A DNA stretch of 64,000 nucleotides from an uncultured Desulfobacterales bacterium (lineage in GTDB: Bacteria; Desulfobacterota; Desulfobacteria; Desulfobacterales; CAJINA01), in NCBI GenBank assembly GCA_964636125.1, contig CAZWPX010000021.1, forward strand, positions 14,045 through 78,044. The letters run 5' to 3'. The translations under genes were made by a program, and so were the position numbers. The notes below the pieces were generated by a model that was given only the letters and a program-made list of their open reading frames with translations, did not search any database and was not told where the DNA came from. Positions 1-64,000 of the stretch are shown piece by piece (positions within the stretch are counted from its first letter, which is position 1; every line of letters begins with the position of its first letter).

Positions 1-8
1 GCATTGTT

Positions 9-497
9 ATGGAAGTCAAGCGGAGAGAGCAAGGCGGGCAGTCGGTTAATGCGGCCTGTAAAGAAATGGCGGCTGAGGCGGCGGCTAAATTTCCTGAACT
101 GGCAAGCGAGTTTAAGGCAAAGCGAATCATGCAACGCTACCGCTATCATGCGGGGCTTGAGAATGTTTCCGAAAATCGGAAACCCGAACCGGCCCCGACA
201 CCCACAGCCAAACCACCGGAACCCGGAATAAGATCTGACCCAGAAGTGCGGCCCGAATGGACCCCGCCACTGCAACCAGAGGGGGAACCACCCGAGGTTC
301 AGCTTGCCCCGCCCGAAGTAATGAAGACATGGAACCGGGTTGAAAAGCTGTTGCAATCGGTGGTGGGGCTTATCAGGAATGAGTGCAACTTCGGTTATCA
401 GCTATCAGATACCTTGATGACCAGCATGGATAGTTGGGTAACGATATTAAATGAAAGTTACGAAAGATTACAAGAGGGCCACCCAGGCGAATGTTGA
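9..497 (+). CDS. Hypothetical protein with a Pro/Glu-rich centre (possibly 5'-partial, because the frame is open to the window edge)
   Basis: 162-aa ORF directly upstream of the primase on the same strand. I recognised no motif. Confidence 0.35.
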   Translation: MEVKRREQGGQSVNAACKEMAAEAAAKFPELASEFKAKRIMQRYRYHAGLENVSENRKPEPAPTPTAKPPEPGIRSDPEVRPEWTPPLQPEGEPPEVQLAPPEVMKTWNRVEKLLQSVVGLIRNECNFGYQLSDTLMTSMDSWVTILNESYERLQEGHPGEC

Positions 498-553
498 GCA
501 GACTAATGCCCTGCTGGTGTGGCTGAAGCCCCGGTATGCATAAGGAGATTGCG

Positions 554-1537
554 ATGCCCGATACCACAATCTACAAAAAAGAGGCTATCAGTGCCTACTT
601 TGACGGTGAGTATCAGGACTTTTACGGAAAATACACTGATCTAAAACCCAGTTCAAACGGACGGTCAATGACCTTGTGCCCCTTTCACAGTGACAAGAAT
701 CCGTCCCTGTCCATTAATAACGGCACCGGTCAGTTTAAGTGCTTTGGATGCAATAAATCGGGTGACATCTTCAGTTTCTATGGTGAGGTGCACAACCTGA
801 ACACCAATGGCCACTTTCCTGAAATATTGAAAGGGATAGCAGAGGATTTCGGGATTGCCGGTGACATTGTTATGCCCCGCATAACTGAGAAACCAACCCC
901 AAAAACAAAAATAGTCGAAATTTCCAACTACACTGATGTTAACGGAAATATTCTGCACCAGACGGTTCGCATGGAACCCAAGGACTTCAGGCAAAGGGCT
1001 CCGAATGGTAACGGCAAGTTTATGTGGTCACTGAAAGGGGTTGATACGGTCCTGTACAACCTGCCTGCGGTCATCAAGGCTGATGAGGTGATCGTAGTAG
1101 AAGGGGAAAAGGATGCCGATACCCTGATCGATCTTGGATTCTGTGCGACCACCAATGCGATGGGTGCCGGAAAATGGCAGGACACCTATACACAGGCACT
1201 GGCCGGAAAGCATGTAGTCATGATCAGCGATAACGACAAAGCAGGCAGAGATCGAAATGCCATGCTCTCAGAAAAACTTGCAGGCCAAGTTGGATCTTTA
1301 AAAATCATTGAATTGTATGATTTGCCGGAGCACGGGGACGTAACAGATTTCATTGAAGGGTTCAAATACGAGGAAGATGCCAATGAAAGACTGTGTATTA
1401 TGATTGAAGGGGCAGAAACGTACTCTCCGCCTGAACCAACCGATGAACCAGTGCTGACCAGAATCAGGCTTGTCCATAATGCTGACCTTATAAAAGGTAT
1501 CGAAAAAGCAGACTGGCTTAGAGGGGGGGGCAAATGA
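554..1537 (+). CDS. DNA primase with a CHC2 zinc finger and a Toprim domain (phage/plasmid type)
   Basis: Zinc-finger motif CPFHSDKNPSLSINNGTGQFKCFGCNKSGD. Toprim motif VVEGEKDADTL ... ISDNDKAGRD. The RBS TAAGGAG lies 6 nt before the ATG at 554; the track ORF starts at 536. Confidence 0.85.
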   Translation: MPDTTIYKKEAISAYFDGEYQDFYGKYTDLKPSSNGRSMTLCPFHSDKNPSLSINNGTGQFKCFGCNKSGDIFSFYGEVHNLNTNGHFPEILKGIAEDFGIAGDIVMPRITEKPTPKTKIVEISNYTDVNGNILHQTVRMEPKDFRQRAPNGNGKFMWSLKGVDTVLYNLPAVIKADEVIVVEGEKDADTLIDLGFCATTNAMGAGKWQDTYTQALAGKHVVMISDNDKAGRDRNAMLSEKLAGQVGSLKIIELYDLPEHGDVTDFIEGFKYEEDANERLCIMIEGAETYSPPEPTDEPVLTRIRLVHNADLIKGIEKADWLRGGGK

Positions 1538-1652
1538 CCACCACTATTGGACCTGACCACGGTTTGACCACCGAAATACCACCTTTTTGAGGGATAATTA
1601 CCACGGTTTGACCATGGTCTGACCACCCCAAAAAGTGGTCATTGGGTGGTCA
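1535..1652. repeat. Iteron-like array of the heptamer TGACCAC: 5 direct copies (one is TGACCAT) and 2 inverted copies
   Basis: Direct copies at 1535, 1554, 1565, 1609 (TGACCAT) and 1620. Inverted GTGGTCA at 1635 and 1646. A longer unit, ACCACGGTTTGACCA, occurs twice (about 1556 and about 1600). Confidence 0.7.
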
Positions 1653-1782
1653 TCGGGATTAAATGGAGTGGAATGAATCGTTCCACCTGATCATTTTGAA
1701 CCCCAAAATGCAAACCATCCTAAATAGTAACCGTCTTTTATAGCCGGGGATAACCAAGGACCCTAATCATAAAGGTGACATC

Positions 1783-2208
1783 ATGCCAAATAAAAAAGGC
1801 GCTCCAACAAAACCAGAGCTTGCCCGATTCAAGGTCTTGACTGACATCGGACATTCTCCATATGCAATCTCGAAAATCACCGGCAGGGACGCAAAAACAA
1901 TCCGCAGGTATCTGCTGAGATCCGATCTTTATCAAGACGCCGAAGTTCAAAAAATGATCGCCACAATCAAGGCAGAAGAACTCACGGATCTGACCCTGAT
2001 TGGCCTAAAAGCCCGCCTGCATTTGCACCGGCTATTAGATCGTGGAAAGGTCAGGCCCATTGAGGCAACTGCCATTATGGATCGGTCATTTCAACAGCGC
2101 CGGTTGTTGGAGGGGTCATCTACTAACAATATCAATATTCATGCCCTTATCATGGAAATAAAAAAAGCCCGCAAAAAGGCTGATCCTTGCAAGGCAGAGA
2201 GCGACTGA
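1783..2208 (+). CDS. HTH-domain protein, possibly small-terminase-like or a regulator
   Basis: N-terminal HTH-like stretch SPYAISKITGRDAKTIRRYL followed by long helical segments. Size is 141 aa. The RBS AAAGGTGA precedes the ATG. Confidence 0.55.
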   Translation: MPNKKGAPTKPELARFKVLTDIGHSPYAISKITGRDAKTIRRYLLRSDLYQDAEVQKMIATIKAEELTDLTLIGLKARLHLHRLLDRGKVRPIEATAIMDRSFQQRRLLEGSSTNNINIHALIMEIKKARKKADPCKAESD

Positions 2209-2318
2209 TAGCACTTTTGGGGGTAAGGCATGCCAGATATTACCCCAAAATCTCACAGTACTATGCTCTATATATTCAGTGCCAAACTGCAAAACAAAAA
2301 CCTGAAAAGGAGAAAATC

Positions 2319-2567
2319 ATGAAAGATGCAGTGAAAATTTTGGATTCAATCGTAGCATCACTATCTTCGGCCTACCAGGAAACTAATCAATTTTGGGGTG
2401 TAAAAGGCATTAACGGATCTCCGCTGGAACCACGTTTAACTGATCTGATCAGCAACATTAATGACTGCCGTTATTTTGCATGCGAAAGCCTTGGTGAAGT
2501 ATTGCGGTCAATAGTTGATCAGGGACCACCCATGCAGGCAGTACTGAAGAGAGGTATTAGGGGCTGA
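2319..2567 (+). CDS. Hypothetical protein (82 aa)
   Basis: Internal ATG of track ORF 2187..2567, preceded by AAAAGGAGAAAATC. No motif recognised. Confidence 0.4.
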   Translation: MKDAVKILDSIVASLSSAYQETNQFWGVKGINGSPLEPRLTDLISNINDCRYFACESLGEVLRSIVDQGPPMQAVLKRGIRG

Positions 2568-2922
2568 TCAGCCGATTAGTTACTCCCGTGCTGAAGTCCC
2601 TGATCACGACTTTTGCACGGGTTGAATATAGCGACTGACCAATAACACGAGGAGGCCCCTGTTCTGATGCAGGCAGGGGGGTGCATGAGGGTGATTATGG
2701 CACTCTATGCAGAACTGCTTATCTGAGTAAGCCCAAGTGAAGAAACCTATCAAAATTTGATAAAAACTGAGCTGGTCAAGACGACCGACCCACGATGGCG
2801 AGTATTCGCCGTTATGGGGTGTGTTTTGACATCCGAATCCCAACCGAGTATACCTTGATGTAGTAGTTGGTAACCCACCCCAGCACTCCAGTATTTGAAA
2901 CACCACAAGAAAGGAGACTATC

Positions 2923-3423
2923 ATGGCTCTCGATCCTGCATTAATCGGAGAATGGAAACGTGGAAATAAGAACGACTACCAAAAATTCGAAGCCGATGGT
3001 GCTCACTTTTCAGGTACACACGACACGCCCTACTGGATTGAAAGTGGTGGGTCAGTACTGAACATTAACAATAAGACATTCTACCAGCGGCAGTCTTCCG
3101 AACAGGGTGGTATTGTCGGTCACTGGAGAGATGATCCCAATGGCGAGGACATATATTTCAGAGCAGACGGACGCTCCATCAGTGTATTTGATGATGAGAA
3201 ATGCGTCTACACTGGCACATTCAGCTACACACCAACACACATTTCAGGCTATGCCTATACGTCCGTTGTGGAAACAACTAATGGCGTAATTACCTACCAT
3301 CTACCGTTTCGCCTCCCAGAATCTGCGCCGTACTCAATCTCTGGGGACCAACTTACCATTGGAACAGGGGTCTACACCAAGCTTCCAGAGAGGGGATCTG
3401 CGAAGTGGGACGAGGTTTCATGA
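2923..3423 (+). CDS. Hypothetical protein (166 aa)
   Basis: Strong RBS AAAGGAGACTATC before the ATG. Clean ORF with no recognisable motif. Confidence 0.55.
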   Translation: MALDPALIGEWKRGNKNDYQKFEADGAHFSGTHDTPYWIESGGSVLNINNKTFYQRQSSEQGGIVGHWRDDPNGEDIYFRADGRSISVFDDEKCVYTGTFSYTPTHISGYAYTSVVETTNGVITYHLPFRLPESAPYSISGDQLTIGTGVYTKLPERGSAKWDEVS

Positions 3424-3965
3424 TGGGCCGCAGCGATGTCAGCCATGGCCTGACCACATACCTTGGTGAACCTGAAGGAACCCCTACCATGAATTAAATT
3501 CTGATCCCTGCAAAATCTCCTGAGGACTGGAAGCCCCTACTCGCAGTTCCAGGCAAGCACTGGAAAAGGGAACGATCTGCTACCCGAGTGGGGTTGATCT
3601 GTATCTTGGCTGGGTGAGCGATCACCCAGGCTATGGCCCGACCTATCAGCTCAAATAAAGTCTCCTACCATCTGGGCCTGGGTTGTCAGGATGCCCTTAT
3701 TTCAAATCCAATCTTCTGTGTAGTAAGTAGTACTCTCCTCGATCTTTTGATCTGCTATTTGTGAGTATTGCTTGCAAATCTTGGGAGGCTTTGACTTCCC
3801 TCCCAAGCACCTTGATATGGGGTAGGTTGATGCCCTGCATTCAGGAAATGGTGTACGGGGGGGGCAGGCGAGGGCGTGCTCTGGGTTAGATCAGAAAAGC
3901 CCCCTCTCCAGACCGGCAATAACAACTATCCAGAGAGGGAACTCGGTTTTCACCATTCCATTGTA

Positions 3966-5879
3966 CTATTTCTTCTTATTTTGACCTGGAGGGTTCGAAT
4001 TACCGGGATTGTCTGGCCTGCCGTGGTTATCAGAGTTGCCGGGGCATGCATCAGCAATGGCTTGGTCAACCTCTTCCTGAGTGAACATGGTACTAATAAC
4101 AATATTTAGATTTTCAATAGTTGCATTTAAACTGGCTATCTCATCTTCCTTCTCAGCAATCACGGCATTCAGGTTATTTATGAACTGTTCATTTTGAGCG
4201 ATTGTGGCATTCAGATCATCAATAGTTGCGTTTAGGTCAGCTATTGCCTGCTCTTTTTCAGCGATTAACGCATTCAAATCACCAATGATTTGATCCTTTT
4301 GGACGATAATGGCGTTCAAGTCTGCGATGATCTGATCTTTGTCGGCCAGTTCAGTTTCCAAAGCTGTAATAGTCTGATTCAAACTGTTGATGATTTGATT
4401 GAGGTTTGTTATCTCGGTATCCTTATCGGCTATGATTTGATCTTTCGCAGCTTCAGCCGCTTCAACAGCAGCATCCAACTCTGCTTGAGTGTAATACCCG
4501 GTTAGTGCGCACCCAACAGAATCAACATAGGATGTCGGAGGCGTATCAGAACAAGAATCCCATTGGTCGATAACGCCATCCCTATCGGAATCGATAAGGT
4601 TGCATTCGTTATTGTCCCCACTATATAATAGCTGAATTTCAGCACTGTTCAAAGCACGGTTATAGATACGCAGATCATCTAATGCACCTCTAAACATGAA
4701 ATCACTTCCTTGATCAAAATCGCCGATCAGGAAATCTACTACACTGGATACATCTGTGGGCGCACTTTCTGCCATTGTTCTATCTAATATACCATTAATA
4801 TAAAGGGACAACATATTACTTTCCCTAATAGCAATGATATGAGTCCACTCGTCTATATTGACTGAGCTATTAGAATACATACAGTTTTGTTCACCTGAAC
4901 TACCGAACAAATTTCGGGTACAGAAATTTATCTTTCCACTGGCATGTTGCAAGAAATATCCACTAAAAGCATTTGTTCCTGGCGTGTAAGCTGCATCTTT
5001 GCCTGCTATCTTGTTATTCGAAGAGTTATTGGATTTCATCCACAACGAAAGCGCAAAATCATTCGTTCCAAAATTGAACAGTGGGTCGTCAAGCACTGTA
5101 ATACGACTGGTACTGCCGTCAAAAACTGCTGCCTGACCCTGCTTACCTTCTGTGTATATAAGGTTACCGGACTCCGTGCCGTGAAGTGCATTGTTTCCTG
5201 CATCATAGGCATTACCATCCAGTGGATAGTAGGCCACAAGTCCCCTATCGAGATCAGGTTCAGGTTCTCCTCCTTGGTCTATTGTAAAGGAATTTACCGT
5301 GCTTTCAACCTCAGCGCCCATATCATGGTAGGGGTTGAAATATAGTATTTGGAGCGTTCCGCTTGTGAAGTTTGAAAAATCAATTTCACTGAATGAAAGT
5401 GAGTCATCGCTAATGAAATCAAATATTCCTTTTAGGTTAAGGCGAATATAAGCTTCCTGAGAATTATATGGGTTTGGGATCTGAGCTAAGATATTGATTC
5501 TATCATAGTCGGCATAATAATTATCCCAGACTTTTACATAACTTCTGTAGCGTGTACTCTCGGCTGACTCATAAACCCTTCCTAAAATCTCTGCAACACT
5601 ATAGATACCATCTTCCCCTCCATTCACATAATATTCACCTATGTTGGGCGAGGCGTTGGAATCAACTAAGTCATCATTGAATCTGAAAGTCGCAGAGATC
5701 GTAGTTTCGTTAACAACAATATCATTACTAAAGGCATCCCCATAGCCACTTCTATTCTGGTCAACAGTAATAACAGCCTCTGGTACTTCCAAAACATACT
5801 CATCAGCAATAGCAGGGGTGTAAATGAATAATAGTGCAGCACAAATCAACACAGCAATTGTCAACTTTCCAAATTTCAT
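3966..5879 (-). CDS. Secreted protein with a LamG (Laminin_G_3-like) domain, one TSP3-like Ca-binding repeat and a 135-aa perfect-heptad coiled coil
   Basis: Signal peptide MKFGKLTIAVLICAALLFIYTPAIA. LamG hallmarks LVAYYPLDGNAYD ... LDDLRIYNRALNSAEIQLLY. TSP3-like stretch DSDRDGVIDQWDSCSD. Heptads of the form xLNAxIx (DLNATID DLNATIA QNEQFIN NLNAVIA ...) at 4093-4497. RBS GGGAGGA. Confidence 0.8.
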   Translation of the reverse strand: MKFGKLTIAVLICAALLFIYTPAIADEYVLEVPEAVITVDQNRSGYGDAFSNDIVVNETTISATFRFNDDLVDSNASPNIGEYYVNGGEDGIYSVAEILGRVYESAESTRYRSYVKVWDNYYADYDRINILAQIPNPYNSQEAYIRLNLKGIFDFISDDSLSFSEIDFSNFTSGTLQILYFNPYHDMGAEVESTVNSFTIDQGGEPEPDLDRGLVAYYPLDGNAYDAGNNALHGTESGNLIYTEGKQGQAAVFDGSTSRITVLDDPLFNFGTNDFALSLWMKSNNSSNNKIAGKDAAYTPGTNAFSGYFLQHASGKINFCTRNLFGSSGEQNCMYSNSSVNIDEWTHIIAIRESNMLSLYINGILDRTMAESAPTDVSSVVDFLIGDFDQGSDFMFRGALDDLRIYNRALNSAEIQLLYSGDNNECNLIDSDRDGVIDQWDSCSDTPPTSYVDSVGCALTGYYTQAELDAAVEAAEAAKDQIIADKDTEITNLNQIINSLNQTITALETELADKDQIIADLNAIIVQKDQIIGDLNALIAEKEQAIADLNATIDDLNATIAQNEQFINNLNAVIAEKEDEIASLNATIENLNIVISTMFTQEEVDQAIADACPGNSDNHGRPDNPGNSNPPGQNKKK

Positions 5880-5978
5880 TCCATCCTCCCTTTTGGTAAT
5901 AGCATTCTGGTTACTAAAGCAAGTAATAAGAAGGAGGGCCGTTGCTGACCCTCCATTTTGAAAGTGGAAAAGGCTTGG

Positions 5979-8381
5979 TTACTTTTTCTTTTTAACCGGT
6001 TTGCTCTTTTGGGCTTTCTTACCAACATCAGACTTGGCTGCCTCTGAAACAATGGCACATTTTTCATCCTCAGTAATTATGCCTGCATCAAGAAACGCTT
6101 CTGCTGCATTAGCCACACACGACACATATTTGCCGTGGTTTTTATAATCATCATCGACTGGGCACAACTGGCCTATTGAACAACCCGTTTCATTAACGAT
6201 GTCATCAACTTCGGTAAAATCGCATTCATCCAGATCATTCTCCACACCGTCACCATCAATGTCAGTGTCACAAACATCTCCGAGACCGTCACCATCGAAA
6301 TCAAATTGGTCTGCATTGGCATCAACTGGGCAGTTGTCCTCCAGATCTGTAACCTCATCATCATCATCGTCCTCATCACAGACATCACCAAGCCCATCCT
6401 CGTCAAGGTCTGCTTGATCAGGATTGCTAATGGCTGGGCAATTATCCATGTCGCCACAGAAGTCGTCACCATCGGCATCATTCTCTGCATCATATGGACA
6501 ATCATCGCAATCGTCTCCGAGGCCATCTGAGTCATCATCGGATTGTTCGGGATTATAGACATCCGGACAATTGTCGACATCATCAGAGATACCATCATTA
6601 TCCCTATCAGTTATTGGGCAGTCATCATATAGTTCTTGAATTTCGCTTTCGGAAAGAGCAAAGTTGTAAATGCGAACCTCATCTATGATGCCATCAAAAA
6701 ACTCATCCCATTTACCCGGACTCCCTCCAATCCAGAGATTAGAAATACCTGAGCCTTGTCCTGGCGGGTATCCATAAGAGTATTGCTCACCGTTCAAGTA
6801 GAATTTGACATCGTTTTCTTCATAAACTACCGCAACGTGTTGCCATTCATATATTGCTATTTCCACGTCAGGGAACCAATGTGGGCCACCTGCCCATATA
6901 AGCAATTTACCGTTTTGGAACAACAAAGCCCTTTCATGTGGACTGTTGATGCCATCGTCAGATGATAATATGGCGCTTCTATTCCAAGGATTTGGACTGT
7001 AGATGAGAGATCTCGGCATTATCCAAGCAGACATGGTCATTGTTGGCATTTCAACCGGATTAACGTTCACTGGCGTTGATATGTAATTATCAGTACCATC
7101 GAAACTATAAGCACTGTCTTCATTACTACATTTATCTGCCGTTAGTGTGGCACCATACACATCACCATTATTGCGGAACTCATCATCCTTCCCACTCTCA
7201 TCGTTAGCATTGCCATTGAAGGGATAGTAGGCAACAAGCCCACTATCATATTTATAAATTACAGAATTGATTTCTCTACTGGAGTCATTATCAAGATTTG
7301 CTACTGCAAGATAATGTTGATTATTGATTGTAAAACTCTCCCACTCCATTGCTCCATTTGTTTGTATTGACTGGACTTCGCCGAAAGACGACCCGTCCCA
7401 TTTATAAATTTTGGAGTCGATATTGTAACTCGACCAGTTTGTCAAATTTGCAACTGCGAGATAGGTTTCGTTATTCAACTCAAAACTATTCCAAGCCTGA
7501 GCGCCATTAGTCGGAATTGACTGATACTCAGTGAATGATGTTTCATTCCACTTGTAAATTTTAGATTCGATATTTGGGCTGGAACCATCATGGTAGTTTG
7601 CTACCGCCAAGTACATTTCACCGTCAATTTCAAAACTTTCCCAATCCATTGCTCCAATGGTTGCAATGGGTTGAGGATCAACGAAGGACGATCCATTCCA
7701 TCTGTAGATTTTAGAATCAATTTTGTGGCTACTATTGTCAAAATATTGAGCCACGGCAAGATAGTCTTCCCCGTTAATGGTAAAATGTTCCCAATCCTGC
7801 GCCCCGCTTGTAGGTATAGTCTGGATGGAAACGAAAGACTCTTCATCCCATCTAAAAATCTCAGATTTGACATTATAATTATCGCCACTGCCTACTCCGT
7901 TTGCAACAGCAATATAGGTATTTCCGTCAATCTCGAAACTTTCCCAATCCGCCGCACCACACGTAGGCACGGTCTGAAAATAATTGAAGGTTGTTCCATC
8001 CCACTTGTAAATATAAGAATTTATACAAACCTGATGGGCATCATTCGCTAAATTTGCAACAGCTAAAAAAAAGATCCCGTCAACCTCAAAACTTTCCCAA
8101 TCATTGGCACCAAAAGTTGCAATTTCACTTACTGGATTATCCTTATCAAAACGTCCTGTCATTTCATCCCATTTATAAATAGCTGAATTTAAATTGATAG
8201 TTGATCCAATAGTTCGATTGGCAACAGCGATATATGGAGTTCCATCAATGCTAAAACTTTCCCAGTCCGCAGCACCTTGGGTAGGTATAGCCTGATGTTC
8301 TTTGAATCCAGCATTAGCGCTCATCACAGAAAAAAATATCGCAAAAAAAATAGTTGAAAATAAGACCGCTTTTCGCATCAT
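5979..8381 (-). CDS. Secreted protein with seven EAR/EPTP-like propeller repeats, a LamG domain, a TSP3 repeat array and a Lys-rich tail
   Basis: Signal peptide MMRKAVLFSTIFFAIFFSVMSANA after RBS AGGAGG. Seven repeats of the form GA.DWESF.I.G..Y.AVAN....S.IYKW...F (about 7250-8290). LamG from LVAYYPFNGNAND to VRIYNFALSESEIQELY (about 6630-7245). TSP3-type DxDxDGxxDxxDNCP repeats (about 6170-6630). Confidence 0.8.
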   Translation of the reverse strand: MMRKAVLFSTIFFAIFFSVMSANAGFKEHQAIPTQGAADWESFSIDGTPYIAVANRTIGSTINLNSAIYKWDEMTGRFDKDNPVSEIATFGANDWESFEVDGIFFLAVANLANDAHQVCINSYIYKWDGTTFNYFQTVPTCGAADWESFEIDGNTYIAVANGVGSGDNYNVKSEIFRWDEESFVSIQTIPTSGAQDWEHFTINGEDYLAVAQYFDNSSHKIDSKIYRWNGSSFVDPQPIATIGAMDWESFEIDGEMYLAVANYHDGSSPNIESKIYKWNETSFTEYQSIPTNGAQAWNSFELNNETYLAVANLTNWSSYNIDSKIYKWDGSSFGEVQSIQTNGAMEWESFTINNQHYLAVANLDNDSSREINSVIYKYDSGLVAYYPFNGNANDESGKDDEFRNNGDVYGATLTADKCSNEDSAYSFDGTDNYISTPVNVNPVEMPTMTMSAWIMPRSLIYSPNPWNRSAILSSDDGINSPHERALLFQNGKLLIWAGGPHWFPDVEIAIYEWQHVAVVYEENDVKFYLNGEQYSYGYPPGQGSGISNLWIGGSPGKWDEFFDGIIDEVRIYNFALSESEIQELYDDCPITDRDNDGISDDVDNCPDVYNPEQSDDDSDGLGDDCDDCPYDAENDADGDDFCGDMDNCPAISNPDQADLDEDGLGDVCDEDDDDDEVTDLEDNCPVDANADQFDFDGDGLGDVCDTDIDGDGVENDLDECDFTEVDDIVNETGCSIGQLCPVDDDYKNHGKYVSCVANAAEAFLDAGIITEDEKCAIVSEAAKSDVGKKAQKSKPVKKKK

Positions 8382-8906
8382 GAACCTCCTTTGATTGCTA
8401 GGTGTACTTTTGGGGGAAGCTAACGAATTTAGAGGGATACTTATGTTCAAAATCTCTCACAAATACAATTATTTAAAAATAGAACGCCGTTTCTCATGTT
8501 GAGAAACGAGGCGATAGTTTCTGTTTGTCTTATATATAGTCGGCTTCTTCCAGTTTTCAGGCAGCATGCAGATGCACCTGAACAGATAGAAAACTAAATT
8601 GTATGGAATTGGTAAGTTGGCAGAAATGGTACGCTTAGCCCCAACTGTTATACATTATCGGATTCAGAAATAATTACAAGGACGAAAAAGGGACTAAAAA
8701 AGGCCTATTTAAAATGGTACCTCTTGTCGGCGAGCCTTCATATTGGGGTGGCAATACCCCTCAATTTTTGTGTGAGAATCTGTGTGAGAAAAACTTTTCA
8801 AAATGTGCTAAACAGTGGGAAATCAGCTAAAATTCGAAATTTATATCTACAATAATTACAGAAATATATAGAATTTTGGGAGGTTAGGAAACTCGGTGGT
8901 ACTATC

Positions 8907-8950
8907 TGAAAATCCCCGTGTCGGCAGTTCGATTCTGTCCCTCGGCACCA
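8907..8950 (+). other. 3' fragment of tRNA-Phe(GAA), from the anticodon loop to CCA; an att-site remnant and not a functional tRNA
   Basis: TGAAAATCCCCGTGTCGGCAGTTCGATTCTGTCCCTCGGCACCA is almost colinear with the 3' half of E. coli tRNA-Phe (TGAAAATCCCCGTGTCCTTGGTTCGATTCCGAGTCCGGGCACCA). The T arm is GGCAG/TTCGATT/CTGTC. The upstream DNA lacks both the GGGGA anticodon-stem partner and the acceptor 5' strand. Confidence 0.75.
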
Positions 8951-9520
8951 TGAAAGGCAAAAGAAAACAAGGGTTGCGATTTAGGTCGCCGCCTCTTGTT
9001 TCGTTTCTGCTACCACTTGTTGAAAAAATGGTCTTTTCCAGCCTGCAGGCCGCCTTCTGATTTACCGGATTTATCAGGTGAGCATACACATTCAAAGTGA
9101 CCACTGGACTTGCATGACCCAATTGAGATTGAATGTATTTAATATTCTCACCCTGTTCGATCAATAGCGATGCGTAGGTGTGCCTCAAATCGTGAAAACG
9201 GATGTATGGCAATTTAGCTTTTTTCAGGGCAGGGTAAAAGTGCCTTTGAATCATATTGCCATGATCCAACGGCCCCCCGGATTTGTTCGGAAAAATTAAA
9301 TCAAGTTCACTTGGCGGGCAGGCAAGGTGCCACTTTTTATGGCTGCCATCATTGCAGGCCCTATATCAATTTTGCGGTTAGATGTTTTTGACTTCGGCCT
9401 GTACCATGCGCCTTCGTTAAAGGTGCGTTTGATGTGAATCTGGTTGTTAAACCAATCAACATCTGTCCATTTAAGGCCGAATAATTCTCCCTGTCGGGCA
9501 CCGCTGAAAATCGCCAACAT
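8951..9520 (-). pseudogene. Tyrosine recombinase (phage integrase family) remnant, N-terminally truncated and frameshifted
   Basis: Two ORF pieces in different frames. One is 9296..9520 (SGARQGELFGLKWTDVDW, catalytic Arg box). The other is 8856..9269 (IRFHDLRHTYAS ... LGHASPVVTLNVYAHL, the H-x-x-R and Tyr boxes). The frame changes near the T5/A5 run at 9334-9338. The arm and core-binding domains are absent. The reading frame runs on into the tRNA fragment. Confidence 0.8.
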
Positions 9521-9764
9521 TAAAAAGAAAACAGGAATTGGAGGTGCAGATGGATCAAATCCAAATAGCGTTCCTGTTTCTGGGTTGCATTTTCAGATTC
9601 ACTCCAGTAGCATAACAATTGTCGAGCAAGGAAATCGGGATTCTCATTCTCATTATACCTCTGCCGAAGCTTCACCCCACCGGACCGCACCCTGTTTTCG
9701 GAAAATTACTCCTCCTCTGAAACCGGGAATCCCTGAAATTGACATCTTAATTAAAGGTGAAATC

Positions 9765-12700
9765 ATGAGAGTTCAACGATTCTCAGGCCTTTTTACCCTC
9801 GTTTGGATCTTGTTTCTCCTGATCCTGACTTTTCCTCTCCATGCCCGATCGACCCCGAAGTGGCGGCTGGCGCAGTTGCCTTCCGGTGGTGTCCCCCCGG
9901 ACCTGACGGCCATCTCCGGTGCCCGGGTCCAATCGATGTCTTCCAAGCTCGGGCCGAGACTTCGGCGGCTCATCATGCAAAAAAAAGTCGTACGCCATAG
10001 TTTAGGTCATTTACCGGCCGCATCGCCATCCCCATCGTCAGATTCCGAAAACATCCGGGTCGTATTCGAGATGCACTCGGTCACCGATCAGGACGTGGCC
10101 CGCATCACCTCGAATGGAGGACGGATCATCAGAAAACTCGACAGGCGCATCGCCGTTTCCCTGCCCGAAGACCGGATCATGTCCGTTGCCGAATCCCTTG
10201 ACAATGCCACATCGGTCCGCTTGCCTTTCCGGTTCTTTCCCACGGAGGTACCCGGCGAAGGCGTCAACCTTACCGGGGCCAATGCCTTTCACCGGCAGGG
10301 TATGACCGGGCGTGGCGCCAAGGTGGCCGTCATCGACGTCGGGTTCAAGGGCCTGACCGAGGCCCGGGCCAGCGGGGACCTCCCCAACGACGTCCACACC
10401 ATGGATTTTACCGGTAATGGACTGGAGACCCAGTACCTGCATGGGACGGCCTGCGCGGAGATCGTCCACGACATGGCCCCCTATGCCGAACTGCATCTTC
10501 TCAAAGTTTCCGATGAAATCGATGTCCAGGGTGCGTTCGACTACTGCCTTGCCAACCAGATTCGAATTATCAGCCTCTCGATCGGCATCGTGGGCAGCGG
10601 GCCGGGAGACGGCACCGGCCCGCTGGCGGACATGGCCGACCAGGCCCGGGCCAGCGGGGCACTGATCGTGGCGGCGGCAGGAAATTTCGGCAGCCAGGCC
10701 GACACCACCGTGGTGGACGGCCAGCCTATCACGATTACCCTCGGTTCCCACTGGGAAGGAACCTTTACCGACAACAACGCAGACGGCTTTCACGAATTTT
10801 CGGGCATTGACTACAACGTGATCGGAACCGTGGCGGGTTTTGACGACGACGGGAACCCTGAAACCAACGAGCTGACCATCATTCTCCGCTGGAACGACTG
10901 GCCCCTGGGCACCACCGATTACGATCTGTTCCTGTTCGACTTCAATACCGGAGAGCTGGTGACCGGTTCGACCGTGGTCCAGGACGGAACCCAGCCGCCA
11001 TTGGAGGTTATATCCTTCGACGTGCCTGACAGCCAGACCGAAGCGCGTTTCTACAGCGTGGTTGTGCAAAAGCCCGATGGTGAACCGGCCGGTGTGGAGA
11101 TGGAAATCTACCTTGGCAACTACTGCCTTTTCGCACCCTGGATGGAGCATCCCTCTCCCATCATCACCACCACCAGCAACATCGCGGAACCCGCCGATGC
11201 CGAAAGTGTGCTGGCCGTGGGTGCCATCAATTTCTCCGATTGGGAAACAGGGCCCCAGGAAAGCTTCAGTTCACAGGGGCCAACCAATGCCTGGGCCGGC
11301 AGTGCGGCCAGATTCAAACCGGACATCATGGGGCCGGACGGTGTGAATACCTCCACTTACTCAACCGAGGGGTTTGCCGGAACGTCGGCCGCTGCCCCGC
11401 ACGTTGCCGGGGCGGCAGCCCTTCTGGCGGGTGCCTATCCTTTTCTGGGCCCCGATGATCTTGAAGACCGGCTTGTGAAGTCGGCCATCGATATGGGATC
11501 CAATGGAAGAGACAATATTTACGGCCATGGCCGCCTGAGCGTCGACATTCAGTTTGCCGACTGGCTTCCCGGCACCGATAGCGCCGCGTTGAAAGCCATT
11601 TTGGGAGATGACCTGCGCGACCGGATTTATTATGGTGATGCAGCAAACGACGAACTGGTCATCATCGATTCCGTTAGCGGTCGGGTGGCCCGCCGCCTGC
11701 CGATGAACAGCCGTTTCGATGAACTGGCCATCAGCAAGGACGGTTCCATTCTCGCGGTGGCCGGGGGCGATCTTGTCGTCATGGACCTGGATTCACTGAT
11801 TCCCAGGAAAATGGATACAAACCTCGATACCCAATCGGTCGCCTTCGATCACCGGGGGCAGCTTTTCATTTCCACTACCGAAGGGTTCGATGACATCTAT
11901 CATTACGATCCGGACACTGAATCCATCATCACCAGCTTTGGCCTCAGCCATGATTTGTCCACCAGCTGGTCGCCGGACATTCTTCAGACCGATTCCCAGG
12001 GCACTATCCTGCTGGCGGCTATAGATTCGGGGGCTCTGTTCAAATTCGATGTCAGTGGTGCTACGCCGGTATTCATGGCGGAGGACAGCGGCGGCATTGG
12101 CATGATCTGGCAACTCCTCGTGGCGCCTGGGGGAGATGAAATTTACAGCGGAACCAAGATTCTAAGCGCGGCTGACCTGTCTGTAGTGGATTCGTTCCTC
12201 CTGCCGAGTGATTCCGTGGTCGGGTACAATTTTCGGGGCATGGACACGGACCTTGCCGGAAGCTTGGTTTACATCTCTGCAGATGGAAATTATGGCGATG
12301 CTGTTTTCCAATTCGACGCTGCCCAGAGAACCCTGCTAAAGTCCTACGATATTGCCGGCAACCACTCTACTGACAGTCCGGCCTCCCGGGGTATGGTGAC
12401 CGATCGCTTCGACAAAAGTGCATTTGTCGTCATAAGGAAATCCATCAATGGATATGCAGTTCAACTGGTGGCCCTGGAGTCTTTATTTTCCGTGAGGGTG
12501 CCGGCGGTTTTTCTCGAAAGCGACGGAACGGCGACCGGCAAGGGAACGGTGCACCTGAGTGAAGCCCGGTCAGAAAATTTCGCAGTGACATTGGTTTCAG
12601 AGCAGCCGGAAATTCTCTCGGTGCCGTCCACGGTAACGGTTCCGGCCGGGCAGACGATGGTCGAATTCGATGTCACCCTGACCGACAACGCCCTGCCCAG

Positions 12701-15020
12701 CGGTTCCAGGGAAGTGACCATCACCGCCGAGGCCGCCGGCCTGCCGACCCGGCTGGCAGCTGCCGTGGTTCACGACGATGAGGCGACCGTCATCAGCCTG
12801 TCACTTCCCACTTCAGTGTCGGAAGATGATGGCGTGGTCACCGGGATGGCCACCGTGTCGATCGATTCTCCGGCCGGGATGGATGTCGATGTCCACCTGT
12901 CCGTGAAGCCTGTCGGCGAGGTTTTCGTTCCGGCGATTGTTACGATCCATTCAGGTGAAAGCAGTGCGGAGATAGACATTCACGTGGTCGATGACGAGTT
13001 CTTCGACGGCGCCCGCGAAGTCCGTATTGACGCCCGGGTGGAAGGCTGGACGCCGGCCAGCGCCACGATGGTCGTGGAAGACAACGAGTTGAGTGATCTG
13101 ACTATCACCCTTCCCGGGTTGGTTTTCGAGGGGAGCGGGGTTCTCTCAGATTCGGGGAACGTATCCGTACCCGGCATCCTGCTGTCCGATCTGGTTGTCA
13201 ACCTCTCCATGACCGGGTTTCGCGAAATCACCCTGCCCGACACCGTGACCATCCCGGCCGGCAGCGGTTCGGCTACCTTTGACATTACGGTCACCGACGA
13301 CTGGATAGTGGACGGGGACCAGACGATTACCATCGCCGCCTCCGCCGATGGCTGGGCATCGGCCCAAGGGCCCGTCACGGTCGTTGACACCCTGCGATTT
13401 CGACCGGAATTCCGGACCCACGATGATGCCGCTTCCAATCAGCAACGTCCGGCAGCAGCCGGTCTGGCCGGCGGCGGGTTTATCGTTGCCTGGCAAACTG
13501 ATGATATTCTGGCACGGCGCTTCGACAACCGGGGAGAACCCCAGGAAAACGAGATAATGGTCAATTCATATACCACCGGAATTCAGACCCAGCCTGCAGC
13601 GGCCGGTCTGGCCGGAGGGGAATACGTGGTTGTCTGGCAATCCCGCTACCAGGATGGAAGCGGGGAAGGGATATATGCCCGTTTGTTCAATGGTACCAGC
13701 AACGTGTTGACCGATGAGTTGCCGGTCAACACCACCACGGATAATAACCAGGCTTACCCGGCGGTGGCCGATCTGGCTGACGGCGGCTTCGTGATCGCAT
13801 GGCAGTCTTACCAACAGGACGGCAGCGGGGAAGGTATTTATGCCCGGATATTCGACGCTTCCGGGAATCCTTTGACCGATGAACTGCCGGTCAACATCCA
13901 GACCGACTTGAATCAGTCACACCCGTCGGTGGCCGGTCTGGCCGGCGGCGGGTTTGTCGTATCGTGGGATTCCTACATCGATGCCGAACACCAGAACGAC
14001 ATTTTATGCCGGGTGTTCGATGCCGGCGGAAATCCGCTGACCGATGAACTGCCGGTCAACACGTATGCCGAGTCAAGCCAGAGCAATCCGTCATCGGCCG
14101 CGTTGGCCAACGGCCATTTCGTCATCACCTGGCAATCCTATCTCCAGGACGGGTTCGGAGACGGTGTGTTTGCCCGAACTTTCGATGCTGCCGGAAACCC
14201 GTTGACCGGCGAACTGCCGGTCAACAGCATCACCGCTGGCAGCCAATATTATCCGGCAGCGGCCGGCCTGGAAAATGGCAGATTCAGCATTGCCTGGTAC
14301 AGTTACATGTCGGGGGCATATCTCAATGGGATCTTTACCCGCATCTTCAGTTCGAACGGGAACCCTGAAACCGATGAATTCCAAGTCAATGCCGGAAGCC
14401 TCGGCAGCCTGCCCGAACCAGGCATCGCCGGTCTGGACATGGGAGAATTCGTTATCGTTTGGGAAAAATATCAGTCGGGTACATACGACGACGTTTTTGG
14501 CCAGATCCTCACCCAGGACACCGATGTGGATGATGACGGCATTCCCGGCGTCCAGGAGGATCTTGACCACAGCGGCACGGTCGAAACGGGAGAGACCCAT
14601 CCTTGGATGGGCGACACCGACGGTGACGGTATACAGGACGGTACGGAAAAGGGCCTGACGCTTGCCGATGTCGGTCCGGACACGGATCTTTCCGTATTCA
14701 TCCCCGATGCGGATCCGACGACCCTGCTCGACCCTGGCGATCCGGACACGGACCACGACGGGATTGCCGATGGCGCGGAGGATACCGATGCCAATGGCCG
14801 CTTCGATCCCGGAGAGACCGATCCGCTCTTTATGGCCGGCGACTTGGATGACAGCGGTGCAGCCGATCTTGCCGATGCCATCCAGCTTTTCCAGATGGCT
14901 GCCGGCCTGCCGACGGATCCCGGCGCCTTCCACCCCGGCGCCGACATGGACGGCGACAATGTTTTCAGCCTGGGCGAAGCGGTTTTCATTTTACAGCGGC
15001 TGTCCGGCCTCCGCCCCTGA
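9765..15020 (+). CDS. Secreted subtilisin-like (S8) serine protease, 1751 aa, with Calx-beta-like repeats, 7 x ~55-aa propeller-like repeats, TSP3 repeats and a C-terminal double dockerin-like module
   Basis: Start at MRVQRFSGLFTLVWILFLLILTFPLHA after RBS AAAGGTG. Catalytic triad motifs VAVIDVGF, HGTACAEIVH and GTSAAAPHVAGAAALL. Repeats of the form AGLAGGGFVV.WQSY.QDGSGEGIYAR.FD..GNPLTDELPVN. C-terminal DLDDSGAADLADAIQLFQMAAG ... DMDGDNVFSLGEAVFILQRLSGLRP. Confidence 0.85.
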   Translation: MRVQRFSGLFTLVWILFLLILTFPLHARSTPKWRLAQLPSGGVPPDLTAISGARVQSMSSKLGPRLRRLIMQKKVVRHSLGHLPAASPSPSSDSENIRVVFEMHSVTDQDVARITSNGGRIIRKLDRRIAVSLPEDRIMSVAESLDNATSVRLPFRFFPTEVPGEGVNLTGANAFHRQGMTGRGAKVAVIDVGFKGLTEARASGDLPNDVHTMDFTGNGLETQYLHGTACAEIVHDMAPYAELHLLKVSDEIDVQGAFDYCLANQIRIISLSIGIVGSGPGDGTGPLADMADQARASGALIVAAAGNFGSQADTTVVDGQPITITLGSHWEGTFTDNNADGFHEFSGIDYNVIGTVAGFDDDGNPETNELTIILRWNDWPLGTTDYDLFLFDFNTGELVTGSTVVQDGTQPPLEVISFDVPDSQTEARFYSVVVQKPDGEPAGVEMEIYLGNYCLFAPWMEHPSPIITTTSNIAEPADAESVLAVGAINFSDWETGPQESFSSQGPTNAWAGSAARFKPDIMGPDGVNTSTYSTEGFAGTSAAAPHVAGAAALLAGAYPFLGPDDLEDRLVKSAIDMGSNGRDNIYGHGRLSVDIQFADWLPGTDSAALKAILGDDLRDRIYYGDAANDELVIIDSVSGRVARRLPMNSRFDELAISKDGSILAVAGGDLVVMDLDSLIPRKMDTNLDTQSVAFDHRGQLFISTTEGFDDIYHYDPDTESIITSFGLSHDLSTSWSPDILQTDSQGTILLAAIDSGALFKFDVSGATPVFMAEDSGGIGMIWQLLVAPGGDEIYSGTKILSAADLSVVDSFLLPSDSVVGYNFRGMDTDLAGSLVYISADGNYGDAVFQFDAAQRTLLKSYDIAGNHSTDSPASRGMVTDRFDKSAFVVIRKSINGYAVQLVALESLFSVRVPAVFLESDGTATGKGTVHLSEARSENFAVTLVSEQPEILSVPSTVTVPAGQTMVEFDVTLTDNALPSGSREVTITAEAAGLPTRLAAAVVHDDEATVISLSLPTSVSEDDGVVTGMATVSIDSPAGMDVDVHLSVKPVGEVFVPAIVTIHSGESSAEIDIHVVDDEFFDGAREVRIDARVEGWTPASATMVVEDNELSDLTITLPGLVFEGSGVLSDSGNVSVPGILLSDLVVNLSMTGFREITLPDTVTIPAGSGSATFDITVTDDWIVDGDQTITIAASADGWASAQGPVTVVDTLRFRPEFRTHDDAASNQQRPAAAGLAGGGFIVAWQTDDILARRFDNRGEPQENEIMVNSYTTGIQTQPAAAGLAGGEYVVVWQSRYQDGSGEGIYARLFNGTSNVLTDELPVNTTTDNNQAYPAVADLADGGFVIAWQSYQQDGSGEGIYARIFDASGNPLTDELPVNIQTDLNQSHPSVAGLAGGGFVVSWDSYIDAEHQNDILCRVFDAGGNPLTDELPVNTYAESSQSNPSSAALANGHFVITWQSYLQDGFGDGVFARTFDAAGNPLTGELPVNSITAGSQYYPAAAGLENGRFSIAWYSYMSGAYLNGIFTRIFSSNGNPETDEFQVNAGSLGSLPEPGIAGLDMGEFVIVWEKYQSGTYDDVFGQILTQDTDVDDDGIPGVQEDLDHSGTVETGETHPWMGDTDGDGIQDGTEKGLTLADVGPDTDLSVFIPDADPTTLLDPGDPDTDHDGIADGAEDTDANGRFDPGETDPLFMAGDLDDSGAADLADAIQLFQMAAGLPTDPGAFHPGADMDGDNVFSLGEAVFILQRLSGLRP

Positions 15021-15315
15021 TCCGGATGCCGGCTGCCGCCAATAATGGTGGTCCTGAAAAAAGCCCCTCAGGAACTACTGCTGAGAAATATGACGGACAA
15101 ATGGCGGCATACCGGATTCAACGTGTTTGCCGGTCCGCGCATTTTGCCCGAAACGAAAATTCAATGGCCGGAAAATTTTCGGAGAGTTCTATGACCGCGG
15201 GATAATTGATAAAGCTGCCGCGAAGCGGTTTCGTGCATCTTGCCAAATAAGCAATATATCATTTTATTTCCACAGGTTGCGATATATAGCAGAAAACGTA
15301 ACAGGGCTAATTAAT

Positions 15316-17580
15316 GTGAAATCGTATGGAAAACTGGTTATTTTTATTTTTAGGCGGTGTTTTTTACTCCTGGCCCTATCCGGGATACTGTTGCTTCCAG
15401 TGATTTCTTTCGCAATAATTGTGGGCGATATCAATAACAATCACCACATCGAACTCGATGATGCAATACTAGTCCTTCAAGCTATTTCAGATATAATTCC
15501 CCCAGGCACAACGATGCATTCAGAAGCTACTGTAAACATCGATAATCGCATCGGCATGGAAGACGCTATTTTTGTGCTTCAAATTTTGGCTGACATACGA
15601 CAACATCCCGATACTGACGATGATACGGACGGTTACACTGAGAACCAAGGCGATTGTGATGACACCAATCAGACTGTTTATCCGGGTGCGACCGAAACCT
15701 GTGGGGACGGTATCGATGAGGATTGCAACGGAGAAGATCAGCAGTGCACCCCGAACAATATCTATGTGGTCGAGAATTATAATCTCGCCCAGGGTGATTT
15801 TATGCCATCAGAAAGTTTTACCATCTCTGGAGGTAGGTTGCGGTTTTCTGGAGATGGAAGTGATGATTTCGAACTTGCCTATTGGAATGGAGGTTATAAT
15901 CCTTCCAATAATTGGTATCCTCAGCCGGGACATTCGAATTATTTTGATAATTTTCATGTTTCTGTTGATACCAGTTGGGACGAGGGCGAATTAAATTGGT
16001 ACTATGGACTTGTTGTTTGTTTGAACAAAGGCAGCTCAGGCTATGACGAATGGATCAGTTTTGTAATTTCAAAAAACGGCTACTACAACATCGGAAAAGT
16101 TAAGAATAATGAGTATATTGAAATAGTCGGATGGACACGAAGCTTCTTGCTAAATATCAATGGGCAAAATAATAAATTGGCGATTCAAAAACAGGCCGAT
16201 CATTTCAGGTTTTTCATAAACAACTACGAAGTCGGAAATATGGCCATAGAAGGATTCCAGGGTGGGGCCATAGGCCTTCAAATCAGTGAGCATGTAGACG
16301 CAAGTTTTGATGACTACACGGTAAACGATGCATATCAGGGGCAAATAGCGATTCCCTCGGAAGGATATATCCAGGAAAGAAACGAGCTAATCCATAAAAC
16401 TATGACCACCACCTACCTGTGGTATGATCAGGTGCTACAAATTGATTATTGGAGTTATGCATCAGCAGAAGATCTGGTTAGAGATCTGAGGTACAACAGT
16501 CTGGACAAATGGAGTTATATCACAACAAAAGAAACCTACGACAGCCTTTTTAAAGAGGGGCAATATCTTGGTATTGGATTTGGATTAAAACGAGTAAATA
16601 ACAATGAATGTAATGTATCGTTTGTGTATCGGAATTCGCCTGCCGACAATGCAGGTATAAAAAGAACCGATACCCTTCTTGAGATTAACGGAAAGACAAT
16701 TGCTCAAATCGACGAAAACAGTCTCTGGGAAACTGTTTTCGGGGAGGACCTGACAGGCATCGAGGTCGGTTTGAAAATAAGAACGGCTATAGGTGAAATA
16801 AGAGAGTTAACCGTGAGAAAGGCTATGGTAGATATAAACGCTGTTGTTCACAGTGAAATCATCGAACAAAGCGGTACAAAGGTTGGATATCTGGTATTTA
16901 ATAAATTTATTACCACCGCCATGAATGAACTGGAGACTGTTTTTTCTGATTTTAAAGGGGAGGGAATCCAAGAATTAATTATAGACTTACGATACAACCC
17001 TGGTGGTAAAATATATATTGCCAATTATCTTGCAAGTATGATCGGGGGGGATTTGGTTGCAAACCAGGTCTTTTCAAAATTCACCCACAACGACAGATAC
17101 CAGGTGTGGGATACTCAATATCATTTTGAGAAACCAGAAGGTGCTCTCAATCTTGATCGGCTTTTTGTTATCACTACAAATGATTCTTGTTCTGCCAGTG
17201 AAATGGTTGTAAACAGCCTGCAACCTTTTATTAATGTTGTGATGATAGGAGATACAACCTGCGGAAAGCCTGTGGGTATGCATGGATATGACATTTTTGA
17301 TCTGCACATTAGCCCGATTGAGTTCAAGGGTTTGAATGCCGATGATATAGGAGAATATTACAGCGGCTTGCAGCCAACGTGCTTTGCAGAAGATGGGTTA
17401 CAGTATTCATTTGGCGAAAGCGGCGAGGACTCTCTCAAACATGCGCTATATTACATTGATAACGATACTTGTATAATTGAGCAGTCAAGTGTCTCTGCAC
17501 TAAGAATGATAGAGGGAATAAAAGAAAAGATAGAGCCGCCACTCCTGTACGGTTTCAAAAAAGAGATTGGGGCATTTTAA
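15316..17580 (+). CDS. Secreted S41 (C-terminal processing/tail-specific type) peptidase with an N-terminal double dockerin-like module, a Cys-rich MopE-type motif and a PDZ domain
   Basis: Probable GTG start at VKSYGKLVIFIFRRCFLLLALSGILLLPVISFA (signal peptide). Dockerin-like module GDINNNHHIELDDAILVLQAISD ... NIDNRIGMEDAIFVLQILADIR. Cys-rich motif DTDGYTENQGDCDDTNQTVYPGATETCGDGIDEDCNG. PDZ-like stretch YRNSPADNAGIKRTDTLLEINGKTI. S41 motifs IDLRYNPGG, NDSCSASEMV and GDTTCGKPVG. Confidence 0.8.
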   Translation: MKSYGKLVIFIFRRCFLLLALSGILLLPVISFAIIVGDINNNHHIELDDAILVLQAISDIIPPGTTMHSEATVNIDNRIGMEDAIFVLQILADIRQHPDTDDDTDGYTENQGDCDDTNQTVYPGATETCGDGIDEDCNGEDQQCTPNNIYVVENYNLAQGDFMPSESFTISGGRLRFSGDGSDDFELAYWNGGYNPSNNWYPQPGHSNYFDNFHVSVDTSWDEGELNWYYGLVVCLNKGSSGYDEWISFVISKNGYYNIGKVKNNEYIEIVGWTRSFLLNINGQNNKLAIQKQADHFRFFINNYEVGNMAIEGFQGGAIGLQISEHVDASFDDYTVNDAYQGQIAIPSEGYIQERNELIHKTMTTTYLWYDQVLQIDYWSYASAEDLVRDLRYNSLDKWSYITTKETYDSLFKEGQYLGIGFGLKRVNNNECNVSFVYRNSPADNAGIKRTDTLLEINGKTIAQIDENSLWETVFGEDLTGIEVGLKIRTAIGEIRELTVRKAMVDINAVVHSEIIEQSGTKVGYLVFNKFITTAMNELETVFSDFKGEGIQELIIDLRYNPGGKIYIANYLASMIGGDLVANQVFSKFTHNDRYQVWDTQYHFEKPEGALNLDRLFVITTNDSCSASEMVVNSLQPFINVVMIGDTTCGKPVGMHGYDIFDLHISPIEFKGLNADDIGEYYSGLQPTCFAEDGLQYSFGESGEDSLKHALYYIDNDTCIIEQSSVSALRMIEGIKEKIEPPLLYGFKKEIGAF

Positions 17581-17689
17581 AAAATGGATCACGATTCGTC
17601 AGTATCTTAAGAAATAGGATTTAGTTATACAACACCAACGTTGCACTTAAAGAAGCGTAAGCGTCCAATTAACCCCATCTTCACAGAAT

Positions 17690-18127
17690 TTGAAAGGTAA
17701 TGCAGCTAAATATAAATCAATTGTGATTGACGCTTTAAAAGAATCTTTACACGCTAATAATAGTCTAATTACCCCGGTATATTCATATTACGATATTGGT
17801 GATGCTTATAGCTTTAATAAACTTGACAACATTATTAGAAAGCCCAAGGAAACATGGATGAAACAAAGTTTTTTTTCACGGCCTGAACCAAATGTGGATA
17901 AGATAATTAAATTGGGGACACAAATACAAGCTGATGTAGTATTACTTTATTATCTTAGAGTTGGCGGTTCAACAGACCTCATCAATTCCTACCTGATAGA
18001 TATCAAATCTCGGAAAGTAATTTTGGCCGAAGAGACAACTGAGGAATTTACAGCAGGTGAAGGAGCAGCCAAAGTTATAAAAACCACAAACGAGGTGTTC
18101 CAACGCTTAAAAAAGAGCGGACAGTAG
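17690..18127 (+). CDS. Hypothetical protein (145 aa), possibly 5'-truncated
   Basis: AT-rich ORF with only a TTG start, no RBS and no signal peptide. Confidence 0.3.
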   Translation: MKGNAAKYKSIVIDALKESLHANNSLITPVYSYYDIGDAYSFNKLDNIIRKPKETWMKQSFFSRPEPNVDKIIKLGTQIQADVVLLYYLRVGGSTDLINSYLIDIKSRKVILAEETTEEFTAGEGAAKVIKTTNEVFQRLKKSGQ

Positions 18128-18226
18128 GACACATCGGCACACAATGTGCTCAGTCCTCCTTTGAACCTTTAACTCGGAGGACTTCACAATGCCCCACCAA
18201 AATGACAAAGATGGATAGAAGTTTTT

Positions 18227-18478
18227 TTGAAAAAAGAACAGTCGGCCAGGGTCAACCGGTGGACACAGAGTATCGCGACCGGCAGTCAGGGTTTTGTCGA
18301 GCATGTCAAACAGAAGCTTGGCAGCATTGCACGTGGCCGGCAGGTTGTAAATGCAGGCGGCACGAATCATGAACTTAAAGAAGCCCTGTCATTGTACGGT
18401 GATCGACCCGGCCGGCGTATAGGCGACAACACAATCAGGTGGGAGGTTCTACCTTCAACGAGCGTGCAATTACCTTAA
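18227..18478 (+). pseudogene. Possible 3' remnant of an IS200/RayT-like (REP-associated tyrosine) transposase gene
   Basis: RWTQSIATGSQGFVEHVKQKLGSIARGRQVV....HELKEALSLYG....GDNTIRW resembles, from my memory only, the conserved C-terminal tail of that family. The catalytic N-terminal part is absent. Confidence 0.3.
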
Positions 18479-19239
18479 ATTGCACATTTCGGCCCCCAAA
18501 AGTCTATCCTAAGGCAGAAAAACGGGCCGGATCTTATACTATGTTAAAAGTATTCAGTCGGTTGGCTCGGTGCAACCCCGAAGCCTAACTGCAGGCTAAG
18601 CTACGTATAATGGGCGTGTGGACGTTGATGAACCAGTATGTATCGCCGAAAGATTGGCGGTAGATGAAAAAGTAGCTGTCTGGCAGTGTGATATGCGAAA
18701 AATATCAAGTGATATTTGGTAGTTACTGATAATTTGATTTCTGGCAAGGATTCCATAATTATCAGCAGATTGCTTTTCTGGAAATATTTTCAATATACAT
18801 GTAATCCGCATGGCCTGACTGCGATTCGGTGTCACCGGTTCTGAAAAATACCCTATTGGGGCCTTTGGGAGGGATAATGAGTGGGTGAACGTGCTGGCCC
18901 GTAGTCGTGTGTTTATCTTTTCATCCAACCTCACAACCTAATTGTCAAAGTTTGACAAGGCTCCCTCCAACTGATAATATTTCTAAATTATTTTCCACCT
19001 TGCCATAAACCTTAGCTGTCGAGGTTTATATGATCCCAATGATGCTCCAAATATTTAGTACTTAAAATCCCACTTCTCGTATTAAGATGCGGGTTTGTCT
19101 GCATATATACCAGCAACTTCACCAGGTAATGACATCTGCCCTGAATAGAATCCAACCGACTCGCTGGTCCAATATATAAAATCAAGAATAAGATTATTTT
19201 AACAATTGGTTTTGGATGTACCATCCCGGGAGGTAGCCA

Positions 19240-21900
19240 ATGCGCCGAATAATACTGATTGCCGCAATCATCTTTTCATTTCCGTTTATAGTTTATGCTG
19301 AAACGCATACTTTCAATGGCTCTTTGAGTGAAAATTCACCCGTAAACTGGCACAACGTGACAACTTCAAATGATGGGAATTTGGAAATTGCCTTGACCAG
19401 GGACACAACCCTAGGCACTGGTACTATATACGTTTATGACGGGGACAACACCACTCTGATCAACACGACGAGCACAACTGTGATCACCGGCCTGAGAACC
19501 GGCACTTACAATTTTAAAGTAAGCTGGTCTCTCGGATCCGGAAACTATACATTGACAGTGTCTGAAACACCAAGCCCTTATACAAACGACGCAGAACCAA
19601 ACGATGACACCACGCAGGCCATTTATACCACCCTGGCACAAAGTATGACCGGTCACCTCGGTTACAGCTGGGGCGGCAACGGGAATGTCCCCGACGACGT
19701 TGACTGGTGGCAAATTGACCTACCTTCTGACGGCAACCTTGTTTTTGCCGTGGACAAAGCAACGACCCTCGGCGTGACCGTCTCGCTCTATTCAGGTGAT
19801 CAAACCAGTTTGATCCAGACAAACGCCACATCTTCGGTTACAGGGCTGCGCGCTGGAACCTACTATGTGAAAGCTGCGCGTACTACAGGCTATGGTGGCT
19901 ACACACTTACACCCGCACACACCCCTGATGCAGTAACCAACGACGCAGAACCGAACGATACGGCTGCCACCGCAGGTAATGGTAATTTTCCAACTGCTAT
20001 CTCCGGCCATCTGGGATATAGCTGGATGGGAACTGGAGATGTTCCCGATGACGTTGACTGGTGGCAAATTGCCCTGCCTTCTGACGGCAACCTCGTCTTT
20101 GTCGTGGACAAAGCAACAACCCTCGGCGTGACTATTTCTCTTTATGATGGTGATCAAAGCAGTTTAATCCAGACAAACGCTACATCCCTGGTTACCGGGC
20201 TGCGTGCTGGAACCTACTATGTGAATGCTGCACGTACTACAGGCTATGGTGGCTACACCCTCACCGCAACTCATACCGCCCAGCCTGCCGCCAATGATAC
20301 GGAACCCAATGATACCGGTCCGGTAGCGGTCCTTACGGAACGAACCGGCACTGTCACCGGCCACCTGGGATACAATTGGGGCGGGACAGGCGACAACCCG
20401 GATATCACCGATTTCTGGAAAATGGATATCCCCCGCACCGGTGACCTGACAATTGATATTACCAGAGACACTTCATTAGGAATGAGTAACCCAACGGTAT
20501 TCGCACACGACCTTTCAACAAGTCTTTTTAGCGGCATGAGCGGTACCGTCACGAATGTCCCGGCAGGGGCCATTTACATTAAGTTCGATCGGAGCAGTGG
20601 GACGGGTGCCTATACAATGACAACCTCCTTTGCTATCTCCAACACGGCCCCTACAATTGAGGGTAATCCAACGCTGTCGATAAATGAAGACCTCGCATAC
20701 AACTTTACACCGGTCGCAGATGATACTGACGTGGGCGACACATTGACTTTCAGCATCACGAACAAGCCTGCCTGGGCGAATTTCGATACCACTACTGGAA
20801 TTTTGTCGGGAACACCTGGCAATGACGATGTGGGCACCACCAACAATATCGTTATCATTGTTACAGATAGTATTGGCGACAGCGCGTCATTGCCTGCCTT
20901 TGCTATTGAAGTAATCAATGTGAACGATCCACCTTCTATCACCGGCACGCCTGGCAATGTCATCAATGAGGGAGCTACCTACAGTTTTACCCCGACTGCG
21001 AACGATATAGATGTTGGTGATGTCGTTGTTTTCAGTATAGCGAACAAACCTGCCTGGCTGACTTTTGATACGACAACCGGCACATTGACCGGGACCGCGG
21101 GTGGAACGGATATAGGTACTACGTCGGGTATTGTGATTAGCGCCACAGATGGAACGCTGAGCGCTCAGTTGCCGGCATTTGATTTGTCGGTGATGGGATC
21201 AGCCTCCATATCTTCAAAGGTAACCATAGACATTGCCGGGCACGATGATCTGCCGGTCACCAATGCGACGGTTTCCATAGTAGGAACAAGTTATTCAGCC
21301 ATGACAGACAGCAATGGAGATTTTTCTTTTTTCGGTATCCCCTCCGGCACCTACACTGTAAATATCACGGCCCCAGATATTGGAACGTTCAGCCAGTCAG
21401 TTGTGCTGGCTGCTGGAGAAGTTTTAAGCCTCACGCCAATCCCGTTGGCAGTGGAAAGCGGCGCGTATACCGCGGAAGAATTACATCAGGCAGTCCTGGC
21501 TGAAAGAAGTAAATATGATCCGAATGGGGACGGTAAAGTCGGTCTGGAAGAAGCGCTTAATGCTCTGCAGGTTGTCGCTGGCGTAAGGCCTGAGATCACG
21601 CACCTGAACAACTCGATAGTGGGTAGCTGGGGATCCGGATATATGGACGGCCAGTATTTAAGCCTGACCTTTTATCCTAACGGGTACTATATTGTCTATC
21701 ATAACGGCGTCGAGTATGGAACTTATACCCACGACAATTCATCAGGAGAAATTACTGTTAACGTTCTTCAAGACGACAATGGCCAGTATGGTTTAGCGGA
21801 CTCGGGGACGCCTTATCAAGATACCTTGATTGTCACGGGTGATACGCTGAATGTCTACCAGGGGGGTGAACTTGATGCCTCCTTTGAAAGAGTGAAGTAA
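19240..21900 (+). CDS. Secreted protein with 4 x pre-peptidase-C-terminal (PPC)-like modules, 2 x Ig-like (He_PIG/cadherin-like) domains, a CarboxypepD_reg-like domain, a single dockerin-like segment and a C-terminal domain
   Basis: Signal peptide MRRIILIAAIIFSFPFIVYA after RBS GGGAGG. The PPC module NDAEPND...GHLGYSW.G.G.VPDDVDWWQI.LPSDGNLVF occurs 4 times. Ig-like stretches FSITNKPAWANFDTTTGILSGTPGNDDVGT and FSIANKPAWLTFDTTTGTLTGTAGGTDIGT. CarboxypepD_reg-like stretch TDSNGDFSFFGIPSGTYTVNI. Dockerin-like segment DPNGDGKVGLEEALNALQVVAGVR. Confidence 0.8.
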   Translation: MRRIILIAAIIFSFPFIVYAETHTFNGSLSENSPVNWHNVTTSNDGNLEIALTRDTTLGTGTIYVYDGDNTTLINTTSTTVITGLRTGTYNFKVSWSLGSGNYTLTVSETPSPYTNDAEPNDDTTQAIYTTLAQSMTGHLGYSWGGNGNVPDDVDWWQIDLPSDGNLVFAVDKATTLGVTVSLYSGDQTSLIQTNATSSVTGLRAGTYYVKAARTTGYGGYTLTPAHTPDAVTNDAEPNDTAATAGNGNFPTAISGHLGYSWMGTGDVPDDVDWWQIALPSDGNLVFVVDKATTLGVTISLYDGDQSSLIQTNATSLVTGLRAGTYYVNAARTTGYGGYTLTATHTAQPAANDTEPNDTGPVAVLTERTGTVTGHLGYNWGGTGDNPDITDFWKMDIPRTGDLTIDITRDTSLGMSNPTVFAHDLSTSLFSGMSGTVTNVPAGAIYIKFDRSSGTGAYTMTTSFAISNTAPTIEGNPTLSINEDLAYNFTPVADDTDVGDTLTFSITNKPAWANFDTTTGILSGTPGNDDVGTTNNIVIIVTDSIGDSASLPAFAIEVINVNDPPSITGTPGNVINEGATYSFTPTANDIDVGDVVVFSIANKPAWLTFDTTTGTLTGTAGGTDIGTTSGIVISATDGTLSAQLPAFDLSVMGSASISSKVTIDIAGHDDLPVTNATVSIVGTSYSAMTDSNGDFSFFGIPSGTYTVNITAPDIGTFSQSVVLAAGEVLSLTPIPLAVESGAYTAEELHQAVLAERSKYDPNGDGKVGLEEALNALQVVAGVRPEITHLNNSIVGSWGSGYMDGQYLSLTFYPNGYYIVYHNGVEYGTYTHDNSSGEITVNVLQDDNGQYGLADSGTPYQDTLIVTGDTLNVYQGGELDASFERVK

Positions 21901-22247
21901 GTTTCAGTAAACCGATCAAAACACGTGATTTTTTGACGAAATCTTGATTCTGAGTTGACGGTCAATGGTATCGATTCCAATGTGAAATCTTCATTTTGAA
22001 ACCTGTGATTCACTCGACAAATCTGTACAAAGCACTGATACAATTTGCTACTAAAAATCGTAAGGCGCAGAAATAATTTGATATATTGTCTTTTTGGCAA
22101 GATACATGTCGCCAGAACTCATTTTCTTTACATGCAACATTTAGTGTTTGATAGCTCGGTATCTGCGCCCAAATTTCACACATATGCATATTGCTGTGAG
22201 CACTCCTAACAACACTTTAAACACGAGTTATTAAAAGGAGACTTGTA

Positions 22248-22388
22248 ATGAAGATCGTCACCATTCTGGGTAACCCGCGAAAAAAGGGCAACACTACAAA
22301 AGTACTCTCAATGTTTGAAATTGATTTAATAGATAATTACAGGGGATGGCAAGTATCAAACGAAACTGTGGATTGGATTAATATCTAA
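22248..22388 (+). pseudogene. N-terminal fragment (46 aa) of a flavodoxin-like NAD(P)H-dependent FMN reductase or iron-sulfur flavoprotein
   Basis: MKIVTILGNPRKKGNTTKVLSMFE matches the typical family N-terminus MKI..I.GSPRK.GNT, and the ORF then terminates early. The RBS AAAGGAG is present. Confidence 0.5.
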
Positions 22389-22389
22389 A

Positions 22390-22824
22390 ATGACCAATAG
22401 CGAACATTACACAAAATTGGAAAATATGATGCATTCCGCACCTTTCGTGCAACTGACCGGCGCCAAAGTTTCTATCAAAAAAGGTGTGGCTCAGATCACG
22501 CTTCCCATTAAGAAAGATTTCCATCATGCAGCGGGTGCCATGCATGGGGCCTTATATTTTCTGGCATTAGACAATGCGGCATTTTTTGCTGTTAATTCGC
22601 TGATCGAAGATGTTTTTGTATTAACAACCAGCTTTACAACCTATATTACTCGCCCGGTATCGGAGGGAGTTGTAAAAGCAACCGGCAAAGTTGTAAATCA
22701 GAATCGTTCCCAGTTTATAGCAGAATCGGTTTTGTTTGATTCAAACGGCAAAGAGATCGCGAGAGCTAACGGAATTTTTGTGAGAAGTAAAATCCCATTA
22801 TCAGCTAAAATTGGTTATCGGTAA
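22390..22824 (+). CDS. PaaI/hotdog-fold thioesterase family protein
   Basis: 144 aa. The motif HHAAGAMHGALYFLALDNAAFFAV is typical of the PaaI / uncharacterized-domain-1 family. Confidence 0.65.
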   Translation: MTNSEHYTKLENMMHSAPFVQLTGAKVSIKKGVAQITLPIKKDFHHAAGAMHGALYFLALDNAAFFAVNSLIEDVFVLTTSFTTYITRPVSEGVVKATGKVVNQNRSQFIAESVLFDSNGKEIARANGIFVRSKIPLSAKIGYR

Positions 22825-22909
22825 TTATTCGGCACAAGTTTTAACAAGAGTATCAGGCAAATTAAGCGGAGGGTAATCAAGAAATATTTTTTGTGTAGGA
22901 GTACCCATA

Positions 22910-24581
22910 ATGAGGGCAATTTTGCGAACGATACTATTATGTTTTCTTCTATTATTGCTTGCACCAAACTTAGTTTTGACAAACAAGCCATGTAGTACCT
23001 TATTTGCAGATACTTTGGTTCTGCAAAAAGAAACCACAACATTAGTAGAGCCTCCCATAACAGAGCCTCCCATAAGGTTTAATTTATTCTACAAATAACG
23101 GTGATTATTGGACTTATTGTGGTGAAATTATTAGGCCACAAGAAGATACATTAAATATTGGCGGTGTTCCTTATCTCGTAGTAGGAGATTATTTCTATGT
23201 ATATTTTAATGAAAACCCCATTTCTTATGAAAGAGGAATTAGTGTAGCGAGAGCAAAAGTAAATGATGTGCTAAGCGCAGCTGCTGTTGGGGAGGTAATA
23301 GCATGGCATAAATACAATAGCGGAACGTGGACACAAGATGGTTTGGTTGGTGTTGGCAGTAATATAATAACTGATATCGTAACCACTGGATATTATTATG
23401 ATGTTCATTCCGATGCAGCTTATAATAGAACGCTCGGAAAGTATATGCTGACTGTTCAAACTCATAGCTTGGGACAGTTACTTATTTATTTTTCTATTGA
23501 TGGTATTAACTGGGGGGATAGAGTTGTTATTGATGAAACTGATGAGAATAATTTTATACAAGCATACTCATTTTTTGCCGGTCTTATTGATGCCACCGAT
23601 GATAGTCGTGAGGTTGGTAATGAATTTTATATCATATTTCCAAGAAAAGATTGGCCGGATCATTATAATTATGATGAATTATATCGCCGTTTAATAACAA
23701 TTGGTTTTGAAACTATTCCAATTTTAGCAAGACTTAGAGCTTGTGATAAAAACATATTTTATAATGAATTTAGTTCAGTTCAGGGACAAAACCATTGGTA
23801 TTATCAATACAAGACTGCGAATACCTATACTAACATGGTTTGGGATAATAGTAATAATAGATGGATGGGAAACGAGATCCATGTACTTATTGCTGATCAC
23901 TGGATTCATCCAGGGAATGATGCGGACGCAACATTAAAATGGATCGCTCCGAAAAGCGGGTCAATTAGCATAGAAGGCACCGCGGCTCATACACAAACTG
24001 GTTGTACTACCGATGATAGCGTTGAGGTAAGGGTTCTTCATGGAAATATTGAGATATGGTCGCAAACATTAGGTATGACAGGTAGTGGTACCCACAATCT
24101 CACGCGATTAAGAATGCAGCAACTTAAAAGAAAGCAAAACGCTCAGATCATGACTGCATCAGTTGATACAACTCTAACAGGCAACAAAGCCATAACAAGA
24201 GATGGAAATTTCGAGAGACTGTCTAATGGGATAGTTTATGATCATAAAACAGGTCTTGAATGGTATGTTGGTTCCGATGAAGATACGAACTGGTTCGAGG
24301 CTAATCAGTGGTTAAAAAACATAGAGATTGACGGAGGTGATTGGCACCTACCTACTATAGCTGAAATTCAGACTCTTTATGATAAGGGGAAGGGTACACG
24401 CAACATGTCACCTTTGTTCAAAACGACAGGGTATTATGTTTGGTCTAAAACAGCTGTCTTTGTAAATGCTGGTATGAAATCTTACGAGAATTATAACTTC
24501 CGTGGCCGTGGTGTCAGGGCAGAGAGTATGCCGACGGTAAGCAATAAAATGCGAGCTTTTGCAGTTCGTAGCCACAGATAA
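22910..24581 (+). pseudogene. Frameshifted gene for a secreted protein with a C-terminal DUF1566 (Lcl C-terminal) domain
   Basis: The signal-peptide ORF 22910..23098 (MRAILRTILLCFLLLLLAPNLVLT) overlaps the main frame, which is open from 23076. The main frame has no in-frame ATG or GTG before 23268, although the sequence upstream of 23268 looks protein-like. DUF1566 hallmarks are GLEWYVGSDEDTNWFEANQW ... WHLPTIAEIQTLYD. Confidence 0.55.
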
Positions 24582-25075
24582 ACAACCCTGCCACACCACT
24601 TGCTCAGCCCCCTGCTATAACCTATATCGCAGAGGGACTTCGCCATGCCCCGCCCTGATGACCTTGCACTGCCACCGTACCTGCAAGAGACCATGGAACT
24701 GTGTGAGGGGGGGCGGCATTATGAGCCGGTGAGTGTGTACATGAGGGGAGACTGATGCACTGAATTGACCTAATCTGTCATGTCCCAATATCTTGTGTTT
24801 TTTCACAATTTATATCAGTTGCTACAGACAAGAGCAGTATCGGGTTCCCGGCAGACTGCAATTTTTATTATGCAGTGCAATATTTGTTTTGCAGGTTGTG
24901 CATCCATACCATTGATTCGACTGAGGTTGTATTTTCTTCACCCCCCTTAAACCATTTGAATCTATGGAATTTTATAAAAACGACTGGTTGGCCCGATTTT
25001 TGCGGGTTGTACAATTTAAACCTTCAACACTGGCGCAGACGAAAAATCCAACCAGAACATTGATAAAGGAGGCAG

Positions 25076-26125
25076 ATGATGAAAACTGTCGTTACCGGAT
25101 CAACTGGAAGAGTTGGTGGAAACCTCGTTAAGCGGCTATGCGATAATGGGCATGATGTCACTGCCTGCCTGCGGCCGAATGACAGGGATGAAGATAAATT
25201 AGACGGGATGAAGTTAAGAAAAGCCCATATTGATATTCTGGACACTGACGGTATGAAGGAGATTATCAAGGATGCCAATATCGTAATTCACACCGCTGGC
25301 GTCCACGAAACATTACTCTCAGAGATACCTGATTATAATTTCTTCGATATAAATGTGAAGGGGATGTTCAATGTCCTTGAGGGAATTCGATACAGCGGCA
25401 GGGATACCCACCTGATTTGTCTATCCAGCTCGGCCGTGTACGACGTGTTCACGGCTCACGGCTCACCGATTGACGAGAATCATGAGCAAAAACCCCTAAC
25501 GTTATATGGCATGACGAAAATTCTTGTTGAGGAGCAGGCCCGCCAGTACGAATGGCAATATGGCATACCCACGACGATTCTGCGGCCAAATTACATTGTT
25601 GCCGGACCTGAAATGCTGGATGCGTTTAACTATACGGTTGTCTTTGATGTTCTGGATAAATACGCTGAAAAAAGCAAAACCCAATTGTATGCCCCCGATG
25701 CACCCAACGCCTGGATGGACGTAAAGACCAACGCAAACATGGATAGAGAGACGCTCTGTATTCCCAGATCCCCTGAAGGTGATGCATGGCAATGGCACAT
25801 GGTGGATGTGAGGGATGTTATTGGTTTAATCGAAAAATGCCTGGGAAACGAGGCTGCTTACGGTAAAACCTTCAATGTTGCCGGTGCGGATATCTGCGAT
25901 TGGTCCATAGTTGTTCCCTATATTGCCGAAAAAACCGGGCGTAAAATTGTCGATGTTGAGATCCCCAATCTGTGGCAGTACAGTTTTGATCAATCGCTGT
26001 CGCAGGATATTCTCGGATTTGTTTCGCAATATGATCATTATGCAATGGTGGATGTGGCCGTAGCAATGAGCAACAATGAAAATGTGGGTATTATTCCTGG
26101 GGAAATGTACCCACTATCCGGTTGA
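25076..26125 (+). CDS. NAD-dependent epimerase/dehydratase (extended SDR) family protein
   Basis: RBS AAGGAGG. Rossmann motif VVTGSTGRVGGNLVKRL. Catalytic YGMTK (YxxxK). Confidence 0.85.
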   Translation: MMKTVVTGSTGRVGGNLVKRLCDNGHDVTACLRPNDRDEDKLDGMKLRKAHIDILDTDGMKEIIKDANIVIHTAGVHETLLSEIPDYNFFDINVKGMFNVLEGIRYSGRDTHLICLSSSAVYDVFTAHGSPIDENHEQKPLTLYGMTKILVEEQARQYEWQYGIPTTILRPNYIVAGPEMLDAFNYTVVFDVLDKYAEKSKTQLYAPDAPNAWMDVKTNANMDRETLCIPRSPEGDAWQWHMVDVRDVIGLIEKCLGNEAAYGKTFNVAGADICDWSIVVPYIAEKTGRKIVDVEIPNLWQYSFDQSLSQDILGFVSQYDHYAMVDVAVAMSNNENVGIIPGEMYPLSG

Positions 26126-26287
26126 CAGGGATGTTGGACTCATGAGGGCCGTGAAATGACCTGCAATCAGCCACGCCCGCATGGAACCACACTGTTTCAA
26201 ATCACAAAACTTTTGTGATATTGATATGTTTGCATGACTATAAAGATAGCGCTTGTCAAGAAAGATCCCTATAATAAGGAGTAAGAT

Positions 26288-26761
26288 ATGTTCGCCAGGG
26301 ACTTTATGGACACCCAGTTTCATACCCTTCATCCACAGCAAAACATTGCTGAGGCAGTCTCAACTTTTCAGAAAGCCTCAGAAAGCGAAGAGAAAAATAT
26401 CTTTGGCATGATTGTAACCGACGACGAAGATCGACTGGTAGGCATGCTCTCCATGTACGACATTCTGAACTATGTGCAACCCAAACATGTGGCCATTTTC
26501 GGTGAAATGGAAGATCTGGATCCCGAGCAGGTTTACAGGAATCAGTCAAAGACCACCCGGTCCATTCTCGTTGACGACATCATGACCACCGAGGTGGTCA
26601 CAGCCCGGCCGGATACACACCTGATGATCATTGCAGAGATCATGATCAAAAAGCACATCCGGCGGATCCCTGTGATAAAGGATCAAACGGTAGTGGGTAT
26701 CGTCTATGTTTCGGACGTGTTCTATCGGTTGATGACCATGTTTTCATCGGAGCATGCGTGA
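26288..26761 (+). CDS. CBS-domain pair protein
   Basis: 157 aa with two CBS-like units (...ARDFMDTQFHTLHP... and VDDIMTTEVVTARPD...IRRIPVIKDQTVVGIVYVSD). RBS AAGGAG. Confidence 0.8.
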   Translation: MFARDFMDTQFHTLHPQQNIAEAVSTFQKASESEEKNIFGMIVTDDEDRLVGMLSMYDILNYVQPKHVAIFGEMEDLDPEQVYRNQSKTTRSILVDDIMTTEVVTARPDTHLMIIAEIMIKKHIRRIPVIKDQTVVGIVYVSDVFYRLMTMFSSEHA

Positions 26762-26821
26762 CAGGAGGGCCTTTCAGCTAATCAGCAGGTTTCTTAGTAA
26801 CACTCTGGAGAAACGTGATAT

Positions 26822-27718
26822 ATGCCCTTATTTGAAACACGCCGCGTATTCAGCGACATTCCCGTGGCAGAAGCCATGCGGCGACAGGTAGTCAGGCTAC
26901 CCTGTTCAAATGATATTGGACAGGGTATTCGGATGATGATCCGGTTCAAGGTCAACGCCGTGTTGCTCACCGACAACAGCGTCCCCTGTGGCGTGGTGTC
27001 TAAAACGGACCTCATGAGCGCCCTATATGCAGAACTCCCGACAAAAACCCCGCTGTACAACGTGATGGGCAGTCAGCCGATTGCTTGTTTTCCTGACGAT
27101 TCGGTGGAAGACGTCTTGGAGATCATGGAGGCCGCTGGTGTGCATCGACTTTACGTCACTGGAGCAAACCGGGAGGAGGTCATCGGCACGGTGGCCTATT
27201 CGGACATCGTAGGGTTGCTCTACCGGTACTGCCGGGCCTGCAAATACGGAACCGCAAATAAACGGGAAAAACTTTCCGGGATCAATCCGTCAGCACGTCT
27301 TACCGTGAAGGAAGTCATGACGCAGGACGTGTGGACTTGCCAGGACAACGATAATCTTTTCACGGTCATCGATACCTTGTCCATCCAACACCTGGGCGCC
27401 GTTCTCGTAAAAGACGATGCCCAATCCTCTGTCGGCATCATATCAAAGACCGATCTCATCGTCGCCTACCACCACGGTGTGCCTGCTGAGACTGAAGCAC
27501 GGGAAATCATGAACACACCGGTTCATTCCGTTCCGGCCGATGCGCTTTTGTCTATAGCCCTCCAGCAGATGTTGGTCAGGGGCGTCCAACGCTTGTTCGT
27601 CCATCGCGAAGATTCCGGTCCGGATTTTATCACCGGCGTGCTGGCACTTTCCGACTCCGCCCGCTTCCGCTCAGGCTCGTGCCGCGCCTGCTCCGCCGGT
27701 CGGATGCTAACCCAGTAG
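26822..27718 (+). CDS. Protein with two CBS pairs, each followed by a Cys motif (CRACKYG and CRACSAG)
   Basis: CBS signatures VAEAMRRQVVRL, LYNVMGSQPIACFPDD, VKEVMTQDVWTC and AREIMNTPVHSV. YRYCRACKYGT follows pair 1 and RSGSCRACSAGR follows pair 2. Confidence 0.8.
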   Translation: MPLFETRRVFSDIPVAEAMRRQVVRLPCSNDIGQGIRMMIRFKVNAVLLTDNSVPCGVVSKTDLMSALYAELPTKTPLYNVMGSQPIACFPDDSVEDVLEIMEAAGVHRLYVTGANREEVIGTVAYSDIVGLLYRYCRACKYGTANKREKLSGINPSARLTVKEVMTQDVWTCQDNDNLFTVIDTLSIQHLGAVLVKDDAQSSVGIISKTDLIVAYHHGVPAETEAREIMNTPVHSVPADALLSIALQQMLVRGVQRLFVHREDSGPDFITGVLALSDSARFRSGSCRACSAGRMLTQ

Positions 27719-27862
27719 CTATCTTGGGGTCAGATAATAAAGATAGCAGATTCGTGAGTTCGAAATAATATCAATAGAAATACCTATTGTACCCTTTCAA
27801 AAGTGGCATCAAGTACACAAGGCTTTGGCTGACAGGGAATCAAATATCCGCAGTGCAAAGGC

Positions 27863-27902
27863 AAAAAAGGGCCATCGCTCAGATTGTGCGATGGCCCTTT
27901 TT
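27863..27902. terminator. Bidirectional rho-independent terminator between convergent genes
   Basis: A6 run, then stem GGGCCATCGC (27869-27878), a 9-nt loop, GCGATGGCCC (27888-27897) and a T5 run. It lies between the ends of the + strand CBS gene and the - strand DUF1566 gene. Confidence 0.7.
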
Positions 27903-28059
27903 GTTCTTGGTTTTGATTTCTACCCTGTCAAGGTGTAGATCTGCTCCCTTTATCTTGCCTCTTTTCTTTTGAGGTCTTATAGCCCGGTTTTAAATCGGAT
28001 AGTTTTTGATAAGCGTTTGTCAAGTCAAAGGTTTTTGTTGCGAATAGCGCAAAATGTGT

Positions 28060-29082
28060 TCAATTGGCGCTGCGAACCGGCCATGCATACGTAAGTTCCG
28101 TGGTCTGTTCGGTGAACGTCACTATCCCGAAGTTGCTTGAAAGCAACCATTTCCATTCCTGACCGGGAGGACCCGATCCCGGCGCCGTGGTACTCGACCA
28201 GTAGTCCACTGGATTTAACCCGGTAAATGGATGACCTGCGGGGAGCGCCGGTCCAACATTCTGGAAATCAATCAGGCTCTGCAGTTCTCTGATATTCGGC
28301 AGCCGCCAGTCGGTTTGATGGCTGCTGCCATTGCTGGTGTCACCGCAGACCTTGCCGTTCATTGTACCGTCCGTATTCAATTGGGCAACGTCACCCATGG
28401 CAGTCGGCCAATCGCGGGCGGATTCCGGACAATTTGCCTTTTTCAGCCAGATCAGCCCGGTGAGGTGGTCCGTCACCGTACCGTCCCCGTTGTCCGTGAA
28501 ACGGGGGTCCGGCCAGGCTACCCCTGCCTGCAGCGCACCATCATCTCCAGCCGCATAAGATGTTGTCTGCCCTGTTTTTGCCACCGGTGCCCCGGGCGTA
28601 GGTGCGCCTGATGCTTGAGATGGGTCGGTAAACAGGTAAAAGCGCTCGACGGGAATTGAGACGCGCCCGTCCGACGCCTTTTTTTCGGCCAGGAAGCGGA
28701 CATCCGGATTGTTGACAATGAGTTCAAGTGCTGTATCCGCAAGTTGGGTGGGATCGCCCATCAAACTTAGAAAAGTCGCTTCACCAATTGTAAAAACGCC
28801 ACCCGGGTCGACCGATCCTATTGATTGTCCCGTGAAAGATCCTTCCGTCCCGTCCGCGAGGGTCCAAAATGCGTTGGCTTTGACCGTCATGGGGGCGGCC
28901 CCCGGATTGGCCAATTTCATCCAGCTTATAAAACCGGTTGTATTGAATGTCATGGGTGCCACGACCAGTCTTGCGCCCCACATCGCGGGCGGAGCAGCAG
29001 GCTCGCTTGCCCTGAGTTTGACCGGCACGAGAAGCATGAACGCTGCAGTAATTAAAATTGTGATATGATTAAATTTATGCAT
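28060..29082 (-). CDS. Secreted protein with a C-terminal DUF1566 (Lcl C-terminal) domain
   Basis: Signal peptide MHKFNHITILITAAFMLLVPVKLRA. DUF1566 hallmarks TGLIWLKKANCPESARDWPTAM ... DWRLPNIRELQSLIDF ... YWSSTT. RBS AGGAGGG. The gene lies 50 nt downstream of the preceding gene. Confidence 0.75.
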   Translation of the reverse strand: MHKFNHITILITAAFMLLVPVKLRASEPAAPPAMWGARLVVAPMTFNTTGFISWMKLANPGAAPMTVKANAFWTLADGTEGSFTGQSIGSVDPGGVFTIGEATFLSLMGDPTQLADTALELIVNNPDVRFLAEKKASDGRVSIPVERFYLFTDPSQASGAPTPGAPVAKTGQTTSYAAGDDGALQAGVAWPDPRFTDNGDGTVTDHLTGLIWLKKANCPESARDWPTAMGDVAQLNTDGTMNGKVCGDTSNGSSHQTDWRLPNIRELQSLIDFQNVGPALPAGHPFTGLNPVDYWSSTTAPGSGPPGQEWKWLLSSNFGIVTFTEQTTELTYAWPVRSAN

Positions 29083-29132
29083 GAAGCCCTCCTAAATGTC
29101 AGTTGGGTACTTTGCTGTTAGTGTTGCTCTAT

Positions 29133-29948
29133 TTATTCGGACCTTAGACCGGAAACAATCTGAAGGGCATGGATCGCTTCAGGAAGTCCCACCTTTTCGT
29201 CTCCGGTGACGTCGCCTCTTTTATACACATACATTTGAACCGGTCCGAGATTGGTCCCCGATACCGTTATCTGTTTTCTTATGGGCGCGAGACCCGGCGA
29301 TGTGATGACCAGGGTATAATCGCCGGGTTGGACATCTGCAAAACTGAAATTACCGTTGCTATCCGATACGGCTGAGTGGGAAGTACCTTCTAATGCAACC
29401 GAAGCGTTCCTGACGCCCAGTCCCGTATGTCCCGCGATATCAGTGACAACGCTGCCGGATATGGATACCTGGATGGTGCCACGCCACTGGGTGATGATCA
29501 CATAGGCAGCATGCGCCTGGGAGTCAAAATTGATCCAGCCGAGCCTTTCTCCCCAGGCCCTGCCGCTGAAAACACCGGTGGCGGGGGTGATCTTTACCCC
29601 GTAATCCGCCGTTGCACAGCTACCGGTATTGCTGCAGGAAAAGCTGATCCAGCCCACATTCTCGCCCCAGGCATAACCGGCGAGATTGCCGTTACCGTCA
29701 TTGGTGATCCCGCTTAGATTTATCCAGCCGCTGCTTGCACTCCAGATATAACCGGTTAAAGCATCATTGCCGACGGTAACAGCGGTATCTGGAGATACCG
29801 CAAAATCGATCCAGCCGGCATTTTCGCTGGAGGCATACTTGTGCCCGTCCATATGGGGATCGATATTCCCGGCATAAGCCGGGGCATTTAAAGTTAAAAT
29901 AAAGAGTGTTGTAATAAACAGTGCCCTTTTCAAAACTCTCTGGATCAT
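29133..29948 (-). CDS. Secreted protein with GWIxF repeats, a CarboxypepD_reg-like domain and a C-terminal single dockerin-like segment
   Basis: Signal peptide LFITTLFILTLNAPAYA. Repeats ENAGWIDF, SSGWINL, ENVGWISF and ERLGWINF. CarboxypepD_reg-like stretch SDSNGNFSFADVQPGDYTLVI. C-terminus GDVTGDEKVGLPEAIHALQIVSGLRSE. Confidence 0.75.
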   Translation of the reverse strand: MIQRVLKRALFITTLFILTLNAPAYAGNIDPHMDGHKYASSENAGWIDFAVSPDTAVTVGNDALTGYIWSASSGWINLSGITNDGNGNLAGYAWGENVGWISFSCSNTGSCATADYGVKITPATGVFSGRAWGERLGWINFDSQAHAAYVIITQWRGTIQVSISGSVVTDIAGHTGLGVRNASVALEGTSHSAVSDSNGNFSFADVQPGDYTLVITSPGLAPIRKQITVSGTNLGPVQMYVYKRGDVTGDEKVGLPEAIHALQIVSGLRSE

Positions 29949-30201
29949 GATAATCCTCCGTAGAAAGGGGTAATGAAATTAAAAGTTTCCAAGATAATAT
30001 TTTTTTTTGCAGGTCGAGAATGAGGTGAGCGTTACAGGGGGCCCGACTGAAGAAAACTGTGTAAAAAGGCTGCCTCAACGGGAGGCTCAGCATAAATGCA
30101 ATTACAGTTCAATTGAGTATGGCTACCTTACCGAGGCCGGACGTCAAGCCTCATTCCCATTCATTCCATTTTATTGCTCAAAAAAATATAGAAACAAAAG
30201 T

Positions 30202-30218
30202 ATACCACAATGTGGTAT
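30202..30218. promoter_or_regulatory. Perfect 8-1-8 palindrome ATACCACAATGTGGTAT, a candidate operator identical to a site upstream of the nap operon
   Basis: Read directly from the sequence. The same 17-mer occurs at 57302-57318. This copy lies about 255 nt upstream of the start of the 29948 gene. Confidence 0.5.
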
Positions 30219-30662
30219 GCGTCAAGTTGGTGGCTTTGTTTTTTATGGCAAAAAAAAAGCGAGAATATCCCCATTGTTTTGGTTTATGAGCTTATGATAT
30301 TCTCATAACTGTCCATCCCGGTACACATTGAATCAGACCGGGAAGAAAATATTGGGGTAACTATTTCTGAAAATATCCGGGCAGGCAGCAAATCAAAATT
30401 TCCCTGAAAGCGTTCTCCCAAGACCACCCCAGGCCGTCATGGCAGGCTGTTTAGGTGTGCCCGAGGCGGTTAACTATGCAAATAATAAAACAATTTAAAG
30501 CGGTCGCGAATATTTACCAAAAGAGGGATTCGCCAATGCGTGGCCGGTTGCGTGCGGTCGCGGGGAGCACCAGTTTGGCGGCTATTGCGGTGGTGCTAAT
30601 TCCCGCGCGACATTGTCTATAAAATTAATGCAGTGTTGTTGTTCGACCGTTAGGCAAAGTGC

Positions 30663-32384
30663 TCAGATCCGGCCTGATCGGGCGATGGATATAATCAGCC
30701 AGATGCCTAACACGGTAGCAATAACGTAGCCGGTAACGCCTAAAAGGGCTGGCAGGGAGATGGTAATCGTAGGCAGGAAGGGCAGCGTGATATCGAATAT
30801 ACCTTTAGGTGCATTCAGGACCAGGGCTCCGGCAACAGTGGAAGCGGCAATGATCATAGCCACAATGAAGCGGTTTAATCCCCGTTCAAAGCGGTCCGTG
30901 GCATCGCTAATGCCGGCATGATAAAGTTCGAACCGACCTTTGCCTGTGGCGATCTGTTTTAACAGGGTAAACAGATACCTTGGCAGGGAACGCACCATGC
31001 CGCCCGTGAAGCGGGCCTGTTTGGCCAGGTCGGCAAAAATCTTTTCAGAATCGTAATTGGTGTGCAAAAGTTCGGCGGCATAGGGTTTGATAACCTGCAA
31101 AATTCCGGCATCAGAGCCCAGAATTTTGCCCAGGCTTTCGGTTTGAATTAAAGTTTTTAACAACAACAGCAGATTGCGGGGGAGCTGGATATGATATTTT
31201 GTGATCAGGCCAATAATTTGGTCATAAACATCTTTAACCGAGATGGTTTGCAGACTACGTCCGTAAAAAGGCTCACTGATCTCTTTTAAATCCGACCGAA
31301 ACTGATTGAGCTGGATATTGGTCTCATCCAGTAAGCCCGCGCCGATCAGGGCTTCCATGACGAGATCATAATCATGGGCGGCATAGCCTAAAAACAGGTG
31401 GGCCAATTGTTCCATTAGCTCCCGATCCAAATGGGAGACAATTCCGAAATCAACCAGCCCAACCCGGCCATCAGGCATGACAATGGTATTGCCGGGATGG
31501 GGATCTGCGTGGATGATACCAAATTCCATTAATTGTTTGGACAGAGAGCGGAGCCCTATCATGGCAATTTTTTTGGGATCAAGATCCATGGCGCGAATAG
31601 CATCCACCTGATCCACTTTTACGCCTTCCACAAACTCCATCACCAGGATGGATTTTGTGGTTAGATCCCAAAAAACTTTGGGAATCTGAATCTCCTTTAT
31701 GTAGTGATAGTGGCGGGCAAATTTATCAATGTTGCCGGCCTCAATGTGCATATCCAATTCATTGAAAATGGTTCGTTCAAACTCCTGGACAATATTGGTC
31801 AAGCCAATCATCCGGGCGGTTTCAAACGCGGATTCCAATCGTTTGGCCAGAAAATACATGACCCGGACGTCGTTGCCGATTTGCTTATGGATACCGGGAC
31901 GAATGATCTTCACAGCTACTTTTTGGCCGGAGGCCAAAGTCGCAGCATGCACCTGGGCCACTGAGGCCGCAGCAATAGGTTTTTCAGTAAAATCCGTAAA
32001 AATCTCTTTTACAGGCTTATTATAGGCGGCATCCAGGCGGGGTTTGACTTGGTCATAAGAAAGCGCCGGAACCTGATCCTGTAATTTTTGTAGTTCAAGG
32101 ATATAGGGCTCTGGTAAAATATCGGCCCGTGAGGAGAGAAGCTGCCCGAGCTTTATAAAACTTGGCCCCAGTTCCTGAAAGGCAAGACGCAAGCGCAACG
32201 CTTTATTCGCAACGGGTGCTTTTATGGGATCATCAGCAATGCTTGCCAATTCAGCATCAGCCAACAGTGCGGATTTGGATAGTATGGCCCCAAAGCCATG
32301 GCGAATGAGAACTCTGGTGATCTCACTAAATCGCTTTACGCCTGAAAATCCCAGGCCAGTATCAAGTGCGGATGAATGAATCAC
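30663..32384 (-). CDS. ABC1/UbiB-family atypical protein kinase with C-terminal TM helices
   Basis: Motifs ELGPSFIKLGQLLSSRADILP, IAAASVAQVHAATLASGQKVAVKIIRPGI, HADPHPGN and VDFG. Confidence 0.85.
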   Translation of the reverse strand: MIHSSALDTGLGFSGVKRFSEITRVLIRHGFGAILSKSALLADAELASIADDPIKAPVANKALRLRLAFQELGPSFIKLGQLLSSRADILPEPYILELQKLQDQVPALSYDQVKPRLDAAYNKPVKEIFTDFTEKPIAAASVAQVHAATLASGQKVAVKIIRPGIHKQIGNDVRVMYFLAKRLESAFETARMIGLTNIVQEFERTIFNELDMHIEAGNIDKFARHYHYIKEIQIPKVFWDLTTKSILVMEFVEGVKVDQVDAIRAMDLDPKKIAMIGLRSLSKQLMEFGIIHADPHPGNTIVMPDGRVGLVDFGIVSHLDRELMEQLAHLFLGYAAHDYDLVMEALIGAGLLDETNIQLNQFRSDLKEISEPFYGRSLQTISVKDVYDQIIGLITKYHIQLPRNLLLLLKTLIQTESLGKILGSDAGILQVIKPYAAELLHTNYDSEKIFADLAKQARFTGGMVRSLPRYLFTLLKQIATGKGRFELYHAGISDATDRFERGLNRFIVAMIIAASTVAGALVLNAPKGIFDITLPFLPTITISLPALLGVTGYVIATVLGIWLIISIARSGRI

Positions 32385-32389
32385 CTATT

Positions 32390-32614
32390 TTAGTCCACCT
32401 TTTCCCATTTAACAAAGATCTCTTTCAATTTGGAGGGCTCAGCCACATACGACTCTACATATCCACATTCAATGCACACATAATTATCCAGTGCTGCAAT
32501 GGAAGTCAGACTGACCGGGATAGAGTTACTGCCAAAGGGCCCTGATTTCAATTGAATATCTTTTCCGCAAAACACATCCTCGGCACCACATTTAGGGCAT
32601 TTTCCGTCCTTCAT
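32390..32614 (-). CDS. Small zinc-ribbon protein (74 aa)
   Basis: CPKCGAEDV ... CIECGYVE. The gene ends 5 nt upstream of the UbiB-like gene, so the two probably form an operon. Confidence 0.6.
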   Translation of the reverse strand: MKDGKCPKCGAEDVFCGKDIQLKSGPFGSNSIPVSLTSIAALDNYVCIECGYVESYVAEPSKLKEIFVKWEKVD

Positions 32615-33001
32615 TTTTTTCTCCTTTTTTGCCTTTTTAGTTGTGTATGCTTGATCAAGCGTCTTTGAATTCAGTTTTATAGTTTTAATAGGGTCTAAAA
32701 CAAGCAGATTTTTTAAAAATAGTAAAGATGACTCTTTAAAAACCTGTGAAGTTATTTTTGTGCGAGCCCTGAGTGCTTTCAGATGGCATTTTACGCTGAT
32801 GGATTGTATAGAAAGGGCAAACGTTGATTACCGGGGCCGGGTTTGCCTTCCAGATTGCGGGGTGGGGCGGGGTGGTAGGCTTTGTTATGTGTTTCCTGAT
32901 TGTTCCCTTCGCCACAGGGTATCTTGAAAAGGTGAAGCCATCTCCTTAGGTATGTGTTTCCGGGTGCCCCCTGCGACCTGCACTGCAAGCCCTGAAGGTT
33001 T

Positions 33002-33427
33002 TTAGCAGGCCAGTTGCTCCCTTTGCAGGTAGCGGACATAGATGTCCCCTTTCCGGTATCTGCCCTTGAGCCAGGATGCCCGTGTGTCGAAGCTGAACAT
33101 GTCCCAGGACCAAATGACCCTGTCTTCGTCCAATTGAACCCAATCCCGGGTTTTCTGGATGCCGTATTTTTCCAAGTCGTTCCTGGCCTGCCTCAGCGCA
33201 TCTCCCCGCCGGTGAACAACCATGATATGATCATTCTGCCAGCCCTGGTGTTTCTCAAGAAATGCCTTGTGCCCCCCGGGGTACTTTGCATCAATGGCAG
33301 TTACCCGGCATACAAGCGTGTTGAAGCAGCAAACGATTTCCATGTTGGCTCTGTCGATTGCAACATTGTCTAAAAAGGATCGGCCTGAATCTTCTGGAAC
33401 GGCCTCGGAGCCGGGGTAGGGTCCCAT
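33002..33427 (-). CDS. Hypothetical protein (141 aa)
   Basis: Internal start MGPYPGSE preceded by AAAGGAGGTACG. No motif recognised. Confidence 0.5.
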   Translation of the reverse strand: MGPYPGSEAVPEDSGRSFLDNVAIDRANMEIVCCFNTLVCRVTAIDAKYPGGHKAFLEKHQGWQNDHIMVVHRRGDALRQARNDLEKYGIQKTRDWVQLDEDRVIWSWDMFSFDTRASWLKGRYRKGDIYVRYLQREQLAC

Positions 33428-33547
33428 CGTACCTCCTTTGGTAAATGTTAAAGAACGCACAATATGTTGTGGGAATAAAGTTTATTACCACAATATAACG
33501 GGTGGGTCAACAGCCAAATGGGCGGTCCGTCCGGGTGGCCGTCCACC

Positions 33548-33579
33548 AAATGAAAGAGCGGTTCCTGGGGGAACCGCTC
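33548..33579 (-). terminator. Rho-independent terminator (read on the - strand)
   Basis: On the - strand: GAGCGGTTCC, loop CCCA, GGAACCGCTC, followed by TTTCATTT. Confidence 0.5.
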
Positions 33580-33905
33580 CGTATTCAAGAAGAATTTATC
33601 GGATCTGAATGGTATCATCAAGTGTGACAGGAAAATTTTTCCATAATGATTTCAATCCGATCAATGCCTGTGCCTTCACCGACAAAATTCCCCCGGTCTT
33701 TTGTCATGCCTTTGGCCAGGTCCTGTTTCACCATAGCCATTAGGTTTTAGAAAAAATTGAACTTGATGAAATTCTAACAGCTATGGTTGGATACGTGGCG
33801 GCTTGCTTGTAAACAGACGGGTACTGGAACTCGGAACGAAGCGTACTCCGGTACAATCAAAGCGGGTGCGGGTGAGCGGGATATCGGTCAACTGCGAACA
33901 GCTGC

Positions 33906-34181
33906 TCAAGCGGTCTTTTGTCGGGTGTAAACGTGTGGAAACTGTGTCGCGGTGCAGTCTGTACAAACATCAACCAAGAAATCGGTATCCGCATCCTTGT
34001 GCTGCGAGGCTTTAATCCAGCCCTGCTGGCCGCCGCAGAGCCTTTCACAGAAGACACAGACTGTGATGTCTCGGCTGCGCCTGTCGTGTAATTTTCTTCT
34101 TTCAGGACCCGTGTATGTGGAAGCGCCGTCCTGCCTGCGGTCACGATATGCACGTCTGTCCAAGATTGTTCCCTGGTTCAT
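33906..34181 (-). CDS. Small Arg-rich, Cys-containing hypothetical protein (91 aa)
   Basis: Start MNQGTIL after GGAAGGAGGCATCG. DRR/ERR repeats (DRRAYRDRRQD, PERRKLHDRRSRD) and the Cys motifs CVFCERLC and CTDC. Confidence 0.5.
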   Translation of the reverse strand: MNQGTILDRRAYRDRRQDGASTYTGPERRKLHDRRSRDITVCVFCERLCGGQQGWIKASQHKDADTDFLVDVCTDCTATQFPHVYTRQKTA

Positions 34182-34377
34182 CGATGCCTCCTTCCGCGAG
34201 GTGAACACAAAAATAGGCGTCTATCCTATTGGTGGCACCCCATGATATGATATGTGAGTCCCACAGCGAATGGGGCGGTAATATAGAAAATCCCCGCCGC
34301 ATGCTGGCGTGATATCGATCTGCCTTCTGCGGGTATCAGTAATCTCTGGAAGCTGGCAGAGCTAAATACCTTGAGGC

Positions 34378-34554
34378 TCACCAGGCCTTTAGCTCTTTGA
34401 AGATCCGGATACGGTAGAAGTAGCAATTGCACCCATGGCAGTAGTAGTATCTTGAGGTTGGAAACAGGCGCATCCAAAACTTTCGTTTAATCCGGATCAC
34501 ATCCTGCCGGTCATGGCACTTCGGACAACAGCGGTCCGATGAAAACCTTATCAT
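34378..34554 (-). CDS. Small zinc-ribbon protein (58 aa, below the track cutoff)
   Basis: My own translation is MIRFSSDRCCPKCHDRQDVIRIKRKFWMRLFPTSRYYYCHGCNCYFYRIRIFKELKAW. It has CPKC...CHGC pairs, and GAGGAAA lies upstream of the ATG. Confidence 0.35.
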   Translation of the reverse strand: MIRFSSDRCCPKCHDRQDVIRIKRKFWMRLFPTSRYYYCHGCNCYFYRIRIFKELKAW

Positions 34555-34838
34555 GAATCGTTTTCCTCATGCATATTGAACAGAAGTGCGGAACACCAGT
34601 TTCGCCCTGGCGTCAATGTTTTTCTGGCTGAGTCTCCATCTGTAGACCTTACTTATTATATGAACATGTGCAAAAAAAACAAGGCCCAAAAAGGACACAA
34701 AAAAGGCCTATATAAAATAGTTCCGAAAATTCGAAGTGGACTCAATCTTCCGGTTAAGACCAGCTATGTGGCTAATTTCAGCCAGGAAAAACAGATTGTA
34801 ATTTTTGGGAGTTGAAACTCAGGCCTGGTAAAGCGGGT

Positions 34839-35117
34839 CTAATCATGGCGCATGATAAAGCCGATCCCAGCCAGGATGGCCACGCCGATTCCCAATCCGA
34901 AGTAAATAAAAGCAACCGTATCCGATTCTCCCATCATCTGGACGACCATCTCCCGATTAAGAAAATAGCCCCAGTAGAGAGCAAATATATAGTTCACGAG
35001 AAGCGCTATCTTAACTTTGCTGAAAAGGAGAGACAGCGTGGTGAGAATAAGCAACAACACCAGTTGGGATAAGGGTATTGTAATCTCGATTGCAGAGAAG
35101 TATTCCAACATTTCCAT
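34839..35117 (-). CDS. Small integral membrane protein (92 aa, about 3 TM helices)
   Basis: Hydrophobic segments IPLSQLVLLLILTTLSLLF, IALLVNYIFALYWGYF and VAFIYFGLGIGVAILAGIGFI. Confidence 0.5.
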   Translation of the reverse strand: MEMLEYFSAIEITIPLSQLVLLLILTTLSLLFSKVKIALLVNYIFALYWGYFLNREMVVQMMGESDTVAFIYFGLGIGVAILAGIGFIMRHD

Positions 35118-35448
35118 AGCGTCCCCCGGTGAATATCAAGTGTGGATATAGGTGGCTTTGCGATTTAAATGCCTGTTCTATTAAAAACATTTAATTGAAA
35201 AAATCGCAAGCTTTCGTAATCGTTCCGGTTAAAAACTTTCACCGGATCTGACAGACGCGCCCCAATGTTTTAGTTGCCAGGCGGTATAGATGCCTGTTAA
35301 GCATCACCGGCTGCACAGGCGTCGAAAAACTTGACAACTGCAATTCGTCCTTTAAGCTTTGCAGCATGTGCGGGATTGAATGGGACTCGCGGGCCCATTT
35401 TTTAGAGGATGCTGATATTGATTGGCAGAAAAGAGGGAGTTCGCCAGA

Positions 35449-35676
35449 ATGAAACGTATCCTGTCCGGATTGGAGCAGTTAAATTGGGGAATTGTTGTCG
35501 TCCTGTGCGCAACCCTGGGGCTGGCGCCGTTTACGCCGCCCCATGTTGTCGAAAAATTGTCCATGCTTGTCAGGGGCGACTTGATAAAACCGGTCGATTG
35601 GTTCGATCTGGTTTTCCACGGGTTCCCATGGGTCCTTTGTATTCTGAAGCTTGGCGTGCAGGTCAGGAGCGCATGA
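35449..35676 (+). CDS. Small membrane protein (75 aa)
   Basis: Start MKRILSGLEQLNWGIVVVLCATLGLAPFTPPH after GAGGGAG. The 3' end overlaps the convergent cNMP-binding gene by 14 nt. Confidence 0.45.
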   Translation: MKRILSGLEQLNWGIVVVLCATLGLAPFTPPHVVEKLSMLVRGDLIKPVDWFDLVFHGFPWVLCILKLGVQVRSA

Positions 35677-36115
35677 GTCGGGATATCTTCATGATGGCTT
35701 CATTCATGTGGTCCAGCCGCTGTATGAGCAGTTCGATCATGTAGTCCTTAATTTTGTTGCTTATCTCCGGGCTGATACTGTCAAAAAAATCGCAGTCCAT
35801 TGTTATGACAGTGACGTCTTCTTTGGCGACCACATTGCTTTGCCGTGGTTTTCCCGATACCCATGACATTTCGCCGAAAAGTTCTCCCGGGCTCAGTTTG
35901 GACAGTCTGATATTGGCGCCGTCCTGTTTTTTGGTGATCACACAGCCGCCCTTGATTAATATAAAGAGCGTCGTGGAAAGATCACCCTCTGTGATCAGGT
36001 GGTCATCTTTTTCATAGTGTTCTATGGGCAGGTTCAATTCGGAAAACGACTGGATTTCTTCATCGGTGAAGTGTTTGAACAAAGGGACATCTTTGATCAT
36101 CTCATAAAGCGACAT
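35663..36115 (-). CDS. Cyclic nucleotide-binding domain protein
   Basis: The cNMP-binding signature GELFGEMSWVSGKPRQSNVVA follows a beta-roll segment (TLFILIKGGCVI). RBS AAAGGA. Confidence 0.8.
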   Translation of the reverse strand: MSLYEMIKDVPLFKHFTDEEIQSFSELNLPIEHYEKDDHLITEGDLSTTLFILIKGGCVITKKQDGANIRLSKLSPGELFGEMSWVSGKPRQSNVVAKEDVTVITMDCDFFDSISPEISNKIKDYMIELLIQRLDHMNEAIMKISRLMRS

Positions 36116-36285
36116 CGTTATATCCTTTCCGGTTTAAGGTGGGGGCCCGCACACGCATCCAATCTATACAATATAGTTTCTTAAACCGCCATAACAAATT
36201 TTATGGCGAGTGTCTTGTGGACCTCCATATTTCCGAATCCCGAAATCACAGTTAAAAAATATCAACCTGTGAGGGATTGCGCCTT

Positions 36286-36759
36286 TCAATCTACCGCATG
36301 TGAGCCGCTTTGCAGCTCGACTTTACCACCGGCGGCTTCCGCACCCGGTTCCAGGACCATCAGGCGGACCCGCCCGGCAGCCACCAGGCGACCTTCATCA
36401 TCACGGATGCCGGCTTCCCATACCTGCGACCGGTTTCCCAGAACAAGCGGTCGGGCTGTCCCGCGTAGATGCCCGGAGCGGACGGCTCTTAGAAAAGAGG
36501 TCGTGTTTTCCAGGCCCACAGTGGTCTTGCCTGTCTCCCATACCGTGAGGGCTGCGCCGGTTGAGCAAAGGGTCTCGACCATACTGGCGTACAAGCCGCC
36601 ATGAACCAGCCCATAGGGCTGCAGATGGCTGTCTCTGATTTCAATTTCCGCTTCGTACACAGCGGGTGTTGCCTTGGTGAAACGCAATCCCAGAGCATTA
36701 TTAAACCCCCCGAGGTTTGCATTAATCAGCTCGATTGCATTTTCAGGCAGGTGATCCAT
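36286..36759 (-). CDS. Hotdog-fold (PaaI-type) thioesterase
   Basis: Motif GLVHGGLYASMVETLCSTGA. RBS AAGGAG. The gene lies 21 nt downstream of the GT2 gene. Confidence 0.8.
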   Translation of the reverse strand: MDHLPENAIELINANLGGFNNALGLRFTKATPAVYEAEIEIRDSHLQPYGLVHGGLYASMVETLCSTGAALTVWETGKTTVGLENTTSFLRAVRSGHLRGTARPLVLGNRSQVWEAGIRDDEGRLVAAGRVRLMVLEPGAEAAGGKVELQSGSHAVD

Positions 36760-36780
36760 GGGCTGCGGCTCCTTGATTTT

Positions 36781-37845
36781 TTATTTCTGCCAGGTCGGCG
36801 CCAATGTATCAACAATCAGGAAATAGGGCGCGAGGACCATCATAAACCAGAAGAAGGATACAAATGCGGTGATCGTATCGCCCACCGGGTGGTTGGTGAG
36901 GGGCCAGAAATACCGATCATGGAATTTTAAAAAAGGATGTCTCTTTTTTTTCTCCGAAGTCCGGAGCAACACATCAAAAAAATAAAACATCTGCCAGGAG
37001 TTTCGGCGTATGTAACGTCCAATGTGAAACCAGGCCCGAACCGTTCCGAAAAATCCCAGATCATACACGAACATTCTGACGGCAGCCCCAAAGTAGGGTT
37101 TCAGCAGCAGGTGCCTGCTGTCTGCCTGGGGCGCATAAATGGTTTTTGCCCTGGCAAAAAACTCGGTGTAGCCGGTGCTGTACAGGGCCATAAGCATGCT
37201 CATGAGAATATGCAGACGGTGGGCACCCGCCACCTCAAATCGCCGGCCGGATGTATATAACAGACCGGGAAGGGTGAGCCATCTGCCCTGGGCCCTGATT
37301 TTTTCAGCCAGCTTCTGGTCCTCCAGGAAGTGCTGGGTTTCATCGAAACCGCCCAGGACCTTGAAAAAGGAGCGTTTCAATAAGAATCCCTGGTCCCCGT
37401 TGGTGGTGTTCACCCGGTTGAAATGGGTCTTTCCTTCGGTATACCGGAAGGTCATGGCATTTTTCCGGTTCGAACGGCTGAATTTCAAGGGAAAATGACC
37501 GGCGATTGTTTCAGTACGGCCGGCGGCCAGTGTCGTTTGCCAATACCGCAGGGCGTTGACCAGCAGGCAGGGATCTTTGATCCTGGAATCGGCGTGTAAA
37601 AAAAGCAGTGCATCGCCTGAAGATTCTCTAAAACCCGCATTGAGCTGCCGGGCGCGGCCACGCGGTGCGGATACAACTGTGGGGCCAAAGGGGCGGCAGC
37701 GTGCCAGGGTGTGATCCGTGGAGCCGCCATCAGCTACAATTATTTCCAGTTCTGTTACCCGCTGGGCTTGCAGGTCTGCCAGCAGGTACGGCAAATGCGT
37801 CTCTTCATTTAAAGTGGGGATGATAATCGAGAGTTTAGTTGCCAT
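36781..37845 (-). CDS. Family 2 glycosyltransferase with a C-terminal membrane extension
   Basis: Motifs LSIIIPTLNEE, IIVADGGSTD and LFLHADS, followed by hydrophobic C-terminal segments. Confidence 0.85.
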   Translation of the reverse strand: MATKLSIIIPTLNEETHLPYLLADLQAQRVTELEIIVADGGSTDHTLARCRPFGPTVVSAPRGRARQLNAGFRESSGDALLFLHADSRIKDPCLLVNALRYWQTTLAAGRTETIAGHFPLKFSRSNRKNAMTFRYTEGKTHFNRVNTTNGDQGFLLKRSFFKVLGGFDETQHFLEDQKLAEKIRAQGRWLTLPGLLYTSGRRFEVAGAHRLHILMSMLMALYSTGYTEFFARAKTIYAPQADSRHLLLKPYFGAAVRMFVYDLGFFGTVRAWFHIGRYIRRNSWQMFYFFDVLLRTSEKKKRHPFLKFHDRYFWPLTNHPVGDTITAFVSFFWFMMVLAPYFLIVDTLAPTWQK

Positions 37846-38038
37846 TTTTGCTATACGCCATTTCTATCCTTGCGGTATACAACCAAAGTATAGCAGGTTT
37901 GACGGGCGCAAACAACGTTAGCCTGACAGTTTCGGTCGCACGATACCGGGAGATGATGACGCCGATTGAAAAGGCTGCGGCCTGCAAGCCACCCTGAGTT
38001 GGTGTGTGTCTACACGGAGAAGGAGCACTCTCTGAAAA

Positions 38039-39769
38039 TCAGGATTCATCGAGAACAATGCGAACCGCATTGGCCAGATTTTCCAGGGTAATCGGTTTTT
38101 CCAGAGTGTCACGAATGCCATTGGAGCGAAATTTCACATGGTCCAGTTTGCCGCTGAAAGCTGAATAGACAACGACCTTCGCATCCGATCGCAGGGCGAC
38201 AACTTTCTCAGCCAACTGGTCCCCGGTGAGCCCCGGCATGGTCCAGTCGGTTAACAGCAGATCAAAGCCGTCCGGGTCATTACGGTAAAGTTCCAGAGCC
38301 TCTTCAGAACTGTTGACATTTTCGCACTGATATCCCAGAGAATTGAGCATTTTGCACAGCGTAAAGGCTACGGTACGGGCGTCATCAACCACCAGGATGC
38401 GCTCGCTGCCTTTGGGAAGTTGTTCAAATGTCAGCGGGTCCGCCTCTACCTGGGCAATGACCTTGGGCAGCAGGATCTCCACCTGGGTGCCCTCACCCGG
38501 TTTGCTGGTAATGGAAATAGTGCCCCCGTGATCCTTAATGATACTGCGAACGGTAGGCAGCCCCATGCCGGTTCCCACACCTCCGGATTTGGTTGTATAG
38601 TAGGGGTCGAATATTTTTTTGAGTGTTTCCGGGGTCATGCCGCAGCCGTTGTCCGCGATGCGGATTTTTATAAAACAGCCCGGTTTCAGTCCAGGGTGGA
38701 CCAGGACCTGGTCTTTGCTCAGTTCCACCAGGCTGGATTCAATATTCAAAACACCATGAGCACTCCCCATCGCATCCCGGGCGTTTTTCATCAGGTCGGT
38801 GAGTGCCTGGTGCATCTGCTTGGGATCCGCCAGAATCAAGCCCTCCCGGAAGGAAAGATTGCCGCGGATAGAAATGGTTTCAGGCAGGAAAATACGAAAA
38901 AGTTTAATAGCCTGCTTGAGGACCTTCTGACTGTTGAGCGGTATCTTTTCCTGGCGCCCCTGGCTGGTAAAGGTGAGAATCTGCTCAACGAGATCCATAG
39001 CGCTGTCACTGGCTTTAAGGATTTCACAGATATCTTCGCGAACATTCTGATCTTCAAGATCGAGCATGGCAATCTCGGCAAATCCGGAAATGGCATTAAT
39101 AATGTTTTTCAAATCATGGGCGATACCGGCGGACAATCTTTCCAGGGCGCGGTTTTTTTCAGCATTCGCTTTCTGTACCTGCTGGCGGGCGGTTTCCCGA
39201 GTTTGGGCTTCAAGGGCTTCGTGTAGGCGAGCATTTTCAATAGCCAGGGCGGCATGGTCTGAGAAGATGGTGAAGAGCCGGACATCATCCTTGGTAAAAA
39301 CGGTTCCCTCTTCTTTGTTTATGGCCTCAAGAACGCCGATTGTTTTACCGTTCACCAGCAAGGGTACCGCGAGGATAGATCTTGTTTTAAAACCTGTCAG
39401 TTTATCCATGGCCGCATCAAAACGCGAGTCTGTGCTGACATCCGGTACGATAAGCGCCTTCTCATTTTCAGCGACCCATCCTGCGATACCAACACCCTTT
39501 TGAATGCGTTTGTCCGCCAGTTTGTCCGCTGCGGGACCGGTTGGGATCGTGAAAACCAGATCGCCGTTTTTTTCGTCGACGAGAAACAAGGTGACCGCTT
39601 CGGACTTGGCAACTTGGCCGGCATCCTTTAAAATCCGGGTAAGCACCTCGTATAGATTCAAAGAGGCGTGCAGGGACAGCAGTTCTTTCTTCATAACAAG
39701 GTAGAGGTCATTCCGTCTTGCGGCAGGTTCATTTCCCGCATTTGTTATCGGTCGAGCATGCGTTGTCAT
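38039..39769 (-). CDS. Hybrid sensor histidine kinase (GAF, HisKA, HATPase_c and receiver domains)
   Basis: GAF region (VTLFLVDEKNGDLVF ... GIAGWVAENEKALIV). H box SAGIAHDLKN. ATPase motifs DNGCGM and GTGMGL. Receiver motifs ILVVDD ... LLLTDWTMPGLTG. Confidence 0.9.
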   Translation of the reverse strand: MTTHARPITNAGNEPAARRNDLYLVMKKELLSLHASLNLYEVLTRILKDAGQVAKSEAVTLFLVDEKNGDLVFTIPTGPAADKLADKRIQKGVGIAGWVAENEKALIVPDVSTDSRFDAAMDKLTGFKTRSILAVPLLVNGKTIGVLEAINKEEGTVFTKDDVRLFTIFSDHAALAIENARLHEALEAQTRETARQQVQKANAEKNRALERLSAGIAHDLKNIINAISGFAEIAMLDLEDQNVREDICEILKASDSAMDLVEQILTFTSQGRQEKIPLNSQKVLKQAIKLFRIFLPETISIRGNLSFREGLILADPKQMHQALTDLMKNARDAMGSAHGVLNIESSLVELSKDQVLVHPGLKPGCFIKIRIADNGCGMTPETLKKIFDPYYTTKSGGVGTGMGLPTVRSIIKDHGGTISITSKPGEGTQVEILLPKVIAQVEADPLTFEQLPKGSERILVVDDARTVAFTLCKMLNSLGYQCENVNSSEEALELYRNDPDGFDLLLTDWTMPGLTGDQLAEKVVALRSDAKVVVYSAFSGKLDHVKFRSNGIRDTLEKPITLENLANAVRIVLDES

Positions 39770-40064
39770 AGAGGATCCTTGGCGCTTAGTTCTATAAAGA
39801 TAAATTGTGCAGGCCAGTCAGTCTGAAATTTGGAATCATCTTGAGCCTACTGAAGTATTAACTCGGCAGAATAAAATGCAAAATACGTGCCAGTAAATAC
39901 GAATTATAAGGAAATTAAAATATATGTAAAAACAGGTGGATAGAGGCAGGGTTGCTGATCGAGAATCGGTCGTCGTCAAAAAATGGTGTAAATATATTGT
40001 GCCTATAAGCTTTCTCCAATAAATGTCGATCTAAGGCCCGGGGCTGATATTGGCACACAAGACC

Positions 40065-40406
40065 TCAGGTCAAGTAGCGATTTATGATTCGTTTAAAGCG
40101 CATGGTCCAATAGGGGATGTTGACCGGTATTACCAGGCGGGGATCAAAATTAAGGTTTTTAATGCCGCCCAGGACTGACAGGTAATGGACATGATCGCCT
40201 ACTGAGAGTGTACATCCATGGGCATGCACCCACCGGCGGTTTTTGCGGAAGTACGCGTCGAAAAGTGATTTAATTGTTTTGAGCGGCATATCATTGGAAC
40301 GGGTCTGTTTTTCATCAATCTGGTTAGCTGTTTGATAGCTGCTGTCAATTTTTTCAGGGTCATAGCGATCACAGCGCAATATCATTACTTTGTGCTTTTT
40401 CTGCAT
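40065..40406 (-). CDS. Hypothetical protein (113 aa)
   Basis: Start MQKKHKVMILRC after CAGGAGAACCCT. The track ORF extends to 40529 but has no RBS there. Confidence 0.45.
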   Translation of the reverse strand: MQKKHKVMILRCDRYDPEKIDSSYQTANQIDEKQTRSNDMPLKTIKSLFDAYFRKNRRWVHAHGCTLSVGDHVHYLSVLGGIKNLNFDPRLVIPVNIPYWTMRFKRIINRYLT

Positions 40407-40678
40407 AGGGTTCTCCTGAATCTTGAAAATACGCTGTATGCTCGAGCAGGTAATATAGAGGGCCGGACTCATACACGCACCCATAAGGTGGTAAGCGGTC
40501 CGGATTGAGAGGGAGTTTAGGCGGTCCAAAATCTATTTGTCAAGGAGAGTCATGTTCAACCGGGGCAAAATCAGCTTTTGCAAAAGATCGGGTTCAACGC
40601 GCCCACAATTCACTACAGGCGTTTCTGGATGCCTCAGTTCAAGCTCGGTCCCAGGGTAGGCATTGCCGGTCCGACAAG

Positions 40679-42598
40679 CTATTGGTCCTTTCGCAGGAGG
40701 GCATCACGCAGCCCGGACCTGCGCTCTACCCGGGCTGTCACCGCTTTGTTGAAGATGTCGTCATTTGCCCAAATTTCTACTTTACAGCGAGCCCGGGTGA
40801 TCCCGGTGTAAACCAGCTCACGGGTAAACACAGGTGAATCAACCGGTGGCAGGATCATCAGAATCTGGTCAAATTCAGAGCCCTGGGACTTGTGAATTGT
40901 CATGGCGTAGACGGTCTCGTGGGCGGGCAGCCGTACCGGCGCCAGCGTTCGGAAGCCACCCTGCCGGTCCGGAAAATAGGCCCGCTTTTCCCGGGTTTCA
41001 TCCTCCCAGATGATACCCACATCCCCGTTATACAGCTTCAGGCTGTAATGATTGCTGAGAATCATGATAGGCCGCCCCGGATAGTAGTCCCGGGTCATGT
41101 CAATGAACCCCTGTTTCTGAAAAATGGTTTCCATAAGCAGGTTTATGTTTTTAACGCCGTAAGGCCCTTTGCGGTGTGAACAGAGGATTCGGAATGTTTC
41201 GAGAACAGAAAAAGCCTCCTGGACGTTTTGGGCCCTGAACAGATCGGCATAATTGGATGCCAGATCTGCGGCCAGGACACTTTCCAGTTCGGATGAGCCG
41301 GGCAGTTGTCGTTTAATGACAGTTTTGGATGTATCGGTTTCGATCAGTTCCAGGGCCCGGCTAATATCCCCCCGGTTGACTGCCTGGCTGACGGTGCCGA
41401 TGGCTGAGCTTTCATCGAATCGGTAGCTGAATTTTAGCTCAACCGCACAATCAGAAAGGGCTGTGCGGCCGGGGACACAGACCCGATCCATCTTTTCTCC
41501 ACTGCTGCCGGCATAGGCATCGCAAAATTCCCTGGAAAACTGATTTGTATCCGCGGCTTCACAGATGTCCCCCAGGACTGCCCCGGCTTCAACTGACGCG
41601 AGCTGGTTTTTATCTCCCAGCAGGATGACCCGGGTTTGATCTGCAGCAGCCAGGACCAGCTTGGCCATCAGGGCCAGGGAGACCATGGACGCTTCATCCA
41701 CGATCAGGATATCAGCTGATAAAGGGTAGTGACTATCATGGTAAAAGTAGGGCGAGTTGCGTCTTACCCCCAGCAGCCGGTGGATAGTGGTGGCTTCCTC
41801 CGGGATTGCCGCTAAAAGGCTGGGGGCACACACAAGGGCCTGCTTGGCTTTTTTAATGGACTCCTGCAGCCTCGCAGCGGCTTTTCCGGTTGGCGCACAC
41901 AAGGATATTTTCAGCCCAGAATCCTGCTCCAGGAGAAGGGCCAGGATGTGGGTAACCGTATGGGTTTTACCTGTCCCGGGACCGCCGGAAATAATACAGA
42001 AATTATTGGTCGCGGCCGCATAGGCGGCCACCTTCTGCCAGTTCGGGCTTGACCCGGCATGGTCGAAATACCGGCGCAGACCCGCCTGGAGAAGATGCCG
42101 GTCTACAGGTGGGCCGTGCATCCCGGTCCTGCTTTTAATAGCGGCGGCCAACTGGTGCTCATAGGTCCAGTAGCGGTAAAGATACAGGCGTTGCTGCCGG
42201 TCAAGTATCAGGGGTTGATATTCACCGGGTCGGCCCACAACCGTACTTCCCTTCAATTGGGCAGCCCAGGTGTCCGCTACCGGGGTCCGGATGCGGTTCA
42301 GTCGGTCGGGCAAGTTTTCCGAAGGGTCATTAAACAATGTGGCCAGCGGCCTGTCGGCGAGCGCTTTTATATCGAGGCATATGTGTTTTGCGCCGGAAGT
42401 GATATTGCTCACCAGCACGCCGGCCAGGGAGAGTTCTGCGCTGGCTGTATCGCCCGCCAGGGTTGTAAGCAAATCAGAGAACTTCAGATCAATATCCTGC
42501 AGCAGATTGTTTTCGTACAGGGATTGAATTTTGTATTTGTCCATAGATGTTTCAACCTCGATGGCCTGATTTTCAGAGCCGGGCAAAAGAAATTGCAC
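40679..42598 (-). CDS. recD: Exodeoxyribonuclease V alpha subunit RecD
   Basis: Motifs ISGGPGTGKTHTV, LIVDEASMV and MTIHKSQGSEF. It is last in the recC-recB-recD order. There is a GTG start at 42598 and an alternative ATG at 42544. Confidence 0.9.
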   Translation of the reverse strand: MQFLLPGSENQAIEVETSMDKYKIQSLYENNLLQDIDLKFSDLLTTLAGDTASAELSLAGVLVSNITSGAKHICLDIKALADRPLATLFNDPSENLPDRLNRIRTPVADTWAAQLKGSTVVGRPGEYQPLILDRQQRLYLYRYWTYEHQLAAAIKSRTGMHGPPVDRHLLQAGLRRYFDHAGSSPNWQKVAAYAAATNNFCIISGGPGTGKTHTVTHILALLLEQDSGLKISLCAPTGKAAARLQESIKKAKQALVCAPSLLAAIPEEATTIHRLLGVRRNSPYFYHDSHYPLSADILIVDEASMVSLALMAKLVLAAADQTRVILLGDKNQLASVEAGAVLGDICEAADTNQFSREFCDAYAGSSGEKMDRVCVPGRTALSDCAVELKFSYRFDESSAIGTVSQAVNRGDISRALELIETDTSKTVIKRQLPGSSELESVLAADLASNYADLFRAQNVQEAFSVLETFRILCSHRKGPYGVKNINLLMETIFQKQGFIDMTRDYYPGRPIMILSNHYSLKLYNGDVGIIWEDETREKRAYFPDRQGGFRTLAPVRLPAHETVYAMTIHKSQGSEFDQILMILPPVDSPVFTRELVYTGITRARCKVEIWANDDIFNKAVTARVERRSGLRDALLRKDQ

Positions 42599-42622
42599 TC
42601 GGCTGGTGCAACGGGCGCGTGT

Positions 42623-45600
42623 TTACAACCCAAAAAGATCGCACAATGCCGCGACCATCCTGCTCGGCGGGCGGTCATAGAAGATACCGGATTCCGGATG
42701 CTCAGGGTGGATGCCACGCACAAACAGGTAGAATACACCACCGAAATGCCGCTCATAAGTATACTCGGAAATTCGGCTGGCAAGATACTTGTGCAGCGCC
42801 ACGGTATAAATGTAATACTGGAGATTATACAACGCTTTGGCCATGCTTTCGGCCAGGTGCTCTGCAGCGTAATCAGCGTAGTGGTTGCCCAGGTGATTGG
42901 TCTTCCAGTCAAGCAGGTAGTATTTACCTTCAAACTCAAAAACCAAGTCGATGAAACCCCGCATAAACCCCTGGACAGGATGAAATTCGAGGGCGCCTAA
43001 TTTTTCCGTGAATCCGGCAGTGCCGACATTTTCAGTATCAATGAATCTGGCAAAAACGGCCTGCAAGGTTTTTGCGGTAAAGTGTTTCACCGGAAAATAG
43101 AATTCCAGTTCAGGTATCCGCCGCTCAGCAGGTATCCTGCCCAGGGTAAAATCGGCCCGGCCGGGCATCAACGGGGCCTGCAGGACCGCTCTGGCCATAC
43201 AGTACACGCTTTCGGCGCGCGGGGAGCCGGTGACGCTGCCCGGTGCGGGTTCGTCCAGGCCGAATTTTTGCAGCATCGTCTCGATCAGGACCCGATCCTG
43301 TATCGCATCACGCATGGCGAAATCCAGGTTTTCAAAAATTGCATGGATACAGGATCCGGTCAGGGTACCGCCGGGGAAAGCAAAAAAGGTGTGCCCCGGG
43401 GCAGGCTGAACAGCAACGGGGCCGGACACGAATTCATCGGCTTTCAACCGATGCAAGGTTGCATGGCTGCCGGTGGGTAATTTTTCTGCAGCCAGCATTG
43501 AAAAACTGGCAATTTTCCAATCCTGCGAGATCTTTTCCGCCGGGTTGAAAACCCGGCAGGTCAGGTTTGCGCGTGTGTGGTCATCAGGTGGTTGGTAGGG
43601 TTCGGGTACGGGTGTGATCGCGCTGGAGAGCGTGATGCCATTTTCGGGGCCCGCCATCTGTTGGGCCACAATGTCTCCCAGGGCATCCTCATCCAGGTGT
43701 TTGATACGGTTGATCGTCTGCTGGCAGATCTCTTTCTCCATAGGGCTGCCACCGGTGAGAATATAATCCAGTGCCGTAGCCGCAGGCGTACCGATGCGGC
43801 CGAATGTGAGATAGCAACGGTTTTGGGCCCGAGTCAAGGCCACGTAAAGCAGCCGTACGAGCTCGGAAAGATTTTCCCTGGCCGCCAGCGCCTTGTGTGC
43901 CTGCCCGTGCTGGTCAGTACCGATATCCAGGTAATACCGGTTATCGGCGTGAAAAATGATACCATCGTCACGGGGAGCGGCATTTTGCTGCCACATGAAT
44001 GGGCAGAAGACAATTGGGAATTGCAGCCCCTTGCTGCGAAAGACAGTTAAAATCTGGACAGCCTCGTCGTCGCGTTCAAGCCGCAGTTCCTGTTCTTCCC
44101 GGGCTTCTTCCGACACCCTTTGCTCCCTGATCCAGTTCAGCACACCGTTGAGGCCCAGGTCTTGTTCAGAAACGGCCGTGTGGATCAATTCGGCCAGGTG
44201 CAGCACGTTGGTCAGCCGCCGTTCACCATAGGTGTGGGCCAGAAGTTTTCGGCGGACCTGGTAGTCGCTCATGAATTTGCGGAACGCGGCCATAAATCCG
44301 CGGGCTTCCCATAACTCGTGGTAGTCGGCAAATCGGTCCAGGTGGAATTCGTAGTCGGTCAGGCGGGTGTCATCTTCCATAAACGCGAGAATCTCACCCG
44401 CGGGACATCCAACCAGACTCGTGGCCAGGGCGGTATTCAGTTTCACCGGGTTTCCCGGAGCGGACATCGCGGCAAGAATGTGGGTCATTTCCCGCGCCTC
44501 CGCCGCCTGGAAAATGTTGCCGGCCTGGGAGATAACAGCCGGGATGCCGAGTTTTCCCAGATGCGTTTTGAATAGCTGTGCATCCGCGTTGCGGGTGACC
44601 AGGACCGCAAGATCCGAAGGTGTTACCGGCCGGGTGTCAATGCGCGCCTGACCCCGGGCGGACAGGGCCAGGATGCGTGCGATTTCAGCCACCACAGCGG
44701 TGGCGGCTGTTTCCCGGGCCTGGGCCTTATTGGGATTCTTGCGGGTATTGCCGGTGTTTTCTCGATTAAGGGACCACAGCACCAGGCTCCCGACGGTATC
44801 ACCTGCAATGTGCAGCGGTGACGCGTTGCCGACACTCTGACCGGCGGCCCGCACCGGAATGTAGCTGACCGCATTGCCCAGAACAAAAGGATTCTCGGCC
44901 TGGCTGAAAAATTGGTTTATCGCACTCACCAGCTGTGATTCTGAACGCCAGTTCGAATGCAACGTGAATTTACGACCGGGCGGGATACGCGCAGCGGCCT
45001 GGATGTAGGCAAAGATGTCCGCCCCGCGAAAACCATAAATGGATTGCTTGGGATCACCGATGAGAAACAGGCTTTTGCCCTTCTGGTTGAAAACCGTATC
45101 GAAAATTTCATACTGGATCGGATCTGTGTCCTGGAATTCGTCAATCAAGGCTGCGTCGAATTTCTTTTTGATGGCACGGGTGAGCGGGCTGTCATTATCG
45201 GCTCGCAGGGCTTTCTGGACAGTGGTTAGCAGATCGTCAAAGGATTGAATGTTGGCGGTCTGTTTTCTTTTGGCAAGCTCTGATTTGAGATAATCGGCAT
45301 ACTGGTGCCTGATCCAGATGCCATAGGCCTGTTCTGCCCGGGTGTAGGCCTCGCAAAGATCAAAAAATCGAAGTTCAGGGGGAGCGAATCCTGTTTTCAG
45401 GCAGCCGGCGATGTGTGTGGTCGTGAACAGGCTGAGGGCGCCCAGGGCCTCAGGCGGCGGTTGGGTTGTGCAGGCCTGGCCGACAGCTGCGATGAACCCT
45501 TCAAGGGCAGCCTTGCGAAAAGGGTTTTTACTCTTACTGAATCCGGAATCAGGAGCCCGGAGAACATTTTTAATGGTGTCGGCCGCCGCATCCCATTCCC

Positions 45601-46270
45601 GTCGCAGGTCTGCGTGTGCCCGGGTAAGGTTTTCAAGGGTCCCGGGTGCCGCTTCAGGAATGAGGGTCAAGGTGGGATTGCGGACGATTCTGTCAGCCAG
45701 GGACGTCAGGGCGCCGTAGGTAATCCGGCCGCGTTTGGCCACTGCATCCAGGAAGGCGGTGCTGCTAATGAAGTGCATTCTCCAGAAATCATCCGTAATT
45801 TCCTGAACCAGGTAGCCCTGGTCGGATACCAGCTCAGTATCAAACCTGACTGCGGATTCAAATGCGTTTTCATCCAGCACTCGTTTACAGAAGCCATGAA
45901 TGGTAAAGATGGAGGCTTCATCAAAACAGATCAGGGCATTACGCAGTCGCTTTTCGGCCGAGGCCAAAGGATTCGGCCCGGGGACCTGGCGAAGCAGGCC
46001 CCGGAGTGTGTCATTGCCGTTGGAATGGCTGCTGCAGGCAGCCCGCAGGGTATCATTGAGTGTATGCCTGATCCTGTCACGCAGCTCTTTGGTGGCGGCT
46101 TCAGTAAAGGTGACCACCAGGATCTTTCTGACCTCCAGAGCTTTTTCCAGGATCAGCCGCAAAAAGAGGTTGGCGATGGTGAACGTTTTGCCCGTGCCGG
46201 CGCTGGCCTCGATGAGGCTGGTTCCTTCAAGGGGCATTTGCATTAGATCCAGTGGCGTGTGACTGTGCAT
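42623..46270 (-). CDS. recB: Exodeoxyribonuclease V beta subunit RecB (UvrD-type helicase plus PD-(D/E)XK nuclease)
   Basis: Motifs IEASAGTGKTFTI and LIDEFQDTD. C-terminal nuclease motif GFIDLVFEFEGKYYLLDWKTN. Confidence 0.9.
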   Translation of the reverse strand: MHSHTPLDLMQMPLEGTSLIEASAGTGKTFTIANLFLRLILEKALEVRKILVVTFTEAATKELRDRIRHTLNDTLRAACSSHSNGNDTLRGLLRQVPGPNPLASAEKRLRNALICFDEASIFTIHGFCKRVLDENAFESAVRFDTELVSDQGYLVQEITDDFWRMHFISSTAFLDAVAKRGRITYGALTSLADRIVRNPTLTLIPEAAPGTLENLTRAHADLRREWDAAADTIKNVLRAPDSGFSKSKNPFRKAALEGFIAAVGQACTTQPPPEALGALSLFTTTHIAGCLKTGFAPPELRFFDLCEAYTRAEQAYGIWIRHQYADYLKSELAKRKQTANIQSFDDLLTTVQKALRADNDSPLTRAIKKKFDAALIDEFQDTDPIQYEIFDTVFNQKGKSLFLIGDPKQSIYGFRGADIFAYIQAAARIPPGRKFTLHSNWRSESQLVSAINQFFSQAENPFVLGNAVSYIPVRAAGQSVGNASPLHIAGDTVGSLVLWSLNRENTGNTRKNPNKAQARETAATAVVAEIARILALSARGQARIDTRPVTPSDLAVLVTRNADAQLFKTHLGKLGIPAVISQAGNIFQAAEAREMTHILAAMSAPGNPVKLNTALATSLVGCPAGEILAFMEDDTRLTDYEFHLDRFADYHELWEARGFMAAFRKFMSDYQVRRKLLAHTYGERRLTNVLHLAELIHTAVSEQDLGLNGVLNWIREQRVSEEAREEQELRLERDDEAVQILTVFRSKGLQFPIVFCPFMWQQNAAPRDDGIIFHADNRYYLDIGTDQHGQAHKALAARENLSELVRLLYVALTRAQNRCYLTFGRIGTPAATALDYILTGGSPMEKEICQQTINRIKHLDEDALGDIVAQQMAGPENGITLSSAITPVPEPYQPPDDHTRANLTCRVFNPAEKISQDWKIASFSMLAAEKLPTGSHATLHRLKADEFVSGPVAVQPAPGHTFFAFPGGTLTGSCIHAIFENLDFAMRDAIQDRVLIETMLQKFGLDEPAPGSVTGSPRAESVYCMARAVLQAPLMPGRADFTLGRIPAERRIPELEFYFPVKHFTAKTLQAVFARFIDTENVGTAGFTEKLGALEFHPVQGFMRGFIDLVFEFEGKYYLLDWKTNHLGNHYADYAAEHLAESMAKALYNLQYYIYTVALHKYLASRISEYTYERHFGGVFYLFVRGIHPEHPESGIFYDRPPSRMVAALCDLFGL

Positions 46271-46273
46271 GGC

Positions 46274-49200
46274 TCAATGCTCCTCGGGCAGTGCGGCCAG
46301 CAGCGGTTCGAAAACAGCGAGGGCAGTCTCCTGGAATGCTGTGGTTTCCGGCAGATCGGAGCCAAAGCTCCGGCTGAGATAAAGATTTTCTCCCTCCCCG
46401 GGATAATAACCCGGGTACCATTTCCGGCGGGCGGCCTCTATGGCCTGGGCGACGGATTGTCCCTTTACGAAAATGGCCTCGGCGTAGGCGTAGGATGTCT
46501 GCGGAAAAAAACAGAGGGGCTCCTGCAGTCCTTCCCGGAAACAATCAACCAGCTTTCCAAGGACCGCGGTTGCCGCGGCAGTCCCCACTTCTTTAAAGGC
46601 TAAACAGCTGTCCGCACCGATTACTGTTGTGGTCAGGGCCTGGCCCGGGGGGGGGGCAGCGTTTAAGGCCAGGTGGTAAACCCAGGCCTTGAGCATGTCC
46701 TTGACTTTGACTGTAGCGCACCTGAAGAAAAGTTGCCCTCCGGTATAGAGGTTTTCGAGACGACCTTGCAGGCGGGTCACTACCGGGCCTTGCAGCTGGA
46801 TTCTGAGGTCAACAGGCGGGGCCGCGGGGCCGGCCCTGTGCGGGCTGACCCTGTCTACGAACTGCTGGACCTCATCCTGATAACCGGCAAACACGGTTTG
46901 CCCCATACGTCCGTGGGGAAGCCTTCCTGAAGCGCGCAGGGCTGCATACCAGGTGTCGGGGTCGCCCCCTTCCAGGAGCGCGTCGGCCAGTTCATTTTTT
47001 ATCAGATAGGCCTGCAGAGAATCCAGTTCAAAGGGTTCGCGTTCTTCCAGGGTGCCTGAATCATCAAGCTCATAGTAAATGTGCAGCCGATTCCGGGCCA
47101 GAAATTCTGCCGGGTTGTAGAAAAAGCGGCAGAGTTGTCCAATCCCAAGCGTATCCCACTGTGTGCCGGTCAGCGGGGGCAGACCCGCCCCGGGGAAAGT
47201 CTCATCCAACCGGTCGGTTGCAAGGCTCTGTCGGGCTGCCTGGCAATTTTGCTCCGAATAGCTGAAAAGCCGTCCGTTGCCCTGGAAATAGAGGGGGCTG
47301 AATGGCTGGAGAGGATGTTTGGTGAACACATGATTATTCATATTGCGGCCGTCGGACGCCGTGTACCCTTCTGCCAGGTAGTCCAGAAGTTCCCCCACCA
47401 GAACGGATGGCGGCAGATCGGTATTGTCTTTCAGGCTGCGGCCCACGTAGCTGATAATGAATTTCTGGCGGGCCGACAGGATACTTTCAAGAAAGAGGTG
47501 ACGATCCTCGTGCCGTTTGGACCAGTCACACAGCTGCCGGTTTTTTTCCATAAGGTCGAACCCCAAGGTTCGGTTGGAGCGGGGGAATTCCCCATCATTC
47601 ATGCCGAGCATGTAGACGACTTTGAATGGAATGCTGCGCATGGGCAGCAGGGTGCAAAAAGTGACCCCGCGGCTGATAAAGCCAAAGGGCTGGACCTGTC
47701 CCCCGATTCGTTTCTCCAGGTAGGCCCGGACCACGTCGATGGAAATTGTCTCTTCAAAACCGGCCAGCGCGGTAAAGCCGGAAAGTCCTGTGTCGGTCAG
47801 TGTATCGCGCACCTGGTTGAAGTCATCCGCGGTGGTCTCGTCATTTATAAAAAAGGTGTCCAGGACCTCCTCCAGCCGGGCGGCCCACCGGGCCGGACTG
47901 CGCGGGCGGTCCAGGGCTTGGCAGCAGGTAAACAGGGCTTGCACGAACCGGGTAAAGGCCCCCAGTATCCGGGCGCCGTCACCCTCTATATCACCATAGG
48001 GGAGAATATCCGCAAAGAGGTCGGGCTGCCTGTCCGGGGGCAGGGCATAGCCGAGCAGCAGCCGCTCCAATCCGAATTGCCAGCTGTTTTCATGAAAGCC
48101 GGGTAATCCCAGCGATTCCCTGTGCCGGCCATCGATTCCCCAGCAGATGCCGCTGGCCGTTACCCAGGTCTTGATAAGTTCAAGATCATCGGTGAAGATG
48201 CCAAATTGCCTGCGAACGGACCGGACTTCAAGTAGATCCAGAACGGCCGGTGTACGGTAACGGGTTCGATCCAGGGAGAGGAGTGCTAAAAACGTATCGG
48301 CCAGGCGGTTGCTGCTGCGGATAAGTGTATCGGCGATTGAGTAGGGTATTTTTTTGGTTTCGTTTTCAGGGGCATCAAAGACTGCCTGTACCAGGGGGGC
48401 ATAGGCCGTTACGTCCGGCATCATGACCACTATATCCGTGGGCCTTAGCTCAGGCTGGCTGTCCATCTGGTGCAGCAGCAGGTCATGCAGGACCTCAACT
48501 TCTCTGAAACGGCTGTGGCAGGCATGGATCTGGATGCTGGAATCGTCCCGGGGAACAGGGCGGGCGTCACCTGCTCGCGGCTGTTCCAGGTTCAGAATGT
48601 CTGATTGCAGGGAAGCCAGCAGGGTCCGGTTACCGGGTTCCATAAAAAGATCTTCTCCGGTATCCCCGACCCTGGAGAGAATCAGGCTGAAAAATTCCCT
48701 GCCGGCGCTGCCCATGGATCCCAGCAGGCTGTTGCCGCTGTCATAGTAGGTGTCCTCTTCATAGAGGCCTGTTTGCGTAAAGCGAGCAATTTGCTTGCTG
48801 CTGTAGGCGTACTCCCAGTATTCCCGGCAGGGATTGAGGTAGTAGATGTCCACTGCCACCTGGCGGGCAATTTTTGAGAAAATGTCGATGTAAAAGGGCG
48901 GTAAAGTTGAAATACCGAACACGGATATTCTATCGGGCAGGTCAAGGATCGGTGCTTCGGTTTTCAGGAAAAAGTTTTTAAGAGCGGCATGGTGGATCGG
49001 CCCGTCGGACGATGCGGTGTCCGCCGACAGCATCTGCCAGAGGGCGGCCTGCCAGTGGGACTCTTTAAAAATTGCTTCACGCCGGGTGTCGCCCCGGTCC
49101 CACCGGGTGGTCATCTCCGGTCGCATGATAATGTAGCGTTCGAAAAGAGAGGCGATTTCAGTTGCCAGCTGGTATTTTTTCAGGCCCGTGGAATCGTTGC

Positions 49201-49546
49201 TGATATAGTGCTGCAGGCTGTCCGCACCCGGCAGGTCAGCCAGGTCTGACAAATGTTTAAGGATCAGCCAGGTCATGATTTCGGGGGCGTAGGGGGACGT
49301 CTCGGGCAGTTGGGCGATCTGCCGGAACAGGCTGTAGACAAACGCTTTGGGAAACAGGTATTCCAGGTGGGCGCAGATTCCGCACTGCCGTGCAATTTCC
49401 AGGCTCAACCAGCGTTGCATGCCCTTGCTCTGGACGATCACGATTTCCCGCTGCAGGGGGGGCAGCGGTTTGGCCTGCAGCTGCCGGGTGAGTTTCTGCT
49501 GGAGCGTTTCCAGCCGGTTGCCAGTATATAGTGTTAAACCGGGCAT
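46274..49546 (-). CDS. recC: Exodeoxyribonuclease V gamma subunit RecC
   Basis: 1090 aa with the N-terminus LYTGNRLETL typical of RecC. The gene ends 3 nt before the recB start. Confidence 0.85.
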   Translation of the reverse strand: MPGLTLYTGNRLETLQQKLTRQLQAKPLPPLQREIVIVQSKGMQRWLSLEIARQCGICAHLEYLFPKAFVYSLFRQIAQLPETSPYAPEIMTWLILKHLSDLADLPGADSLQHYISNDSTGLKKYQLATEIASLFERYIIMRPEMTTRWDRGDTRREAIFKESHWQAALWQMLSADTASSDGPIHHAALKNFFLKTEAPILDLPDRISVFGISTLPPFYIDIFSKIARQVAVDIYYLNPCREYWEYAYSSKQIARFTQTGLYEEDTYYDSGNSLLGSMGSAGREFFSLILSRVGDTGEDLFMEPGNRTLLASLQSDILNLEQPRAGDARPVPRDDSSIQIHACHSRFREVEVLHDLLLHQMDSQPELRPTDIVVMMPDVTAYAPLVQAVFDAPENETKKIPYSIADTLIRSSNRLADTFLALLSLDRTRYRTPAVLDLLEVRSVRRQFGIFTDDLELIKTWVTASGICWGIDGRHRESLGLPGFHENSWQFGLERLLLGYALPPDRQPDLFADILPYGDIEGDGARILGAFTRFVQALFTCCQALDRPRSPARWAARLEEVLDTFFINDETTADDFNQVRDTLTDTGLSGFTALAGFEETISIDVVRAYLEKRIGGQVQPFGFISRGVTFCTLLPMRSIPFKVVYMLGMNDGEFPRSNRTLGFDLMEKNRQLCDWSKRHEDRHLFLESILSARQKFIISYVGRSLKDNTDLPPSVLVGELLDYLAEGYTASDGRNMNNHVFTKHPLQPFSPLYFQGNGRLFSYSEQNCQAARQSLATDRLDETFPGAGLPPLTGTQWDTLGIGQLCRFFYNPAEFLARNRLHIYYELDDSGTLEEREPFELDSLQAYLIKNELADALLEGGDPDTWYAALRASGRLPHGRMGQTVFAGYQDEVQQFVDRVSPHRAGPAAPPVDLRIQLQGPVVTRLQGRLENLYTGGQLFFRCATVKVKDMLKAWVYHLALNAAPPPGQALTTTVIGADSCLAFKEVGTAAATAVLGKLVDCFREGLQEPLCFFPQTSYAYAEAIFVKGQSVAQAIEAARRKWYPGYYPGEGENLYLSRSFGSDLPETTAFQETALAVFEPLLAALPEEH

Positions 49547-49849
49547 ATCTTCCTGGAGGAGTCTTATGGGAGCAATAGAAATCAGATATCCGATACCGGT
49601 CCGATTGTCAATCGGCGGTTGGCGCGCTTTGGCTGAAAGTTGAAAAAAATCAAAAAGATAAGGTGTTTTTAACCCTGGTGTTTAACTGAATCCAAACCGG
49701 CGTCCGGTTTAAGCTGTTAAAATCTGGTTTGACAACCGGCCGTGCATTTCGTATCCATCAAGTGCGAATAGAAATTCACACGGAATGATCCCCGCGCTAA
49801 TATCAAAAGTGGGCACGATCTTCTATTAACTGCAAGCAAGGAGTGAAGA

Positions 49850-49969
49850 ATGGGTGCTGATAAACAAGTAGACCCCGAAAGTAAAGGTTACGAACCAATG
49901 TTTGTGATGCTGGCTTACCTGGCAGTGTTGATCACTGCGGCCGGCTGTATATATAAGTTGATGGGGTAG
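49850..49969 (+). CDS. Possible small membrane peptide (39 aa, below the track cutoff)
   Basis: My own translation is MGADKQVDPESKGYEPMFVMLAYLAVLITAAGCIYKLMG, after the RBS AAGGAGTGAAGA. It lies upstream of the HdrC-like gene. Confidence 0.35.
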   Translation: MGADKQVDPESKGYEPMFVMLAYLAVLITAAGCIYKLMG

Positions 49970-50123
49970 GGCTGCAAGGCAGGGCCGCCGCCACCCATTG
50001 ACGCTGTACAGGGCAAGGCGCGGGAGCCCCAACCGTGATGATACATAGACATTTTGGGGTCATCGCTATCAACAGCCGTCCCGAAACACAAGGCTGCGAG
50101 GGACAGGCTTGCGGAGGTCCCGG

Positions 50124-50993
50124 ATGATGCCTGCATCGATTACCCCCGATCCCAAAATTCGTCGGTTAATTGAACAGAAATCAACCGCAGGCAGCAATAT
50201 GTGCTGGACATGCGGCACCTGTGATTTTGAATGCCCGGTCTATATCAGCGCGCAGCGGCTGAACCCCCAGAAAATTATCCGGATGGCGAATCTGGGGATG
50301 CTGGAAGCGTTGCTAACGCTGCCGGATATCTGGTATTGCCTGATGTGTCGGCGCTGCCACAAGGGGTGCCCAAACGCCGTCAAGCCATTTGAGGTGATTG
50401 AGTACATTCGCCAGGAGGCAATCCAGCGCGGTGTGGTTCGTGCCGATATGCTGACCCGCCAGCGCGAATTGGTTTTCCGGTTTCAGCGGGTTCGCTGGCG
50501 AAGCATTGAAATCTGCAGGCACGGGGAATTGGCGGATCTGCCTGACGAACAGTGGCAGCAGTGGCTGAATGAACCTGTGCCGCCGGTTGTGGATGCCGTT
50601 AAGTTTGGTGGCGAGTTACCATCTGCACACCCTGGAAAATCCGTGGCGGATTCAAGCTCACAGGCCTGTTATACCTGCAGTGAATGCAGCGGCTGCTGCC
50701 CGATCTACAGCGAAAGGCCCGTGTTTGATCCCCAGTTCATCATCCGAATGGCAAATCTGGGACTCACAGATGAGCTGATCCACTCACCATCCATCTGGTT
50801 GTGCCTGCGCTGTGAAATGTGCGAGGGGGCCTGCAGTCAGAAAGTCCGGGGCCACAAAGTGATCCGGGATCTGCAGGAACTTGCCCTTGAGCGAGGCGTT
50901 GTCGGCCGTGGTTTCATGGAACGCTTCGCCAGAGCGGAGCACGTTCTCTATTCCCGTTTGGTTGTTGCCCTGGACGATCTTTTGAAGAAGTGA
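50124..50993 (+). CDS. Tandem-duplicated HdrC-like 4Fe-4S protein (4 x CxxCxxCxxxC)
   Basis: Cluster motifs CWTCGTCDFECP, CLMCRRCHKGCP, CYTCSECSGCCP and CLRCEMCEGACS. Both halves share P(Q)KIIRMANLG...IW.CL.C. ATG at 50124 after GGAGG. Confidence 0.75.
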   Translation: MMPASITPDPKIRRLIEQKSTAGSNMCWTCGTCDFECPVYISAQRLNPQKIIRMANLGMLEALLTLPDIWYCLMCRRCHKGCPNAVKPFEVIEYIRQEAIQRGVVRADMLTRQRELVFRFQRVRWRSIEICRHGELADLPDEQWQQWLNEPVPPVVDAVKFGGELPSAHPGKSVADSSSQACYTCSECSGCCPIYSERPVFDPQFIIRMANLGLTDELIHSPSIWLCLRCEMCEGACSQKVRGHKVIRDLQELALERGVVGRGFMERFARAEHVLYSRLVVALDDLLKK

Positions 50994-51024
50994 TTCAGTT
51001 ACAGTTAAATCGGGCGCCGGTTAT

Positions 51025-52245
51025 TTAGTCGGCTTCAAACCGCTGTTCAATTATCAATGCCGGTTTAAGGAGCAGGGTGACCACGAATATGCCCAGGGCC
51101 AGGACACCCAGGGTGATACTGATTTCCACCCAGCTGGGGGCATAATTGACCACCTCACCCATGGGGGAGGGGACCAGGCCGGGTATGATCAGCCCGATTC
51201 CTTTCTCGATCCAGATTCCCAGAAACAGGAAGATGCAGGCCGGCAGGAACACCAACGGATTGCTGCGTCCCGGGATAAATGCCAGGGACAGGGTCCCGAG
51301 CAGGTTCAGGGAGATGGCCGTCCAGATCCAGGGCACCAGGGCGTTGTGGCCTTCCAGGCCGAAGTACAGGTATTCAGCCGGAAGGCTGTGGTGCGTGGGG
51401 AAATAGAACTCCTTAAATACTTCAGAGAAAAGCATGATCAGGTTGATAAGCGCTGAGACCACGATGATGCGTTTGAGTTTGATGAACACTTCCGGTTCAA
51501 TTTTAAAGGTGGTGACCCGGGTGACGATCACCAGGACCACGGTGATCAACGCCGGGCCGGCCGCAAAAGCCGAGGCCAGGAACCGCGGCCCCATGAGCGG
51601 GTTGTTCCAGAATGGCCGGGCAGGCAGCCCCTGGTATAAAAATGCGGTGACCAGATGAATGCCGAAGGCCCAGAAAATGGAGAGGAAGACAAAGGGACGA
51701 TATAATTTCTCGACCGGCTTGCGGTTGTGATAATGGCAAAACAGGATATAGGCCGGTACCATCAGGTTCAGGGCCAGATAGCCGTTCAGTACGAGTACAT
51801 CCCAGGTTAAAAGAGAGGTCGGCCAGTTGAAAAGCCCGATTACCGGGATCATGTGCCAGGCCTGCAGCGGCCCGCCGAGATCAACGAATACGAACGTCAG
51901 GCACATTACCAGCGCGCCGATGGCCACCACTTCGCCGATAATAACGACTTTGTGCAGGTCTTTGTCCTTAAATATGTAGGAGGGCAGGATGATCATCACG
52001 GCTGCAGCGGCCACACCCACCAGGAAGGTGAAATTGGAGATATAAAACCCCCAGCTGACGATGTCCGACATATTGGTTACCGTCAGGCCGACATTGAACT
52101 GGACAAAATAGGCATATACACCCTGGACCATGGTGGCCGCGAGGATGCACAGAAAGATCTGGTAGCCCAGGCCGCCGGACAGGCTCCAGGTGACCACGTC
52201 TTTTATAAAAACCGTCAACTCCTTTACGGGAGACTGCTTCTCCAT
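51025..52245 (-). CDS. NrfD/PsrC-family integral membrane quinol-interacting subunit
   Basis: 406 aa and about 10 TM helices. It lies directly downstream of the NrfC-like Fe-S subunit. RBS GGAGAA. Confidence 0.75.
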   Translation of the reverse strand: MEKQSPVKELTVFIKDVVTWSLSGGLGYQIFLCILAATMVQGVYAYFVQFNVGLTVTNMSDIVSWGFYISNFTFLVGVAAAAVMIILPSYIFKDKDLHKVVIIGEVVAIGALVMCLTFVFVDLGGPLQAWHMIPVIGLFNWPTSLLTWDVLVLNGYLALNLMVPAYILFCHYHNRKPVEKLYRPFVFLSIFWAFGIHLVTAFLYQGLPARPFWNNPLMGPRFLASAFAAGPALITVVLVIVTRVTTFKIEPEVFIKLKRIIVVSALINLIMLFSEVFKEFYFPTHHSLPAEYLYFGLEGHNALVPWIWTAISLNLLGTLSLAFIPGRSNPLVFLPACIFLFLGIWIEKGIGLIIPGLVPSPMGEVVNYAPSWVEISITLGVLALGIFVVTLLLKPALIIEQRFEAD

Positions 52246-52263
52246 AATATTTCTCCTGAACTG

Positions 52264-53235
52264 CTAATCTATAAAATACCAGAACTTCGGATCCGTCCCC
52301 AGGTCCTCTTTGAAACGGAACACCTTTTTATTCGCCAGGACGAACCGGATTTCACTATTGGGGTCCAACAGGTTTCCAAACACCCGCGCTCCGGTGGGGC
52401 AGGCCTCGGCACAGGCGGGCAGTTTGCCTTTCCGGCTGCGTTGTATGCAGAAGGTGCATTTTTCCATCTGGCCGCGGTGGCGCAGCCGGTTTCCAAGATA
52501 GTGCTGCTTGCGGGTTATCTCGTGAGCGGGGACCTGCGGTTCGTTCCAATTGAAGCGGCGGCCGTAGTAGGGACAGGCTGCAATGCAGTAGCGGCAGCCG
52601 ATGCACCAGTCATAATCGACCACGACGATGCCATCCGGTTCCTGCCAGGTGGCTTTTGTGGGGCAGGCTTTGACACAGGGGGCGTTTTGGCAATGAAAGC
52701 ATTGCACGCCCATATAGTGCCGGCCGGCAACCGGGACCTCGTGGAAATACTTGCCATCCCCATCTTCCGGGGACATTTTGCCGTGCTCCATCTCGAATAT
52801 CCGGATATACTGGGTCTTCGACTGGCGGTCGAGGTTGTTCTCCTTCACGCAGGCCGCCACGCATTCCATGTAGCCTTCGCACCGGGTCACATTAAACGCA
52901 TATCCGAATAATACGCCTTCAACCGGTTCTTTGCTGCTTACCTGAACATCGACCCCTTTTTGGGCCTTGGCCAGCTGTTCCAGGCGCCGGACGGTCTCTT
53001 CCTTCTCCTGGGCGGTCATCAGGCGGTAGTTTTTTTTGAAATATTCCTTAAACCGCAGAGAAGCTTCGTCGCTGGGCCCGAACATGCCGGTGCCACACCC
53101 GGGCGTCATTGCGGCACTGCCCAGGGCGGCTGCTTTTACGGCCCCCTTGAGAAATGCCCGTCGCCCGCACCTTTTCTTCTGGTCCGGACTGCCCTCTGGC
53201 GGTTTTTGACTGACTCTGTTTTTTCGAGGATCCAT
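52264..53235 (-). CDS. TAT-exported NrfC/PsrB/DmsB-type 4x[4Fe-4S] ferredoxin subunit
   Basis: Twin-arginine motif GRRAFLKGAVKAAALGSAA. Cluster motifs CEGYMECVAAC, CFHCQNAPCVKACP, CIGCRYCIAACP and CTFC...LPACAEACP. Start at 53235 after AGGAAAG. Confidence 0.8.
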   Translation of the reverse strand: MDPRKNRVSQKPPEGSPDQKKRCGRRAFLKGAVKAAALGSAAMTPGCGTGMFGPSDEASLRFKEYFKKNYRLMTAQEKEETVRRLEQLAKAQKGVDVQVSSKEPVEGVLFGYAFNVTRCEGYMECVAACVKENNLDRQSKTQYIRIFEMEHGKMSPEDGDGKYFHEVPVAGRHYMGVQCFHCQNAPCVKACPTKATWQEPDGIVVVDYDWCIGCRYCIAACPYYGRRFNWNEPQVPAHEITRKQHYLGNRLRHRGQMEKCTFCIQRSRKGKLPACAEACPTGARVFGNLLDPNSEIRFVLANKKVFRFKEDLGTDPKFWYFID

Positions 53236-53243
53236 ATGCTTTC

Positions 53244-53867
53244 CTATTTGCTCAGCGGAATTGAGTAGGTTTTGGGCCACCGTTTTTCAAAAAGGGGTGC
53301 GTGCGGGTCGTGACAGGCGGTACAGTTCTTGACCACCCGTGTGCCGGCCCAGTTGGCGACCCTTTTGCCGTGCGCACCGCCCACCCAGTCTTTTTTCTGC
53401 CTGAAATGGCACTGCCCGCACATCTGGTAGCTGTGGTCCATGTCGATGCGCGATCCTTTTTCAGCAACCAGGTAATCACGCTCATCTTTCTTATGGCATG
53501 TAAAGCAGTCCAGCGGTTTCAATTTTCCGCCGTGAACCAGGGTGATATCACCGTGGGCCAGTTCAGCGGCTTTGGACGCTTTCACTTCCTTGTTGGTGTG
53601 GCACTGGCTGCATTGGAAGCGTTCCATTTTATCCTTGCGGGTTTCCACCCGGAACAGGCCTCCCTGGTATTTTGACTGTGCGATTACCGATCGCGCTGGA
53701 GATTCTATGATCGCATCCACACGTGCTTCATCGTTTACCGGAGCTGTCGCCTTTTTGTAGGTTTCAACGACGCCCGCCTGTTCGGAATGGGCCGACCAGC
53801 CTGTGCCCAGTACAGCCAGTGCGGGTAAAATCATGAAAAGGCATATTTTTGCTATTGGTGTCTGCAT
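53244..53867 (-). CDS. Periplasmic tetrahaem cytochrome c (c3/NrfB/NapM-like role)
   Basis: Signal peptide MQTPIAKICLFMILPALAVLG. Four CxxCH motifs: CSQCH, CFTCH, CGQCH and CTACH. Confidence 0.8.
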   Translation of the reverse strand: MQTPIAKICLFMILPALAVLGTGWSAHSEQAGVVETYKKATAPVNDEARVDAIIESPARSVIAQSKYQGGLFRVETRKDKMERFQCSQCHTNKEVKASKAAELAHGDITLVHGGKLKPLDCFTCHKKDERDYLVAEKGSRIDMDHSYQMCGQCHFRQKKDWVGGAHGKRVANWAGTRVVKNCTACHDPHAPLFEKRWPKTYSIPLSK

Positions 53868-53894
53868 GGATTTCCTAACCCGTTCGTAATTGCA

Positions 53895-54572
53895 TTAACG
53901 TTGAAATAATCCAGCAGCAGCGTCGGTGACGTGGCACTGGCGGCAGTTGCCCCGGGACGGGTGATCCACCCGTATGGCGTTGACCGCGCCGGGTCCCACA
54001 TGACAGGCGATGCAGTCGCCCCGCATCTGAAGTCCATGGGGGATGGGCGGCGGCCCGCCGGGGAGGTACGAACGTCCCAGCCGGGGTGTTGTGACACTTA
54101 TCCAGGCATTTTGTACGAACAGGCCTTCGGTTGTCATCTCCACGTGGCATTGGCGGCAGGCGGTCTGTTCCGGATGCGGCGTCAGCGGTGTATTTCTTTT
54201 GAATTCCGCGGTCCAGCCGCCTTTGGCGTGACAGGTCAAGCACTGCAGCTGCATATTGTCGGGCTTCTCAACTTTATGCGGGATAAAGGGCGGTGAACCT
54301 GGATACTGCCGGCGGGAGTAGTACTCACTGAGGGTGCGCTCTGTGGATATGCCGCCCAGATACTCCTGGGAGATCCGGTCATAGTTTTCAAAAATAGTGC
54401 CGCCCCGGTAATCAAAATTGCCGTCCGGGGGCGTGAGTGTGGCCGCGGCCGGCTCCTCGGATTCGTAAGAGAAAGCTGAAAATACAACCAGCGGCAGGGC
54501 CAGGATGCAGATTGCGGCAAACCCGAGAAAAACCTTTCCTATCTTAGGATTGTTTTTTTGCGTTTCCATCAT
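53895..54572 (-). CDS. napB: Membrane-anchored tetrahaem cytochrome made of two tandem NapB-like dihaem modules
   Basis: Module 1 is [12 protein letters not shown]...CLTCH...[14 protein letters not shown]. Module 2 is [20 protein letters not shown]...[14 protein letters not shown]. Both follow the E. coli NapB pattern PPMIPH...CLQCH...PTH...CLQCHV. The start overlaps the napA stop as ATGA. Confidence 0.7.
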
Positions 54573-56884
54573 GCTCTCTCCACTTTTACGGCGCATTTTT
54601 TATAATCCGGTTGTTTTGAAATGGGGCAGAACGCATCCAGCGTCACCTCATTGATCAAATGGCTTTCGTCGAAGAAAGGCACGAAGACCATACCCCGGGG
54701 TGGTTTCCCGCGGCCATCGATACTGGCTGTCATTTCAACCGATCCTCGTCGGGAGGAAACCTTGACCTTGCTGCCGTTGGTGATACCTAACTCGGCGGCA
54801 TCGGCAGAATGGATTTCAACGTAGGAAGCGGGCACGGCCTTGTGCAGGATCGGAACCCGGCGGGTCATGGAACCGGTATGCCAGTGTTCCAGAACCCGGC
54901 CCGTGTTCAGCCAGAACGGATATTGGCCATCGGGTGATTCCGCCGGAGGTTCGTAGGGCCGCAGCCAGATCCAGGCGCGGTTGTCCTTCTTACCGTAAAA
55001 ATCAAAATCCTTGCCCTTGGCCGCCGGGTCGTACTTGGCGTTGAAACGCCACTTGGTCTCCATGCCGTCCACGAACGGCCATTGCACACCGGACCGGGAT
55101 TTGAGCACCTTGTAAGGGGCCATACGGTGTTTCGGGCTGTCGTGGAAACGGCTGTACTCGTTCCAGATGTCTTCGATATAGGTTTCCCGGCTCCAGGGGA
55201 ACTGTTTTTCGTATCCCAGCCGGCGAGCAATTTCGATGAGCTGCCAGGTATTGCACATGGTGTTGCCCGGCATGGGGACGATCTGTTCATTGTGCTGGGT
55301 GCGCCGTTCGGAGTTCCCGAAAAAGCCTTCTCGTTCGATCCACAGGGCTGAAGGGAGAATTACATCGGCCACATCTGAGGTCGGGGTGGGGTAGATTTCG
55401 GACACAACCACGAAGCGGCCGTCTTTTTTGGCACCATCCCGGTACCTTCTCAGATTGGGCATCGTGACCATGGGGTTAGTGACCTGAATCCACATGAAAC
55501 GGATATCCCCCCGATCCAGGGCCCGGAACATCTCGACGGTGTGATAGGTAGGCTTGGGGTCAATGTTGGTAACCGGTACGTCCCAGATTTTAGCCGCCAT
55601 CTGGCGCGCTTTTTCCTTCATGACCACCCCGTGAGGCAGCTTATGGGTCAGGGTGCCGACCTCGCGAACAGTGCCGCAGGCGCTGGGCTGACCGGTCAGG
55701 GAAAAGGGGCTGTTGCCGGGGGAAGAAATTTTACCGGTTAAAAGATGAATATTGTAGACCAGGTTATTGATCCAAGTGCCGCGGGTGTGCTGGTTCATGC
55801 CCATGCACCAGAAGGAGGTGACTTTTTTATCCGGATCACCGTAGAGCGCAGCCAGGTATTTGATGTCTTTGGCCGGTACGCCGGACAGTTTTTCAACCTT
55901 TTCGGGTGTGTAATCGGCTAAAAATGCCTTGTAAGCTTCAAAATCAACAGTCTCGGCTTTGTCCTTGAACTTGAAGTGGTCTTCGGTACCGTAGCCGATA
56001 TTGGTTTTGCCCTTGTGGAAAGAGACGTGTTTTTTAACAAAATCCCAGTTTACCCATTTATTGCGGATGATTTCGTAACAGATGGCATTGGCCACGGCCA
56101 GGTCCGTCTGGGGTTTAAACAGGATCGATTTGTCAGCAGCCTGGCTGGTGCGCGTGGTGCGCGTGGCAAAATCGATGATCTTGACGTGTTTTTTGGCTTT
56201 GCGGTTGGCCAGCATACGCGAAAAGAGCACCGGGTGCATTTCCGTCATGTTGTTGCCCCAGGTGACGAAAACATCAGCGTGATCGATATCATCATAACAG
56301 CCCATGGGTTCGTCGAGACCGAAGCTGGTCAAAAAACCGGTCACCGCGCTGGCCATGCACAGGCGCGCGTTGGCTTCCACGTTGTTGGTGCCGATGCAGC
56401 CTTTGAACAGTTTGGAAGCGGCATAGCCGTCGGCTATCGACCATTGCCCGGAGCCGTAAATAGAAACAGCATCTTTACCGTGGTCTTTAATGGTGGCCTT
56501 CATTTTTTCAGCAATCAAGTCGAGTGCTTCCTGAACCGGGACTTTTACCATCTTCCCGTTTCGGCGGATCAGGGCATCGTGGAAACGGTCGTTACCATAG
56601 AGGATCTGGACTGAATGGTATCCCTTCACGCAGCAAAGGCCTTTGTTGACGCTGCAATTGGGATCCCCTTTAACCGCTACAGCGCGGTCGCCGGATACCC
56701 CGGCCAGCAGGCCGCAGCCCGTGCCGCAGAATCGACAGGGTGTCTTTTTCCACTCAATCGAACCTGCGGGCAGGTCTGTACTTTTCCACGCCCCGAAACT
56801 GATACCCGGGAACAGCGTTGTCGCGGCGGCGGCCGCGCTGTTCAAGGCCATGGCCTTAATGAATGCTCTTCTGGTAATAGTCAT
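54569..56884 (-). CDS. napA: Periplasmic nitrate reductase catalytic subunit NapA (Mo-bisMGD, 4Fe-4S)
   Basis: TAT signal [21 protein letters not shown]. Fe-S motif CRFCGTGCG. Long colinear matches to E. coli NapA as I remember it: [71 protein letters not shown] and DYKKCAVK. Confidence 0.92.
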
Positions 56885-56913
56885 CTGCCGCTCCTTTTTT
56901 CTGGCGTCACTGT

Positions 56914-57144
56914 TTACTCGTCCCCATGGCCAAATGTCATGCCAAGGGATTGTAAAGATTGTAATTTTTTTAATTTTTGGTGCAGTTTTTTTTCGGTATC
57001 GTCATCCGGCGTATCGGTAACCAGCAACAGGATCTCTTCGTTATCGGCCGGGGTTACCTCACAGTATTCAAGGGCTGCCAGTTCCTGGTACAGCACCTCT
57101 TTTGATCCCTTTTGCGGGTAGGCGAGATAGCTCATGATTGGCAT
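56914..57144 (-). CDS. napD: NapD-like chaperone
   Basis: 76 aa, immediately upstream of napA. Its layout (IMSYLAY... [23 protein letters not shown]) resembles NapD. RBS AAGGAG. Confidence 0.55.
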
Positions 57145-57184
57145 AGGGGGCTCCTTGCTATTAGGTCACAGGTGTTGGGGCTTT

Positions 57185-57319
57185 TACGGTACCGTAGACA
57201 AGTGGTACTGTCTTTGGGTGAACGGTATTCAGATACCGTAAGCGGTTTAGAAAATGTATACAGGAAGAGCTTATAAAAGAAATTGACTTAGGTCAAAGAA
57301 TAATACCACAATGTGGTAT
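57185..57319. promoter_or_regulatory. nap upstream control region with three inverted repeats built from ATACC-type half-sites
   Basis: TACGGTACCGTA at 57185-57196. ACGGTAT-TCAG-ATACCGT at 57222-57239. AATACCACAATGTGGTATT at 57301-57319. All lie between the ModE-like gene and napD. Confidence 0.45.
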
Positions 57320-57396
57320 TATGCTATCTGCCATGGACTCTAAAAGAATTTTAAATATTGAAACTATTTCAGATATATGATGGCTGTTGGGAGTGG

Positions 57397-57762
57397 TCAA
57401 TCGGTGTTGCGGAATTCGGATTTCCCGCCTGGTTTTAAAAAAATATCGTCAAAGATGCGATCATCGGCTGCCAGGCATTGCTGGCGCAATTTGGAAAACG
57501 TTTTCATCAGGCGTCTACCTGCAGGGGTCAAACGGGTACCGGTTTTTCTATCGGAGCGAACCACGCGGAGCTGCAGATGCTTTTCGGTGGATTTGATTTT
57601 GCTCCAGACGGTTTTATACGACATCTTCAACTGCTTTGCCGTCTGATTGATCGAGCCGGTCCGTTGAATGGTCTCTAAGATCTCCATGCGGCCTTTGCCG
57701 AAGATGATGTTGCTGTCCGGGTCTACAATCCAGTGGCTGGACCTTAACTCTAACTTTACCAT
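57397..57762 (-). CDS. ModE N-terminal-domain-like winged-helix regulator (no Mop/TOBE domain)
   Basis: GKGRMEILETIQRTGSINQTAKQLKMSYKTVWSKIKSTE matches the ModE/LysR-type HTH pattern (GSIS.AA..L.MSY..AW). 121 aa. Confidence 0.7.
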   Translation of the reverse strand: MVKLELRSSHWIVDPDSNIIFGKGRMEILETIQRTGSINQTAKQLKMSYKTVWSKIKSTEKHLQLRVVRSDRKTGTRLTPAGRRLMKTFSKLRQQCLAADDRIFDDIFLKPGGKSEFRNTD

Positions 57763-58076
57763 GGGGTAAATGTACCACCAACCCCCGATATTGGCAACAC
57801 CGGTCGCGGTAAAATCTTCCGGTTGAAATGATCTTTCCGGTGTACATTTTTTCCGCGGCCCCTACGCCTACAGTGAGCGTGCATTATTGCGATATTCGCC
57901 GTAGGATTCAGGCAGTCGAATGATATCATTTGTATTTACACCCTTAGTTATGTTAAGTGTAACATAAGGTGGGACTAAGCTGAGGCTTGACATGCAAATT
58001 GGCCCCTGAATTGTCTGCGGGCACCAGCGATCAAGCGACTTGATACTGGTCCCGGACTTTATTTACAGGAATCGTC

Positions 58077-58700
58077 ATGCAGGATTTTCAAACACTTTTA
58101 GACACCTCTGCCCGAGCCCACGGGCATCTCTGCCCGGGGCAGGTTGTGGGGGTGCGCATGGCCATGCTGGGGTGCCGTTTGATTGGCCTGGATGAACCCA
58201 CCCGGCACGACCAGATCAAAAAGCTGCTGGTGTATGTAGAAATGGACCGCTGTACCGCGGATGCGCTGGCCCACGTAACCGGTGCCCGGCTGGGGCGCCG
58301 CAGTCTTAAGTTCATGGACTATGGTATTATGGCGGCTACATTTTTGAACCTCACTACCGGGGCGACTTACCGGGTTGTGTCCACAGAGGAGGCCCGATCG
58401 CTGGCCTGCAGCTATGCCCCGGAAATTGGCGGTAAGGCCCATCAGCAGGTAGAGGCTTACAAGCGCATGCCTGAGTGCGTGCTTTTCCGGGTGCAGGCAG
58501 TGTCTGTGAGGCTGGAAGAGTTTGACTTGCCGGGCCCGACCCGCAGGAAAACGATCTGCAGTCGCTGCGGGCAACTCGTGCGCGATGCGCGGGAAGTCAT
58601 CGTCGACGGGCAGGTCCTGTGCAAACCCTGTACCGATCAATCCTATTTTACCGATGCCAAAGAGGTGACCTGGCCCGATATGAACAGGGCCCCGGTTTGA
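58077..58700 (+). CDS. FmdE-family protein with a C-terminal zinc ribbon
   Basis: Motif AHGHLCPGQVVGVRMA. C-terminal CSRCGQLV ... CKPC. Confidence 0.8.
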   Translation: MQDFQTLLDTSARAHGHLCPGQVVGVRMAMLGCRLIGLDEPTRHDQIKKLLVYVEMDRCTADALAHVTGARLGRRSLKFMDYGIMAATFLNLTTGATYRVVSTEEARSLACSYAPEIGGKAHQQVEAYKRMPECVLFRVQAVSVRLEEFDLPGPTRRKTICSRCGQLVRDAREVIVDGQVLCKPCTDQSYFTDAKEVTWPDMNRAPV

Positions 58701-58764
58701 ATTAAACGGATAAAAACAAGTTCACTGTACGCATATTAACGAGCTTCTGAAAGGAGTTTGGGCT

Positions 58765-59796
58765 GTGTTAAAGAAGATAGATGTTAAAGACGCCGTGGGC
58801 ACCCCGCTGGCCCATGATATAACTGAAATACGTCCCGGGGAATTTAAGGGGGCCGCGTTTCAAAAAGGACATACGGTCTGTGACGAGGATATCTGCCACC
58901 TGCAGAAGCTGGGAAAGAACCATCTCTATCTGGTGGATCTGGAAAATGACGAAATCCATGAAAACGAAGCCGCCGCCATCCTGGCGCGCGGGCTGTCGGG
59001 TGAGGGGATTGCCTGGGAGGATGCCCCCCGGGAAGGCAAAATAGGTCTGCATGCCGCTGTTGATGGCCTGCTGCATGTGGACACAGCTGCCCTGGCTGCT
59101 TTTAATATGGTGGACGAAGTGATGTGCGCGACGGTTCACAGCCACACCCTGGTAAAAAAGGGCGAACTGGTGGCGGCCACCCGTGCGATTCCGCTGGTGA
59201 TGAAAAGAACCCCCGTGGAGCGGGCGGCCGCGATTGCCTCCGGGCAGGGTGGCCTCGTGTCCGTGCGGGCCTTGGATAAAGTCCGGGCGGGGTTGGTTAT
59301 CACTGGCAGCGAAGTGTACCAGGGGCTGATCGAAGATCGCTTCGCGCCCATTTTGAGCGCAAAGATCGAGGCCCTTGGCTCCCGGGTGTACGGGGTGGAA
59401 TTTACCCCGGATGACCCGGCGGCCATCCAGCAGGCCATAGAAACCCATCTATCCAATGGCTGCGGTCTGATTCTACTCAGCGGCGGTATGAGTGTGGACC
59501 CCGATGACGTGACCCGCAAAGGTATCCGGCAGGCGGGGGCCAAAGAGTTCTACTATGGTGCCGCCGCCTTGCCGGGGGCCATGTTCCTGGTGGCCTATGT
59601 CGGGGGGGTACCCCTGCTGGGTGTCCCCGGCTGCGGCCTGCATCACCGGACCACGGTGCTGGATTTGATCCTGCCGCGGATCCTGGCTGGTGAGCACATA
59701 GATAAACAGGCCCTGGCTTTTTTCGGGCACGGCGGGCTGTGCCGGGACTGTGATACCTGCGTTTACCCGCACTGTCCATTCGGCAAGGGGTGTTAG
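58765..59796 (+). CDS. Molybdopterin-binding (MoeA/MoCF_biosynth-like) protein with a C-terminal Cys cluster
   Basis: GTG start after AAAGGAG. MoCF-type segment RAGLVITGSEVYQG...LLSGGMSVDPDD. C-terminal CRDCDTCVYPHCPFGKGC. Pairing with FmdE is common. Confidence 0.7.
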   Translation: MLKKIDVKDAVGTPLAHDITEIRPGEFKGAAFQKGHTVCDEDICHLQKLGKNHLYLVDLENDEIHENEAAAILARGLSGEGIAWEDAPREGKIGLHAAVDGLLHVDTAALAAFNMVDEVMCATVHSHTLVKKGELVAATRAIPLVMKRTPVERAAAIASGQGGLVSVRALDKVRAGLVITGSEVYQGLIEDRFAPILSAKIEALGSRVYGVEFTPDDPAAIQQAIETHLSNGCGLILLSGGMSVDPDDVTRKGIRQAGAKEFYYGAAALPGAMFLVAYVGGVPLLGVPGCGLHHRTTVLDLILPRILAGEHIDKQALAFFGHGGLCRDCDTCVYPHCPFGKGC

Positions 59797-59861
59797 CCGG
59801 GTCGTGCAGATGCTCCGGATTATCCGGTCTTGATCTGGCCCCGGTTGCCTCCCGGAATCGA

Positions 59862-61478
59862 TTAACGTGAGTCTAAAAGTGCCAGTACCGTGGCACATTG
59901 TTTCTCGGCGCGTTCAGCCAGTTGACCGGCCTCCTGGCGGATTCTGTCGCAAAAGCCTTCATCTTCAATCTCGGCCAGGTTGATGACCACGTTGCGGTAG
60001 GCCCCCCAGATACCTGTTTCCAGGGCCCGGGCACCGACTTCGATGTCCGAGGCTGAAGCCGGGTTTCCATATTCGGCGATGGTGGCCATGGCATTCCAGG
60101 CCCTGTCTCCCAGGCGCATACTCTGCAGGGGCACGTTTACAGCGGTTTTCAACCCCGCCTGCATCTTTTCAAGGCGGGCCTGTTTTTCCCGGTCGGTCTC
60201 CTGGGGCATCCGGACACCTTCCAGGTAGTCGTTAAAAGCACAGGTGTCCGCGTCGATCATGGGAATGAGGCCCATGGCAGCTGTGTGCAGGATCGGGATA
60301 GCGCCACGCATGTGGGCGTCCACCGTTTCGAATTTACGTACCCCGTAGGTAAGTTTGGCAACCATGGCGCCCAGCCCCGCGCCCATGGCCGCCATGGCCG
60401 CGGCGGCCGAACCGCCCCCCGGTGCGGAACTGCGGGCTGCAACTGCTTCAATAAAGCCTCGCAGGCTCTTGCCGGCCAGGGGACCCTCTTTTTCTTCTGC
60501 AATCCGGTATTCAATGATCTTTTCCCTGGGATTAAAAGGCGCGGCCGCGTTCAAACCGAGACGTTCAATGGCAAGCCTTACCTTCTGGTCTTCATCTATG
60601 ATAAAAAGATTCTCTTTTTCAATATAATATTCTGCAGCCAGGAGGATGGCATCCAGCGGAACAAGCCCCACAACCTCTGATCCCGCCACGCCCACTTTGA
60701 GGAGTGCCGCCTCTTTTTTGACTTCTTCAAACAGTGTGTGGATGGGCGTAATCCTGTAGTTCGAAAGGTTAACCGTTACCTGGGCCAGGTTGTATTCATC
60801 CACGAACCAGCCCATGCCTTTGACTTCTTTCAGCCGCCCGGGTTCTGAAGCGCCGCGGCCGGCTTCTCTCAGGTTCAGGGCGATCCGGTGGGCCTGGTTG
60901 GGGGTGCCGAGAATGTTGACATTGTAGGCAATCAGAAAAAATCTCGCGCCGGTGACAGTGGCGCCCCATTCCGGTACAAATTCGGCCGGCCCGAAATCCG
61001 GTTTCCACTCCGGCTGACTCAATTTAGCAGCCAGCCCTTCATACTCGCCGTCTCGAATTTGAGGCAGTGTTTTACGATGGCTTTGACGGGCTGCTTCTTC
61101 ATAGAGGTAAAGAGGGATGCCCAGCGCATCTGCAGCCCGGAGCGCGAAGGTGCGCGCAATCTGGACGCACTCGGCCAGAGTCACGTTCGCCACAGGGATG
61201 AAAGGACACACATCCAGGGCGCCCATGCGCGGATGTTCGCCGGTGTGTCGGCGCATGTCGATCCGTTCACGGGCCACAGCGGCCGCGTTCAGCGCCCCTT
61301 CAATAACAGCTTCAGGTGACCCCACGAATGTATAAACCGTGCGGTTGGTTGATTGACCCGGGTCCACATCCAAAAGGGCACAGCCGGGTGTGGTGCGAAT
61401 TGCTTCTGAAATGGCGGCGATGACGTCCGGGTTTCTGCCTTCTGAGAAATTGGGAACACATTCAATAATTTTCTTCAT
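59862..61478 (-). CDS. ftcD: Fused glutamate formimidoyltransferase / formimidoyl-THF cyclodeaminase
   Basis: The start MKKIIECVPNFSEGRN is the transferase N-terminal hallmark and follows AGGTGG. The C-terminal cyclodeaminase-like region contains SAPGGGSAAAAMAAMGAGL. Confidence 0.85.
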   Translation of the reverse strand: MKKIIECVPNFSEGRNPDVIAAISEAIRTTPGCALLDVDPGQSTNRTVYTFVGSPEAVIEGALNAAAVARERIDMRRHTGEHPRMGALDVCPFIPVANVTLAECVQIARTFALRAADALGIPLYLYEEAARQSHRKTLPQIRDGEYEGLAAKLSQPEWKPDFGPAEFVPEWGATVTGARFFLIAYNVNILGTPNQAHRIALNLREAGRGASEPGRLKEVKGMGWFVDEYNLAQVTVNLSNYRITPIHTLFEEVKKEAALLKVGVAGSEVVGLVPLDAILLAAEYYIEKENLFIIDEDQKVRLAIERLGLNAAAPFNPREKIIEYRIAEEKEGPLAGKSLRGFIEAVAARSSAPGGGSAAAAMAAMGAGLGAMVAKLTYGVRKFETVDAHMRGAIPILHTAAMGLIPMIDADTCAFNDYLEGVRMPQETDREKQARLEKMQAGLKTAVNVPLQSMRLGDRAWNAMATIAEYGNPASASDIEVGARALETGIWGAYRNVVINLAEIEDEGFCDRIRQEAGQLAERAEKQCATVLALLDSR

Positions 61479-61792
61479 GGGATATAACCACCTGTAAAAT
61501 TTAAAAAATAAGTTGCTTTTCAGTGGAAGAATATGCATGAAAAAGGACCTGGTGTCAATTTATTTTCGGCTGGATAGACGTGGCACTAAAAGCGCTGGCG
61601 GAGGGATTTGGCTTTGCCGGGGAGGGTTGTATCCGCACCTGATCTTGATGCCATGACCTGTGGGCGTGGAGTTTGCCGCAAGAGTGAAAAGGCTGCTGAA
61701 CGATCGAATTGTTCAGCAGCCCGGGGGAAGCCCACAAAATGCGGGCGGATGGCTTATGATGTGTTGAACGCCTTTGGTCTCACCCACAAGAC

Positions 61793-63058
61793 TCAGGCGG
61801 CCCGTTTCTGATTTTTCTGACGCAGCCGTTTGATGGCCATACTGAGACTGGTCTGCATCAGCCCAATGGCACCGGCCAGCTGGCCGATCTCGTCTTTTGA
61901 TTTGATATCGAACTCGATATCCAATTCGCCCATGCTCATCCGTGTGGTGATACCGGTCAATTCGCGGATGGGTTTAACCAGCGTGCGGGCCAGCAGAAAG
62001 GAGATAAGCACAATCAATACCAGGGTCATCAGCAGAAGATACACGGCAATGGTTTCACTGCGTTTGTGGGCGGCAAAGACTTCATCTTCAGACTGCTGGA
62101 TGGCCAGGGTCCACCCCATCTTGTTGGTCTTGGCATAGCCCTGCTGGGTAACGCCCTGGGTGTCGGTAAATGAAAACGAGTGCTGGCCGGGATTGCTCTT
62201 GACCGCCGCGATCAGCGGGTTGCTGCTGAAGTTGACCTGGGCGGTTACATATTTGTGCACCTGGTGGGCCACGACCTTGCCGGTTTCATCCACGAGGAAA
62301 GCGTAGCCGGTCTCTCCTTTTTTCCAGTTGGCCACCTGTTTCGAGATGGCGTCGGTGGTCATGGCCGCTGCCAGAACACCGACTGTTTCCGTCCCCTTTT
62401 TTATCGGTACCGCCAGTACCAGGGCGGGCTTCTTGGAGGTCTTGCCGATAAGGGTCTGCCAGGCCAGAGCATTGCCACCGGCCACACCCTTATAGTACTG
62501 CCGGTCAGAGTAATCTTTGAGTTTTTTGCCGTCGTTGCGTGCCACATTTATGCCGTGGGCATCCAGCGTAAAGGCCAGGTAAATATAGGGATACTCGGCA
62601 TGGATTGCTTTCAGTACTGCTTCCTGCTTCGCGGTATCCATGGAAGTGACATCGGCAAGCTGAGCGGCGACTTTGAGCATGCTGACGTTTTTGTCGATCC
62701 ATTCATCCACATGGCGTCCCAGGCCGCTGGCTGTCTGAGCCATGAGCAGTTCAGTATCGGTGCGAATTCTTTCCCGGGTCTCTTTGAAGGTTATTCCCAA
62801 AAAGAGGCCAAAGGGGACAATACTGACCACCAGCATGGCCAGAATGACCTTGTACAGGAGCCCGAAGCGGACTTTCCCGGAGCCCTTGGCTGCCGGGATT
62901 TCCAGGGGCTGGTGAATTCGGACAGGCTGGCTGCTGCCGGGCCTGTTCACGACAATCGTTTCGCCGCAGGTCTTGCAGATAAAACCGGTCCTGTCTTCGG
63001 TAAGTTTCGATTCATCAATGTTGTATTGCTTTTCGCATTTTCCACAAAGTATTTTCAC
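61793..63058 (-). CDS. Membrane sensor with an N-terminal MJ0042-type zinc ribbon, a periplasmic Cache-like domain and a HAMP domain; no output domain
   Basis: GTG start after AAGGAG. Zinc ribbon VKILCGKCEKQYNI...FICKTCGETIVV. Two TM helices flank a Cache-like region (YIYLAFTLDAHG... DYSDRQYYKGV ... GYAFLVDETGKVVAH). HAMP motif RTLVKPIRELTGITTRMSMGELD...KDEIGQLAGAI. A stop follows about 25 aa later. Confidence 0.8.
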   Translation of the reverse strand: MKILCGKCEKQYNIDESKLTEDRTGFICKTCGETIVVNRPGSSQPVRIHQPLEIPAAKGSGKVRFGLLYKVILAMLVVSIVPFGLFLGITFKETRERIRTDTELLMAQTASGLGRHVDEWIDKNVSMLKVAAQLADVTSMDTAKQEAVLKAIHAEYPYIYLAFTLDAHGINVARNDGKKLKDYSDRQYYKGVAGGNALAWQTLIGKTSKKPALVLAVPIKKGTETVGVLAAAMTTDAISKQVANWKKGETGYAFLVDETGKVVAHQVHKYVTAQVNFSSNPLIAAVKSNPGQHSFSFTDTQGVTQQGYAKTNKMGWTLAIQQSEDEVFAAHKRSETIAVYLLLMTLVLIVLISFLLARTLVKPIRELTGITTRMSMGELDIEFDIKSKDEIGQLAGAIGLMQTSLSMAIKRLRQKNQKRAA

Positions 63059-63142
63059 AGTGTCTCCTTTTTTAATGATGGCGCCCTGCAGACCGGATCG
63101 CCACAAAGATGCGCGACCCGGATAGCGTGTCCACACGGCTGC

Positions 63143-63607
63143 CTATGCTTTTGAAATCAGGTTGATCATTGCCTGTTTAAACTGGTAGCGGGCCTCTTCG
63201 TCCGCAATTTCCTGGGAAAGCGTGGTGATGATATCCGCCGCCTGGCTCACGGGCAGATCATTCGCACTGTACCCGGTTGCATTGATGACATCCTGGACAA
63301 TAAACTCACCGAAGGGCCCGACGGCCTTGACCATGTTTGCCTTAAGCCCCCTGGAAAAGGGTTCACCGATCGCAGGCGCTTTGCGGGCGGCCGTTTCCAC
63401 AAGTCCCAGGCGCACTAATTTGACCACACTCTTTTTGAGCTGGTCCTGCGCGATTCCAGCTTTCCGGGCTACCTGGGAAAGCGGCAGGCGCGCGTCGATG
63501 GCCAGCAAAAGCTTCAGCATATCCGAGTCCATGGATACTTTGCCGATGTCACCGGACGCACTCTTTTTAAAGTGGGTATCTAATAGTTTTTTAAACTTAG
63601 AGTCCAT
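63143..63607 (-). CDS. Hypothetical protein (154 aa) with a possible winged-helix segment
   Basis: Start MDSKFKKLL. The segment LPLSQVARKAGIAQDQLKKSVVKLVRLGLVE is HTH-like. The gene lies immediately upstream of the Cache-HAMP gene. Confidence 0.45.
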   Translation of the reverse strand: MDSKFKKLLDTHFKKSASGDIGKVSMDSDMLKLLLAIDARLPLSQVARKAGIAQDQLKKSVVKLVRLGLVETAARKAPAIGEPFSRGLKANMVKAVGPFGEFIVQDVINATGYSANDLPVSQAADIITTLSQEIADEEARYQFKQAMINLISKA

Positions 63608-64000
63608 TTGGCACCCTGTTTGGTTTAATAGTTTGGTAAAATATATACATATATCCATTTCGCTCTGAGCAAATTTCATACCACTTTTTAAAGACCCTGC
63701 GGCGGGTGTGGAAACGATTGTTATCAGGAGATTTATTTGGTGTTCAATCCGGTTCAGGCAATGACGAGCCGGATGTTGGCTTTCGAAACGGCTGAAATTC
63801 ACCGGTAGACGGTGAATTTTGGCCACTTTCCTGCTGTTTTCAATCAGCGTTCAAATGTGTAATCGGACCTTCTATTGCGGCCCATATTTTTACCGGCCTT
63901 GAACCCACCCGGCAGCGGGTATTTTTCAAGGGCCGCGCGGCATAGGTGGCATGTCTCTTGCTCATAAAACACACTTGGCGTTCACTTTAAACCCGCAGGG

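What the first reader, a model, noticed from the sequence alone, without database searches (positions are those of the whole stretch)
51025..57144. Non-canonical nap operon: NapA and duplicated NapB wired to an NrfBCD-style quinol dehydrogenase instead of NapC or NapGH
The gene order on the - strand is:
- napD-like;
- napA, a clear NapA that is colinear with the E. coli enzyme;
- a membrane-anchored tetrahaem protein made of two tandem NapB-like dihaem modules (PPFIPH...CLTCH...CRQCHV, then PPPIPH...CIACH...CRQCHV), whose ATG overlaps the napA stop as ATGA;
- a second soluble tetrahaem cytochrome;
- a TAT-dependent NrfC/PsrB-type 4-cluster ferredoxin;
- an NrfD/PsrC-type membrane subunit.

I recognise no NapC/NirT-type tetrahaem quinol dehydrogenase and no NapG/NapH pair in the operon. 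The predicted electron path is quinol, NrfD-like, NrfC-like, tetrahaem c, NapB-NapB and then NapA. This copies the logic of E. coli NrfBCD, which feeds NrfA, but here it is attached to Nap. Both the duplicated NapB and this module swap deserve a second look.
Basis: partly seen in the sequence, partly recalled or inferred. Interest (0 to 1): 0.65.

Follow-up and report, generated by a model that had tools for sequence, protein, structure and literature searches.

The report
Nap nitrate reductase with DsrOP-like module
This is a six-gene operon for a periplasmic nitrate reductase that appears to take its electrons from membrane quinol through an unusual module related to part of the sulfate-reduction machinery; the same operon recurs in many sediment sulfate-reducer genomes, I found no description of it, and it may let these bacteria conserve energy from nitrate.

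Summary
On the - strand, 51025-57144 holds napD-like, napA, a tetrahaem protein made of two NapB-like dihaem modules, a second tetrahaem cytochrome, a TAT-exported Fe-S protein and a ~10-helix NrfD-family membrane protein. The genes are tightly packed, and the fused napB start overlaps the napA stop as ATGA.

The window has no NapC/NirT-type or NapG/NapH-type gene.

The membrane module is a DsrO/DsrP paralogue, not NrfC/NrfD. The DsrP model scores 395 bits (cut-off 350). NrfD scores 20 (cut-off 348).

The operon is a conserved type, not a one-off:
- 170 species genomes in the scan encode the fused NapB.
- Among the 80 loci examined, napD-napA lies upstream in 66 of 66.
- The cytochrome/Fe-S/NrfD trio lies downstream in 51 of 55.

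The same three-gene cassette stands alone in other phyla. A 2026 paper flagged a similar "DsrOhPh-tetrahaem" locus in cable bacteria with unknown function.

Nine full-text searches found no description of the Nap-linked form.

I could not test whether napC or napGH lies elsewhere in this genome, or whether the N-terminus of the fused NapB is a membrane anchor.

Verdict: a new variant of a known kind, of moderately high interest.

The parts
57283..57296 (.). Palindrome TTGACCTAAGTCAA, a CRP/FNR-type box 152 nt upstream of the napD ATG; putative operator of the operon
   Evidence: TTGAC-N4-GTCAA with at most one mismatch occurs in the 320 nt upstream of napD in 35 of 65 related loci. There are 58 other hits in about 1.16 Mb of the same loci. 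Its function is inferred.
56914..57144 (-). napD-like gene (76 aa), probable NapA chaperone
   Evidence: Pfam NapD E 8e-5, residues 4-75 against profile positions 4-75 of 76, but 23.1 bits is below the 28-bit cut-off. It lies directly upstream of napA in 66 of 66 evaluable loci.
54569..56884 (-). napA, catalytic Mo-bisMGD subunit (771 aa) with a TAT signal
   Evidence: NCBIfam NapA equivalogs score 978 and 945 bits, both above cut-off. It is closest to the heterodimeric NapAB-type enzymes 2NYA, 3ML1 and 1OGY (750-790 bits) and further from monomeric D. desulfuricans NapA (605 bits). The sequence shows TRRAFIK, the CxxCxxxC...C cluster motif and ARLCMAS.
53895..54572 (-). Tetrahaem cytochrome made of two tandem NapB-like dihaem modules (225 aa), with an N-terminal hydrophobic segment (signal peptide or anchor)
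   Evidence: ATGA overlap with the napA stop. Half 1 matches Pfam NapB and solved NapB chains. Half 2 is homologous to half 1. Four CXXCH motifs plus four further invariant His (H107, H141, H187, H212 in the numbering of the 233-aa ORF 53895-54596).
53244..53867 (-). Periplasmic tetrahaem cytochrome c (207 aa), the cytochrome partner of the Fe-S/NrfD pair
   Evidence: Four CXXCH motifs and a Sec-type N-terminus. No NapC/NirT match, and the NrfB model scores 20 bits against a cut-off of 167. It is 35-41 % identical to the cytochrome of stand-alone cassettes. It occurs fused to the NrfD-like subunit in P0251.
52264..53235 (-). TAT-exported four-cluster-type Fe-S protein (323 aa from the ATG), a DsrO paralogue; predicted three [4Fe-4S] plus one [3Fe-4S]
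   Evidence: Best NCBIfam hit is DsrO, 183 bits against a cut-off of 200; NrfC scores 123 against 378. GRRAFLKG motif. Cys groups are 3+4+4+4. The first group reads C-x2-[Y/F]-x2-C-x3-C in 72 Nap-linked loci, and C-x2-C-x2-C-x3-C in the stand-alone cassettes.
51025..52245 (-). NrfD-family membrane subunit (406 aa, about 10 helices), a DsrP paralogue; putative menaquinol-oxidising and possibly proton-translocating subunit
   Evidence: Pfam NrfD 113 bits. NCBIfam DsrP 395 bits against a cut-off of 350; NrfD TIGR03148 20 bits. About 10 hydrophobic segments. Sixteen of 17 mappable DsrP quinone-site and channel residues are conserved.
57397..57762 (-). ModE-N-terminal-type HTH regulator (121 aa), upstream neighbour; possible molybdate-dependent regulator
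   Evidence: TIGR00637 ModE repressor domain E 1e-16, below cut-off. A homologue lies near the nap cluster in 11 of 80 loci. The association is loose.
58077..59796 (+). FmdE-like gene (58077-58700) and MoeA/MoCF-like gene (58765-59796), probable molybdenum-cofactor accessory genes
   Evidence: Pfam FmdE 97 bits and MoCF_biosynth 76 bits. Homologues lie within 10 kb of the nap cluster in 14 and 17 of 80 loci. Whether they belong to the system is inferred.

Best explanation
The six genes encode one periplasmic nitrate-reducing system.

Proposed electron path (inferred as a whole):
1. Menaquinol is oxidised at the periplasmic face of the 10-helix DsrP-like subunit.
2. Electrons pass along the clusters of the TAT-exported DsrO-like protein. 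In the Nap-linked clade this protein has lost one Cys ligand, so it probably carries a higher-potential [3Fe-4S] cluster.
3. They pass to the dedicated tetrahaem cytochrome.
4. They pass through the four bis-His haems of the NapB-NapB fusion.
5. They reach the [4Fe-4S] cluster and the molybdenum cofactor of NapA, which reduces nitrate to nitrite.

NapD chaperones NapA. The cytochrome/Fe-S/NrfD trio is a portable quinol:cytochrome c oxidoreductase cassette. It also occurs alone or beside other multihaem cytochromes in other bacteria.

Because the cassette belongs to the DsrP/ActC/QrcD group and keeps the proposed proton-channel residues, quinol oxidation may be coupled to charge translocation. 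NapC is regarded as not doing this.

Shown: gene identities, gene order, conservation of the operon, and homology of each part. Inferred: the electron path, its direction, the [3Fe-4S] cluster, and any energy conservation.
For: - **Gene identities:**
- **Tight packing and coupling:** short gaps and the ATGA translational coupling.
- **Conserved order:** the same six-gene order recurs with different flanks. napD-napA lies upstream in 66 of 66 loci. The trio lies downstream in 51 of 55, and two of the four exceptions are assembly gaps. Sixty loci hold all six genes within 5.1-7.1 kb.
- **No alternative donor in view:** no NapC/NirT or NapGH gene in the window. No NapC/NirT-type, NapG/NapH or NapH-family gene was detected within 10 kb in about 70 of 80 related loci.
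- **NapA type:** it is of the NapB-dependent type.
- **Quinone site:** the DsrP-like subunit keeps Tyr/Asp/Ser/Asp of the proposed quinone site and most channel residues (residue list from PMC8076601).
- **The cytochrome is a subunit:** an NrfD-like::tetrahaem fusion exists (P0251). The three-gene cassette is conserved as a unit in other phyla.
- **Nap-specific adaptation:** the Cys-to-Tyr/Phe change in the Fe-S subunit is specific to the Nap-linked clade.
- **Common promoter region:** a shared CRP/FNR-type box lies upstream of napD.
- **Precedent for an electrogenic feed into Nap:** C. jejuni Qcr (PMC6195509, title and abstract seen).
Against: - There are no expression, biochemical or genetic data.
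- Whether napC, napGH or a cytochrome bc complex exists elsewhere in this genome could not be tested.
- L003 and L028 have a NapGH-like pair within 10 kb. Four other loci have a weaker NapH-family gene next to the cluster. Redundant or alternative donors are therefore possible.
- One contig (L016) lacks the NrfD-like gene without any assembly gap.
- The NapD match is below Pfam's cut-off.
- The AlphaFold model of the fused NapB was unusable (pLDDT 36), so there is no structural test of NapB-like folding or of docking.
- Many hosts are sulfate reducers that are not known to respire nitrate (my own knowledge, not checked here).
Confidence: 0.68

Rival explanations
1. The cytochrome/Fe-S/NrfD trio is a general quinol:cytochrome c module. 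It feeds a periplasmic cytochrome pool, including a nitrite reductase, rather than being wired specifically to Nap. It sits in the nap operon only for co-regulation.
For: - The same cassette stands alone in Acidobacteriota-type genomes.
- A relative lies among unrelated multihaem cytochromes.
- L007 and L037 have an NrfH-like plus octahaem pair just upstream of napD.
- PMC13047784 proposes a general role for the cable-bacterial version, passing electrons from quinol to periplasmic cytochromes.
Against: - The trio is fixed directly after napB-napB in 51 of 55 loci across families.
- The Nap-linked Fe-S subunits share a derived Cys-to-Tyr/Phe change that the stand-alone cassettes lack.
- The Nap-linked NrfD-like proteins form one tight group, at least 66 % identical to each other against 44-53 % to the others.
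Confidence: 0.15
2. Electrons reach NapBB directly from the periplasmic cytochrome c3 network, reduced by hydrogenase or formate dehydrogenase. The extra NapB module is the adaptor. The DsrOP-like trio runs the other way, as a cytochrome c:menaquinone reductase like Qrc, or simply equilibrates the two pools.
For: - The closest characterised families of the membrane pair include Qrc, a quinone reductase (PMC6303296). QrcC and QrcD are weak secondary hits.
- Desulfobacterota have large periplasmic cytochrome pools (my own knowledge).
- A second dihaem module is not needed for a simple NapB role.
Against: - Reducing menaquinone next to a +420 mV acceptor serves no obvious purpose in a nitrate-reductase operon.
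- The QrcC and QrcD models score far below their cut-offs (138 against 400, 43 against 570).
- No hydrogenase or formate dehydrogenase gene was noticed in the flanks that were inspected, though this was not searched for systematically.
Confidence: 0.1
3. The Mo enzyme is NapA-like but acts on another oxyanion (chlorate, selenate, arsenate-like), so the operon is not a nitrate respiration system.
For: Many hosts are sulfate reducers from sediments and are not described as nitrate reducers (my own knowledge).
Against: - NapA equivalog models are passed at 978 and 945 bits, and the next families score far below their cut-offs.
- It scores 750-790 bits against solved nitrate-reducing NapA enzymes.
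- The ARLCMAS Mo-ligand motif, a NapD and NapB modules are all present.
Confidence: 0.04

Closest known systems
NapAB with NapC or NapGH (E. coli napFDAGHBC, Paracoccus napEDABC, Wolinella napAGHBFLD)
   Same: A TAT-exported NapA of the NapB-dependent type, a NapD chaperone, bis-His NapB-type haem domains next to napA, and periplasmic nitrate reduction driven from the quinol pool.
   Different: - No NapC/NirT tetrahaem and no NapG/NapH in the operon.
- NapB is duplicated in tandem within one polypeptide.
- The presumed quinol dehydrogenase is a cytochrome/Fe-S/NrfD-family trio.
E. coli NrfABCD (the NrfB-NrfC-NrfD feed to nitrite reductase)
   Same: The same logic: an NrfD-family membrane subunit without cofactors, a TAT Fe-S protein, a small multihaem cytochrome, and a periplasmic N-oxyanion reductase.
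   Different: - The NrfC, NrfD and NrfB models all score far below their cut-offs.
- The membrane subunit has about 10 helices, whereas NrfD has 8 (PMC8076601).
- The cytochrome is tetrahaem rather than pentahaem.
- The acceptor is Nap rather than NrfA.
DsrMKJOP complex (the DsrJ-DsrO-DsrP periplasmic module)
   Same: These are the closest sequence families. The DsrP model is passed and the DsrO model nearly so. It has 10 helices, and the DsrP quinone-site and channel residues are conserved. A small c-type cytochrome partner is present.
   Different: - No dsrM or dsrK alongside; the genes sit in a nap operon.
- The cytochrome is a tetrahaem with no detected similarity to any DsrJ model.
- It is only about 41-42 % identical to canonical-type DsrP and groups apart from it.
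'DsrOhPh-tetrahaem' locus, also called 'candidate alternative complex III', of cable bacteria (PMC13047784, 2026)
   Same: The same three kinds of component: a tetrahaem with bis-His haems, a DsrO homologue and a DsrP homologue. They lie away from dsrMKJ, form a clade apart from canonical DsrP, and are proposed to pass electrons from quinol to periplasmic cytochromes.
   Different: - That locus is not reported next to nap. Cable bacteria have napFDAGHB.
- It carries an extra single-helix protein, TMH1.
- I could not obtain its sequences, so I could not test whether the window's trio belongs to the same clade.
Alternative complex III (ActABCDEF) and QrcABCD
   Same: A 10-helix NrfD-family subunit, an Fe-S subunit with a [3Fe-4S] cluster, and a multihaem cytochrome, linking the menaquinone pool to periplasmic cytochromes with energy conservation. 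ActC and ActB are the nearest solved structures.
   Different: - No molybdopterin-like domain or subunit (ActB N-terminal part, QrcB).
- No second NrfD-like subunit (ActF).
- Sequence similarity is weak (ActC E 4e-8; QrcD 43 bits).
Desulfovibrio desulfuricans napCMADGH (NapM tetrahaem)
   Same: A Nap system in Desulfobacterota with an extra tetrahaem cytochrome (PMC5276818 describing Marietou et al. 2005).
   Different: - That system lacks NapB, has a monomeric NapA, and keeps NapC and NapGH.
- Here NapA is closer to the NapAB-type enzymes, and NapB modules are present twice.

Membership tests
NapA (periplasmic nitrate reductase catalytic subunit) | Passes curated NapA equivalog models over the full length | tested here: met
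   NF010055 scores 978 bits (cut-off 904). TIGR01706 scores 945 bits (cut-off 930.55).
NapA (periplasmic nitrate reductase catalytic subunit) | TAT signal, N-terminal [4Fe-4S] Cys motif and Cys ligand to Mo | tested here: met
   The sequence shows [15 protein letters not shown]...C and [10 protein letters not shown]. Pfam Molybdop_Fe4S4, Molybdopterin and Molydop_binding all match. The assignment of the Cys ligand rests on my own knowledge of Nap motifs.
NapB (PF03892 dihaem cytochrome) | Pfam gathering score reached; two CXXCH motifs plus two distal His per module | tested here: met
   Half 1 scores 27.7 bits against 25.1. Its profile hits 3ML1_B at 6.6e-7, 1JNI at 2e-5 and 1OGY_B at 2.8e-5.
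NapB (PF03892 dihaem cytochrome), second module | The same test applied to residues about 160-233 (numbering of the 233-aa ORF 53895-54596) | tested here: inconclusive
   Alone it scores 14.9 bits, below the cut-off. Its best PDB hit is NapB, but at E 0.072. It is homologous to half 1 by profile-profile comparison (98.5 %, E 1.8e-15) with the same PPxIPH/CXXCH/H/CXXCH layout.
NapC/NirT (PF03264) quinol dehydrogenase | A match to PF03264 in any protein of the operon | tested here: not met
   No PF03264 hit for any of the six proteins at E up to 0.01, or for the NapBB halves at E up to 10. As a positive control, the NrfH-like protein of L007 scores 125 bits.
NapG/NapH | A NapH-type membrane ferredoxin (TIGR02163) with a NapG partner in the operon or window | tested here: not met
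   The window has no further ferredoxin-motif ORF apart from an HdrC-like gene. tblastn with the L003 NapH (271 bits on TIGR02163) and NapG gives no hit in the window. The rest of the genome is not testable.
NrfBCD (E. coli type) | Curated NrfB, NrfC and NrfD equivalog models | tested here: not met
   NrfC TIGR03149 scores 123 against 378. NrfD TIGR03148 scores 20 against 348. NrfB TIGR03146 scores 20 against 167.
NrfD/PsrC superfamily (PF03916) | Pfam gathering score; a polytopic membrane protein without cofactor motifs, next to a four-cluster Fe-S protein | tested here: met
   113 bits against 25.8. About 10 hydrophobic segments. The TAT Fe-S gene lies 18 nt upstream.
DsrMKJOP complex | DsrP and DsrO equivalog scores | tested here: inconclusive
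   DsrP scores 395 against 350 (passes). DsrO scores 183 against 200 (fails). Stand-alone cassettes in Acidobacteriota-type contigs also pass the DsrP model, so the model does not separate paralogues.
DsrMKJOP complex | Encoded together with dsrM, dsrK and dsrJ | tested here: not met
   The neighbours are napDA-BB and a tetrahaem, in the window and in 51 of 55 related loci.
DsrOhPh-tetrahaem locus (PMC13047784) | A tetrahaem, a DsrO homologue and a DsrP homologue in one locus, apart from dsrMKJ | tested here: met
   The architecture is present. Homologous three-gene cassettes occur elsewhere.
DsrOhPh-tetrahaem locus (PMC13047784) | Same phylogenetic clade as the cable-bacterial DsrPh | not testable with these tools
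Alternative complex III / Qrc | A molybdopterin-like subunit or domain (ActB-N, QrcB), and ActC/QrcD-level similarity | tested here: not met
   QrcC scores 138 against 400 and QrcD 43 against 570. ActC hits are only E 4e-8 to 4e-5. The operon has no molybdopterin-like gene apart from NapA.

The most novel reading that the evidence does not exclude
Nap is here hard-wired to a minimal ACIII-like, DsrOP-type quinol:cytochrome c oxidoreductase that translocates charge. This would make periplasmic nitrate reduction directly energy-conserving in Desulfobacterales. By extension, it would assign a function, as an electrogenic quinol:multihaem-cytochrome coupling site, to the orphan 'DsrOhPh-tetrahaem' cassettes found alone in Acidobacteriota-type genomes and reported in cable bacteria and sulfur oxidisers.
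Probability: 0.3. Interest if true: 0.8.

Novelty: new variant of a known kind. Interest (0 to 1): 0.6.

Why it matters
- **Energy conservation.** Nap is textbook-classified as a non-energy-conserving nitrate reductase, fed by NapC or NapGH. A Nap permanently coupled to a 10-helix DsrP/ActC-type module would add a third kind of quinol dehydrogenase for Nap, possibly an electrogenic one.
- **Ecology.** At least 170 species-level genomes encode the fused NapB that marks the operon. The loci examined are mostly marine and freshwater sediment Desulfobacterales and Desulfobulbales, including a gutless-worm symbiont. This bears on how 'sulfate reducers' use nitrate and on sediment DNRA budgets.
- **An orphan module.** It gives a concrete, testable physiological context for a cassette whose function a 2026 study left open.
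- **Annotation.** The NCBIfam DsrP equivalog model is passed by these non-Dsr paralogues. Automated pipelines will call them DsrP and may over-predict sulfur metabolism.

Tried and rejected
- **AlphaFold2 on the fused NapB.** With a 14-sequence alignment it gave pLDDT 36 and pTM 0.18. I ran no fold search and relied on profile comparisons instead.
- **Locating the window's own contig.** A look-up by the exact 233-aa ORF found nothing, probably because the real start is the internal Met.
- **Cable bacteria as the source of this operon type.** Rejected: their nap cluster is napFDAGHB plus pOOC.
- **Known napMADGH and napAGHD arrangements.** Thermosulfurimonas/Dissulfuribacter napMADGH and Desulfurivibrio napAGHD differ from this operon.
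- **The convergent HdrC/QmoC-like double ferredoxin (50109-50993) as a NapF/G-like partner.** Rejected: it is not a NapG, NapH or NapF match and is absent from all 80 related loci.
- **The paired ~300-aa ferredoxin genes in L079.** They are MinD-type ATPases, not NapGH.
- **Solved-structure searches with the second tetrahaem.** Nothing significant. No DsrMKJOP chain was found by sequence.
- **Literature.** Nine full-text searches found no description of a Nap-linked NrfD/DsrP-type module. Pereira et al. 2011 is not held in the library. I did not look up Marietou 2016 or the Nap reviews of Simon & Klotz and Sparacino-Watkins by id. An earlier mention in those cannot be excluded.
- **The NJ tree of NrfD-like proteins.** It is star-like and has no support values. 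I use it only to say that the Nap-linked sequences group tightly and apart from canonical-type DsrP.

Full report
**1. What is in the sequence**

The - strand between 51025 and 57144 carries six tightly packed ORFs.
- **napD-like (76 aa).** It aligns end to end with Pfam NapD, but at 23.1 bits it is below the 28-bit cut-off.
- **napA (771 aa).** It passes both NCBIfam NapA equivalog models (978 and 945 bits). It scores higher against the heterodimeric NapAB-type enzymes of E. coli, C. necator and R. sphaeroides (750-790 bits) than against the monomeric D. desulfuricans enzyme (605 bits). It has a TRRAFIK TAT motif, the N-terminal cluster motif and the ARLCMAS segment.
- **The next gene** starts at an ATG that overlaps the napA TGA (gagagagcATGAtg).
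- **Then follow** a 207-aa tetrahaem cytochrome, a TAT-exported Fe-S protein and a 406-aa NrfD-family protein. From its ATG at 53235 the Fe-S protein is 323 aa, which matches the orthologue lengths.
- **Gaps** between the last four genes are 27, 8 and 18 nt.

A motif scan of all ORFs in the 64-kb window found no other multihaem cytochrome. The only other ferredoxin-motif ORF is a convergent HdrC/QmoC-like gene.

**2. The duplicated NapB**

- Residues up to about 160 reach the Pfam NapB cut-off (27.7 against 25.1 bits). The C-terminal half alone does not (14.9 bits).
- A profile of 20 diverse first halves hits the three solved NapB proteins over the whole dihaem domain (E 6.6e-7 to 2.8e-5).
- The second-half profile still ranks NapB first, but not significantly (E 0.072).
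- The two halves are clearly copies of each other: BLASTP E 3e-9, and profile-profile 98.5 % probability, E 1.8e-15 over 52 columns.
- They share the register PPxIPH - CXXCH - His - CXXCH. All four CXXCH motifs and four extra His residues are invariant among 14 homologues, which fits four bis-His haems.
- I conclude that this is a tandem NapB-NapB fusion whose second module has diverged.
- Whether the N-terminal hydrophobic stretch is an anchor is open. In the window it is long (about 19 residues), but the Desulfobulbaceae orthologues end in ordinary AxA signal-peptidase sites.
- An AlphaFold model was too poor to use.

**3. The membrane module is DsrOP-like, not NrfCD-like**

- The membrane protein is an NrfD-superfamily member (Pfam 113 bits). 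Its specific match is DsrP (395 bits, cut-off 350). The NrfD model scores 20 bits and QrcD 43.
- The Fe-S protein is closest to DsrO (183 bits against 200). NrfC scores 123 against 378.
- The tetrahaem has no meaningful NrfB, NapC/NirT or NrfH match.
- The membrane protein has about 10 hydrophobic segments. This is the hallmark of the DsrP/ActC/QrcD/HybB branch described in PMC6303296 and PMC8076601.
- I mapped the residues that PMC8076601 lists for D. vulgaris DsrP through a canonical-type DsrP (P0259). Sixteen of 17 mappable positions are identical in the window protein. These include the proposed quinone-site residues Tyr, Asp, Ser and Asp.
- The Fe-S protein has Cys groups of 3+4+4+4. In 72 Nap-linked orthologues the second Cys of the first group is Tyr or Phe. 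In the stand-alone relatives the group is the usual CxxCxxCxxxC.
- By analogy with NarH, DmsB mutants and QrcC (my own knowledge, plus the table in PMC8076601), this predicts one [3Fe-4S] cluster.

**4. It is a conserved operon type**

- The fused NapB has 921 relatives at E ≤ 0.001 in the protein collection.
- A scan of one genome per species found 170 genomes that encode it. The 80 best loci are mostly annotated as Desulfobacterales or Desulfobulbaceae, or unclassified Deltaproteobacteria. They include Desulfobacula, Desulfosudis oleivorans, Desulfatitalea, Candidatus Desulfatibia and the Olavius Delta 1 symbiont.
- Among these loci, napD-napA precedes the fused napB in 66 of 66 evaluable cases.
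- The tetrahaem/Fe-S/NrfD trio follows in 51 of 55. Two of the four exceptions are 100-N assembly gaps.
- Sixty loci hold all six genes within 5.1-7.1 kb. The window's operon spans 6.1 kb.
- The flanks differ between genomes. The order is therefore maintained by selection rather than by recent common ancestry of a region.
- A TTGAC-N4-GTCAA palindrome lies upstream of napD in 35 of 65 loci, about 30-fold enriched. This suggests a common CRP/FNR-type control point.

**5. NapC and NapGH**

- None is in the window. None was detected within 10 kb in about 70 of 80 related loci.
- L003 and L028 have a true NapH-family gene with a NapG-like partner nearby.
- Four loci have a weaker NapH-family gene next to the cluster.
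- L007 and L037 have an NrfH-like tetrahaem paired with an octahaem cytochrome just upstream of napD. This is most simply read as a nitrite-reducing partner with its own quinol dehydrogenase.
- The rest of the window's genome could not be examined, so 'instead of NapC or NapGH' holds for the operon and not for the organism.

**6. Where the module comes from**

- An exhaustive profile search placed the Nap-linked membrane protein (at least 66 % identity within the group) at 44-53 % identity to a large set of relatives, and at about 41-42 % to canonical-type DsrP.
- Contexts of four relatives show the same three genes in the same order (cytochrome, Fe-S, NrfD-like) with no nap genes nearby. Related proteins in the same hit list carry Acidobacteriota-type names. 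Identities are 35-41 %, 49-52 % and 44-47 %.
- Another relative sits among unrelated multihaem cytochromes.
- One representative (P0251) is a natural fusion of the NrfD-like protein with the tetrahaem (E 1e-18). This argues that the cytochrome is a subunit of the membrane complex.
- A 2026 study of cable bacteria describes a 'DsrOhPh-tetrahaem' locus, earlier called a candidate alternative complex III. It has the same three kinds of component and also occurs in bacteria without sulfur metabolism. The authors leave its function open (PMC13047784).
- I could not test clade identity with that locus.
- The two reviews of NrfD-family complexes list no Nap-associated member.
- Nine full-text searches gave no description of this nap arrangement. 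Several relevant papers were either not held in the library or not looked up by id.

**7. Mechanism**

- The best-supported reading is a single Nap system in which the trio is the quinol dehydrogenase. Electrons would pass from menaquinol to the DsrP-like subunit, the Fe-S wire, the tetrahaem, NapB-NapB and finally NapA.
- Gene identities, order and conservation are shown. The path, its direction and the [3Fe-4S] cluster are inferred.
- The membrane subunit belongs to the branch proposed to translocate protons and keeps the proposed channel residues. Nitrate reduction may therefore be electrogenic here.
- The precedent is the Qcr-dependent Nap of Campylobacter jejuni (PMC6195509, seen).
- Three rivals remain and are given lower weight: a general-purpose module that is only co-regulated with nap, reverse operation as a quinone reductase with NapBB fed by the cytochrome c3 pool, and a non-nitrate substrate.

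**8. Verdict**

- The arrangement is a new variant of known kinds (Nap systems and NrfD-family modules). It is widespread and apparently undescribed.
- Interest is moderately high. It offers a testable route to energy-conserving periplasmic nitrate reduction, a physiological context for an orphan module, and a warning that the DsrP equivalog model captures non-Dsr paralogues.

Noticed in passing
window 57185-57322: Besides the CRP/FNR-type box, the 250-nt AT-rich region upstream of napD holds three further palindromes: ATAATACCACATTGTGGTATTAT (57300-57322), ACGGTATCTGAATACCGT (57222-57239) and TACGGTACCGTA (57185-57196). The 8-mer TACCACAA from the first recurs upstream of napD in 15 of 65 loci.
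   Followed up: partly
window 50109-50993 (+): A convergent 294-aa protein with two HdrC/QmoC-type double-cluster domains ends 31 nt from the stop of the NrfD-like gene. It is absent from all 80 related loci, so it is probably unrelated to the nap operon.
   Followed up: yes
L007 5200-7259; L037 4993-7066; also L033 and L049: An NrfH-like NapC/NirT-family tetrahaem (PF03264, 125 bits) followed by an octahaem cytochrome (PF13447, eight CXXCH) lies just upstream of napD in L007 and L037. Related octahaem genes occur in L033 and L049. This is a likely nitrite-reducing partner and would make a compact DNRA locus.
   Followed up: partly
L003 10083-11905 (-); L028 2-1566 (+); L072, L057, L063, L052: A genuine NapH-family gene (TIGR02163, 271 bits) with a NapG-like partner lies within 10 kb of the operon in two genomes. 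A weaker NapH-family gene (27-29 % identity) directly follows the NrfD-like gene in three loci and lies upstream of napD in one.
   Followed up: partly
proteins P0251, P0246, P0247 (relatives of window 51025-52245): There are natural fusions of the DsrP-like membrane protein. P0251 carries the tetrahaem cytochrome at its C-terminus. P0246 carries CBS domains (PF00571). P0247 (859 aa) carries a long C-terminal extension of unknown kind.
   Followed up: partly
NCBIfam NF045798 (DsrP) against window 51025-52245 and P0242-P0257: The DsrP 'equivalog' model is passed by the Nap-linked protein and by stand-alone cassette proteins. One Vicinamibacterales protein (P0421) is already named DsrP at NCBI although its neighbours are only a cytochrome and an Fe-S protein. 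This is an annotation hazard for predicting sulfur metabolism.
   Followed up: partly
L083 4643-5502 and L084 4560-5458: In two stand-alone cassettes the trio is preceded by a small protein of about 105 aa with no family match and by a cNMP-binding-domain protein. This may be a dedicated regulator pair.
   Followed up: no
window 1-26000: G+C content is mosaic, from 37 % to 59 % in 2-kb steps, against 52-58 % over most of 42-64 kb (49 % at 56-58 kb). A 1858-aa ORF lies at 9444-15020 within the 59 % G+C patch. This may be foreign or mobile DNA. I did not examine it.
   Followed up: no
L005 (CAZYGG010000059.1): This uncultured Desulfobacterales MAG shares the window's upstream flank as well: ModE-like 84 %, FmdE-like 85 %, MoeA-like 83 % and the 558-aa ORF 74 %. 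It is the nearest species-level genome found.
   Followed up: no
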